The translations under genes and the position numbers were made by a program. From Podarcis gaigeae (lineage: Eukaryota): a stretch of DNA of 64,000 bases. The notes beneath the pieces are model-generated. The model was given only the letters and a program-made list of their open reading frames with translations. It did no database searches and was not told the origin of the DNA. Position 1 is the stretch's first letter. Each line of letters begins with the position of its first letter. Below are positions 1 to 64,000 of this stretch, piece after piece. The DNA lies in NCBI GenBank assembly GCA_964106915.2, contig OZ066914.1. One strand, 5' to 3'.

Positions 1-186
1 GCCCTGTGCAAGGACCTCCAGTTGTGCAACAAGACTCCCTCCCCCAAATAGTCAGGAGAACCCCCAGAACAGTATGCGGGGGGAGGAGAGGAAGGGATCT
101 GGCAAGCCGCAGAACATTTGTAACAGGCAATGGTGAATTCCACCCCTTGTACAAAGCACTACATAGGCTACTGTGTCAAGGTACAT

Positions 187-820
187 TTATAGAATCATAG
201 AGTTGGAAGGGATCCAAGGGTCATCTAGTTCAACCCCCTGCAATACAGAAATATCAGTTAAAGCATCCCTGGCAGATGGCCATCCAACCTCCGCTTAAAA
301 TCCTGCAAGGAAGGAGAGTCCACAGCCTCCCAAGGGAGACTGTTCCACCGTCGAACAGCTCTTACTGTCAGAGAGGGATGCGGGTGGCGCTGTGGACTAA
401 ACCACTGAGCCACTTGGGCTTGCTGATCAGATGGTTGGCGGTTCAAATCCCTGTGGCGGGGTGAGCTCCCATTGCTCCGTCCCAGCTCCTGCCATTCTAG
501 CAGTTTGAAAGCATGCCAGTGCAAGTAGATAAATAGGTACCGCTGTGGCGGGAAGGTAAACGGTGTTTCCATGCACTCTGGTTTCCATCACGGTGTCCCA
601 TTGCACCAGAAGTTGTTTAGTCATGCTGGCCACATGACCTAGAAAGCTGTCTGCGGACAAACGCCAGTTCCCTTGGCCTGAAGTAAGATGCGCGCCGCAC
701 CCCATAGTCACCTTGGACTGGACTTAACCGTCCAGGGATCCTCTACCTTTTTACCTTTACCTTACTGTCAGAAAGGTTTTCTGTATGTTTAGTTGGAATC
801 TCCTTTCTTGTAACTTGAAA
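187..820 (-). mobile_element. CR1 LINE 3' fragment interrupted by a Sauria SINE
   Basis: Begins with TATAGAATCATAGAGTTGGAAGGG, the reverse complement of the CR1 3' tail. The minus ORF 258..572 ends with TVRAVRRWNSLPWEAVDSPSLQDFKRRLDGHL, typical of the CR1 ORF2 C-terminus. The element resumes after 772. Confidence 0.85.
373..760 (+). mobile_element. Sauria SINE, full length, 12-bp TSD
   Basis: tRNA-like head GGGATGCGGGTGGCGCTGTGG..GGTTCAAATCC, core GCAAGTAGATAAATAGGTACC, and (ACCTTT)n tail. TSD CTTACTGTCAGA at 361-372 and 761-772. Confidence 0.93.
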
Positions 821-929
821 CTATGTTCAGGACTGATTTATTATTTGTTTATGAACAAGTACATAAATGTTGGCTTACATTATTCTACCTTCACAGTGAT
901 CATTTTTTCCGATTAATTATGCATTTCAG

Positions 930-1132
930 GAAACAAGACAACGAGAGCATTAGAGTGAGTACTCTTTGTCACAATCCGCAGCTTCCCGTGGAAAATGTCA
1001 TGGTTCCCAAGTATAACACATCCCAGTGTGTTATGGTCCGTCAGCGCAATGAGGAGGGGATATTTTACATCTGTGGCTGTGTGAATGAACAGGAATGCAA
1101 TGACAAACTCATTTTTGAAAAGCACACCAATG
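930..1132 (+). CDS. TGFBR2L: TGFBR2-like, ectodomain exon (equivalent to TGFBR2 exon 3)
   Basis: tttcAG|G..AATG|GTgagt. Encodes (W)KQDNESIRVSTLCHNPQLP..SQCVMV..GIFYICGCVNEQECNDKLIFEKHTN, matching the cysteine pattern of TGFBR2 (WRKNDENITLETVCHDPK..CSCSSDECNDNIIF). Phases 2/1. Confidence 0.9.
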
Positions 1133-1274
1133 GTGAGTATTCTTCCTGGTTTCAGTCCACCTTTCCTCATCTTAGAGGAGATTATTTTTATTCAGACTGT
1201 TGGCAGTGGCAGACTTTTGGCTTTAAATTTTCAGTGGCGTCCCCATCTCTCACCTTCTGTTGTTTGTCATTGTG

Positions 1275-1790
1275 TGTGTTGTTTTTTTATTGGTTTTCAT
1301 ATAATACTTTACAATACAGATGTACCAAAGCCAACACCATTTCCTCCCCATCCCCCCCATACATTTACATTTCTATTTCCTCAATCTATCATATTATTCC
1401 TTTCTCCTTCTTCCCACTTCCCTCCGCCCCTACTCTATTTCCTCCATATTATACAATTTAAAATAATCTTTGCATTCTACAACCTTCTCAAATCATCTAT
1501 ATATTCTTATTATCTTTCCATACTAATTTTTCTTCCATCCAGTACTTCACATTTTAATCTAGGCATATTAGCATATCTTTTTTGAGCAATATTTTGCCAA
1601 ATATTCATCAAAACATTTCCACTCCTTTTTTTAATTTTTGATTCGACTGATTTCTTACTATAGCAGTTAATTTTGCCAAAATAAAATATTCATTTACTTT
1701 ACAAATCCATTCCTCCTTTGTGGGTATAGTTTGTGACTTCCACCTAACAGCAATCACTATACTAGCAGCTGTACTTGCATATAGAAAAAT
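1275..1790 (-). mobile_element. L1/Tx1-type LINE 3' fragment
   Basis: Minus ORF IFLYASTAASIVIAVRWKSQTIPTKEEWICKVNEYFILAKLT resembles the squamate L1 ORF2 C-terminus. It is followed by an A-rich 3' end on the minus strand. Confidence 0.6.
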
Positions 1791-2117
1791 TCTCCCCCCC
1801 CCCCCGTTGCTTGTCATTGTTGTGATGCACCCTGTGTTGCCCTCTCAGTGTAGCACCCAGTGTAGGCAAACTGATTGTGCTCCCCTAAATCCGCCTCTGC
1901 CGTTGGGGTGTGTGTGTTAAATCCTTTCTCCCCCACCTTCATTCCCAGTCATTCTTGCCCCTGCTGCAATTGGGGTGGAAGGGGGGAGGAAAGGACTGAT
2001 ATAAAGGCAATGTTATTTGGGTTGAAATGATTAAGTCAATTCCTAGAGAGGAGAAAAAAAATGACTCAAGCACAATATAGAAAATGGCTAGACTGAACAA
2101 TCTAACCTGGCAGATTA

Positions 2118-2377
2118 CAGTGGTACCTTGGTAGTGGGACGGCTTGGCTCCCAAACAAATCAGCTCCTGAATGCCACAAACCCAGAAGTGAGTGTTACTG
2201 TTTGCGAACGTTTTTCGGAAGCCAGACATCCAACGCACCTTCCGCAGCTTCCAATTGAGTGCAGGAAGCTCCTGCAGCCAATCAGAAGCCACACCTTGGT
2301 TTTTGAACCATTTTGGGAGTCAAACAGATTTAGAGTCGAACGGATTCTCTCGAATTTAGAGAATCAAGGTACCACTG
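2118..2377. mobile_element. Tc1/mariner-superfamily (Tigger/pogo-like) MITE
   Basis: TIRs CAGTGGTACCTTG / CAAGGTACCACTG flanked by TA on both sides. Confidence 0.85.
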
Positions 2378-4217
2378 TAGTAACACAGTTGGCCATTTAC
2401 AGCTGGGGATTTTTTTATGCTATTCAACTGAATTTTAAAAAGCTTGACTTTCTGAGCTCTGAAGTGGGGGAAGCTGGACAGAACATGAGAGGGGGATGTT
2501 TTGTTCACAACATTATAGATTCCCCAGAAAAAGTGAGAGAATGCAGTGTAAATATTCTACAGTAAATGTTCAGTGTGAAAGTAGCCTATGTTGCAAGGCA
2601 GGGAAGGAGTTCTGCCTAAGGTCTCGTTGACTGTCTGAGTAGATCAGTTAAAGTACTGTAACTGACCATTAAAGTAGACCAGTAGTAGCCAACAAGGTGG
2701 CCTCTAGATGTTGCTAGACTTGTGGGCCTTAGCCAGCACAGCTGATGGCCAGGGAAGATGGGAATTGCAGTCCAATAACATTGGAAGGGCAGCATACTGG
2801 CGACCCATGGTGGATTGATGGTTTGACTTCGGATGCATATGTTCAAGCCAGTATTATTTTAGACTTGTAAGCTAAGCCATCGCTTTCAGTGTTGACCTTA
2901 TCAGATGTTAGTTTTGCAAGGAATGGGATCTGTTTCCTGCTTATACAGTCTAAAAACAGAGATGGCCCAACCACAGCTCCCCACCTCCCAAACATTCCAT
3001 TGAAAGTTTGCCTGTCAGGCAAAAACATAAAACACCAGGCTGGGTCATGTGTGGGAAGGAACAAAATGTAGCAGTGAGATGCCTCTCCCCATCCCTCCTG
3101 CCCTAATTGTGGGTCTGCTTAGTTTGGACCAAACTGTGGTAAAGTTTGATGCAGTTTTTGAGCTGTGAAACTGAAATTTGAGTTTATCCAATGTGATCTC
3201 CTGTGAAATGATTACATAGCCTGCTTTAGGAAGAAAATCGCCCCTTAAGTCACATTATCAGCTTCAGAATCTATAGCTGAATTATAAATGGTGCTCCAGA
3301 AAATTCCACAGGCATGATGGGCAGACTATTTATTTTAATGCAACATTTAATGCAAATATTTATTTATATGTCATGTGATATTACATATAAAAATCAAGGT
3401 TAGAACTGTTGCATTTTAATTGCACGGAAAAACAAGTAAAAAAGCAACAGAAGTGACAACAAACCGTAGTTGGGAGCAAGAGAGCAATAGAATCTCAGTT
3501 GAACATGTAGGAATTTAGCATTCTGTGGTTGCTGTCATTGCACGCAGTTGATACTGTTTGCTGTGGTCTGGCTTACACATAACACTAACCCAGACCATGG
3601 CTAAGTGTGAATGTGCAAGTATTCAGATACCAGCAGAAAAAATCACAGCCACTTCACTGTTCCCTCAGTCCTCCTGCAGCCATGCTACCTTGAGTTAAGC
3701 AATGGTTTGACATGTTAAATCTGTCCAGGGAGAGAAACTTGAGCATGGGTTTGGACATAACATTAAGCCAAATCATACCTTACCTTTACAGCAGGAGGAC
3801 TAGAATGAAACAGACTTGATTTTTACTGTAAAAACACACACTTATTCAGGCTTAGCCATGGTTTGGGCTTAACATTATGTGCACACAGGGCCAGTGACTG
3901 TTCTCTCAACAAGGAATATATGAGCAACCAATTTACTGGATAAAGCTATTGTCCACTTTCTTTTTTCAACACAGACCAAGTCCACATAACAAAACGAAAC
4001 TGTTTGACAGGAAAAGCGTACTAAGAACATGTGGCCGTCGGTGGCCATCCCTTCCAGGTTTTGCCAGTATTGTGTGAGGGAAGCCCTCAAATGAATTATC
4101 ATTTTAGTTATCAATAAGTTACACTGCGGATTATGATCGCATCTTATGGCAGCCAGTGCCAAGGTCAAATGGACAGTGCAGTGGCGGCGACAAAAATCAT
4201 TGCTTTTCATTATAGAC

Positions 4218-4518
4218 CAGGGGTAGGCAACCTAAGGCCCAATTGCCTTCTCAATCTGGCCCACGGACAGTCCAGGAATCAGCGTGTTTTTACATGAGTA
4301 GAATGTGTCCTTTTATTTAAAATGTATCTCTGGGTTATTTGTGGGGCCTGCCTGGTGTTTTTACATGAGTAGAATGTGTGCTTTTATTTAAAATGCATCT
4401 CTAGTTTATTTGTGGGGCATAGGAATTTGTCCATTCCCCAACCCCATATAGTCCGGCCCACCACATGGTCTGAGGGATGGTGGACCGGCCCACAGCTGAG
4501 AAAGGTTGCTGACCCCTG
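4218..4518. mobile_element. Non-autonomous hAT element with 8-bp TSD
   Basis: Ends CAGGGGTAGGCAACC / GGTTGCTGACCCCTG. TSD TTATAGAC at 4210-4217 and 4519-4526. Internal 64-nt direct duplication. Confidence 0.88.
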
Positions 4519-7500
4519 TTATAGACAGTGCATTTTTCCTGGAGGGGCTGCAGGGATACACATACCCCTAAACAATTTGTGAATCTTTGTATTTTTGTCC
4601 ATTTACTGTATTTCTTTTTCCCGATTTGAACTATAAAATGGTGGTTTTCTTGAGTCAAAATGAGAGTACCCCTAATTTTTTTTTAAGAAAAAAGCACTGA
4701 TTATAGATATACTGTGTGTGAAGTTTTACCTCGGGCCCTTTAGAGTTAGCAGTATGCAAAGAAACTCATATTTTCTTGGCTTCCCTGGATCATTTAAAGC
4801 AGTGGCACATTATTGTTTCAGGTTCAGCAAGGAGCATACCATATTCATTATATGCCATTTATCCTCCTACACCCTTTTGAGAGCAGACAAGGACCACAGG
4901 AAGGTGGCCAAGGCTATATTATAACTCTAAATCTACCTAATAGAGATTATATTGCTCGATTCAGAATATATCCATTGAGGAATATTTAGATGCCCTCAAC
5001 ATTTCTTGTTTCATTTGACCGTGAGGTGGGTTTTTTTCTTTCTTCCAGAACCAATTCATTTCTGGCAGAAAAAGCAGTGGGAGGCACAGAGAAATATGAG
5101 GCGATGCTTTTCCTTTTCTTTACATTTCAGCATTTGTTTTCATAGAAAACAACTGCCTGCCTGATAATTCTTCAGGCTCATTTAATGATCCCTGCTACAA
5201 GCTGATGACTTTGCAGCCCGGGAGGCAACATACTTAAGCAGCTGATGGGAATTATGTACACAGTTATTACTTCAGGGTTTGCACATAAGAGAAGTCCTGG
5301 AAAATCCTCTGAAAACAATTCTGCTTTCCATTGGATTTCACAGCCTTTAGCGATGTAGTCATACCCATCAGGTAAATCCATTAGAGAAGCAGGAGATAGC
5401 CAGGCTTCGCGCTTTCCAAAACAAACTCAAATTATATCATTTGAGGTTGATCCTGTGGTTTGAACTCAATGCCTATTTTAGAAACATTCACAGCTTAACA
5501 GAAGTTAGCTGTTGCAGATTTTTATTTTTTTGTAAACTGCCAAGTAAAACAGCCAAACGCTTTGAGTTTCTTTTTCCAGTATCTGAAGTGTAGGCTGCAC
5601 CCACTGAGGTCATGCAGCAAAGGCTTTTTGCTTAGGGGATGGCTCTTGAACTTCTCTTCCTCAGTATTATACTTGGCCAAGAATCCTTTCAAAGATTTTA
5701 TTTGAATTTCATGAGCAGCAGTGAGGAACTGCACCTATCTCTTTGCAACGGGGAGAAGAGATCATATCTCATATCTTGCCTGTATTGAAAACAACTCCCC
5801 TGGCTCCCAGCAGGTTTCCAAGTTCAGTTGAAAGTGCCAGTATTAACTCTTAAAGCCACAAGGTTTATCTTCCTAATACCTGATGGGCCATCTTCTCCCA
5901 TATCAATCTGCCCATCCACTGAGGCCTTCCTTAAGCTGGTCTCACCATCTGAAGTGTGGTGGGCAGTGACCAAAAAGAGCCCTTTTAATCTAGATCCTCA
6001 GCTTTGGGATGCCAACCTTCCTATTGAGACTCATGTAGCACCCTTATTACTCTCATTTGGCTGCCAGGCAAAATCGTTTATGCTTTCCCCAGACTTTAAA
6101 GAACCTTTAGCATCAATGGTAGCTTTATTTTTTGCAAACTTAAAATAGTTTCCATTTTTACTAGCTATCTGAATGAACTGTTCCCATTTTAGTTCATTGT
6201 GTTCGTTTGTATGCTTTCTTTTATGAATTTCATTTTTTTTAAAAAACAACACCTTTAAGCATGTGTACAAGTGCACATACATGGACCTTACTTACGGTTT
6301 ATTCAAGGATGCAGTCAGTTAGTATCCCTTAGGTGGATCTCAGCATGCAGAAACGTTGCAATGTAAACTCAGCAGTAAAGCTTGTTTCATTGCAAATACT
6401 CCCAGCTAATGGGGCAGCAGCAGGTTCACATTACAACCAGCAGGTGGCAGCAAAGAGGCTCCTGCAACAGTCTGCAGCATCTGCGAATCAGAGGTGCAAG
6501 TATTGTAAAGGTGCTATAGTTGCAAGTGCGGTTTACAAACACCCCCATCCTAGTAGTGATTTCAGCCACTAGGAACTGCAGAACAGGATCTTTTCCACAA
6601 AGATTAGCCAGCCTGTTCTGCAAGCATTCAGCATGGTTATAATCCAGCTCTTACAGACCTGGCCTAATAGCAATCAATCTGCTCCGTAATCTTCACTTCA
6701 CAAGGAAAGATAGTGGTGCCCAGTCTTGGTCTCTTTCCTGACCAGAGCTGCACTTCCAGGGCCACTTGGCTGCAGTGTGAAACAGGTTCTTACTTGCTGA
6801 GTGTGGCTGGGGAGGAGAGGGAGCATCTGTGGCAGCTCCACCCAGCAGGCTCCTTTCACAGTGATGCATTTTGTGCTTCTTATGAGTGCATTAACAGCAC
6901 CCACCACTGGGTGCTTTCTGTTTTCCCCCCTACAGAGATTTACCTATTTAGGTGCCTCTGGGAAATTAAGAGGTCTCAGCAGCACTGCACCTAGCTGCCC
7001 CATGATAAAATAAAAAAATCTGTGAGTTAAAAGGGTGTGGGGAGGGTGTGGAAGGAGTCTTGGGGGAGTCAGAACCTCTGGACCACGCTCCCACATTGCC
7101 GCTGGATGGACTGCTGTTATTTAGCATTCCTTCCTTAGCTTAATCTGATCATTGATAGCAGGGCCATTTATATTTTCAAAAGACCTAGAGCAAAGGAGTT
7201 ACCAGCATTTTCCACCCTTGGTCTCTTGGGTTTATGATCTAAGAGCTGAGTTTTTGTAAAGACTATTCCTTTTAGTCGGCAAGATTTGGCTCTGTCATCT
7301 TGAGTGCATATGAAGCTGCTTATACCGCCGTCAGATCTACAGTACATATATACTAATTAACAGCACATCTCAAAAGTCTCCGTCATGTGCTTTACCCAGT
7401 GAGTTGGGGCTTCTTTCCAGATCAGATCTCCAGACTATGTCTGAGAACAAAACAACTAACTCACCAAATTGTAAAATGTGGGGGAAATTTGCCTGTTTCC

Positions 7501-7738
7501 TAAATGCATGGTAAAGTGCCGCGATACAGATGACTGCGGCTGACTTGGTTGGAATCTTTGAGTGGCTGCAGCTCTGCCGATAGTTGCTGAGAATAAAATG
7601 AAAAGCAGAGGGGGACCTGATACACCATCTTGAGCCCCTAGGAGGAAAGGTGGGATATACATGTAATAATAAACAAATAATAAATTAACATTTGCCACGT
7701 GTTACGACTGCATGGCTATTTTTTCCAAAATCGCACTA

Positions 7739-7968
7739 CAGTGGTACCTCTGGTTACATACTTAATTCGTTCTGGAGGTCCGTTCTTAACCTGAAACTGT
7801 TCTTAACCTGAAGCACCACTTTAGCTAATGGGACCACCTGCTGCCGCCGCACGATTTCTGTTCTCATCCTGAAGCAAAGTTCTTAACCCGAGGTAATATT
7901 TCTGGGTTAGCGGAGTCTGTAACCTAAGCGTATGTAACCTGAAGCTTATGTAACCCGAGGTACCACTG
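7739..7968. mobile_element. Tc1/mariner-superfamily MITE
   Basis: TIRs CAGTGGTACCTC / GAGGTACCACTG with TA TSD and internal AACCTGAA repeats. Same family as 27457-27666, which is in the opposite orientation. Confidence 0.88.
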
Positions 7969-8039
7969 TATATATTAAAGAAAACAGACAACCAAGCAAA
8001 CCCATGGTAGAAAATGTGAGCACTTGAAATGCTGAGCCC

Positions 8040-8195
8040 TAGGATACAGGAGAAGGTACACAGGAAGCTGCCTTATTCTGAGTCAGACCATTGGTCCATC
8101 TAGCTATTGTCTGCACTGAGTGGCAGCATCTCTCCAGGGTTTCTAGACAGGGAACATTTCCAGCTCTAACTGGAGAAGTTGGGGATTGAGCTGTG
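8040..8195 (-). mobile_element. tRNA-headed squamate SINE fragment (Squam3-like)
   Basis: GGAAGCTGCCTTATTCTGAGTCAGACCATTGGTCCATCTAGC motif, shared with copies at 17915-18100 and 63740-63912. Confidence 0.6.
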
Positions 8196-8306
8196 ATTCT
8201 TCCCCACAAGTTCATTCTTCGCTAAGAAAAGCTGTTCATGTTGACTAACTGGCCTGTGCGGAGATGTTCTTGCTGTATATTATTTTTCGCTTTCCTTTCG
8301 CCATAG

Positions 8307-9118
8307 GATACTCCATGCTACAAAGCAAAGAAATAATTCCCGTGGCAGCCATCAGCCTGTTGCCCCCACTGCTGGTTGCCATCATGATAACGGTGACCTT
8401 CTATCTCTGCCGAACCCACAGGCAGAGGAGGAGAGCCAAGGAATGGCCCCAGAAACAAGTCCAGCACCGCCCACTGCCTGAACCCAGCAGAGCCACCAGC
8501 TATGACGAGATACTATCTGTCAAGATCGACCACCGCGTCGCCCTGAGCACAGCCTGCGCCAACAACATCAACCACAACACGGAACTGTTGCCTATCGAGC
8601 TAGATGAGCGAGTCGGGAAAGGGCAGTTTGCAGAAGTCTGGAGAGCAAAGCTGAAGCATGCCTCTTCGGGACAGTACGAGACGGTGGCAGTGAAGATTTT
8701 CCCCTGCGAGGACTATGCTTCCTGGAAAAACGAAAGCCAGATCTTCAGCGATGCCAACCTCAAGCATGACAGTATCCTTCAGTTCCTCACGGCAGAGGAG
8801 AGGCACTCTGGACTCCAGAAAGAATACTGGCTCATCACGGCCTACCACAGCCAGGGAAACCTCAAGGATTATTTGTCCAGGAATGTTCTGAGCTGGAGGG
8901 ACTTGCAGAAGATGGCTGGCTCTCTAGTGAGTGGTGTGGCTCACTTGCACAGCGACTACACTGCTTGTGGCAGTCCAAAGATCCCCATCGCCCACCGGGA
9001 CATCAAAAGCACCAACATCCTCATTAAGAACGAACAGGAATGTGTGCTCTGTGATTTTGGGATTGCTCTGAGGCTGGATCCAGCCTTAAGTGTGGAAGAT
9101 TTTGCAAACAGCGGACAG
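8307..9118 (+). CDS. TGFBR2L: TGFBR2-like, transmembrane + juxtamembrane + kinase N-part exon (equivalent to exon 4)
   Basis: catAG|GA..CAG|GTgagt, 812 nt. [27 protein letters not shown], then [40 protein letters not shown] and ANSGQ. Confidence 0.97.
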
Positions 9119-10281
9119 GTGAGTGCTGTAGAATGAAACCAGCAGAGCAATCCATTCTGCTTGATGGAAAGTAGAAAGATCTTAGCTTCTTTCATGCGCT
9201 AGCCATGCAAAGAGTTCTGCGCACTGTGCAAGGGGCAGTGGGGGCTGTGCCACTGGCCCCACCCCAAAACATCATTTGATTTACCAATCCCAGCTTCCAT
9301 GTGTTGAGCATGGACATTTGCATAGTGGAAGCCTGCCTATATAGGTTTTCCATGTGATCTAGAACCCTGCGTGAATGGGGATCCAGGTCACATGAAAGCC
9401 TACTGCATCTGTAGAGCATGACGCTCATAAGCTTCCCCTGGACAGCCTGTTCAGCATGTAAATCTTGGGGGTGGGTCCAGAAGTGCTGCCTGCTGCCCTT
9501 TCCATGGATGGAGGGCCCTTCTATGTGTGAAGGGGGTCCTTCAGAATGGCAAATATAACCCACAATAGCAGACAGCAGGCAGTATGAAAAAGCTCTGAAA
9601 AGGCAACGCTGCTATGGAATTTGCTGCAGGCATTCAGCATGTTCCATATACAAACATGCAACTATGATTTAAGAGAGCGCCCTGCTTGTTGGTACACAAT
9701 TGGCTTGGAATCACCTTTGTTGCTGAATGACAAATAGCTACTGTGTTCCGGGTTCTAGAGGTTATCTTGTTTATGGCAGCTAGTTTGTAATCAAAGGCCG
9801 GGGCTACTAGATCTTCCCAAGCTCTTTTTGCATTCAAAATCTAACACCACTGCAATACTCAATGTCTTTCCCCTCATGGTGGAGAAGCAGCAGGGAGAGG
9901 AGTGATTTGAGCAGAAAGCTGCCCACTGGACAGTAGAGTGGTACTTTCCTCCATTCAAACTCACAGCTGCCCACAGCACCTTTTGGTTTGAATGAAACAA
10001 ACAGAAAACCCAGGAAAGAAGCTCTCAATTATTGTCACATCTAATTTGGGCCTTGGTTCCCATCCCAGTAAGGGCTGGTAAGTTTAGAGAAGATTTTACG
10101 GTCACTTTCCTGGCTACCCTATACTTGGACAAAAAACTAGAGATAAAGGGGTGGAGCAACTCTGGAGCACAAAAGGTCCAGTCTGTATCGCAGATCTTCT
10201 GCATTGCAGCCTCCTTTTAACTTGGAATCACCACAGCTTCTCTCCTCCACCCCTTCTAACATCTACTCAATTTATGGCCAG

Positions 10282-10423
10282 GTGGGCACTGCCAGATATA
10301 TGGCTCCTGAAGTTTTGGAATCTCGAGTGAATCTCGAAGATCTGGAGTCCTTCAAACAAATGGATGTTTATTCCATGGCTCTGGTTTTATGGGAGATTGC
10401 CTCCAGGTGTGACGCCATAGGAG
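10282..10423 (+). CDS. TGFBR2L: TGFBR2-like kinase exon (equivalent to exon 5)
   Basis: ccAG|GTG..GGAG|GTaagt, 142 nt. Encodes [47 protein letters not shown]. Confidence 0.97.
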
Positions 10424-11319
10424 GTAAGTCTATACCAGCAGAGTCTTCTGTCTTGCAAGCCCCACTTTACAGGTCCACTGGGCAAAACAAACATGGCTGT
10501 TCCAACATGCCAGAGGGAGGTGGGAGCAAACCTTAGTGCAGAGAAGCTAACCTATTGCCATTCCACCCTAGATGCTGATGAACTAAAACTCCCAATATCT
10601 CTGACTGCCAGTCATGTAGGTGGAGGCTAATGAAAGCTGTAGTTCAGCAAACATCTGGAGGGCCACAGGTTAGCCACTCCTGCCTTAGCAGAAGAACGCA
10701 TTTCTCAGATGGAAGGAGGGCATCTCTTGCAAAAATGGGTCTCAGGTAGCAAGGCCGGGAAAGGCTCCTGGCCTCAGGACTCAAAAAGCCACACTGCCCA
10801 TAGCCAAGGCAAATAATCCAAGGATAGATGGGCAAATGACCTGTCTCAATTGCATGGGGATTTGTGTGGCTCCACAGCGGAGATTGTATTGCCTCTCCAC
10901 TAGGAAATGATTGTACCATTTTATTATGTTAAAAGAGGCGTCACTAAGAGCCTGCTAAAATGAAAGAAAATACCAAGAAGATTGAAGGAAGCGTTTGGCC
11001 ACTAAAGGAACCCACGTTTCATCAGCAGTAACAGAAATTCATTAACGGGGATTAATTTATTGCTTTAGCATTTCCCGCTACACAATCAGGCTTTGAACTG
11101 GTAGCAGCAATGCTAACCTGTCCCGCTAATTCAAAGTGATTTGGGCTTGTGCTGATGCTAATTCTCATGAGATGCAAGTCCAGACGCTAGGATGTGGAAC
11201 AGTCTACAAGGGCAGTGTATGTGAAACCTATGGGCAAATGTGTTAACAGGATGGTGGGGATGGGGAGCTATACAGCACTGGTGCAATATGGATTCGGGTT
11301 CATTTATCTGTCATTACAT

Positions 11320-11510
11320 TTATATCCCACCTTTGCTCCAAGGAACTCAAGGTGGCATGCAAAGTTTTCCCCCTTTCCACTTTTATCCTCAAAACTAAGC
11401 TCAGGTTAGGCTGAGAGGCAGTGACTGGCCCAAGGTCACCCTGTGAGCTTCATGCTTGAGTAGGGACTGAACTCCTGGTCTCCCAGGTCCACCACCCTAA
11501 CCACTACAAC
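11320..11510 (-). mobile_element. CORE/MIR-like SINE
   Basis: GAGGCAGTGACTGGCCCAAGGTCACC core motif and a reversed tRNA-like head. A related + copy is at 47640-47850. Confidence 0.6.
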
Positions 11511-12004
11511 AAGCAACAAATACTTAGCGGCCTCTGCTGTGTCCTACAATGTGGTCCATTAAGGAAGTACCTGCTGTACATCCACACACACATCCCTCTG
11601 CATCTCCACATCTCATACACAACCTGGTTGGGCTGTAGCTGCTACTACTTTAAACAGTTTACAGGTTTTAAAACAAACTGTGGGCATCAACCAGCCAATA
11701 CCGTGCTGCCTATACTAAATGAAGCAAGCTTCTTTTCTGAAACATACATGGCATTTCGACAAATCTTTAAACGTGCTGCCTGAATTTAAAAGTGTCCCCT
11801 GTTCACAACCTGGCTGCCAAGCTTTGTTATCAATGAACAGTTCTTCACCAGGTACAGCTGCAAGCCGCCACTAGAGGTAGTTTTATTATCCGTTTCCTGG
11901 TGAATGTTCTCGGTGGCACCACAGCACTGCCCTGACAAGTACATAGTCAATGTGTATCTAAATTGCACGCACATCTAACTAACATCAACACTGCTTCCTT
12001 GCAG

Positions 12005-12132
12005 AGGTGAAGAACTATGAGCTACCATTTGGATCAAAGGTCCGGGAGCAACCCTGCATGGAGGTTATGAGAGATGTTGTATTGCATGGTCGAGGGCGTC
12101 CAGAGATACCTGGCAATTGGCTGGTGCATCAG
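12005..12132 (+). CDS. TGFBR2L: TGFBR2-like kinase exon (equivalent to exon 6), GC donor
   Basis: gcAG|AG..CATCAG|GCaagt, 128 nt. Encodes [43 protein letters not shown]. Confidence 0.93.
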
Positions 12133-12556
12133 GCAAGTACAAAAAAAGAAGGTAAAATTTATGGCTTTGCCACGAGACCACCTTCTTTTGCCTACTCCTC
12201 TTCTTGAACTGTTTCCATTCAAGCTTGTAACTGAGAACTGGTGCCCGAGTTTGTTTTCTTCTTTCCTCCTCATCCGTTTTGGTTTCTTTTCTTTTTAGAT
12301 CATAAGCCTGAGGGCAGGGGCAGTCTTATTTGTTATTGATCTCATGTTATTGATCTCTGGAAGCCCTTCCTCTGAAGAGCAGGGCAAAAATGCTTTCAAT
12401 AAATATTTCTGAGCAGCAGACCTAGAAGTGTGTGGCTACACAAACAACATTTCCAGAAAACTTGAAGCCCCCTCCCCTGCCCCCCAAAACACTGCCCCCC
12501 CCCAGGTTTCTGAGGCAAAATGGAGACTTTGGGGGAAATTGAAATTAACATACTTA

Positions 12557-13055
12557 CCGTATTTTTCGCCCTATAGGACGTACTGGCCCATAGGACGCAC
12601 CTCGTTTTTTTTTGGGGGGGGGGGAGGAAATGAATTTTTAAAATTTATTTTCTCCCCCCCCCCCAGCCATGGGGCTGGGGCGGAGGAAGCCCAAGCTTCC
12701 CCCGACCCCAGCCCACAGAACATGCTGCTGCCCGCAAGCCTTGCAAGCCCGCGGGAACTCCCCCCGGGCGCGCAAGGCTTGCGGACATCTGCCCGAAGCA
12801 CGGGGCATGTTCCGCAGCGCGCCCCGTGCTTCTGGCTGCCGCCCCAAGCCTTGCGCACCCGCGGGAACTCCCGCCGGGCTCGCAAGGCTTGCGGATAGCT
12901 TCCTGAAGCCTGGAGAGCAAGAGGGGTCGGTGCGCACCGACGCCTCTCGCTCTCCAGGCTTCAGTGAAAGCCTGCATTCGTCCCATAGGACGCACACACA
13001 TTTCCCCTTCATTTTTGGAGGGGGAAAATTGCATCCTATAGGGCGAAAAATACGG
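12557..13055. mobile_element. Young GC/CpG-rich Tc1/mariner-superfamily (Tc2/pogo-like) MITE with internal hairpins
   Basis: Perfect TIRs CCGTATTTTTCGCCCTATAGGA / TCCTATAGGGCGAAAAATACGG with TA TSD and a subterminal CCCATAGGACGCAC repeat. Confidence 0.9.
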
Positions 13056-14112
13056 TACTTTCTTATCAAACCTAACATGTTTTAACATAAAATGCACCCT
13101 AACTTGGCACAGTACAATTTTATATTTGGAATATTTCTGAAATGCAGAGAGTTGCCCTCTGTATGTTTACTCATAACTAATACTGATTCTGTTTGGTGGC
13201 ACTCTCAAAGTACCTATGATTACAGTCTCAGAAGAATTAATTTTTACGTTTTGTACAAGCACCGCTGCAAATGCACGCAGTATCAAAGAGCGCAAGCTGT
13301 GAACTGCTACCGTATGCTGCCTTGTACATTTTCTTACCTTAGTTTTTTTGCAATTTGAAGAGGAAAAAATAAAAGCTAAAAGCAGAAATCAATAACTTTG
13401 TATTAAACAAAGTGAAGTGTGCTTGGCGGACAAAAATGGCCTCATATAGTCACAGTCTTCTCATGAACAGTTCTCTTCTCCTCTTAAGGCGTTGTCCTGA
13501 GAGATGGGTCCCCCCCCCACTTTCCATTATAACACTGCCCAAGACCCTTCCAGTCAATTTTTAGTTGCCCCAGCAAAGATGGCGCTGGCTCCGGCAGTAA
13601 TTGCACATAAGCTAACTGGACAAATGAGGCAGGACACAACCTTCTGTTTCCCCTGCCTGGTCAGCTCTATTGGGCTAGTAAAGCAGATCATCTGCTTCAT
13701 CTGTTTGACTGGCTTCCCATACTGGCTGCGGAGGAAGCGTCTTCACTAATCACCAATATGTGCCTGAAAGAAATCAATATTTATTGCAGCTTTCCCAGTA
13801 ATCATCAATATATTTATGTGTGTAATAACATCAAGCAGAGTTTATTTTTTGGGAGGTGAATGGAATACAGTGCCCCTTAAAGAGGGAAAAGGAAAGCACA
13901 CACAAGGTCAAAAATCATGTTACTGAGCCAGTAATGCACACTGATTGCTCTTCTTTTTACTTCAAAAGTGGGCAATAATTGCAGTGAAGCAGAAGGAAGA
14001 GCACGGAGGAAAGTATCAGAAATACAACGCATGTCCTTATTTCGATGCCCTGTTCGTTTCGTTCCCCCTAGATTTGAGATTGCTAACTTCCCAGCTTCCT
14101 TCTTAATTTCAG

Positions 14113-14349
14113 GGAATGCATTTGCTGTGTGACACCATCACAGAATGCTGGGACCATGATCCTGAAGCCAGACTCACAGCTCACTGCGTGGCAGAGCGGT
14201 TCAACCTGATGGTGCAGACGGACTGTGATGACATCCTCAACAACAACAACAGCAGCAGCAGTAGCCATGGCAGCAGCCTTGGTGATGAGGCAAGCAAAAT
14301 GGGTTGCCCAATAGATGAGAATCAAGGGAGTGACAGGAATATCCAATGA
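14113..14349 (+). CDS. TGFBR2L: TGFBR2-like terminal coding exon (equivalent to exon 7)
   Basis: tttcAG|GGA. Encodes [33 protein letters not shown], stop TGA at 14347-14349. Confidence 0.96.
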
Positions 14350-14444
14350 CTGGAGGAAGAAATAAAAGCTGGACAGAAGCACCAATGGACATGCCACTCA
14401 GAAAAAAAAATACCTCCCCCAAACCCCATTTAGTTCTCTGAATG

Positions 14445-14450
14445 AATAAA
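14445..14450 (+). terminator. Probable polyadenylation signal of TGFBR2-like
   Basis: AATAAA about 95 nt after the stop, followed by T-rich sequence. Alternatives at 14361 and 14743. Confidence 0.5.
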
Positions 14451-14563
14451 ACGTATTTACAAGCCCTTTTGATTTACTAGGCAAAAAGGCAGTCATTGTA
14501 TTATGTTCAGCACACAATATAAATCATTTTATACTTATTTTAAATGTATAACACAAAAAATTC

Positions 14564-14569
14564 TTTATT
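14564..14569 (-). terminator. Probable distal polyadenylation signal of OSBPL11
   Basis: Minus-strand AATAAA followed by GAATTTTTTGTGTTATACA. It closes an interspersed-repeat-free AT-rich stretch downstream of the OSBPL11 stop. Confidence 0.5.
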
Positions 14570-15541
14570 TTTAAAAAGATTCACAATTAATAGGCATTTT
14601 TTAAAAAACCCACGCAATGTTCATTCTTTATGAGGGGTAAGGCAGAGTATTGACCCCAGCCTGTTATTAGATCACACAAGAAATTGCTAGAACCATTAGG
14701 TGTTAATCAGAGAAGAACTCCATTCGCTTGCTTTTTTGAAAAAATAAATATTTTTTTCTATTAACACAGGCTTCCAAAGTTTTGAAAAATTTGTTACATC
14801 TCTCAGACTTTGAAGAAACCCAATATTGATACCATGTTTATTCCTAAAGTTAAGGTTTGACGCCTAACTCTTTCTGCAAACTTTCCTTCCTAATTTCCAC
14901 TATTGTCATCTCAGCCAAAACCCACATTTTGTCTAACCAGCTTATTTGGTCTTTAAGCTGTTCTTTCACTTCAATAGAACATCTATTAAATTAGAACGCC
15001 AAACAAACGCAATGTGGGCTTCCGAGTAAGAGCCAGGGCTTTTCAGCATCCCACCCTTTCCACAGGAGTACCGCACGCCACCTGAAAAGCCACTTGTGAC
15101 AGTCACTGCTCTCTTTGGACAAGACAAGGCGTTGGCTACTGGATGAGGAGGATCTCTGCACAGGCATGGGGCTCTCTGGATTCTGGACTAAGATTGCAAC
15201 TGTAAGCATACTGGGGAACTTAAGTTCTATTGAAACCAACAGGAGATACTTGAACTATATATATTTATGTTTCACAGTGAAAGACACTGGCTTGTGTGGA
15301 AACCTGGCATTCTGTAGCAACTACTGGCAGATTTCTATTTCTTTTGTTATTTTGAATGGGCTGCTTTCCACGAAAACTATACAGCAAGTTCATGGAAGCA
15401 TACAGCTTGCCTACAATGCCAAAGCACCATCTCATCTTATTCGCAAAAGCTGTGCAAGCTCTCTATGAAGAGAAATCTGGATGCTTCAGAAGTGGCATTT
15501 GGGTCATCTGCGTGTTTGAACAGACCAGAGCAGTGTGAGAC

Positions 15542-15543
<2 letters not shown>

Positions 15544-15588
<45 letters not shown>
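15544..15588. repeat. (GA)n microsatellite
   Basis: Uninterrupted GA run of about 22 units. Confidence 0.98.
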
Positions 15589-15593
<5 letters not shown>

Positions 15594-17416
15594 ATATTCT
15601 TAAAAGCCCACAAATTCTGAACTGGAAAATCCTATTCCACAATTTGAAGCTGAATATGCTGTCAGCACTGAGCACCACAATGATATGAACACAGACAAAA
15701 AACAAACAAACAGTTCCGTTTGGTAGCTTTATTTCCTTCCCTCCCCATTTTCTCACACATGGAATAGTACACTAGTCGCATTAAGATTTCAGTGCATTTC
15801 ACAGCAAAAAAAAAAGTACAAGGGAATCTTAACACATGTGCATAACCCTCCCCCCCAAATTCCCCCAAACACTTTTCAGACTTTGTGGAAAATGAGGGTG
15901 ATTACTTAACCACTCTCGGGTGCATTCGGATAACCTTTTCCCTTAATATGGAAGAAAAAACTAAACACACTTGACCAGCACACACAGAGTATGAAGGTTT
16001 TCATGATGGCAGGGAGAGGCCCCACTGTTGACACAAACCAGAAGATGACAGATAATGGTATATACACTGATTGGAAGACTACATCAGAAGAAACAGAGTA
16101 AGGCACCACTCTTAGAAAAATTAAGGTAGCTTGTAATAACAAGAATGAAAGCCATAAATCAGTACTATTCTTAATTGCCAGCAATTCTTAGACTTCCATA
16201 AAATATTGGTATCATAAAAAACAATGGACGTTTTTACCTGAACATGGTTTTCCGGTATCAGATTGCAACTGGTTTTGTATGTAGTCCCATAGCAAAAAAA
16301 CAAGCCTTCTCAGGTGTTGTAGAAAAACCAAAGTGACGGTCTTTGTACTCAGCGGGCACACAAAGATGTCTGACTCGGAACTTACACAGAAGACTAATCA
16401 AATCACTTGCCTGGGCAACCTGTAACACTGACTCTGTCTCAGAGATGATCCATGGAGAACAGTGAGGGGGGGCAATGAACTGAAGTATATATCTATATAG
16501 ATATATTTTAAAAAGGACACATCAGTCAAGTCTGAGCTTCAGTCTCTTCAAAGAGACAGAACATCTTCAGGGTATTTACAGCAGTTTGCTAAGGAAGTGA
16601 AGCTGGCGGGAGGTTAAGGGAAATTCTAGAGCTCAAAATTGTTCTGAATTTTACTGCTCCCACCTTTCTCTCCACAACTCTTTCACATATAGGAAACACC
16701 CCATAGTTACAATTCTAATCTACTTTAGAATGTTGTGGGGTGTGTGTGTTGTTTTTTTTTAAAAAAGGTGTGGTTTACGTGACTCCCTCATTCTTCCACA
16801 GCCATGCACACTTTGCCTCCGAAGAATAATTAAAAAAAGAAGTGTCAAGTCCTGATCCAGACAGTTCAATAACACTGATTCCAAGGTCAACTTGAAGAGC
16901 TTCCTCTTCAAGGTTTTCAGCAGGAATAATAATTCAGAGCAGCAAAAGGTGTTTCTCTATATGGGCACTGAGTAGTTCAGAAACAGGTGGAAAATGGAGC
17001 ACAGATTGGGAAGAACTGTTCAGCTATTACTCCAGAAGCAATTCCACCTGGGCAGAACAGCATAGCAGCTCTGAATGCTACTGTTTCTAGAAGATTTTAT
17101 ATATATATATAAAATATCTTAGGCAGCTTTTGCAGTAGGTGTGCTTAGAAAGAATACAATACACAGTTCAGATAAAATCTTCAGTGCCATATAAAAAATT
17201 TTTTGAAGTGGGGGGGAGAAGACATACCTGGCAAGGTTCTCTCTCGCTATCTTTTGATTTTCTGCAACTTTAAAGTGCCCTAGTAGTTTATTCCATTATG
17301 CTTACTTAATTTTGTGCAATTGTATAAAAATCCCAAAGGACTGTTAGTGAGACACAGCATTTTGGAAGTTGTAGGGATTAGAACAAAAAAGAAGAATAAT
17401 TTTGAAGAAATGTCAT

Positions 17417-17494
17417 CTAGTTTGTGTCTGCTGGTTGATTTTGTACGGCAGGCATTCTTTTCCAAAGAGGGTTATAATAAACCCAGCCCTCTCC
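17417..17494 (-). CDS. OSBPL11: OSBPL11 coding exon 13
   Basis: tttcAG|GGA. Encodes GEGWVYYNPLWKRMPAVQNQPADTN, stop TAG (human GDGWVYHKPLWK..QPAE). Confidence 0.93.
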   Translation of the reverse strand, partial: GEGWVYYNPLWKRMPAVQNQPADTN

Positions 17495-17914
17495 CTGAAA
17501 TTCAAACAAAGAACAAGATTACTCAGTTCAGGAAAATTATTCATGTAAATTCAATGGCGAATGCTAATTGTCCTAAGAACTGAGTAGTGCACTACTGCCC
17601 AGAGACTGACCATAACCATAATATCTGAAACCACAATTTGATCCTTCTCACTATCCACAGTTTAAACAATCCACAGTTGCCTGAGTTTGGATACCTTCAG
17701 GAAACCTACAAACTTCAAATCAGAAGCTGAATTTACAGGTACAAAACTGGAGAGTTGGAAGGGGACTATATATGCCTGAGGCTCACTATAACTCCCTTAC
17801 CAGAAAACCAGAGCTTTCTAATACATCTAGGGACACAGGTGACCATTGTTCTCACCCTGGCATCTGATTGGCTACTGTGAGAACAGGAAGGAGTAGACGG
17901 GCTCTTTTTACGTT

Positions 17915-18100
17915 CTTATAGGAAGCTGCCTTACACTATGCCAGACCATTAATCCATCTAGCTCAATATTGCCCACATTGTGTGGCAGTGGCTCTGCAAG
18001 GTTTCAGATAAGAACATTCCCAGTCCTACTTGGAGAAGCCAAGGATTGAATTTAGGCCCTTCTGCATACAAGTCAGATGCTCCAACGCTGAACTACAGAT
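17915..18100 (-). mobile_element. tRNA-headed squamate SINE (Squam3-like)
   Basis: Same body motif as the 8040 copy, plus a reversed tRNA-like head GGGATTGAA..CCTTCTGCAT..CTCCAACGCTGAACTAC. Confidence 0.65.
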
Positions 18101-18618
18101 GAACTGAGTCAGTGCATAGTCTGGCCCTTACAAGAGAAGAAAGCCTAATTTTGGACTTCCTCCCTAGGCGCTAGAGATTCTTCACCATAGCGGCTAATAG
18201 GAGATCTCTAGTTCGGTACTTCCTAGTACAAATCTCAGCCACAGACTCAGACAAGTCACAATATCTTATGCTTGCAAGATAAGGATAATAATGCTAACCT
18301 ACAAGACAGGATTGTTGCAAATGTGACTTATTAATATGAAGCCAAAACTACAGTTCAGTTCCAAAAAGAAGCATATACATTGAGCATGTAGAGAAACTGA
18401 AGTGAAGACATTAATCTATAAAATAAAGTGGCAAGAAAAATGTTGCAGCAGAGGCTATTTATATTCAACTATCTTCTGTATATATGTGAGCTTTTTAAAA
18501 AAAAATGCAAAGAACTAAGAAGAGAAATATTTTTTATATTTACAGAGGCAAGCAGTAGCCCCTATGACATGCTGGAAGGTTGGCATTTTAAATATTTAAC
18601 TTGTGTTGAGGTACTTAC

Positions 18619-18772
18619 ATCTTTGACGAAGTACTTAGTTTGCCACGGTTCTCCTGTCTCAGCCCGGAGTCGTTCTTCATTTCTCTGCCGTTCCTCAAGT
18701 GCTTTCTTATGCTCTGTCGCCTTATCAATGTCCCCGTCCCTCAGAGACTCTGTCACATGTTGCCACAGCTTC
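18619..18772 (-). CDS. OSBPL11: OSBPL11 coding exon 12
   Basis: 154 nt with AG/GT ends. Encodes [51 protein letters not shown]. Confidence 0.96.
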
Positions 18773-19265
18773 CTGAATTTAAAAAGGTACAGCTGACTTC
18801 AAGCTCTCTTAGCAGGTCAGCATGTTGTCAAAACTTGCAGCACATGAGCAGAATTCACAGCTATAATCTTGGCTCCTCTCAGATTAAGAATAAGGTGAAC
18901 TGAAAGGCAAGAAGGAACTGCCACCGTATCCTGGAAGTGCTTTCTCTCCAGAAAAAATTATGAGGAATTTGCAGTGCAATATAGAATGTAGCTGTTACCC
19001 AACTGAAGAATAAAAATGCATGGCAGCAGTGGAGAACCTCAGTGCAGCCACATTTAACGAAAGTGCCAAACCATTCTATGAAGAACCTCTAATTCTCTGG
19101 GCCATTTTTTGAGAGAGCCTCCTATGCTCATTTTGGTTTTCCTAACACATTTAAAAAAAACAAAAAACCACTTTGGCTCCCTCAAATATGAATGAAAAAG
19201 AAATGCAGGCATCTAAGTGTACCCAGTAAGTGTTAAATGTGAAAACGTAAAAGAACTTCTCTTAC

Positions 19266-19448
19266 CTGGACTCAAATGCCCCTTGTTTCTCAATGGGTCG
19301 GACTCGTTTTCTTGTGACAGACAGCTTTGTCAAGTCCATGCATTTTGTCTCTCCATTGCTGTAGGTGAATTCAAGGATGCTATTCCATTCCCCTTGCACT
19401 CTACAGACAACAGTGTTGGTAGCGTTCTGTTTCACCTCACCAGTAACC
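19266..19448 (-). CDS. OSBPL11: OSBPL11 coding exon 11
   Basis: 183 nt with AG/GT ends. Encodes [60 protein letters not shown]. Confidence 0.96.
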
Positions 19449-20018
19449 CTAAAAAAACAGCATTCAAAAAGTAAAATGTGACAATAGCTGGATTAGCCCA
19501 CGCTCTGTATTCATGTAGGGTTACAGCTCACATCGTGTTATTTATTTTTAGAAACAGAGGAATACATGCAAATTCTAGTACAGCAAGATTTGAGTGCTCG
19601 TCATCTTCTTTGCAAATGTGTTTTAAAAAGCTACATTTCTAATGTTTAACTGTGCAGCTAGTTCAAAACAGTTTTCAAACAAGAAACAAAATAGTAAACT
19701 TAGGAGCCCACTAATTATTTTTGCACTCATCTCTTGCATTTTACTTCTTTAAAAATCATTGTTTTCTGTTGATGGCAGCTCAAGAATTTCATGCCATGGA
19801 GGGTTGAGAGAGAGAGATCGAGATCAACTTTTAAATATGTGGCTTGCCAATTAATACTGAACGACAAAGTTTAATGGGAACTTCACCAAATTTGTGAAAT
19901 CTAGCGTATCAAAAAAGGAGCATTTTGATTACAATTCAATGCTAGATGGGTTTCTGGTGGTCTCCTCTAAGCTTTCTAAGATAGGAATACATTAGACTGG
20001 ATAAACGTTCCTCTGCAT

Positions 20019-20155
20019 CAAGGGTGGCTACCCTGTAGCCCTCTGGACGTTGCTGGACTCCAACTCCCATCAGTCCCAACCAGCATGGCCAATGGTCAGG
20101 CATAAGGGGAGCCGCAGTCCAACAACCTCTTGAAAGGCCATTGGTTGGCCACTGC
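20019..20155. mobile_element. Short quasi-palindromic hAT-like MITE (dispersed family)
   Basis: GTTGCTGGACTCCAACTCCCATC..GGGAGCCGCAGTCCAACAAC. Degenerate relatives lie near 2680-2810, 10535-10684, 57350-57420 and 61782-61924. Confidence 0.6.
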
Positions 20156-20837
20156 TACCTTAACATGCTGATTACAGAGAAGTATTGCAGATTTTGGATT
20201 ACAGAGAAATATGCAGTTTTCCCAACATCCTGTTAAAAATACCAATACCGACCAATACTAAATATGAAATAGTGTCTAGATATTATATTCTATGTTAAAA
20301 CTCCCTGAAACCAGATGTTTCCCTAGCATTATTTTAAACCTAAGCAAATGCGAATTGTACTATGGAAGCCAACTTTTGCCTCAGCAATTCAGCTGTGCAC
20401 AATACAGTTCCGCTCAATAAAAAGTATTTAATAGTAAAGTTCTCTGAAAAATCTATAGTAACATTATTTTCATTACAATATCAACTAGCAGCAGAGTCAC
20501 TATGACAGCATTTTCTCTCTTGTACTTATGACTACAAAAAGCTCATACAAACACTTATCCAAAGTCCCATTGGAAATTGAAATGACAGACAAGTGCTTTG
20601 ATGTATTTGATTTAATGGAAATAGTTATTGGCCATCTTTCAAGGCAAATGCTCTCCCAAGGCACTTGATATAGAAGCATAAAATTAGGAAGCACAATTTC
20701 AATAGCACAACACAATACATAAAATTCTGCTATTATTTCCCACTACTTCCCTGCCAGGGGCCAGAGTTCAATCAATCTTCTGCAAATATTTAACTAGTTA
20801 AATAAATCAAGGTGGTTTTAGATGCTGAAAATCTAGC

Positions 20838-20910
20838 TGAGATTCCTGCACTGCAGGGGGTTGGACTAGATGACCCTGAGGACCCCTTCCAACTCTACAG
20901 TTCTCTGAAG
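20838..20910 (+). mobile_element. CR1-type 3' tail fragment
   Basis: CCTGCACTGCAGGGGGTTGGACTAGATGACCCT..CCCTTCCAACTCTA. Confidence 0.7.
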
Positions 20911-21212
20911 ATCCTTTTCGAGTTACTGAGACTCTTTGACTTGAAAGGGACATTTCAACAAGCACCAAAAGCATTTCAGAAAAGGTTTAGCTTCCTTTTA
21001 AATGTCCTTCTCAAGTTTTCAGAACAAAGTGGTGAAGTGGCTTGCTTAGATCAGTAGCAGCAGCAGCAGCAGCATACATGGACTTCATTTTTACAACATC
21101 CGGCTCGAAAGAGGAAGATGAAAAGATGCCATAAGAATTCCCATAAGAAAACTTATCTGCAATTGATTCTGCACTACATTACACAAAACGCCTGCCAACC
21201 ATAAATACTTAC

Positions 21213-21399
21213 CGGTGAAGCTTGCCACCATAGAATGGTTTGGTATGGAAAGTAATACTTGCAGAGTATCCCGTTTTTGCACAATTAACACTGACTTTTC
21301 CTCCCAGTTCTACCCAAGGGACAGTCAGAATTGACCGAGCATATGCACAAGGCAGAGAAAACGTGTACTCCTCTCCATGGTCCAAGAGACTTAAAATAC
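21213..21399 (-). CDS. OSBPL11: OSBPL11 coding exon 10
   Basis: 187 nt. Encodes [63 protein letters not shown]. Confidence 0.97.
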
Positions 21400-23229
21400 C
21401 TGCGAGACAAGAGAAATTCACATCAGCTCCACAATAACAGAAACAAATAATTCATACTCCCCATACTTATAGTAGAGGATGCAGAGAACCAGGACATTTT
21501 TATCATTTAGTATTATCAATGATATATCACTTACTTAAGGTGACAACAGCCCTTTTCTTTTAACTCACAGAGGAGCTACTTGCACAAACAGTATAGGGTT
21601 GTATCCAGCCAAGCTTGTTTGTTTATAAAAATATTTATATACTGCTATTTCATAAAGTTATCAAAGTGGTTTACAACAAAAGTACATAAAAGCATGCAGC
21701 AAAAACCATATTAGAAAGATTAAAATCAGTTGCTGTTCCGTTAGTACAAGGACTTTTGCCTGTGCAATATAACTTCTTCCCCCTGAGACGACACCCCCCA
21801 CACCTGCAAATATGCTCTGGAGGGTTGGGAGATCCCTTGGAATAGATGGAAAGAAGTCCTACTGCGTATGTGGAAATCCTTGCTCTAGCAGGACTTTGTT
21901 GTATATGTTAGGAAATTACGATCATTAATTGTAAAGACAGAAGATATACCTCCCGTTTTCCTGTGAGTGATAAAATTCATTGGGTTCATCTCCATTTGCA
22001 TTTTCTACTTAAGAGGCCAACATAGTTTAGAACAGTAAAGCCTATGACCCTTCCCCCCCCCCCCCGCATCACAATTCCTCTACATTTCTGAGGCTTGCTG
22101 GTATCTATGTCTTACTGTGACTTGTCAAACAACCCTACATTACAAAAAATGTCTCCACTGTATAATGTTGAGCAACAGAGTAAGATTAGTTTTGGGTGCA
22201 GGATGGACGGCATCACCTCTCACAAGGAACTAGAGCAAAGCAACAGTTTCAGAAAAAGGGGTCTGTGCGCCTGGAATTCTGTAGGCAATATCTGAAATTA
22301 ACAGAAATGTGCAATGCAAAAGAACCAAAGAAGAAACTGGAATGCATACTAGGGCCAGGACATAGGCATCATAAAAGAAGGCACAAAAGACATCATCTGG
22401 AGACAAACTTTTTTATCATTTTCACGTGCTACAAGATTTCCGAACTTGGTCCCAGCTGCTCCCAAAACAACTGAAGTCCACTGTAAGTTCTGACACGACT
22501 GGAGCCTGTCTTCTTCTCTGACCAAGAGACCAAAGAGAGGTTGCCCTTGGAAGGAGCACCTAATCCTGTAGTCTGTTGCATCAGCAGCTGGCTGGGTCAG
22601 AGGGCATAAAAGCTCAGCTGCCCTTGGGTGGTAGGCTTGCCACCAAAAGGGTGACACTAAGGGGGTTCATTCCTCATAAGGTGTCTGTGCTTCTTGCACA
22701 GGGTGAGAACCTGGACGGTGAATTGTATGACTGGAGAAAGTTGCCAGATTCTCCCAGGGCAAGAGCCTGCAATGTGAATATGAGGCAGGACTGGAGTGTG
22801 GCAGGGACCAGGTGGTTTGTACATGCTTTTAGTAAAGCTGTTCATAACCAGCTAGATACCTTCTGGGATAACTGATGGGTAGTAGTAAATTTTTATTGTT
22901 GGGCTGTTATTTATATCATGGGCTTGTGAAGAGCTGAACATGGTTAGGGTGAGAAATGGCTATGGGAGACAAGTTATCACAGAAGTCGAGGGAGAGGCTA
23001 TTTACACCTTGATTCTTGCTCCCACCTCTCCCATGGCTGGGTTCCTGGTGGTTCATCTGCTGTGGCAATCAGCCTGTCCATGGTGCATATGAGACCTGGG
23101 TGGGCAAGCTGGGAGTTGATCTGACTCAGCTCTGCCCACCTGACTACAGCATCAGCACAAGCTAAAGAGATAGGGTGGCAATGAAGTGGATGTGGCCCAT
23201 AGTACTTCCATCTACATCACCAGAAAAAA

Positions 23230-23720
23230 ACCCTGTCTTGGAGCTGGTTGTTAGGGCCTGTACCTGTTGTTGGGCCAAGAAGACAGTCAACAAGGGTCAC
23301 TGCTGGTTTACCATCTACTCTGCTGCTCACCAGCTTATCTGACCAAGCTGATGGGCATGGTGATGGAGGAACCCCTAACAATTGTCCTGGATGATGTCAA
23401 CATCCATGCAGAGGATGCCTCAGGTGTTCCTTTTCAGGGCCTCAGGGCCTCCATGACACCCATGGGGCTGTCCCAAGTTATCATTGACCCAACACACTGG
23501 CCAGGGAACACCCTCAATCTGGTCTTTGCTCCAGATGGAGGAAGGGGTTTACTGGAAGTAGCAGGGGGCTCATGGTCAAACCACTTTCTGGTGAAGTATG
23601 GTCTAGTGGCTTTGATCCACCCCTGCAGGGGTGGGGTACTGAATTGGATGGCCCACCCCCACCACTGGAGATTAATGGAATCCAATGGGTGCCTAAATGC
23701 CCTGGACCTTTCCCCCAGTA
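23230..23720 (+). mobile_element. Decayed L2/CR1-clade LINE endonuclease fragment
   Basis: ORF 23267..23725 has [34 protein letters not shown], a degenerate APE-domain pattern (GDFN/PTH..G.TLD/SDH). Confidence 0.7.
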
Positions 23721-24140
23721 AGTAGAGCAGACAATCTGTTTGAAACTTAGTTGCACTGTTGAACAGTAAAGCACAATGAGCTCTTGACATGGCCATCCCT
23801 GAGCATCTCTGGCACCATGGAGCCCTGTCTTCACAGGTTAGATCAGTGTTTCCTAACCAGGTGCCATATGGTCCCTGGGGGCCCCCAGGATATTCCAGGG
23901 GGCCACAGGTCAAAATCTCACAAATGGGGGGCCACAGCACACAGCTGCCCCCTCTTGGCTCTCCATGGACAGGCCACAGGAAGGAAACAAGGTTGGAAGG
24001 GGGCCACGGTTGGAAAAAGACGAGAAAACGCTTGGTTAGCTGACAAGTAAAGCACAAGTGGTGAAAGACACACTGTGAAACCGACCAAACATGAGGGAGC
24101 CTATTGCGGCAAGTGGCTAATTGCAGCGTTCTGCACTTAC

Positions 24141-24630
24141 CTTCACCAACCATAGTCACTCCTATTGACATTCCTAGGAATTTACTTTTAGTCCAGACGT
24201 GAGCATTGACACACATATTCCTTTCTACACATTCGGCATAAAACCCTGAGACTGGAGGGTGATGGGACACTTGTTCCGCTACAAATCTGACTGTGTGGTA
24301 GTCCGACTCTGCTTGTTCCTGTGACTCTTCTGAGACAGTCCCTTGCTCAGAGAGGGAATGGGACGAAGAGTTACTACTCGTGTCGGACGGTACTCGGCTC
24401 CTCCACGAGCAGTGAAACGTTTCCCCGATGATCGGGTTGTATGGCTTTTTCGCTATCGCCCCTTTGCGACCTTCATGAAAGGAAGTGAGGTAATATTCAA
24501 CAAAGCGGATCATCCTCTCCTCGGGGCTGGCGCCGCTGGAAATCGCAATGAAGAGATCTGGGTGGGACATGAAGTCAGCATACATTTCCAGCAAAGAGCG
24601 TTTCTCTAATATAAAAGTGGGGAGTACCAC
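24141..24630 (-). CDS. OSBPL11: OSBPL11 coding exon 9 (ORD core)
   Basis: 490 nt. Encodes [46 protein letters not shown], including the OSBP signature EQVSHHPP. Confidence 0.98.
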
Positions 24631-25002
24631 CTGAAAAGAAAGAGAGGCATGAAGCACACCTAAAGCTTCGAATTGCAAGTGATGGGATAAGGGTATAACG
24701 CTTTTCTAAGCAAAGAGCACAACCTTAACTAGCGCAAACAAGAGGAAGACATGTTACTTTGTGTATTCTTAAAACACTATGAAATACTTCCTCCTTCTCC
24801 TCTTCTTTAGGTGTTCCAACACAGTGGAGGGTGGCTGTCTGAAGCTAAGGCATCACTTATACTTATCGGGGCTCCCTGAGTGTTCTAGAACCCTGATTTT
24901 CCAGGGCTCTGAAATGTACACCAAGCCTCCACAAGTGCAGGAAGCTTCCCATTTCAGTCCATGGTGGTCAATAGGAACGACAACTTGGGGTGAGATGGAG
25001 CT

Positions 25003-25005
<3 letters not shown>

Positions 25006-25049
<44 letters not shown>
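25006..25049. repeat. (CA)n microsatellite
   Basis: About 22 AC units. Confidence 0.98.
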
Positions 25050-25050
<1 letters not shown>

Positions 25051-25292
25051 AGATTCCTTATTACCCGAAAGAATTCCTAAATAAACAATTCTGAGAGCGC
25101 AGTTCAACTAGCTGATATAAATTCAGCTGGTAGGAATGTCTTCAGCGAGGGCTTTTTTGTGGGAAGGGGAGCAAAGGCTTAATTCCAAGTTAATTAAGTT
25201 GTCTGTGCAAATCCAGATGTGGCTGGGCCAGCCTTCAGTTCCAGAAACGCTTCCCTCTCAATTTCAAGAAGATTAATGTTTCAGTCACTTAC

Positions 25293-25433
25293 TCTTGTTA
25301 AGTCCATGCCAAGTTTGAGTTGAGACAGGAGATGCAAGATAACGCTCCGCTGTTCTTCCACGGCTCCAAGGTCATCCTCTTTAAGTTCACATGTATCCTC
25401 TATCTCCTCATCTGGGTTTATTTCCTCTGGTTC
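25293..25433 (-). CDS. OSBPL11: OSBPL11 coding exon 8 (absent from the ORF track)
   Basis: 141 nt, tAG|GAA..AGA|GTaagt. Encodes EPEEINPDEEIEDTCELKEDDLGAVEEQRSVILHLLSQLKLGMDLTR. Confidence 0.96.
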
Positions 25434-27456
25434 CTAGTGTAAATTCCAAAAACAAATGACACTTCAAATAATTCACCAGCCCTAAATATCTGGGCTTTAT
25501 AACTTAATCCCTCTTCCTCCCATGCACGACAGTTCAGTCATCCTCCCAAACCTCACAGATAATCACTCATGTCTCAAGCGACATCATTTGTAGGAGTGAT
25601 ACCGAACAAGCCACTTAACCACAGTTAAGGCTGCAAGCTTCAATTAACAGTGTGATCCTGAGAATGATGAATCAGAAGAAAGACTTAGTCCCAATTAAAC
25701 ATCCTAACTAATTTATTGGGCTGACTGAAGAGAATATCACTGTTCATCCTCCACAGACCCACTAGCTCTCTTCTCTCTATGGAAGTTTTATTTTTAAAAA
25801 ACCCACAAATTTTATTTTTAGTTTCTCTACAAAACTAGCCCATATGTATGATTTCACTTCTAGGAATAAGAGACACAAGCTAGTTGACAGCACTCAGTTT
25901 AAACCAATGTCAGTGTATCTCTTCTGCAATATGGGCGGGATTTCAATATGCTAATTTTTTGTGTCTCTAGGGTGCTATTAAAATAGGAATTATTATACAA
26001 TCTGGATTTCTACATTGATAAAAAAATAAATAAAGATGGTTCAGCAATGAATAGTAGCCTTTGCTTACAAGTTCTTATGCTGTCCAGGAGCATTCTTTAA
26101 TGATCTTAAACACCCACCTCAAACACACTCAGGGTTTTGGTAATATGTACATTTACTTTATCTGTTAATTAAAAGCTGGGTGTTTCATCAATTGCATTTT
26201 AACTTCAGCTGATAGACCTGCTTAACAGATAGGTATAATCATATTTTGCCTTTGATGGAACAATTTTTTTATATTTCTAGTACTTGCTGTCAGTTTCCTG
26301 AAATGAACAAGACAAAATCACTGAGTGGGAAATTAAAAAACCCACTTTAATAACAATTAAATGTAAAACAAAAATAAGAGGAGTAGCATATGTTATGTTT
26401 AATGCTAATGATGCTCGGTTTCTCCCATGTAGAATGATGACTTCAAGTATTACAGATGGAAAAAAGTGGGAACAGTAAAAGTTCTCTGACAGACGTGCCC
26501 TGAATATAAAATGTGCCAACACACAAAAAAGAAATAAATGAAGTATAGCCTGCATGTATCCATGTATCACAGGATATGAAGTTTACTCTCCCAGAAGGAA
26601 TTCCTGCTTGTCCTAAGTGGAATAGCCAACTACAAATTGGCTATAGAACAAGCATAGCAGAAGTATTTAGTAAGTTGACCTGGCCTGCCAGACTCAAAGG
26701 TCTATTAGCTCCAATGGCAGAGAGGGAATGATATATTCAGTATCATGTCTCACCTTGGAAGAGGCAGACTGAAGACAAAGACAGATAAGGCACACCAAGT
26801 GTTTGTTTTTAATTAATTTTAATACTGTATTTTAAATTGCTGTTTCCCACTCTGGAACCTTGTGGTGAAAGGCGGGTAACATTCTGAATAAACAAGGAGT
26901 CTTGACCACTTAAGTACTATGGTATCTATCAAAATGAGCAAAGCCTTTTCAAACATACAGACCCAGGAGTTACCCTCCATATTCCACAAAATATTTGTCA
27001 GTGATATTAATAGAGACTGCTTATAGAATAGAGTAACTGTGAATGCTTATTGTTCCTATGTCCCATTTGAAGTGCCCTTCAAAGCTATACTGAGTAGACA
27101 TCTTCCTTTAATAGTTCCTCGGAAAGGTGCAAAAATATTACCCCCCTCTTCCCTGCTTTCTCTACAGGCACCAAAATGCATCAGTATTTTAGGCTGTGAC
27201 AACGATTCTTCAACAGTAGGTCTGGGAATGTCAGTGGGTCCCACTGCACTTTCAAGTGGGCCTCACTGACACAGCCCACACTGTGTCTCCTCACTTGCCC
27301 GCCCTGCCCCTGCCATTTTGGTTGGACTGGTGCCAGTACCAGCAATTCCTTGCTGCTAAAGATGGGCGAGAGTCAGAGTTGGGGTGGGGGAGGAAAGGGA
27401 GTTTTCCCTTCTCTGACAGGAAAGGGCAAGAGGAATGGAAGGAAATTAGGCTAATA

Positions 27457-27666
27457 CAGTGGTACCTGAGGTTACAGACTCCACTAACCCAGAAATAGTA
27501 CCTCGGGTTAAGAACTTTGCTTCAGGATGAAAACAGAAATCATGCTCCGGCGGCACAGCGGCAGCAGGAAGCCCCATTAGCTAAAGTGGTGCTTCAGGTT
27601 AAGAACAGTTTCAAGTTAAGAACAGACCTCCGGAACAAATTAAGTACTTAACCCGAGGTACCACTG
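27457..27666. mobile_element. Tc1/mariner-superfamily MITE
   Basis: TIRs CAGTGGTACCT / AGGTACCACTG with TA TSD. Reverse-oriented relative of 7739-7968. Confidence 0.88.
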
Positions 27667-29732
27667 TACTTAAAAATAAGTAGCAACTGGAAACGGAAAG
27701 GAGAGGAAAGCTGTTGCAGAAGAAAGAAGTGAACATAAAAGGGTAAGGGAGGAGGAAAGGAAAAACTGGCAGCTTATAAGGCACAAGTGTTAAAGGAGAA
27801 GAAATAACAGGAGATGAATAAAGACTTTGAAATGGTGGGGGGGGGGGGAGAGTATGATATAAAAAACTTCTCCATCTAGAGCCTCTGAATCAGCAAATTC
27901 TACCTAAAACGGGCAGGCTGAGTCATATCACCTCAGGGCCAGTATCTGTACAGCGGAACTTCTTGCCACAAGGAAATCGCTCTGCCAGGGAATTTAGAGA
28001 TTTCTGAAGTGGAATTAGATATCAATGAAGATATCTAACTGCCAGCTGATTATGCCTGTCTCCATCTCTACCTGCCACCATTTTGTAATTGTTTCTGCGC
28101 CTGAGACCCAACAGTTTTGTAAGTGGTAGCCTTCAGCCCTCTCAAGTGGGCCCTGGAGGGTAGAAAGTTTGAGAACTGCTGGGATACCTGAATTAATTTT
28201 TCTGGGATGGAACTATGGTGGATATTCATCCCAGTGTGGGCAGAAAAGTAGCTGAGAGAACAGCCACGTTCACACTACTATTGTGGAAACTCAAAAGCTT
28301 TGCAACAGGCCTTGCTCATTCCAGCAACTGGGAGAGAATACTAAGGAACAGGGGATACAGGAGCAGAGGTTGGGGGGCAGCAAGAACAGCATAGGAAGTG
28401 GGCTATGAAACTGACTCTTGCCTATGGTTGATGAGGGAGATGTGATTTCATTTTAAATCATCTAGTTGCATCTTACTAAATGAGTTTATTTCTTTGCTTG
28501 TATTTGTATTTACTTGTATTCCTCTCCCAGCCTTGCAGTTCCCTGCTCACGGCATACTGCACTCCGAATTCTTTTCAGTTACATACACTAATCATTTAGG
28601 AATGCTTGGGTGTGTGGAGATTTCTGCCTCAGTGAAGAATGGGTTGGGCACCAGGTCTTTTCAGGTACAATTCAGTAACTCCTCTAAGTAACACTATCAA
28701 GTGCTGCAAGCAACAGGGTGTGTAGTGGGAATTTGCCATCTCCTAGAGCAAAGTATGGTGGTAACCAGGGAGAAGGAAAGAAAAGCTGTAAACAGCAGTC
28801 ATCAGAACAGGAGCAGCAGCCACGACGGGGCAGGCAGAGAAAGGGAGCCTGTTTTCTTGCATTGTCTCTCCAGGGTGCGAACAGCTGCTGAACTGTCAGT
28901 AAGTATACTGGCATCACATTCTTCCAGTAAGGGTATTGCACTTCTGTAATTCAGTTTCTTGTTTGGAAGCAACCATGATTCAAATCCTAGCTTTGGCTTC
29001 CAACTCATTAAAAAAACTTAAACACACACACACTTTAAGTAAAGTTGAAATCAAATGAGCAATCACTAAATTTCTTCATTTTTAATGTGGGAAATGAAGA
29101 AATGACAGCACCCGTTCACTACAACTTTCATTCGTGCCAAGGGTCATGGTTTGCTTTCTGAAATATGGTCGTATTACATTTTTTTTTATAGCTTTCATTA
29201 TATCCTTTCAATTTAAGATATTTTAAGATCAGATATGTAGTTTTACAATGAGATCTTATAGCTTGTTGCTCCATTACTATTCTAATCTGCTGTTAATTTT
29301 TACGAAAGGTATCTATAGATTAAGTGACAAAAAATATATATTAAAAACATCCAATTGAATTCTCACTTTATCTTGACTGATCTGGGCACATATACCTGGA
29401 AAGGTTTTCACCGTTTAATCTGCTTATGGCTTTGTAACTATATTTAACTGCATGGGATTTATTATAATTTACTTAATTATTCCTTTCATCAATGCTCGCT
29501 TTTCCATATTTCCTCCTGTTAATGAAAGAAGGGAAAAAGCTACAACTTAAAAAGTGATTCCTGTATTGATACTGTGTTACCTTTTCCTGTTTACACTCAC
29601 AGAAACTGTTTACACTCTGATTTTTCTCAATGATGCCTACTCAAAATAGTAGTATATTAAAAGCCTGAGCCGTCCCCATTTCTCAAGTAAAGGAGGAAAA
29701 AACCAAAAACAAAGCACACAACAGGGGCTTAC

Positions 29733-29878
29733 CCTGGTTAGCTGACTGGAACCTGAAATGGACTGCTCCTCTCTGATCGATGATGGCTTGTTTTGATCTG
29801 CTGGGAAATTCTGATCTGCTCCATTTTTGAAGTGGTTTGGCAGGGAGATCTTTGGTTCCAACCAGCTGATAGTTGTCC
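29733..29878 (-). CDS. OSBPL11: OSBPL11 coding exon 7
   Basis: 146 nt. Encodes GTTISWLEPKISLPNHFKNGADQNFPADQNKPSSIREEQSISGSSQLTR. Confidence 0.94.
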
Positions 29879-31046
29879 CTGAAGCAAACGAGAGTTTACG
29901 CTGAAACTTGCTCATATTCTAGAAGCGTATTTTGTTTTTCAAAAAGGCAACTGTCATTAAGCAGCTTTACTCCCCCCTCCCCCCAAAATGACTAAAAAGC
30001 AACTGAGCTTGCTCAAGCAGCTACAAAAAAACAAAGATGGGTGCAGGAGAACACCACCTCCTCGGGTCATTAGAATGATGCCTGTGATTGGGCCATGATG
30101 AAACACACAACTTGCTCCGGCGGAGGAGGAGATGGGGTTACGAAAGGTGTAATCAGACACCAGTTAAAGAACCCAATAAGACTGGGTTGTTACGTAATCC
30201 CTTTGGACAGGTTGCAGCATCGACATTCTAGCAACACCATTAGGGGAAAACAATTGCAAACTGCAATTTATTACTAGGAAGTAATGCTAAAACTAAAGAA
30301 CACACGTTTTGCAAGAGGTCTTGTTGGGGCATTGACGGGGTGAGGGGGAATACTTGGTTCTGCACAGTTGAATAAATCTCTGTTGAATAAATAATAGTTG
30401 CTTGAAAATAAAAGCTGCATCATTTGGAAAACTGTCACCCGTTCGTTTAATGATTCTGGTGTCTCCAATTACCCCCCAGCTAGTCTATCGGAATGGATAC
30501 AATTCCTCATCAATAATGAAAATGTTCCATTCTGTTCTCAAAGGCTAGTGTGTGTAGACTCTAATAATGCCCTATTAAAAGAAACACATACACAAACTTG
30601 AATAAAAGAACAGTCAATCTGGGACATAAACATTACTGGTAACTTGGCATCTTCTGCCGATCACAGTGCTGGATTCTGAGCTGAGCTGTTACACCATACA
30701 AGTACCCTGGGGAAGTTCAGCAGCAGCAGCAGCTATCTAGGCTGACTGAACATTCCCCTTCGGGTATGATCTGAAGGCACATGAGGCCACCATCATTTGG
30801 AAACTAAGCAGGTCTGGCTGGTGCCTGGATGTCGACCATTTAGGAACGCCATGTACACCATTGTGAATTCCATGAAAGGAGTGATGTTAACTCATGATAG
30901 GCAAATGCTAAAGTGCAAGCAGCAAAGTGGGAACGTAAGATCTCCAAAGTACTGAAGGCATTTAAATGTGTTTCCTATTTTGCACAGAAGAGAAAGATCA
31001 AATCAAGGCTTTATTAAAAGAAGAAGACAGAGCAAATATAACTCAC

Positions 31047-31248
31047 CAGTAGGTAAGGACCCTTTTTGTTGCGATGCATGCTGGAGCTGAAGAATGTGGA
31101 AACAATCGTTTAAACAATTCATTGTGGCCATAGAGGTTGCCTTGAGCATCAGCAGGTCTTGGTCCAAGGAAGAGAGATGGCCAGAGGAAGGAAGACATTC
31201 TATGTTCCTTATCAAGTCTCTCTGCTGTCCCTCAGCTTGCGACATCAT
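31047..31248 (-). CDS. OSBPL11: OSBPL11 coding exon 6 (helical/dimerisation region)
   Basis: 202 nt. Encodes [50 protein letters not shown]. Confidence 0.97.
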
Positions 31249-33500
31249 CTAGCAAGCAAGCAATGCACAAAAGGCTGAGGTTTGGGTCATCTGAACTCTC
31301 ATTTACCTAAAACTCCTTGTTATTCAAATTCAGTGTGCCAACGTAACATCATGAAAAGAGCACAGGCTTCATCCAATCCCCTGAACTCTTCAAACATCCA
31401 CACTATATAGATTGTTAAATGAAGCTACTTCTTACTTCAGTGGAGGCAGTGGAACAATGTCCTTCACCATGCCCAAGAGCTAATGGCTAGTTATGGGGGC
31501 ACAGGACAGGTCACACGTAGCCTGCCTTCCAGCAAAAAGGAACAGCCAAGGGCTCAGCAAAAACATCTGGGGTAGGTGTGTCTGCCTCCATTGCCTCCCA
31601 GGTCTCTGCCTAATTATAGGGCCTGCCTTGCGTTGCAGAAATGGCTTGAGACCTCAGGTGGTTCTTTAGTCAAATTACCTTGGGAAATAACTCTATCTAA
31701 ACTCACCTAGCCAGTTTTTTTGGCTAACCTACTCATTCAAACCAGCAAGAACATATTGCATATTCAGACTAAATAAGCAAACACACACACATAAAAATGT
31801 ATTTTTAAAAGCACCATATGATGGCGCCAATCCATTCCTTTAGAACCATAATCATATATATGATGACATTCCACTCCTTTGCTAACACCTATGGCAGCAA
31901 ATTGTTAGTTATTTAATTTATTACTATTGCATTTTTATTGCCAGGGAGAGGCGATTGTGGGCCTTTTTGCCTCGCATTCCAAAATAACACAGCCTTGGTT
32001 GGGCCAGTGGGTTGGGGTGGAGGAAGGTGGAGAAGACAGCCATTTACTGTGAAATGTCATGGGCTGAACCTGAATGGAAGAAACATTCGTGCTAATAATC
32101 TACCACACAAAAGTATCAGCCCTATATTAAAAAGAAGCACTATTCTTTTCTCAACTCAAAACAAGTTTTATCTTTTGTGGATGCTTCAGATGGATGGAAA
32201 CCAGGTAAGATATCACATATCTCCAGAGTCCTGCACCCTCCCTCTTGTCTAACCCCCACCCCCCGCTCTCTGAATGAAATACTTCAGCATTGGTTTTAAC
32301 CACAGTCAAAGATTAACCACAATTCTTCACCCTCTTGAAGCCTCAAACCTGTCCAGTTCTCTGTCCTGCTTGTTCTTAATGCTCATTTTAGACAGAGGAA
32401 AGCCAGAAATATGGTATGGTTAACACTGCCGGAGCAAAGCCAAGCACCAACCTAGAAGTTAAGACACAGTAGCAGAAATAGCTCGAACTAGGTTCACCCT
32501 GACTTTCATCATAGTTGGTGCTCAGTAGGAATGAGGAGTTACCATATCCTCACCCCTCGAAACCCAAGGGTAAAAGGATGTCAATGGATCCTAAACTCCA
32601 GTGTTTTCGATTTTGTTTTGAGCAGATGATGAGCAAGCAGCACAGGACGTCTTGTCCATGATCACTTGACAGAGTACTGAGAGCACAACTGGGTCACTCT
32701 ACTTTTTGGCTATGTGATCTATTATGCATGGCGATCTCAACCTTCTGTAGCCAGCAATGAGAGCAGATTACATAGATAATTCACTGCACAGCTTATTCAA
32801 ACGAATATAAGGGAGGCTACGAGAGGGAGACTGATGGAATTTCATCACCATCCAGTGCTACATTCCAGCCCTAAGACTTATTACAGGCGTGATGATGGAA
32901 CTAGTCATGTGTTTCCTGCTCAGTTTCCTAATTTAAAGAATCATGGTCCAAGTGTCTGAGCTTGCTCTTCAAGAAAGAGCCAATCCCAAGTTCAGAGAGT
33001 AAGGTATCTCCCCACCCCTGTTAGGTCAAGATAACACCTGTAACCCCTTGGTTCCATGTGTAAGATTTTCTTTCTCAACATGAAAGGATTATTTATTTAT
33101 TTATTTATTAAATTTATACCTTGCCTTTCCATACAAAATGCTCAAGGAAGCTAACAATAAAATAAACAAGAGTAAGTCGCAACTATCACCCCCGGGTACC
33201 CAGGTAAAGAAGTATAGAGAATGGAAATAGCAGTTTATCAATTACTAGTTTTGTACTAGTGACCCATGATTAAGGCAGCAAAGAATGAGAGCACATGTTG
33301 AGCTCAGTGCTCACTGCCAACCTCAACCTGAGTAGATTAAGGGAAAAGTAATCAGAATAAGTCATTGACGCTGCAATGTGTAAATTACTATTATAATAAA
33401 TTCAATTATCGTGCTGAATTTCAGATAGTATAGGGACCATCTGCTTCCCAAAGAAAGCTCTTCTTAACCAAGAAACTGGTAAAAAAAAGATTATACTAAC

Positions 33501-33680
33501 CTCTCGTACATCGATTAAATGATCTGGCTGCAAAATGGGAATTCTCCTCCCAGCTGGGAGCTTGTGATGCCCAACATTAAAAAAGGAAGCTGCATTTTGG
33601 CTGGGTCTTCTTTGCACACCAGGGGAGCCACTTCCTTGAGATGCGAGAGAGAAGCTGCGAGATTTCAGAGGAGGATTGTT
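33501..33680 (-). CDS. OSBPL11: OSBPL11 coding exon 5
   Basis: 180 nt. Encodes NNPPLKSRSFSLAS..QRRPSQNAASFFNVGH..PDHLIDVRE. Confidence 0.95.
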
Positions 33681-34536
33681 CTGGTGAACAAACATACATA
33701 TTAGGAAATACTTGAAAACTAATCTTTAAGTCTCCACCTTTTTTTACTTATATACATATTAAGTACATAGATATACTATTAGAATATGCACTCAGTAATT
33801 TAGAAAACCCTGAGGACTGGCTAAATCATCAACATATATTCAGGCCTTGACCAATACTAAATATTCTTCAGAATGCGGAACTAGCACCCATGGGGCTACT
33901 GCCCCATCTCCCGCACCATGCTTCAGTGTACAAAAGAAAAGAGACACCTTCTCTGTTGTGCTGTACGCACTGTACACCTAAATTACATCTACAAGAAAAA
34001 ACAGATTCACAGTCTAATCCCACACATGCTTCCTCAGAAGTCCATCCCACTGGGTTCAACAACAATTACTCCTAAGTGAAAGGGCTGCAGTTTTAGTTTT
34101 AAGGACTGCATTGCCATTACAATTTAAGGAAACAGACTTCAGGTATCCCAAGTGCAGAAGAGGCAGTGGTCCACGCAAAAAGCCAAACCTAGTTGGAAAG
34201 TTGTAGAATTTCCTTCTCTGGGTGTTTAGCTAACTACCTGTCAGATTATTTAGGTTTTACTGAACAGTGCCATAAGAAGCTACGGAGAAGTTACTTCGGT
34301 GGCAATCAGAGGAGGTCCCTGCTATTCAACTACTACAACAAATACACGCTTAGGTTTGCAGCATCACATTTCAAATAAAACGTCATTAAAACCTAATTCG
34401 TCTTGGCATTGCTGCCATCTTTCTATGGTAGGCTCACGCTTCTTCAGCAATTGTAATTATGACCCTTTAAGCTACATAATTGATGGGCAGTTTAAATAAC
34501 TGCTGCATAACTTAAAGTATACGTTACAGACAGTAC

Positions 34537-34616
34537 CTTTCCAATTGCTTCAGTGTGGTGCTGTGTGCATATCTGAAGCCTGCTGACCCAATGCTGCCGT
34601 TCTTTGGCATCAGTAG
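34537..34616 (-). CDS. OSBPL11: OSBPL11 coding exon 4 (PH domain end)
   Basis: 80 nt. Encodes ATDAKERQHWVSRLQICTQHHTEAIGK. Confidence 0.96.
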
Positions 34617-36016
34617 CTGGATTAAAAAAAAAATCATCAGAAGGAAAAGGAAGTTCAGAGGCAAACAAGGCAAGAATATAATTATTTATTTCAAGTTAAG
34701 TTTTGTTTAGGGAACGTCACTTCCAGCAATGCAGAAGGAGAGGGTGTGCAAAATGTGGCATAGATACAACCTGTGGCACCTCTTTCTTTGGGTTACTGGG
34801 TCTTATCCTGAGGCATATCATAACTCTAACCTCCCACTGCAATGGTTCTGTGATCGATGTAGCATTGGTTGTCCACAGTACGCTTTTAGGTGATGCCAGG
34901 GCCACAGCAAAAATAGAGGAAAATGTTTTCTACAGCAAACAATGGCAAATGTTGAACTAAAACAACTCCTCCTGCACTCCTAAGGAAGCTATACTGAAAA
35001 AGGAGGGTGCACATGTCAAAAAGGAGCGCTAAGCCCTGGTGGGCTGCCCCCTTACCTGCTTGTGACTGACAGACAGTCAGCCAATCAGGATTTTTCTTCT
35101 TCACTTCTCACTTCCCTCAGTGATCCCGTCGCCTCTTGTTGTGGCCCTCATTTATGCATTTTTCACCTGGGGCCCCCTTAGAATATCCTGGTGGCCCCCG
35201 GTTGGGAAACACTGTTCTAACACACCCACACCTTTTCACAATCCACTGGTTGGGCTGGGACAAATATGGGAATCAGATAAGTGCAACTGTAAGATATACT
35301 AAGTGTTGCAAGTATTCACTATGAGTCAGAAGAAACATTCCAGTCTGGACTACAACAGAAAACTGCTCTTCAATGAAATGTAGCATTTGTCTGAACGCCT
35401 GTGTAAACGGGTGAAGACCTATCAGCCCTCAATCTTCAGCAGTCACATTTTGCAACAATGTATTTTAGTAAAATTTTACAGCACGTTGATTGGTTACATC
35501 TCTTGTTTTGACTAAAAGCACCACTCTCCCCAAACGATGCATATAGAAAAAATGTGACTGTTTTTATGCCAATTATCAAAGTGGAATGGTTAACATGATT
35601 TCAATTGTTTAAAATATATATATACATATTTTTAAAACTTGAATAAATCTCAAGAACACACGGTAATTACAATAGTTTTGTATATACCTATAATATGCAT
35701 ATAAATATTTTACCACATGGAGACGTTATATTCACTAATATTTGTGTTATAGTTATTATTCCTAAATTAGAGGATTTCACTTATCTTTAGTATTTCTCTT
35801 GTCTACTATGCATTTTTTATGTAAAAAGAAAGTGATTTATACCTCTAGCAGTTTAATTTGTAAAAAATATATTGTTCAAATTCAGACATAGTAATTTTTC
35901 AGAATGCACAAAACAGCAAGCAGACACTGACTTGGAGAAGACAGCTATCCAAAAACAAGCAAAGAAGAGGCAAGGCTTCCTCCTAGTGGGGAAGTCCAAG
36001 AACTACGGAGTCTTAC

Positions 36017-36192
36017 CTCGCAGCTTATATTGTTCTCCACTAGCTGCATTCACTGTGAATGTATGAGAATCTTCATCACTAGGAGAGATCACAGCTCCAG
36101 CCAGCTGTAATGTACCCCTGGGCTTCTGGTTTCTCAGCTGTTCATTCACAAAATACTCCAGGAGACCAGCTTCATTGTTCAAGACAAAATAC
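36017..36192 (-). CDS. OSBPL11: OSBPL11 coding exon 3 (PH domain)
   Basis: 176 nt. Encodes [58 protein letters not shown]. Confidence 0.97.
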
Positions 36193-37939
36193 CTGTAAGT
36201 TTTGAGGGAAATAAACCATGTAAGAGTAAAGCAAGACTAAAGGTTAAACAAATTACTCTTTACGCAGATGGCCATATTTAGATATTTTGGGATTACAGAA
36301 AACTGGGTTGTGTCAATAATAGAAGTGATTAGTTTTGGAATGCCCATCAACTGACTGATCAAATATTCCATGAAGCCAAGGGCAGTCATTGTCTGCCTTG
36401 AAGACCAGTCCGCCAGCTATAACCAGTTTCTTCCTGTTAGTTCAATAAATTGACTCCCCACTCAGTGAATAAGCTGCCTCTGGGTCCACAGCCATGCTAA
36501 ATGTACAGGCTGAGGGACAGGACCTCAGATCCTGCAGTTCCCCAGACTGGCAAGGAAGTCCTTCTACCATGAAGGAATTGTACATGTTCATTTTGTCCTT
36601 AGAAAAATATTATTTCTCCCCTTGGTATGTAACTCTGTGCTGCTACCGAGACTAATGTTTTTGATGTGGGGGTGGTGAGGCTTTTCAGAGCAGCACAGGG
36701 TTAGGCCTGAATGTTGGGGGATTAGGTCACCAAAGTTCATCAGAATACTCTCTCATCACCAGAAAACCTCTTGAACTTGGAACTGGCTTAGAGGGTCTGC
36801 ATCTGGTGCTGGGCCATAAAAACAAACTAGGAATACCACTGCTGTGCCATCCCCCTTTGCTGCTCAGTAACCTCAGCGACTGAACTGGCTGAAGTGGCCT
36901 CTGGTAAGATTTTGGAAGAACAAGGACAATTATTCTAGGCGATTTCAATTTTCATGTGGGGTCTACTGTCAGTCCAGCTTGGCATTTCCTAGCCTCCATG
37001 GCTATGATGGGAATGCCACAACAGACTGTTGGCAAACCACACAGAACAGAGAATACCCTGAATGTGATTTTTGCTCTGAACAATGGGAGGAGCAGTCTGA
37101 AAGGAGGGGATTCCACAATACCCCTATGTCACAGACAGACCACTTACTGGGAAAGTGTGGACTTCTGGTGCCAGTGTCTCCCTGCAGGGATGTAGGACCA
37201 AGAGGGTCCTAGGACCAAGAGGCTCCCTGCAGGGATGTAGGACTCCTGAGATTTATGGAATCCAAGGGATTCCTGAATGATATCTGGAGGATTTCCCACA
37301 GGTGATCCTGTTGAAGATTTCATCACATTGAGAAAAAGTGAGATAACACACAATTGACCCTGAGTGTCCTCTCAGGTGCTGCAGAGTCCAGGCAGCCCCA
37401 TGGTACTCTAAGGAGCATAGAAGATGAAGCAGGCTGGATAATGACTAGAATGCAAATGGCACATGTCTCATCTTGAAGCCGATCAAACACTAGTTAAAGT
37501 CCACAGCCATGCAGACTATGCAGTAGTGCAGATGGCAAAAAAGACTTGCTTTATCAGATGCACTGCACCTTCCAGTAAATGTCCAACTGAGTTTTCTAAT
37601 GTGGCCTGAAGTTTGATCACACCTGCTGTTGTAGGTGGACCCGTAGTGTCTTTGGAAGCCCTTTGTGACCATTTTGCTTTCTACTTTTGAGGACAAACTC
37701 ACTTGATGCCCGAAGGACACCTCTGTTGAGTTGTCCATTGACATGTCTAACCAGCTGCTGCAGCCTGACAGGGTGCATGCAGCAATGCTCTCTTGACCCC
37801 TGCTCTTCTTGGCTAATAAAAACTAGCAGAAAGGGTGTGACTGGGTGGGTTCAGAATGTAGCTAAGACATTTCTGCATTGGGGAGGGTCCCTGCTGTCCT
37901 CAAGGCAGCAGAGGTGTAGCCACTCCTCAAGCAGCCTAC

Positions 37940-38250
37940 CCTGGACTTTTGATATAGGGCAACTTCCTTTCTAGAGGAGGAAAGTCATGGTGGAATCATG
38001 GTGGAGCAACTGCAGGCATGCCTAGAGGATATCGATTTTCTAGACCCTTCCCCGTCTAGGTTCAGGCCTGGTTATGGGATGAATCACCCTTGGGTCATTC
38101 AAAGGATTACCTTTATTAAGAGCAGGACACAGAAAGTATGACCATTCTCCTCCTTCTATGGTTTTTGATAGTACTGACAATGGCATCCTCTTGGACTACT
38201 CTACAAAATTAGTACAGGAGGGACTGCACTGCAGGGTCCAGAGAGCAGGT
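37940..38250 (+). mobile_element. Decayed L2-type reverse transcriptase fragment
   Basis: TTTCTAGACCCTTCCCCGTCTAGGTTCAGGCCTGGTTATGGG reads as degenerate FLDP.QSGFRPGYG. A downstream FD..D.GILL-like motif is also present. Confidence 0.6.
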
Positions 38251-38776
38251 TTATGACCCTCTGCCCAATATTTCTATTTAGCCAGAAAGGAACTTTTAAG
38301 AATGCCACATGATGTTTGCCTTGCTTCCAAAAGATAGAAGTCCTTTAGACTGTCTGGGCATAGGTTGTGGAACTCCTTCCCTATTACTATTAAGCAATAA
38401 CAATTGGTGCTTTGTTTCAGATTCCTGCTTAAGACTCTTCTGTTTGCACAGGCCTTTTCTGATGTATGGCTCAGTTACTGGTTATTGTGCATTGCAGCCA
38501 ATATATTTGCTGAATACTTTATAGGGGGAGGGAAACACAGCAGCAATTTAGGATGGAATCATCTAGATTAGGGAACAGGGCTTAGGGACTCCTCCCCAGC
38601 ACTGATGCTCTGACCAAATTCAGAGTTCTATGCCTGTGTTTAAAAAAACGGGTTGCTGCTGTTTCTAAGAAAAGATTGGTAGATCCAGTCACATATCATG
38701 CATGGCATGGTCCTTTCTGTTGCTGTACTTGTAAATTATGTGTACAACATTTTAAAAACTTGCTAAGTTGTCCAAG

Positions 38777-39130
38777 GGGGACGCGGGTGGCGCTGTGGGT
38801 TAAAGCCTCAGCACCTAGGGCTTGCCGATCAAAAGGTCGGTGGTTCGAATCCCCGCGGCGGGGTGCGCTCCCGTTGCTCGGTCCCAGCGCCTGCCAACCT
38901 AGCAGTTCGAAAGCACCGCCAGGTGCAAGTAGATAAATAGGGACCGCTTACTGGCGGGAAGGTAAACGGCGTTTCCGTGTGCACCAGATGCAGCTTGTCA
39001 CGCTGGCCACGTGACCCAGAAGTGTCTCCGGACAGCGCTGGCCCCTGGCCTCTTAAGTGAGATGGGCGCACAACCCCAGAGTCTGTCAAGACTGGCCTGT
39101 ACGGGCAGGGGTACCTTTACCCTTTACCTT
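38777..39130 (+). mobile_element. Sauria SINE, full length, 13-bp TSD
   Basis: CpG-rich head GGGGACGCGGGTGGCGCTGTGG and (ACCTTT)n tail. TSD TAAGTTGTCCAAG at 38764-38776 and 39131-39143. Confidence 0.94.
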
Positions 39131-40335
39131 TAAGTTGTCCAAGACATCAGGGCTGGGGAAGTGGGATAATTTTTTGTGAAGGACTTTTGTGGCACTCTGA
39201 TGGCTCACACACACCAAATAACACTAATGATATACTACCATTTCCATTACTAAAAGATGAAATTGTGCTACTGCTGCTTCATCACCGCCTGTTTATAGGA
39301 CAATAAAAATGCAATGGTTTCCTATGGGGTTAGTTTAATCACTATATAGTACAAATAACAAAATGTGTATTTGGGAAACCTCAGTGCAACGAAACCTAGT
39401 TGTTGACACATTGAGAGTTCAAGTTCAAACTGCACAGGCAATAAAGATGGGTGAAGCAAATTGATATAACAGATATTTAGAGGAAATCGTGAAATGCTGT
39501 TCCCTTAGCTCACAACACATAATACAATACAACTAAGGCATTAGGAGAAAAAAGAAAGGTGAAGTGCTTGGTTCACTTTTTAATTCTTCCCCTTAACCAG
39601 CTCTAAAGTCCAAGCGAATTTAACAGGCTTTTAAAATATACTGATGCGATTAACTTGAACCAAACCATAGTGCATACTTCAGAGAGCCGGGGGGGGGGGG
39701 GGATAAGGAGGGGCATACCCAAATCTGTCAAATCTAAATAACATTGAGCTTTCAGGGTAGAAGGGAAGACTGCAGGGGTTGGGAGCAGCAACAAAATTTG
39801 AATTCCTCAAAGCCTCTTTAGATTTGTGAAAAACAAGCACTTCAAACCTTTTTCAAATGTCCCCAAATACTAGGTATGCTAAATATTCTCCAAGAAGTAT
39901 CTCAGAATACCATCTGTAATATTCAACAGGGATGCAGTATTTTCTCTTGTAAACACTATGCTTTTCAAATGTACTGTACAATATAACATTTGAAAGCAAA
40001 GCATGCCTCGTTATTTGCACTTTACTCCCAAATATTAACTGTGCTCTGGGTTTTTCAAATGTGTTTCATAGCATAGTTTTTCCTCAGAAACACACAAAAC
40101 CTACTAGTCAAATGAGGGCATTTACAGCTCAGGCAATCAATGCCTGGCACAAAAATAAGAGATTACTGATGCAACACTTCTGCCTTTATCTGTAGTTTGC
40201 TTATCCTTTTCTAAAACAGAACAAAAGCAGCCCTTGACTATTTCTAGCATTTTAAAACAAATCCCTGCCTACTGATTAAGACAACTTCATTTCATCATTA
40301 GGTAATATAGTGAATTTTTAAGAAACCCTACTTAC

Positions 40336-40404
40336 CGGTACTGCCAGCCTGTGACAAGATTTGTGTATTTCATTAAATAGCCCGATATATTTTCCATGTG
40401 GTCA
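40336..40404 (-). CDS. OSBPL11: OSBPL11 coding exon 2 (PH domain start; absent from the ORF track)
   Basis: 69 nt, cacAG|T..CG|GTaagt. Encodes (S)DHMENISGYLMKYTNLVTGWQY(R). Confidence 0.96.
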
Positions 40405-41160
40405 CTGTGACAAATATAAGAACAAAGTCCATCAGAAAAAGAGTAATAATGACAATGAAAACATTTCACGTAGAAGTTCTGCAATTTCATATTTGCAGCC
40501 TAAATCTTCTTCCAATAACTTTATTTTTAGAAGCTGACTCTAAGTCAGCATTAATGTCAAATGACTCTGAAACAGAGACTGCTGCAAGTGCTTGGTCTTC
40601 TCCTTGTCTTTGCAGTGTGGATTCAGAACAGGAGATGCTTTACACCTACTACGCAGATTAAGGGGAGCCAATTCCAGCATTACTGACACAGAAACCACTT
40701 TGAATCTGCATTAAAATTACGCAGCACCTCTCATTTATAAAGCTTCAACATTAAGATTAAATTACTCAACACACTTAAGGTTTCTAATTTCCCCCAAGAT
40801 TACGTCTGGGCTCTTGGACAACTTTTCACTATGAAAATCGTTCTTAACTAAGGCTAAAAAGAACAGGCTTAACAGAATGGAGTTAAGCAAATCCATCACT
40901 GGGCACTAGTAATTAAGTAAAGAGTTGTTTTCATTTCCAAACTCACTGTTCTTGGAACCTCTAAGTGCACATTATAAATCATAACTCTCATTGGAAAATG
41001 GAATATTTGGTGCAATTCCAAAAATCTAAAAGAAAGCTCTGAAACCCTGCCATGGTTCAGAAGATCATAGGCTTGTTTACATGCTGCACTGAACACAGAT
41101 GCAAGCAATCTTTACATATGTCCAAGTGTTTGTGCAAGCGTGTGCACTTCCTAATTGATA

Positions 41161-41514
41161 AAGGTAAAGGTAAAGGTAAAGGGACCCCTGACCATTAGGT
41201 CCAGTCGTGACTGACTCTGGGGTTGCGGCGCTCATCTCGCTTTATTAGCTGAGGGAGCTGGCGTACAGCTTCTGGGTCATGTGGCCAGCATGACTAAACC
41301 GCTTCTGGCAAACCAGAGCAGTGCACGGAAATGCCGTTTACCTTCCTGCCAGAGCGGTACCTATTTATCTACTTGCACTTTGAGGTGCTTTCGAACTGCT
41401 AGGTTGGCAGGAGCAGAGACTGAGCAACGGGAGCTCACCCCGTCGCGGGGATTTGAACCGCCAACCTTCTGATCAGCAAGTCCTAGGCTCTGTGGTTTAA
41501 CCCACAGCGCCACC
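41161..41514 (-). mobile_element. Sauria SINE
   Basis: (AAAGGT)n tail at left and CCCACAGCGCCACC head at right. No clear TSD. Confidence 0.92.
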
Positions 41515-44500
41515 TATACGGCTCAACTAATCTGTATAGGCTGTGCACTCATTAAATGTTAAATGTGAATGTCTGTAGAAGTGTACATATCAACTCTTTG
41601 TGTATACAGATCATACACTTGTTGAATGTAACATCTGAACACCCTTCATATCTTAGCTTAATAAAGTCAGTTCACTAGGTGCAAATAGTCAAAAGCTGCT
41701 ACCTCTCTCTGTCTCGGTCTCTGTCTCTCTCTCTCACACACACACACACCTCTCCCTCCCTCTCTCTGCCTAAGTGCATTTCTCCCTCACACAAACCACA
41801 TATTCAAATATACCTCCCCCCTCAGACACTACACACATATATATCCATCTCTGTGCCCAACTGTGTAATTCTTAAAACGCACAGTCCTTTCATGGGGTGA
41901 AGCAAGTGCCTTCTGTAAGCCACTCAGAGTGGCTGGGAAAACCCACCCAATGGGCAGGGTATACCGGTAAATAATAATATCATTATTATTGAAATTATTA
42001 TTTTTATTCTGCCAGTTCTAGGTAGGCAACAAACAAGCAAAGAGGATGGGCCACTAGGCAAGCAAGGAAGTCATCCCTACCATTTCCCCCCCCCCAATCC
42101 TTGCAGACCAACCAAATCCAAGGTGGCAGGCCCTCCCAGCTCAACCCTGCCCCCCACCCGCAAATATGGAGGGTTACCAAGCTGGCAGTCGTGGGTGCCA
42201 TGGTGCCTGGAAGAACCAGGGAAGGCCTTCTGCATTGGTTATCCCCAATTTAAAGAGTGTGCCTGGGCCACTAATAAATGGGCCCCAGCACCTACACCAG
42301 ACGCCCTCCTCCCTTTAGACACTGGATTCCCAGTTAGTATCAGCTCCACCATCTATTCTATATATAGTTTGTTCTTCAGCCCAATGGGCTGCTAAAACAT
42401 TGTTCCTAACTGAATCCGCTGTAAAGGAAACATACTGCTGTGTAATGCAAGTATATGGACATGTTACTGCCATCCTTTTGGCAATCTTTTCCAGCAAGTC
42501 CACATGGACACTCAACATAAGAGGACAGAATGAAACCCTGACATGCCAGCACAGAATTACCGAAGAGTGGAAGAACAATCCCTGATCCACCTATGAGACT
42601 TGCCCAATCAAAAAGGAGAGTTCCACTTCTGGGTTCCTAACCCCAGTCAGATCCTATAACTGGCCCACCAAGTTGGGTTGATGTAACTCTGAAGTGATAT
42701 TTCCAGCCCTGGTTAAAGTACATCAAACAATCAAACTGGAAAATCTACCATTCAATGAATCTCATGCTGTACTGGGAAGTTGTCAAGGTAAAGCAATGCT
42801 TCTCCGTGGTCACTTGGGAGAAAAGCAGCCCTGCATGCCTAAACACCAGGAATAAATATTTTAAAACCTATAGAAACTCTAAAAGACCTATAAAAATCCA
42901 AAATCAGCATATCCCATACAGCTAAGGGCACAGCGATATTCTACTAGGCACAGCCTTATTAAGCAAGTCAGCACTGCTGGGTGCCTATTTCATGTGCAAA
43001 ACACAGAACCTGCCCTAGATGCAAGCTGAACTGAAGCATTTACTAAATATAATGACCTATTTTTCATTTAGAATCCTACATCAAAGTGCCTTCCTTTAGA
43101 ACTGCAGACACAGGGTGTGTGAATAATTGAAATAGCATAAAAGAATCAGAAACGTTACTCAATTCAAGGGTGAGAAAGAGCAACACATCTTATACTGGCG
43201 CAAACTGCCAATATTTTTAAAGTGTTGGATGGCACAGAACGTGGTGTCTAGTACTTTTTCTCAAATTACATCAACATAGAACTACCTTGCCACAATTTGT
43301 AAAGGTGAATTGCCGCAAGTTGTAGTTCAGAGGCTTGACTCTTTTAACAGAAACTATGGCAACAAAAGAATTAAGCCAAATCCATGATGAAAAACTTGAC
43401 GAGTTACAGACAGAAAATATAGTAAAGATGAATGAGTGCGTGAATCAGTGGCTGCCTCAGCAGAGTAATCAGGCATGTATATCATAAATCAGGTGGCTAT
43501 GGTATTAAAATCTGGCTCCTATAAAATGCTTGTTGCAACGTGGAGAAAGATAGATATTCCTTTGACCATCTTTTCTCTTTTACTACATAATAATTCTGGA
43601 ACAGGAGATTAAGATTTAATCATATTAGTTTTGATGATTTAGTCAATGAAATTGACCATTTTATATATGGACATAGATCAGCCATAGTGGTGTAAGCATT
43701 AGGGAAAATACAAAAAAAGTCTCTTGGTATCCCAATTCAAGCTTTGGTAACTGGTGAATTGGACTATTGAAATGCATGGGCTACCCATGAGGCTGATTTG
43801 GAAACTGCAGCTAATATAGAATTCTGCAGCCTGGTTTTTCCTTATGGAGTAGTGAGACTAGTAATTTGGAACAATACTTTTATTGAAATCAGACAGCCAC
43901 CAGTTTTGTTGCCTACTGAAAACACTTTTGTCAAAAACTTTTAGAGAATAATTTTGACCAAGTGTTGGTCATTTCTTCCATATTTTGTTATCTTTATAAT
44001 TTTACAGTGTTTTCATGATTCTGATGTACACCTCTATGGTTTTCAATGAGTTGGCAATGAGTTGTGTGTGTATGTGTGTGTGTGATAAAAATACACATTA
44101 CTCTTGTCCATTAGGCCCTTGTATATGACAAAAAGCTTCATTCCATTGTTGTTTCTGGCGTTTTTCACCAGTTTCTTTCTTTGCCCTTCCCACTTGCTGA
44201 AGAAAGTCTCTTTCCAAAAGGCTAGAGGAAATATTTCTAGCCATCAAGGTCTAACAAAAAAAAAAAATTAACCACATATTCTTTGCTGAGTGATTGGCTG
44301 CTGATCACAGTGAATGAGCTGAACTTGTAACAGCATCTCTGTCTGTCTGTCTGTCTGTCTGCAATCAACCCAAATGACATGGAACACAAGAGATTCTATC
44401 CAACATGGCACTACATTTAATCCTTACATCAGTGCAAGGATTTCTAATTGCACAATGGAACCTTCTCCCATGCACCCCCTAGATTTGTTCCATGTGTTCC

Positions 44501-47500
44501 CTGAACACTCCTGAAAAATTTAAGGAGGGTACAAGGCATACAGTGAGGGAGGGGGAAAAGGGAGAAGGTCCCAATGTGCAAGAAGAAATCCTTGACGGGA
44601 AAGGTTAGTTGAATGTTACCCATTATGTTCCAGCTTCCTCTGGTTCAGCAAAAGCATTACTTTTACTAATACTATATTAATTTACCGTAATTATGTACCA
44701 GCAAGGTAGGCAAACAACAGTATGTATAAGAAGAAAACGCACTGGCTATGAAAGTCACCTCCAGGAATGTTAATGTGTCCCAAACTTTGATTTTAAATGC
44801 AAGCAAGAAGTAGCGCTATCCTGATTGACATTCACAATACAAATCATTCTGTGCTACTGTTCAAGAGCACTTCTTAGTTAAATACCCAGTATCTGAAGAA
44901 AAGAAAGTCATTTTTGTCCAGCATCTACAGGAGAAACATTTAGCTTAAGAACCACTTAAAAGAGTTAATGCACTGCTGCCTCCCTGAAATGTTGGGAAAC
45001 ACAAGAGTCTCTGCTTAGATTCTGCTTCTGTTTACCCTGTAAACACAACACCACAAAATCTCAGCAAATGTGTAATGCCCCCCACACCACCTATTGTTTT
45101 TTTCATGAGGTCACGTAGGGACTTCCTGCACTCACCAAAACACTCATCCCACCCCTTTACCTGTTAACTTGCCCCTGCAGGAGGGGAGAGGAGTACAAAA
45201 CAGGCAGTAACCACAAGCAAATAAGACTTGGCCAGTCTAAAACAGATTTTCAAAAACTGCCGTAAGAAAAATCTCAAGACTGGCAAGCTGTCCTTTAAGC
45301 ATCCCCAACTGTAACAGGCAAAAACAAGATAGGTTGTTTACTTCAGGTCCAAGAAAAGTGGACTGAAGCTCCAGAAAAGGAAAGGAGCACAGCCCACTGG
45401 CCCAGGTGATGCTTATCTATCTTTAGAAAACCAAACTTATAATGGGGAAAAAACAAGTTGCTTTGCTGTGCTGATGCCCCAAGCTTAGTGTGAAGAGTGG
45501 GGAGGACTTGCACCTAACTGGGAGAGATGAGGGCATGAGATAACTCTGCCACTGGTCCTGAGAGAGGAACAGTCAGGGGTGCGAGAAGAAGAGATCAGGG
45601 AAACTTTCGTGCTTCCCTTGGCAACTGTCCATATCTCACATTTTAAAACCCATTGATCTAATGCAATGAACCTTACAAAACAGCTCTGTTCTAAAACAGT
45701 ACAACTTATTTATATCACAGGCAGGAAATGCAGTATTAGATCCTCTACAGAGCACTGTGAGGATAGGGAACAGAGCCCACAACACCATGATTTTGCAACA
45801 CAAAACTACTTATTTGTGGCAGTTCCAGTTGCTAAACCCTGCTGCTTAGCCTGCATCAAAATCAAATCAAGTGAACTAGCTCTCTCTCTGAAATTAAAGT
45901 GCTTAAAATGAGGAGCTACACTCCCTACTCACTGCTGAGAAGTCTAGAACAAGCAAACAGTTCACAATCAATTTGCAGTTCTGAAACAAATCGCTCACAT
46001 GTCTGGCCAACGTGCACCACTTAGAAAGTAGCTCTCCTATCAGTCTCTGAAACCTACCTTTGAAGGGTCTTTGAAGAAAAAGCATAGAAAAGCAGAACAA
46101 GCCCATAAAGAAAGGCTCATTTCCTCTCAGCTAGAAAGTGAAACATGTTTTTAAGCAGAGGTTGTAAGCCTTAGTGCTGAAGGTCTGTTTCTAGCCCCTT
46201 TTACGTATCCAACTCCTCCTGCCCTGCCCAGAATGCGTTAGTTAGTGTCTGTAGATAAGAAGCATGTGTCTATATCCTCATGACCAAGTTAAGAGTCTTG
46301 TATGCTTCCACTTACTTTGGCACAACAGTCAACAACCCTCATTGACTTGCTATCTAAGGCATGTTTTAAATTCTGAACTGAGCAGCGTGAAGTGTTGAGA
46401 TAACCGAAGGCCACTTCAAAATGGCTCAATGAAGTAGCAGTTTCAGGACTTGATCTGAACTAGAACTCAGTTACAGCATTCACTCCTGAAATATATCACA
46501 CACAATATCAGTACATGCCTGCAGCTCAGGGAATGAAACCCCTCAGACCTGGTAACTCCAAAGGCTGCAGCACATATTATGTGTGGCAGATGAACATTTA
46601 TTACCCTGTGTACAGGCAGTGGAAAAGAACAGACAGTTTCACCTTTCTAGTGCACACACCACATTTGTGTGTGTGTATACACAGAACATTTAGGCTGCTG
46701 TCTTGGGAGCAACTCAGTGGAAGTTAGTTCTAAGTAAGTATAGACAGGATTTCACTACTAATGTGTGAAGCTGCCCTTTTTTCTACTTTCAATTGTACCG
46801 TGTGGCCATATTTTTCAAAAGCTGAAAATCTGAAGTTGTACTAAGGAAACACATTTCACATTCAGAAGAGATTATTCAAATGTAGTTCTTGTAGAGAGAC
46901 TGAAAAGAATGCCAGCTAGTGATAAAGCTAAACTGACGTTCAGTAACAAGAATGAATTCTAAGGATGATACTCCAGGTCAGCTCTTAGCCCCTCAGTTCC
47001 TAAAAGTTCTTCTTCAAGAAACAGGATGCTGTCACCTTCTCTTGGAGACTAGGACTTTGCGTGTTGTTAAACAATGTTCTCCAGGCATATGGGATGATTA
47101 AAGAGAAACACACCCATCCCCCATGAAACTATTCTGTTGAAATCCTAAGCACTTAAGACATGGAAGAGAAGGAATGGAATTTTCCACATCTTATAAATGG
47201 GCCCAACCAATTTGTTTGCATCCCACAGTTGGAACTATGACACAGGGAACCAGCACAAAGGCAACTCCCAGAACAGAGGTGAATCCAGTCAAGGTCAGGC
47301 ACATGAGCTGGAGTTGTTGACCAACAGGAGCCAAGACAAAGTACATAGAGAAAGAGAGATCTTTGGGAGCTGTTGTACCAGCAAAGGTCAGTCAGAGACT
47401 GAGATGCTAGTACAGATAGATAAACTCCTTCCTGATCAGCAGCTGACTGCATGATACACCTGATGCCTCCTCCTCTTGAGTAGGCTTGTCCTTCTGAAGC

Positions 47501-47639
47501 TACCTTGCAATCACTCCTTTGTCAATTCATTACCTACCACAGGGCTTGCCTTCATCTTAGTTCATGGGAGTTCGGCATGAAGGGGAAAGAGCCTGGGTCC
47601 ATTTTACATGTGGTGCAGCAGCTCATCAGGGGCTCCAAG

Positions 47640-47850
47640 AGAGTCAGTGTGGTGTAAGAGTATTGGACTATGACTTGGAACACCAGGGTTCAAATCCCCA
47701 CTCAGCCCTGAAGCTCGCTGTGTGACCTTAGGCCAGTCTCCATTACTTACCATAACCTACGTCACAAGGTTGTTGTGAGGCTGAAATGTGGAGGAGGAGA
47801 ACTATGTACACCATCTTGAGGTTTTTGGAAGATAAAAGTGGTACATACAT
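47640..47850 (+). mobile_element. CORE/MIR-like SINE
   Basis: B-box GGTTCAAATCCC, then GTGTGACCTTAGGCCAGTC and GTTGTTGTGAGG core motifs. Confidence 0.65.
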
Positions 47851-49185
47851 TTAACTAACTAACTAACTAATTAATAAGGTGTCCTCATTACCTGGAGAGT
47901 TGGGTTGTTTAGGGCACCCTTCAAGTGTGCTGGGGCTTTCTGCAGGGTCCAAAGCCACTTGCTCAAATAAATATGCACATTTTTGTTATTTTTATTTGGT
48001 TGAAAGTTGAAAAAGAAATAAAGAAGGTGTATTGTACGAGACCACAAGGTAGTAAGACTTGGTTTTTTCAGAGTGATGAGAACAAATTGGACAATGCTCA
48101 GGGTAACCCATGAAGACAATGTGCAGCATTTATAGTTACCATTACTGAGTATAATTTCTAAGAGAATTGTAGTTCAGCACCACAGTAACTTAAAGGTTGG
48201 CTTCAACCATAATTCCAAGAGTCCATGAGCTTCCAAAATCATGAAGCCAGATCACCCACTTACTTACTTACTTGCTCGCTAGTAGTTTGAATCTTCTATT
48301 TATTTCTTATATTTATATCCTGCCTTTCTTCCCAAGAAGAACCCAAGCTACAAATTTCCTCCAGGAGCCACAGCCAATTTCCGCAGCACTGAGTGGCTGA
48401 GAGTGCCTCACTAATCACTATTTAGTCCAAGGCTGTAGTCTGAAAGACATTTACTTTTAAAGTAAAAATGCATAGGATCTGGCTCTAAGTGCAACTGATG
48501 TTCACTATTCAGCCTCAGTCTCTTGCCTTTGGGAAGTGGGTCGTCCATGTACAGTACTTGTTGCTGAATCCATACTGGAGGAGACAGCACCAAGGACTTC
48601 TCATCTCTAGAACAGGTGTCTGAAGCCACCAAGTAAGCAGATCAGTAACAATGCTGCTTCCCTAGTGCAGGCAAGTCCAAAAGACAAACAAACAACACTG
48701 CGCAATCTTTTCGGCTAACTCATGGCTGTCTGATCAGATGCCAGTGTGACAGATCTTGTCTATCAGTTCAGATTTTCAAGCCCCGAAGGTCATCCCAGCA
48801 ACTGTCAGTCAGAGCATTACAAATCTCAGGGGGTCCTCATCTGCAGGTGTCCATTACTCATTATTTATATGGCAGTGTACATTCACATCATGCTTCACAG
48901 ACAGTTCCCCTTGTTTTGCTACTTAAAAGCAGGCTGCAGCCTTGTCAGAAAAATATATATATATTCACATCGTTGAACACACAAGTCAATTTATTAAAGT
49001 TTATACCCCACTAACCCAAAAAGGTTCTCATGAATTTAGTACAATGCAGTAAGAAATAGTGTTTCTGTGGAGACTTGGAATGGTAGAAAGATGTAAGTAC
49101 TCAGAGACATGAAAGGAGGAGAGGTCACTGCTTTGGAAGGGCAAGTCTGAAGGAACACAGACATAAAAATAGAACAGGGGAGTTC

Positions 49186-49189
<4 letters not shown>

Positions 49190-49229
<40 letters not shown>
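49190..49229. repeat. (GA)n microsatellite
   Basis: About 20 GA units. Confidence 0.97.
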
Positions 49230-49232
<3 letters not shown>

Positions 49233-50839
49233 AATGTTAGGTAATGTAAAAGCACACACGGTTGCATGGGAAGGGGTTGGAAAAGCTCATATGAACAACT
49301 TGGACTCCATACATTAAAGCACTGGAGGAAGCCTCCCTGTAATGACAGCTGTCTTCTTCTTATGAAGCTAAGATTCAGATCAAAGTTATTTGAGAAAAGT
49401 TAGCCTCTAACTTTAAAATACCAATATTGGTTCTAGCTGTGTCACTTTAAAGCAACTAAACGGAAACTTGATTTTCAGGAAGTACGATCTTAAGTAGGGC
49501 GCCCATAAATCATTACAGAAGCACTGCAACCAAAAAATCCACAAGATGGAAACATAAGAAAAAGGTGGGTGAAGGTATCCCAGTGATTAGCAGCTCACTT
49601 ACTGATGTCACAATCCAGCCCACTACCCAATTATGAGCTGTTTTCAGAGACATAGGACAACATGAATGAATAAGCTGAAGAGCTGGCCAGAAGAAAGGCA
49701 GCAGAGGAAAAGCAAACATGCCTGGCTCAGCACAGAATCACCAGGTAAGTGTTTTAAAGCAGAAAGAACAAGGAATAAGAAACCTTAAAGACTTACACAG
49801 ATTGTGGCATAAGCTTTCGTTTGCCAGAGCCCACTTGGTCAGATTGTTAAAGCAATCATCTTAAGAAACACCGTGGAAAAAATAAACAGGTCATGGTAAT
49901 AGGTTCAAGCTCATTTTGAAGCTCCCAGCTGAGAATGAGAAACTGGTGCAAAGGTTAAAGTACACTGGGTAGGATACTATCTACATCAGATAAACTAATA
50001 TGCTACAGGCTCTGTGCCCTAACAAGATCAGTCTCAGCAGCTCAACAACTAAAAATTCTTTATTATTTGGAACATGAGGTGCCTACGAACTGAACTTGGG
50101 GAACCAGTCAGAATCAAATGCCTTTCGCAAGTGGAAGCCAAGAGGAGTTTGTCAAAATAAAAATCAGAACAGAACATTGTACGTGAGGGAAGATATACAA
50201 AATAAAATAGGAAAGGAGGAAAGGAAAGGCTGGGATTTTTGAAAGCATCAGAGAAAACTAGCCATTAACAAATTACGCAAACAAACCACCTTACTCATCA
50301 GAACAGCAGACACTTTCAATTTAATGGAAGCTCTGGCAAAATGTCAACAGTCTAATCTCCATTAGGTCAATTATTACTACCTATAGAATTCTAATGCACC
50401 GTCCAATACCCTAATATGAAAAAACGCAGGGTTAAAAACTGGGAAAGATTCAACAACTGTATTAAGGAAACCAATATCCCGATTTTCATTTTCATGACTT
50501 GCAACCTTAAAAAAGACACAGTGCCACCCACTTATGAAGGGCTAAACCACACATGTGATTTTGCCCAGAGCACATTGTAAGTATTATACAAATACACTCT
50601 TTGACCCCACAGTCATTTCCAGTAGCCCAATCACTCTAAAGTGAGCTAATGTACCCAATCTGCCTTTCCCTATTTTACTTTTGAGTCAGGTTTGCAAGAA
50701 TCCAACAGTATCAACTTAAACTGCAAGTTGATACACAGTGGGGCAAACAATCGCATTTTTAAATTTACACTAACTGATGGGATCTGAACTGGGAAAGAGA
50801 TATTTGGGTTCAGATGGATAGTGCAATGATAGCACCAGC

Positions 50840-51330
50840 TGTGCAGCAGTAAAAGAGGCAAAGTATCTAGGCATCATTAGGAAAAAGTCTGAAAATACAA
50901 CACTTAGTATCATAATGCCCCAATATAAATCTATGGTGCAGTCAGATTGGGAAAACCATGTACCGCTGTAGTCACCCCATTTCCCAAAATGGACAGTGCA
51001 GAGCTGAAAAATGGCTTTGCTAAGAAGAAATACTAAAGCATTGGGGGCTTTTTAGTTTAGGGAAGAAAGACAAGCAAGGGCAAGGAGGAACACTCAAGAA
51101 ATGTATCAAATAATTAATGATATAGAGAAAATGGAGAGAGATAAATCTTTCTCCATCTTTCATAATACTGGAACACATGGGAAGTCAATGAGATTGATGG
51201 GCAGTAGGTTCCGGACAGAGAGAAACAAGTACTTATTCATGTAACGTTTACAGTATAAATCTTTGGAATTCGCTCTCAAGATGTGGTCATGGCCTCTGGC
51301 TTATACGGATTCATGGAGGACCAGCCCATT
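50840..51330 (+). mobile_element. Old CR1-clade LINE ORF2 3' fragment
   Basis: Degenerate motifs corresponding to KKA..LG.I, IMP.YKSMV, LGLFSL.KR and T.TRGHSM.L.G.RFRT. Confidence 0.55.
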
Positions 51331-52246
51331 ACCAAGCTACTGCCTGTAGCGCAACTGAACTTCCAGGTTTAGAAACAATATACCAAGTTGCAAGAGGGCA
51401 TAGATACAACAGGAGTGGGGAACAGGTATTGCTTTCATGTCCTCCTTGCAGCATTCCTAGAAGCTTCTGACTGGCCTAGCCGTGTGACCCAGCAGGACTC
51501 TTAACGACCTTAACATTGCCTTTCTCTTTTTACTGTCCCAACAGACAAATGTTATGCTACGTAGTTATGTTGGTGCCTAGAATTTCCAAACATTTTAAAA
51601 CTACCCATGCCTATCTGCTTCTAACTTCATTTAGCTCATTGAAGTTTCTGAGTGTTCTGTAGAAAAGTACTGTCCAAAAATAGTGGCACTATGGAGTCAC
51701 ACCACAGATCTAAGATGATGCCCCAGGATGACAAATTAGTCCCAAGTTCAAAATGAAACAAAAGTTGAAAATCATGTTACATGCACACAGTATTCGCCTG
51801 GTCAAGTTACAGATGACATCCTTTGATATTTGGTACATACTGAATGTTTAGAACTTAACTATTTCTTTGTGCAATCTCCTGGCACTCCCATTTTACTTGC
51901 CAAAGAAGATGCCTACAATTTAGGGATTTTTTAATCAAGAGTTTGAAATGGCTTAAGTTGGTGTGTACAGCATCTAGCTTTCACACCCACATAACCTGTG
52001 AAGTACAGGCTTAGGGAAGATAATCTAACCTGGTATGTGATGAAATGCCAGAACAGAGAGAGTATTATAGCATTTGTGGCTATATAACAACACTGTTAAG
52101 ACTCAGCATCAGGAATGAAGAGTCTTTTCTTTAATCTGGGAGTCATATCGATAATTTAAAAAGCAGCCAGCAATCTTACACATGTCCTGTCATCTGTCCC
52201 TTTCCCCATTCCTCATAGACAAACAGAACTGTAGTGCATTATCCCT

Positions 52247-52382
52247 GGGAGAGCTCAGTCGGTACAGCATGAGACACTTAATCTTAGGTCATTGATTCGA
52301 GCCCCATGCTGGGCAAAAGGCTGCAGGGGGTTGGACTAGATGACCCTTGTGATCCCTTCCAATTCAAAAATTCTATGATTCT
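52247..52382 (+). mobile_element. tRNA-Lys(CTT)-derived SINE with CR1 3' tail
   Basis: AGCTCAGTCGGTACAGCATGAGACACTTAATCT..TTCGAGCCCCATGCTGGGC is a degenerate tRNA-Lys. It is fused to the CR1 tail GGGGTTGGACTAGATGACC..ATTCTATGATTCT. Confidence 0.8.
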
Positions 52383-55300
52383 ATTATTCTACTTAGAGGG
52401 CTATCTTCTCCCATCTAAACTAACAAATAATCTGAACCTGCCTAAAAATACAAAAGGCACAAGAAGACTGCATGCACAGTTAAATTAGACCAACCTGTCT
52501 AATCTGCGATCTATCATGAGAAAACTGGAATGTTCTAAACATTAATAAATTCCAGAATATCTGTCCAAGTTGCCAGAAATTTGGCATGGAGTATCTATCT
52601 ATACACTGAGTACCATATGGCCAGATTTCAGACGGATCCATTACAAAGATGGTTGAAATATACAAGTTTCCCTTCTTAATAATTGTTGTGCTCCCTCATA
52701 ATATCTGTTTTTTCCTTGTCTCTTCGAAGGAATTAATAAATTCAAGAAAATTGCAGGGGTCCTTCCTTCTTTTGTCAAAATGCATTGTGCCTTTATGAGT
52801 ATATTACTTTTTAAATTACTACTTTAAATCCATCAGTTAAGGGTCAATCATCTTGAAAGACACAGTAAGTCCCTGATTCGAGTCTTTAGGGTGGAGCCTT
52901 TTCCCTAAGCAAAGATGGCTGCCACCAGAATAAGGGGGAAGCTGTTAAATGGTATGTAGATTAATAGCTCTAATGGCTAGACTAAAGCAAGACCACTTTC
53001 CATTTTCAATTGCCTTTTTTTTCATTGTCTCCCAGGGCAGAAGTAAGACTTGTGTGTGAAAGAGTGAGAATTGATGCTTCTCTTTACTATTAGTTTTCAG
53101 CTTTTGGGGGGGGGTAGCAGGGGGTGGGCATCCAGTTGCCAAATCATACCTACACTAAAATCCTGAATTTCTCCATTAATTTTTATGAGCTCTTCTCGCC
53201 TCCATCCTAGAGGACTTAAAAAATGGCCACTGTAATGTAAACCTAGAAACTTCCTATATAACCTATGAGATTCTTTTTCATATCTCTGCAGCGTATTGGG
53301 GAAGTGGTACATATATGTGTATCTGTTGTAACTATGTACAGTGGGGTTAAGTGAGCTTTGTTTATCATTTCAAAAGAAAATGGGGAAGAAATAAAAAACA
53401 GATTATCATTTTGTTTTCTCCTCATGTGCTCCCACGCCTGCAGAAGCTTTAGTACATTAGAAAAGTCTCTATCCTTTTATTTCTGGCTGTCAATGTGCCT
53501 AAACTAAGACAGGCAGGCATGGGCATGCAAGCCAGTAACTTTTGTAAACTTGTTTGCAACGCTGCCAAACAGCACATCATATCACATACAAATCCAATGT
53601 AGATGTAATTCATTAAGGGCTCTACAATGGATATGTCATAGAAGCACAGACAGCAATTATGGCTTATCTCATACCTATAAGGTTCGCTTGCACCTTTCAG
53701 TAGCAAGCATTTCAGTCTAGCCAAATCTGAAAAGAAAAAGACGTCCAGATCTGAGAGATCTATCTTTGCCTGTTACTTTTTAATTTGATCCATTTTTTAA
53801 ATATAATACAGCCCTCGAGTGCATGAATACCTGCATCATCCTTGATTCCCAAACATGCTGGCTGCGGCCAATGGGAATGGATTCCAACCAGAACTGGAGT
53901 GCAACATATTCCCTTTCCATGCCTATTCAAGGCATTTCCCTTACCTATCCAAATATCCCATAAATTGAACCTGGGATCCTCCATGTGGAAAGCATAATAT
54001 AAGGGTGGGGAAGCCTCAGGTAGCCCTCCATGCCTCTTTGTCTAGCCTTGACACACTCCCTGTGGCCCATGTCCCCACAGGGCCATGCTCCACACCTTCC
54101 TTAAGCGTACTTGTCTCTCTAGAATGTGCCCTTTAACCCTGACAATGTCTCCTGCTTGTAATGCATGCAGAGCTGTGTGGCTGTAGGTATGCAAAAGGTT
54201 CTGATTTTTGCATGATTGGAATGCAACCTATTGTACAAAGGTAAGATTTACAACCATTGCTCCACCACGTTTTGCTTCTGGCCCTGTGCACCACCGACCT
54301 TCAGGTTGAAAACAGTTCCTCCATCCCTAGCATATGCCCTACAGCTGAACTATAGGCCTCTGAGCACAGCTTCTGGTGCCTGGTGCCTTCAGTATGTGTG
54401 TTACATTTCTCAAAAAAGGACTGGGTGAGCATATTAAGAGGTAGCATGTTAATGTGTTACGCTTTGCTTTTCAGTCACAAGCTACATCATTTCCTTAAGA
54501 ACCTTTACAGTTGAAAGATCTCTTTGTCAAGGTCAGTACAGCTAGTTTTCAACATATGATCAAGCAAGTCCAAATAAGACGATTTAGATTATTTTATAAA
54601 AAATAATGGAAATTACCATTAAAGCAGCCCTATTCAAGTATCATGCATATCTGGAAACAGAACACATTAGTGGGGAGACAAGCATATTAGCTTCAGCCTT
54701 ATCTGAAGCGGGGAAACTCCTATATGCTTCTAAACCCCAGCTGCAGGGAAACACAAGCAGAAAGAGTGCTGATGCACCCATGTCCTGTTTGCAGGCTTGC
54801 CACAGACACCTGGCTGACCACTGAAAGAACAGGATACTGGGCCAGATGAGTCTTTGGCCTGATGATGCAAGGATTGTCTTGTGTTCTGTGCTCACTGATG
54901 ATCACATGCAATGTAGAACCTTGGGAAATGTGGGGAGCCTATGAGAGGAAAAGCATGTGGGTGGCAGTGGGTGGAACTAGCAACACATCCCTAAAATCCC
55001 TGCTTATGCTTTATAGATCTAGGTTTTAATAACACCTGAGCAGGGTGTACCTAGCTCCACACCCAATTCTCATAGTCCGTTCTTTTAAAGTAGTAAATGC
55101 ATAGCACTTCTCGTTGCAAATAAAAAGCTTACAGATGCAAAGCATGTGGGCTGTGCACAACCAATGGCTTTTTAAAGAGCTGGATATGGTATTGTAGAGC
55201 TATCATTGCCACACTCTGCCCCTCTCTATCACCCATCGTGATTTTACTGCTTTCTGTAACATTTCAAGGAGATACATGGCAAAAGCTGCAATTAGCCCTC

Positions 55301-55522
55301 CGCAGTGTAGCTACCACAACTGCAACAGATATCTGCATTTTTTAGAGTGACAGTAGATGCCCATGGAAAATATCCCCTTTCCCTATCCCACCATACCTGG
55401 AGCCACTTTGGAAGCATTGTAATGTATTGTCTAAAAACAAATTTCTTGTTTAAGTAACAAAGGATATGTGCATATCCACAATGGCACACATTTGGTTCAG
55501 GTATGGGGAACCTGCTTAAATA

Positions 55523-55791
55523 CCGTATTGGCCAGCATATAAGCCACTCCCAAATATAAGCCGCACCTTTAAAATTCAAGGGGGGGGGAGGAAAAAAAAG
55601 ACAATACCCGAATATAAGCCGCTCCCTTAAAATTCCGCAGGCACTCACACCCATTCCGTTTTACCGTATGTCTGTTTCAACAGTGATATCATAAAAGCCC
55701 ATTTTTGTAAGGTCGCAAACTTAAGATGCACTTTAACTTTTCACAGTCGGAATTTGGGGGGAAAGGGAGGCTTATATTCAGGCCAATACGG
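55523..55791. mobile_element. Tc1/mariner-superfamily (Tc2/pogo-like) MITE
   Basis: TIRs CCGTATTGGCC..ATATAAGCC / GGCTTATAT..GGCCAATACGG with TA TSD and repeated ATATAAGCC subterminal motifs. Confidence 0.87.
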
Positions 55792-55889
55792 TATGACTGT
55801 CCTCCCTATCTGGCCAGGCAACACACCCTCCTGAGCCATACCCCTCACCAGCCCTGATTAGCACCCTTCTGATTAGCACCCCCCTTGGC

Positions 55890-55950
55890 GGGGGGGGGGG
55901 GGTTGGACTCGATGGCCCTTGTGGTCTCTTCCAACTCTATGATTCTATGA
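55890..55950 (+). mobile_element. CR1 extreme 3' tail
   Basis: GGGTTGGACTCGATGGCC..CTTCCAACTCTATGATTCTATGA. Confidence 0.75.
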
Positions 55951-56315
55951 AGTGCCTTTTCCTGGATGAATGTGTCCTTGAACTCTGATAATGCTTCTTG
56001 CTTACCTGGGTGGAGGACAGAGGGTGTGTGCATGTGAAAAAACTAGCCTACTGTACAAACGTAACATCCACATTTATTGCTCTGCCCACTTTCCCCTCTG
56101 GCCCCACTCATCATTAGTCTGGGCCCCCGGAAGGGAATGTGGCCCTCAGGCTGAAAACGTTTCCCACCCCAGTGCAGTTAGTTTTAAAATGTATCTGTGA
56201 TTATAAATGCAGAACGTGACACCACGTACCTGCACCTAAATTAAGAGTGTGATACTCCTATGGGACTGAACAGCAAGGAGCCCTCATTCCTGCCTATCAT
56301 CAAGACAGCAAAATA

Positions 56316-56317
<2 letters not shown>

Positions 56318-56347
<30 letters not shown>
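56318..56347. repeat. (TC)n microsatellite
   Basis: About 15 TC units. Confidence 0.95.
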
Positions 56348-56351
<4 letters not shown>

Positions 56352-58605
56352 ATTTGCTCCATTCGATGGCAATCAAACAACAACAAACACGTAGTTGTGT
56401 TACAGACCCAGTTTGGGATGGATTTGAGTGCTATACAAATGAAATACATAGTGAATTAACCACTTCCCAGCCCTAATTTAATTAGCTCTACGCCACTCTC
56501 TCCCCCCCCTTCCCCTATTCTAGCATCTAAAATAAATAAAAAAATCCAGAGGTTACAAAGAAACAAAAGTTCTGCAGTCAAGAAGGTACAGCAAGTAAGG
56601 AAATGTGTCTAGTTTAGCACAACTTTATAAAGTTTTTGAAGCTTTAGTGCTGCAGTGTGTGGGCTGCAGTGTATGAAGTCAAGATTAAGAAACATTACTT
56701 GCTATGTGATCTATCTGCACGGCTTATTTCCTATTTTGTAACTACTGTTCCCTCATGCATTGTATCCTTCTGGGATGTTCCAAGTCAAAACTGGACAGTG
56801 AAAGAAAATTTCTGACTACCATTATTTGTCCGAAAAAGGCAAATGTTATCTTCAAAGCTGGTATAAAAGTTACCTTTCAAAGAAAGCTGATTTCCAAAAC
56901 ATTATAAACTAGCAGAATTGGAGCAACCTGGACTCCCAGATGAGGCTCATGATAATGAAAAGTTGTAGTTTACAAATAGGACCAAGCCTGAATCCAAGAG
57001 TAGACTCTTTAAGTAGGCTGATTTTACATAGATCATGATTTACCATGAACTTGGGAGATTTTGCCTGCTTTGTTTCCTCCCTCTGCAAGTGTGGGAGCAA
57101 CAAAACACAATCCATGGCTTAGTATTATGTCTAAAGTGGGAGATCATAGTTTGGTTTGCTCAAACTTACTAGAATTGCTCAGTCTCTGGTTCCTGTATCT
57201 ACCATTTTTACTCTTCTCCTCCAATGCAACCATGAGAAGTTGGGAAGCAGTGTTTCTATTTTAAACTAATTGCAGTTTGTAATTTTGTCCAAACTGTGGT
57301 TAGTTTAAACCAGCGCTCCAGATTTTGTTGAACTCAAATCAGCTCTGACTACTGGTCATGGCTGGGGTTGATGGGAGTGGGAGTCTAACATCTGGAGTTG
57401 CAAAAGTTAGCCCCCCTGGTTTGAATTTCAGTTTGTCAAAACAAGTCAAGATCAAGTTGTGGTTTCTGATCCTGACTTGTTGGAACAAACCATAGTTAAA
57501 ACAGCAGTCCCTGCTTTGGATGAAACACAGTTGGTTTAAAATGAAAGTGGATGCTTCCAATTTCCTGATTACACTTCATGTTCAATTGAGGAGGGGAGGG
57601 GAGGAGGAAGCAGGTTTGTGTATGGAATTCTAAACTATAATCTGTCTGAACCAGGTGAATGCCAAGAACTAAGTCATTGGTTTCATTTTGTCATGTATGA
57701 AATCATTTACCATGTTCAAAGAAAATTCTAATAGCTTCAAGGAGTAACGTCCTGGCAACTTAGGAGGAGAAAGTGTAATGTAACATTAGAAGTGAAAATT
57801 CGAACTGACATGCTTTAGGGGAGTTGAAGCTGGTGCTTAGCAATGTCCTGACATTTAAAAACAACAACAACATTCCCTAAACATACTTTCTCACAATTGC
57901 TTTAAAATGAAAACACAACGACAAGGTATTTAAGGAGAATCAAAGTAGATACATTTAGTGAATTCATTGGGGTTTATTTTCTAGTACGAATGGATATGAT
58001 TACACAATTGATGTATAGAACGCCTGCAATTCACAAATCAATCTTATGGGAAACTGCCTTATACCAAGTCTATTGAGCTCAGCATTGTTGCCTAGACCAG
58101 ATAGTAACTGACTGTAAATATTAAAAATCAACTGAATGTGAAATAATGAAATGCCTGTATGGGGATGATGTGTATTCATTTTTGTTTCCTTACATCAAGG
58201 AACAGGACATATAGTAATATCTAGAAAGAAACAAAATAGCTATTTTGCACAAGTCTCAGTGTTATTTCACACACTGGGAGAAGTTCAATGTTACGCTTTC
58301 CTTTCCTGACTGTTCCAACAGTGGAAGCATTTCTACATTTATCTACTATATATTTTTGAAAGTTCCTTGCATTTGGACACCTCTTAAGATATCATAACCA
58401 AATTTTGCATAACCATTTCTGATATCAAGGAGCAGGTTTTCGTCTATGTTTGGATATAACTGATGCCACTTTGAATCAGAATGGGAGACTGAATCTTTCA
58501 AAACTGCACTGATTTTAATTACTGATTTCAAAATTGTACTGATTTTGGGGGGCTTCTTAGAATTCCCAAGCAACACTGGGTACAAAGCTGCTATTTTTAG
58601 GTATG

Positions 58606-58818
58606 CAGGCAGCTCTCAACTAACTCTGGGGTTATGTTCCGGGAATAGCGCCTAAAATCAAAATCATATATAGTCAAACACACTGGCAGTTCCACCCGCC
58701 ATTGAACCCAAAGTTTTTAATCTCAGATGCCCGCCCCCTTTCCATTTTTTTTTTTAATTGGTAAATGAGTGAAGCTGAATGCACACTAGTTAAAAGCATG
58801 TAATTTGTGAGTTACCTG
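58606..58818. mobile_element. Old Tigger-like MITE remnant
   Basis: Imperfect ends CAGGCAGCTCTCAA / TTGTGAGTTACCTG, with TA on the right side. Confidence 0.4.
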
Positions 58819-59226
58819 TATACCCAAATATGTAAGCAGCTCTTGCCAAGGGACAATTTAAACATTTCTCAAAGCACTAAATGCCTTAAAGTACAACCCA
58901 AAGGAGCACAATGGTAAACAGGCAGAAGAACGCAGTTCCACCACATGTGTCCACTGAGTATATTTAGAAACGTAAATTCCAGCACATCACATTTTACTGT
59001 GTTATCATTCCAAAGCCCTTCAGAATACAAAATAAAACACTTGCAACTTTAGGGTTAGGCCTCTGTGGTGAAAAGTTCAGTTGCACCAGAAACTTTACTA
59101 GATGCACATCAGATGGTTTTAGGTGTATGCTTCCCATTTCTCAATACTCCCCTCTAAAGAAAGAACCACCACCCACTTAAGATACCAACAAGTCAGTCCC
59201 CACTAGGCTTCAGCAGAGATACTCAC

Positions 59227-59423
59227 CTATACTGCCAGCTTTTGGTAGTGCTTCCTCCTCTGCTACTGCTGATCCCACCACTGCTGATGCCACTACTACT
59301 GCTGCTCTTGCTTGTGCAGTTCAGGGCTGGGATCAAAATCTCCAGCTTGCCTTCACTTTCAGACAGTTTCATCGCTGTCGGTGGCGCTGCCGGAGCCGTA
59401 GACACAGGCTCCCCACTTTGCAT
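59227..59423 (-). CDS. OSBPL11: OSBPL11 coding exon 1
   Basis: Kozak CCACCATG at 59423. Encodes MQSGEPVST..MKLSESEGKLE..GISSSRGGSTTKSWQY (human MQGGEPVSTMKVSESEGKLE..GWQYS). Donor AG|GTgagt. The 13 exons sum to 2283 nt in frame. Confidence 0.95.
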
Positions 59424-59739
59424 GGTGGGGCCTGTCGGGCCCCTGCCCACCCAAGGGTGGGAGAGTGCAACAAGCCAAGTCAACAAGGGCTCGAGGAAAA
59501 CTTTTTTTATCAAGGCTGTCAAGTATCCTTAGAAAAAAACGAGGGGTCACTCTGGAGTAGAACTTTTGTGAATGGGGCCCAATGTGGGCCAGAGATGGAG
59601 CAAGTCTATGGAAATAAGCTCGAATGACAGCTTTGAAGGGGGGAAAGGGAGAATATGGAGGGGGAAAGAGCCAGGTCTGGGGAAAAGGCCAGGGATCCAA
59701 CAGAAGAGTTTCCTGAACACCCAGAGAATGAATCGGGAG

Positions 59740-60240
59740 CAGGGCAGCCAGCTGCGTTGGCAACGTCCAGGCACTCGCTCCCAAGGCGTGTTTAAACCGG
59801 GGGAGCAGCTCCGCGCACCTCAGTATCCCATGGGAGGGCAGAAGTGGGGTGGTAGGGAGGCAGCGGGAAATTCCTCAATTGTTCAGAGAGGCGGGATGCT
59901 GGCGCCGAAAGGAGGGCGGCCGCCTGGGGTTTGTACCTCCTTCCCCCAGAGGCTGCCTGCCTGGGGCTGGTCTCTCACCATGAACCGCAAACGCCCCTCC
60001 TGCAGCCCCCTCCCTCACTCGGCCAGGCTCCGTCTTCCAGGGTTGGCGGCGGCGGCGGCTCGCAGCCCACACGAACCGAGGGCAGCAGCAGCAGCAGCAG
60101 CAGTGGCGGAGCCGCTCCCACCCCTTCCGGGTCAGGCTCCCCGCCGCCTTCGTCCCTGTTTCTCCGCCCCGTGAAGGCCGAGGGCGGGCGTGAGCGCTAG
60201 CGGCGCCATCTTTGTTAAGGGAAACGGGGGCGGGATGCCC
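59740..60240 (-). promoter_or_regulatory. CpG-island promoter/5' leader of OSBPL11
   Basis: High GC and CpG density, YY1-type motif CGCCATCTT (60204-60212), GC box GGGGCGGG (60227-60234) and (CTG)7 at 60082-60102. Confidence 0.85.
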
Positions 60241-60357
60241 TGACAGGAAGGAGGAGCTGGCAGTAATAATAATAATTAATAAATAATAACGAACAGTGAT
60301 AATAATACCTGCCTAAAACACCAGAAGGCAAACATAAAGGGCCTTTAAATCAAACAC

Positions 60358-60393
60358 TGTTTGTTTGTTTGTTTGTTTGTTTGTTTGTTTGTT
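60358..60393. repeat. (TTTG)n microsatellite
   Basis: About 8-9 TGTT units. Confidence 0.93.
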
Positions 60394-60968
60394 GTCCTCT
60401 TATTTCTGTGGAAGAAACCGAACTTGGAGCAAGGGTGTGACTCAGCTGCACGTCAACGCGCCCTCTGAGTCCACGTCTGGGTGTATGGAGATCTATCTAT
60501 TTTCACACAGCCTCTTATATTTTAGTTCTCGTCTGCTCCGCATTGTTCCCGACGTTCTTTGCAGCCTCAGCAGCTCCAGTCTGCTGCAGCAAAATAAAAA
60601 CAAAGGGCTTGTGACCACTTTTTAGCCCGAACCAGACTAAACCCGTTGAAATTAATGGGCATGGCTAACTTAAGTCCATTCATTTAAATAGCGTGCTCTA
60701 ACTTAGCTGGCTGCAACCCAATGGATTTTGTGGCATCTAAAACGGCTAGCCAATTGTGACGTATAAGGCTTTTTGGACCAGAACATGCTTGATTGAAGCT
60801 AAACTTATATTTTAAAAAGCCAAATTATTCTGTTCTTTTCAGCTAAAGATAAAGCCAATTTAAATATGAAAGACAAGTGTAGAAGAGCCTATTGATATTT
60901 TCTGGGCCCATAGAGTTGGTGGAAGTTGTCTAAGCCATCTGGAAGGTACCACCAGTGTCTACACTCTT

Positions 60969-61429
60969 GTTGTTGTTTAGTCGTTTAGTCGTGTCTGACT
61001 CTTCGTGACCCCATGGACCAGAGCACGCCAGGCACTCCTGTCTTCCGCTGTCTCCCGCAGTTTGGTCAAACACATGTTGGTAGCTTCGAGAACACTGTCC
61101 AACCATCTCGTCCTCTGTCGTCCCCTTCTCCTTGTGCCCTCAATATTTCCCAACATCAGGGTCTTTTCCAGAGAGTCGAGTCTTCTCATGTGGTGGCCAA
61201 AGTATTGAAGCCTCAGCTTCAGGATCTGTCCTTCCAGTGAGCACTCAGGGCTGATTTCCTTAAGAATGGATAGGTTTGATCTTCTTGCAGTCCATGGGAC
61301 TCTCAAGAGTCTTCTCCAGCACCATAATTCAAAAGCATCAATTATTTGATGATCATCCTTCTTTACGGTCCAGCTCTCACTTCCATACATCACTACTGGA
61401 AAAACCAAAACTTTAACTATACGGACCTT
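60969..61429 (-). mobile_element. Bov-B (RTE clade) LINE, 5'-truncated, 13-bp TSD
   Basis: ORF MVFPVVMYGSESWT..IDAFELWCWRRLLRVPWTARRSNLSILKEISP..WRALVHGVTKSQTRLND and a (CAA)n tail. TSD TGTCTACACTCTT at 60956-60968 and 61430-61442. Confidence 0.96.
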
Positions 61430-62145
61430 TGTCTACACTCTTATATTGCCCTAAAAGTTCAGCCATTCCTATATGCTACTCAGTAAGACAAAGCCATGGA
61501 TCTTGCTGCCTTGGGATGCTACCTATGCTGCAAAAACACAGTGGACAGTCACAGATGGAGAAGTATTCATCATTCATCCCTGTGTGACACTGCATGGCTT
61601 TTCATTATGCACAATGCCTGCTATACTTGATGAAATAGGTTGTTCCCTATGAGATCTAAACCAACTGAGACTGCTATACTAAACATACTCCCTAGAGAGT
61701 AAGCCTGTTTATAGACAATGGAGCTTACTTACTAGTAAAATGCACACAGTTGTGCTGTTAGTCTCTGTGATGTCCTAGTATAGGAGTGGGGAACCTATCG
61801 GCATTCAGGCATTATTGCATTTCAGTTTCCTATCAGCCCCAGTCCGGGTTGTCAATAATAAGGGATTCTGGGAGCTGAATGCATCTGTATCCAACACCTG
61901 GAAGGTCACAGGTTCCCTACCCTGCATCTAGTGATTTTCCTCCTATAAAAATATGCATACTTTTGGCTTGCAATACATTAGAAATAAAGGCTCTTTCACA
62001 AGGCAGCAATTGAAGAGTCCTGGCTGGATACCGACAGTTTCCATTGTGAGCATGACAGCTGCTTTCCATATGATGGTTGTTAACATTCTTTGCCTTTCAG
62101 GTTTCAAATATTATATATGTGCAATATATAATATTGATGTACATT

Positions 62146-62211
62146 AATATAATATAATATAATATAATATAATATAATATAATATAATTAATATAATATA
62201 ATATAATATAC
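62146..62211. repeat. (TAATA)n microsatellite
   Basis: Pentanucleotide run with one interruption. Confidence 0.95.
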
Positions 62212-63739
62212 AGTATACTAGATTGGCTAACAGATTCTAATAGACAAGGCATTAGAAAACCTTGAACTTTTAATATAAAAAGTGAAATAACTATCTGTAA
62301 TTATATGTTCACGTAAGGGCTTCTTGATTACAAAAATAAAGTTATTTCTTTGCATATGCATAGTATGTGTCTTCCCTAACAGGCTACTTTCAAATCTTCC
62401 AGCAATAGGTGCGGTCTGTTCTTTAATAGTTCCCCAGCATTAATATTTAGGCAAACACAATAACATAAAATGAATCAAGTCTTACACCTGAAACACACTA
62501 AAACCAAAAGAGAATTGTAGATTGATTTTATTTAGCTGCTGTTTCCCTCTAGTGACCAAACTAAATACTACATGTGAAAAAAGAGAAGCCAGTACAATGT
62601 CAAACACCTGTTTTTTAATGGTGATGATGAAACGTCTTTCTTATCTTAAGTTTTACCAAATCATGATACACAAAATTCACATAATTCTCACATTAAGAGA
62701 TAGGTGAACCACCACACCTCTGCCATATGATGTGACAGGTTACATGTTTCAAGCGGAGGATGTGGCTGGGTTACAAAGTATTGATTTACATGACACTTGA
62801 TACTAGTTGGTTAACATAGTTTATGCCCTGAAATGCTGCAGCCAAAGGGATTGTTCAGCTGTTGGGAGACCCATTAAATGGTTTTCATTAGTGCTCCTGC
62901 CTTCTATTCACATAGGAAACATAGAAAGAGGGTTACCTCTTTCCAGCACAGCTGGGCACTCGAACTTTGGCAGAGAATTATGTTTTTAATATCTTCTACC
63001 ACACACAAGATGAATAAGGTCAGGCCATCTTGTGATGTTCAGTCAACTTTGCCCTATCGTCATTCAGGGAGTGCATTCAGTTGCATGCACCCCCTCCCCT
63101 TATTATTCATTCACAACACTTTATAATCCAGGGAAACATAAAAATACATTGAAAATACTGACCTTGGCTCCTGGTGTTCTACAGTACATAGTAATATCTA
63201 CTAGATGGATTCTGATTTTCTTGATCACTGGAAAACCAAGCGTATATGCTGGTCCTGATTATGTACAGGTCATACTTGCAATCTTTCTCTTTAAAATGTA
63301 TGTTAGTAATTTGTATCAGGTAATCAATTCAGGTTTATTCCGAATGGGTTCGCTGAAGCTTTAAACAAACAGCAGACAGCTGGGTGCCTGAAACAAACCA
63401 CATGTAGCTTTGAAAGTGTAGGTAGCAAACTTAACACACCCACAAAAGTCAACAGCTCACATGCCTAATGTGAACAAAAGCAACCTGTTTGTGCTTCAAA
63501 GAGCCTAAAATATGTTCCCCTGACAACCATCAAGCTATCTGAGGGGTGAAATCACATATTTATTAATGCAGCTCAAGCATGCATGACTTTTGCCTCAAAG
63601 GAATAGGGGAAGGGAATGGCCCAGTTTCGGCTAGAGGCGTGCTGTCAGAAGGAGCAGAATAAATGACTCATTATACTGGGGTTGGGGTGCTAACTATCTG
63701 TTCAGAACAAAGCCAATTTAAAATACCTAAGGATATAGC

Positions 63740-63912
63740 ATAGGAACACAGAAAGTTGCCCTAAGTAAAACCATCAGTCTGCTTATTTCAGTCTCTCCAG
63801 AGTGCCACACAGCAGTCTCTCTCAGGGCACCTACCTGGGGGCACCAAAGACTGAACCTGGGACCCTTTGTATACAAAACATGTGCTCAGTCACTGAGCTT
63901 CAGCCCTTCCCC
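63740..63912 (-). mobile_element. tRNA-headed squamate SINE (Squam3-like), decayed
   Basis: Reversed tRNA-like head GACTGAACCTGGGACC..CACTGAGCT.CAGCCC, with a body related to the 17915 copy. Confidence 0.55.
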
Positions 63913-64000
63913 AAACTCTGACCCATATATCATCATTTCTCTTCTGTTCTTTGTTGCTGACCAGACTGCATCCCTGTTCTCCCTTTCCTACAGCTTCCCT

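What the first reader, a model, noticed from the sequence alone, without database searches (positions are those of the whole stretch)
930..14349. Intact second TGF-beta type II receptor: probable TGFBR2 ohnologue with no known human counterpart
Seen: five exons with TGFBR2-type boundaries (142- and 128-nt kinase exons), no stops or frameshifts, and all catalytic motifs ([18 protein letters not shown]). The ectodomain, juxtamembrane region and tail are far more diverged than expected for a TGFBR2 orthologue. Established: human TGFBR2 lies near OSBPL10 on 3p, OSBPL11 is its paralogue on 3q, and humans have one TGFBR2. Inference: TGFBR2L-OSBPL11 is the whole-genome-duplication sister block of TGFBR2-OSBPL10, retained in lizards. 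It would give a little-studied extra arm of TGF-beta signalling. TGFBR2-like annotations exist in other non-mammals, so the gene is under-characterised rather than unknown.
Basis: partly seen in the sequence, partly recalled or inferred. Interest (0 to 1): 0.75.

Follow-up and report, generated by a model that had tools for sequence, protein, structure and literature searches.

The report
Lizard TGFBR2L, known second TGF-beta receptor
This lizard locus holds an intact, spliced second TGF-beta type II receptor gene, TGFBR2L, an old duplicate already described as kept from sharks to birds and lost in mammals; it likely signals much like the ordinary receptor through a differently shaped binding surface.

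Summary
The five exons splice into an open frame with all kinase motifs. Two more exons upstream complete a 574-residue receptor, 571/574 identical to a Podarcis record named 'TGF-beta receptor type-2-like'. RNA contigs of relatives use the junctions, including a GC donor. The genome has a separate TGFBR2 on C24, upstream of an STT3 gene and an OSBPL paralogue. The window protein groups with shark-to-bird TGFBR2L (100/99), outside TGFBR2. PMC5979292 (2018) and PMC13187141 (2026) already report this 2R paralogue and its loss in mammals; chicken and Xenopus genes are named TGFBR2L. Residual interest: the ectodomain changed early and then stayed conserved, with clade-wide swaps at ligand contacts (F30W, I53Y/F) and no acid at position 118. 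The genome also keeps a fourth TGF-beta ligand. I found no paper testing its ligand or partner. The scan's notes held no earlier TGFBR2L finding.

The parts
930..1132 (+). TGFBR2L exon 3: second half of the ligand-binding domain. Exons 1 and 2 lie before the window at G000:C1:93,479,997-93,480,048 and 93,495,167-93,495,317.
   Evidence: exon 2-3 junction spliced in 4 of 4 runs; only two matches to this exon in the genome, itself and C24
8307..9118 (+). TGFBR2L exon 4: transmembrane helix, juxtamembrane region, kinase N-lobe to DFG
   Evidence: 66% identical to the C24 TGFBR2 over the 177 kinase residues searched
10282..10423 (+). TGFBR2L exon 5 (142 nt): activation loop, GTARYMAPE
   Evidence: same length in C24 TGFBR2; spliced in RNA contigs
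12005..12132 (+). TGFBR2L exon 6 (128 nt), followed by a GC donor at 12133-12134
   Evidence: joint skipping 1980 bases in 2 of 4 runs; C24 TGFBR2 has 128 nt and a GT donor
14113..14349 (+). TGFBR2L exon 7 coding part: kinase end, Asn/Ser-rich tail, stop codon
   Evidence: AATAAA at 14361, 14445 and 14743; an RNA contig covers 14273-14997
17420..59423 (-). OSBPL11, tail-to-tail neighbour used as the synteny marker
   Evidence: 13 tblastn pieces covering residues 1-760 of a Podarcis oxysterol-binding protein; best named hits of its large exon are OSBPL11

Best explanation
This is TGFBR2L, an intact and spliced paralogue of TGFBR2 that separated from it before sharks and bony vertebrates split, likely in a whole-genome duplication, and it likely works as a second TGF-beta type II receptor that binds TGF-beta dimers and activates a type I receptor and SMAD2/3. 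Shown here: seven exons, an open frame, splicing, a complete kinase, a TGFBR2-type ectodomain, a second TGFBR2 elsewhere in the genome, a separate clade, and a duplicated OSBPL neighbour. Inferred from the established TGFBR2 pathway: ligand binding, an active kinase, transfer to ALK5 and SMAD2/3. Inferred from sequence only: the binding surface was remodelled early and then held, so affinities for TGF-beta isoforms and the grip on the type I receptor probably differ from TGFBR2. The receptor is probably partly redundant with TGFBR2. My odds: identity as TGFBR2L about 0.97, origin by genome duplication about 0.85, TGF-beta to SMAD2/3 signalling about 0.7.
For: Open frame and motifs. Pfam ecTbetaR2 E 2.4e-40. 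Kinase scores 513 bits against TGFBR2 structures and 288 against ACVR2B. Tree: 18-row TGFBR2L clade 100/99, 10-row TGFBR2 clade 99/96 holding the C24 gene, shark sequences in both, four invertebrate deuterostomes outside. Forcing the window into amniote TGFBR2 costs 238.8 log units: KH and SH p 0, AU p 0.043. C24 order TGFBR2 (+), STT3 (+), OSBPL paralogue (-). Spliced contigs. Listed coding differences to relatives are mostly silent: 8 of 9 and 14 of 17 codons. HRD and DFG kept in 87 of 87 clade records. Position 119 is E in 78 and D in 6 of 87. Published as a 2R paralogue lost in mammals.
Against: Nothing here measures binding or signalling. Three of ten ligand-contact positions checked differ across the clade or in lacertids: F30 is W in 79 of 79, I53 is Y or F in 79 of 79, and D32 is N in this lizard and 7 of 79 records. 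Position 118 is acidic in 0 of 85 against 30 of 30 in TGFBR2. These could mean a different ligand or partner. The single lamprey sequence cannot be placed (AU p 0.26 and 0.33), so the round of duplication is not fixed. Only one neighbouring gene pair was tested, and the second STT3 gene lies on C28, not beside the window. The AU value for the main test is only just under 0.05, and the same test on 35 rows did not finish.
Confidence: 0.78

Rival explanations
1. TGFBR2L is the preferred receptor of the fourth TGF-beta ligand (TGFB2-like, 'TGFB2B'), forming a ligand-receptor pair that mammals lost together.
For: This genome has four TGF-beta genes; the one on C29 matches 'transforming growth factor beta-2 proprotein-like' and forms its own clade with coelacanth, amphibian and fish sequences, 92/92. 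PMC5979292 links the two duplicates as 'synergy evolution'. No mammal is named in either clade among the hits listed.
Against: The fourth ligand keeps the ordinary high-affinity fingertips: R25 and R94 in 94 of 94 records parsed out of 111, so it should also suit TGFBR2. Among 120 listed of 131 hits no bird, crocodile, turtle or frog member of that ligand clade is named, although all four groups keep TGFBR2L; this is a word-based search, so absence is weak.
Confidence: 0.15
2. TGFBR2L binds TGF-beta but recruits ALK5 poorly, so it acts as a dampener of TGFBR2 signalling or signals through another type I receptor.
For: Position 118 is Q, H or P in 85 of 85 and position 24 is K or R in 59 of 78, against acidic in 30 of 30 and hydrophobic in 29 of 29 in TGFBR2. 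A modelling paper lists V22, F24, P25 and D118 as type I receptor contacts (PMC12785921). The Xenopus locus is used as a transgene landing site in exon 4.
Against: The kinase is under strong constraint (237 of 300 identical to shark), which a pure decoy would not need. The N-terminal alignment is ambiguous: a hydrophobic residue sits one place earlier in 64 of 78. A frog TGFBR2 with E119L still binds ligand (PMC13187141), so single swaps can be tolerated.
Confidence: 0.2
3. The two receptors come from a segmental duplication in an early vertebrate rather than from a whole-genome duplication.
For: Only the receptor and the OSBPL pair were shown to be duplicated together; the STT3 paralogue is on a third contig; the lamprey sequence is unplaced.
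Against: The split falls after invertebrate deuterostomes and before sharks, the window of the two genome duplications; the copies lie on different large contigs; two papers assign it to 2R.
Confidence: 0.1
4. The gene is a fast-evolving TGFBR2 orthologue, a recent lizard duplicate or a decaying copy.
For: None beyond low identity to TGFBR2.
Against: Separate C24 orthologue; window as sister of the C24 gene rejected, AU p 0.0006; orthologues from shark to bird; open frame, splicing and mostly silent differences.
Confidence: 0.01

Closest known systems
TGFBR2L / tgfbr2l ('TGFBR2B' of Zheng et al. 2018, PMC5979292; 'TGF-beta receptor type-2-like' in NCBI)
   Same: It is this gene: 571 of 574 residues identical to the Podarcis muralis record P0003; same clade as the shark, coelacanth, amphibian, crocodile and bird records; chicken TGFBR2L is on chromosome 7, where ZNF148, SNX4 and OSBPL11 are listed together.
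   Different: Lacertid records have N at the D32 position (4 lacertid records among the 7 of 79 with N) and an Asn/Ser-rich tail. It has a single ligand-binding domain, unlike the doubled one in African lungfish. Zheng's accession table could not be read, so equating their TGFBR2B with this clade rests on the stated species range.
TGFBR2 (TGF-beta receptor type II)
   Same: Same domain order, twelve ectodomain cysteines, same exon phases and 142/128-nt exons, kinase 208 of 300 identical to the genome's own copy; activation-segment serine and tyrosine present (their role as phosphorylation sites is recalled).
   Different: Ectodomain 35 of 101 identical; W30, Y53, N32, Q118 and no hydrophobic residue at 24; different juxtamembrane region and tail; GC donor in intron 6; neighbours are a sorting nexin and OSBPL11 rather than STT3 and the other OSBPL.
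ACVR2A/ACVR2B, BMPR2, AMHR2 (other type II receptors)
   Same: Same general receptor plan and kinase family.
   Different: Kinase scores 288, 287 and 196 bits against ACVR2B, ACVR2A and BMPR2 structures versus 513 for TGFBR2; the ectodomain matched only TGFBR2 chains, 12 of 12 hits. AMHR2 was not compared directly.

Membership tests
TGFBR2 subfamily of type II receptors | TGFBR2-type ectodomain (PF08917) with twelve cysteines | tested here: met
   E 2.4e-40 over 109 of 111 positions; alignment to solved ectodomains
TGFBR2 subfamily of type II receptors | Single transmembrane helix and intact Ser/Thr kinase closest to TGFBR2 | tested here: met
   helix 148-179 in a low-confidence model (mean pLDDT 56.8)
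TGFBR2 subfamily of type II receptors | High-affinity binding of TGF-beta1/3 and activation of ALK5 and SMAD2/3 | not testable with these tools
   Needs binding and reporter assays; only contact residues were compared
TGFBR2 orthologues | Groups with amniote TGFBR2 in the kinase tree | tested here: not met
TGFBR2 orthologues | Lies upstream of STT3B and OSBPL10 | tested here: not met
   That arrangement (gene names from recalled human order) fits the C24 gene:
TGFBR2L | Member of the second gnathostome clade with shark, coelacanth, amphibian and bird 'TGFBR2-like' | tested here: met
   100/99 in the kinase tree; 91/100 in the ectodomain tree
TGFBR2L | Coexists with a separate TGFBR2 in the same genome | tested here: met
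   C24:44.26-44.30 Mb, exons 2-7 open
TGFBR2L | Linked to OSBPL11, SNX4 and ZNF148 | tested here: met
   OSBPL11 named; upstream PX-domain exon and a zinc-finger gene with only a weak ZNF148-like match at 0.86, so those two names are inferred from order
TGFBR2L | Absent from mammals | tested here: inconclusive
   No mammal named among 87 clade records of the 120 listed of 577 hits; 7 of the 87 are unnamed. Mammalian genomes were not searched. Stated in PMC13187141 and PMC5979292.
Whole-genome-duplication ohnologue pair | Split dated between invertebrate chordates and sharks | tested here: met
Whole-genome-duplication ohnologue pair | Part of a multi-gene duplicated block | tested here: inconclusive
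   One neighbouring pair fits (OSBPL); STT3 paralogue on a third contig; no wider survey done

The most novel reading that the evidence does not exclude
Non-mammalian jawed vertebrates run a second, biochemically distinct TGF-beta receptor: TGFBR2L rebuilt its ligand-contact ridge (W30, Y/F53) and its type I receptor contacts (no acid at 118, no hydrophobic 24) soon after the duplication and has held them since, so it reads TGF-beta isoforms, including the fourth ligand that lizards keep, or picks type I partners differently from TGFBR2. Mammalian TGF-beta biology would then be a reduced version, and chick, frog, fish and lizard work that counts one type II receptor would need re-reading.
Probability: 0.35. 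Interest if true: 0.55.

Novelty: already known. Interest (0 to 1): 0.22.

Why it matters
The gene, its 2R origin and its loss in mammals are in print, so the lizard copy adds a species, not a concept. [quoted passage not shown]

Tried and rejected
Whole-protein fold: low confidence (mean pLDDT 56.8, pTM 0.47), not used beyond the domain layout; no fold search run. AU test on 35 rows with the mixture model did not finish; replaced by 18 rows under LG+G4. Placing the lamprey sequence: unresolved. Naming the C24 OSBPL gene and the upstream sorting nexin and zinc-finger genes directly: family level only. Run search: no listed holder was on record as RNA; evidence for expression rests on the spliced joints in the laid contigs, and tissues are unknown, so nothing can be said about regenerating tail. 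Single-cell run X21 showed no listed exon joint. A true dN/dS was not computed; only listed differences were classed. Loop length before position 119 rejected as a clade marker: 2 of 30 TGFBR2 records share it. A doubled ligand-binding domain rejected for this locus. Paper searches for the D32N/E119Q mutants and for a knockout phenotype gave nothing relevant in the listings. One bioRxiv hit was a false match on 'Tgfbr2 LoxP'. Eight earlier scan notes on other ohnologues were about other genes and were not used.
Full report
Observation. The five exons lie at 930-1132, 8307-9118, 10282-10423, 12005-12132 and 14113-14349 on the + strand and join into 507 codons without an internal stop, with the glycine loop, [15 protein letters not shown] and GTARYMAPE in place. 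The window is G000:C1:93,496,001-93,560,000. Exon 1 begins at C1:93,479,997 and exon 2 spans 93,495,167-93,495,317, so the whole gene has seven exons and encodes 574 residues: signal peptide, ectodomain, one membrane helix, kinase, tail. It differs at 3 of 574 positions from a Podarcis muralis record and at 6 of 574 from a Lacerta agilis record, both named 'TGF-beta receptor type-2-like', so the source is a lacertid lizard. Intron 6 starts with GC. One UniRef model (P0002) runs out of frame at the start of exon 6 and ends in unrelated sequence.

Expression and constraint. Of four runs laid on the window, one contig of 1601 bases (X1) spans all five exons, X3 shows the three kinase joints including the GC one, raw reads of X23 show the exon 5-6 joint four times, and X21 shows no listed exon joint. 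The exon 2-3 joint appears in 4 of 4 other runs. These runs come from related organisms and unnamed tissues, and most are only guessed to be RNA; the removed introns are the evidence. Among coding differences that one search printed (40 of 401 rows were shown), 8 of 9 codons in X1 and 14 of 17 in X3 are silent. This is a partial count, not a dN/dS.

Second copy and neighbours. Searching the genome with the kinase part of exon 4 gave 19 matches, of which one besides the window is close: C24:44.285 Mb, 66%. The ectodomain exon gave exactly two matches, the window and C24. The C24 gene has exons 2-7 in one open frame with the same phases. Downstream of it lie an STT3 gene at 44.71-44.73 Mb and, on the opposite strand at 44.77 Mb, the closest paralogue (69%) of the window's OSBPL gene. 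The window's OSBPL gene is OSBPL11. The human order TGFBR2-GADL1-STT3B-OSBPL10 is recalled, and the names STT3B and OSBPL10 are inferred from it; GADL1 was not looked for. Upstream of the window gene lie a PX-domain gene and a zinc-finger gene on the minus strand, inferred to be SNX4 and ZNF148. These three markers are listed together on chicken chromosome 7 (PMC11507135, passages) and pig chromosome 13 (PMC11657392, passages), and chicken TGFBR2L is on chromosome 7 (PMC10432839, passages).

Phylogeny. On 313 kinase columns and 35 rows (chosen from 59; the 24 left out were redundant, partial or long-branched rows, all placed in the faster tree), the window protein lies in a clade of 18 with chimaera, shark, sturgeon, bichir, gar, milkfish, coelacanth, lungfish, amphibian, tuatara, turtle, crocodile and bird sequences (100/99). 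The C24 gene lies in a clade of 10 with shark, sturgeon, coelacanth, tuatara, bird and mammal TGFBR2 (99/96). Amphioxus, Ciona, crinoid and acorn worm fall outside both (names). On 18 rows, forcing the window into amniote TGFBR2 lowers the log-likelihood by 238.8 (KH and SH p 0, AU p 0.043) and forcing it beside the C24 gene by 253.1 (AU p 0.0006). The one lamprey sequence fits three placements equally, so first versus second duplication is open. Vertebrate ACVR2, BMPR2 and AMHR2 were not in the tree; invertebrate ACVR2 and BMPR2 served as outgroups, and scores against solved kinases (513 bits for TGFBR2, 288 for ACVR2B) separate the subfamilies.

What is in print. PMC5979292 (abstract and passages; supplement unreadable) reports a 2R duplicate 'TGFBR2B' in elephant shark, coelacanth, gar, teleosts and 'tetrapods except mammals', includes a lizard in its receptor tree, and reports a second TGFB2 in elephant shark, coelacanth and python. 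[quoted passage not shown] Xenopus tgfbr2l exon 4 is a transgene landing site (PMC10511863, passages; bioRxiv 2025.03.05.640691, one passage), which suggests but does not prove that loss is tolerated. Expression mentions: frog wounds (PMC12738165, passages) and tilapia skin (PMC12072769, passages). In searches (listings of a library limited to openly licensed papers; 30 of 42 and 15 of 55 hits were listed in the two broad ones) I saw no test of TGFBR2L binding or signalling, and in the passages read the OSBPL10/OSBPL11 synteny was not spelled out.

How it likely works. By established TGFBR2 biology, the ectodomain binds the fingertips of a TGF-beta dimer and the kinase phosphorylates a type I receptor, which activates SMAD2/3. 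HRD and DFG are kept in 87 of 87 clade records and VAVKIF in 82 of 87. The ectodomain is conserved within its clade: 62 of 101 residues match the shark orthologue, more than the 55 of 101 between the C24 gene and shark TGFBR2, while the branch between the two clades is 1.43 changes per column. That is the pattern of early remodelling followed by constraint. Using human numbering from solved chains (L27, F30, D32 are named contacts in PMC8461249, passages; segments 27-32 and 49-55 in PMC12785921, passages), I sorted the 120 listed hits into 87 TGFBR2L and 33 TGFBR2 by kinase score (16 teleost calls were close; two of them were confirmed). F30 is W in 79 of 79 parsed TGFBR2L and F in 30 of 30 TGFBR2; I53 is Y or F in 79 of 79 and I in 30 of 30; D32 is D in 69, N in 7 and E in 3 of 79, and D in 30 of 30; the lizard has N. 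That D32 and E119 pair with ligand R94 and R25 is recalled. Position 118 is never acidic (0 of 85) and position 24 is hydrophobic in 3 of 78, against 30 of 30 and 29 of 29; these are type I receptor contacts in a modelling study. Caveats: records are not independent, the TGFBR2 set is mostly birds and mammals, an acid at 117 or a one-residue shift could compensate, and a frog TGFBR2 with E119L still binds.

The ligand side. A family search gave 44 matches; among the 11 stretches and 6 loci I read, four genes have the TGF-beta signature, on C1, C17, C3 and C29. The C3 gene has K25, I92, K94 like TGF-beta2; the others have R25, V92, R94 (residue rule). The C29 gene is 'TGF-beta-2 proprotein-like' and forms its own clade; the names TGFB3 and TGFB2 for C1 and C3 are partly recalled. 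Its fingertips are ordinary, and no bird, crocodile, turtle or frog member is named in the listing, so a private pairing with TGFBR2L is possible but not favoured.

Verdict. A real, intact, expressed gene, correctly read by the first stage, but a known one: TGFBR2L. Novelty: already known. Interest 0.22, carried by the untested question of what its remodelled surface binds.

Noticed in passing
G000:C29:12,092,608-12,096,456 (L076): A fourth TGF-beta ligand gene ('TGF-beta-2 proprotein-like'), with high-affinity-type R25, V92, R94; reported for python, coelacanth and elephant shark in PMC5979292.
   Followed up: partly
window 12133-12134: GC donor in intron 6, used in RNA contigs; the paralogue on C24 has GT. 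Not checked in other species.
   Followed up: partly
G000:C1:93,495,167-93,495,317 (exon 2, L085:7267-7417): D32N at a ligand-contact position, shared by Podarcis and Lacerta records and seen separately in Pleurodeles, Mixophyes and Hoplias.
   Followed up: partly
G000:C17:81,913,227-81,914,298 (L074): The lizard TGF-beta1-type gene has R31 and S34 where the other three ligands have K31 and H34, near the receptor-binding fingertip.
   Followed up: no
window 14233-14280: Asn/Ser codon run in the receptor tail whose length differs among lacertid records and RNA contigs.
   Followed up: no
window 12555-13057 and 7737-7970: Two short elements with 24-base terminal inverted repeats starting and ending in TA, typical of non-autonomous DNA transposons; the second draws very high read depth from copies elsewhere.
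   Followed up: no
window 60977-61432 (-): A 151-residue open stretch that looks like the end of a LINE reverse transcriptase (recalled resemblance, not tested).
   Followed up: no
G000:C1:93,473,000-93,480,000: The sorting-nexin gene and TGFBR2L start head to head about 6-7 kb apart; the start of the nexin is inferred from an ORF.
   Followed up: no
protein lists: Many TGFBR2L and fourth-ligand proteins are named plainly 'TGF-beta receptor type-2' or 'TGF-beta-2 proprotein' in public databases, which can hide the paralogues in expression studies.
   Followed up: no
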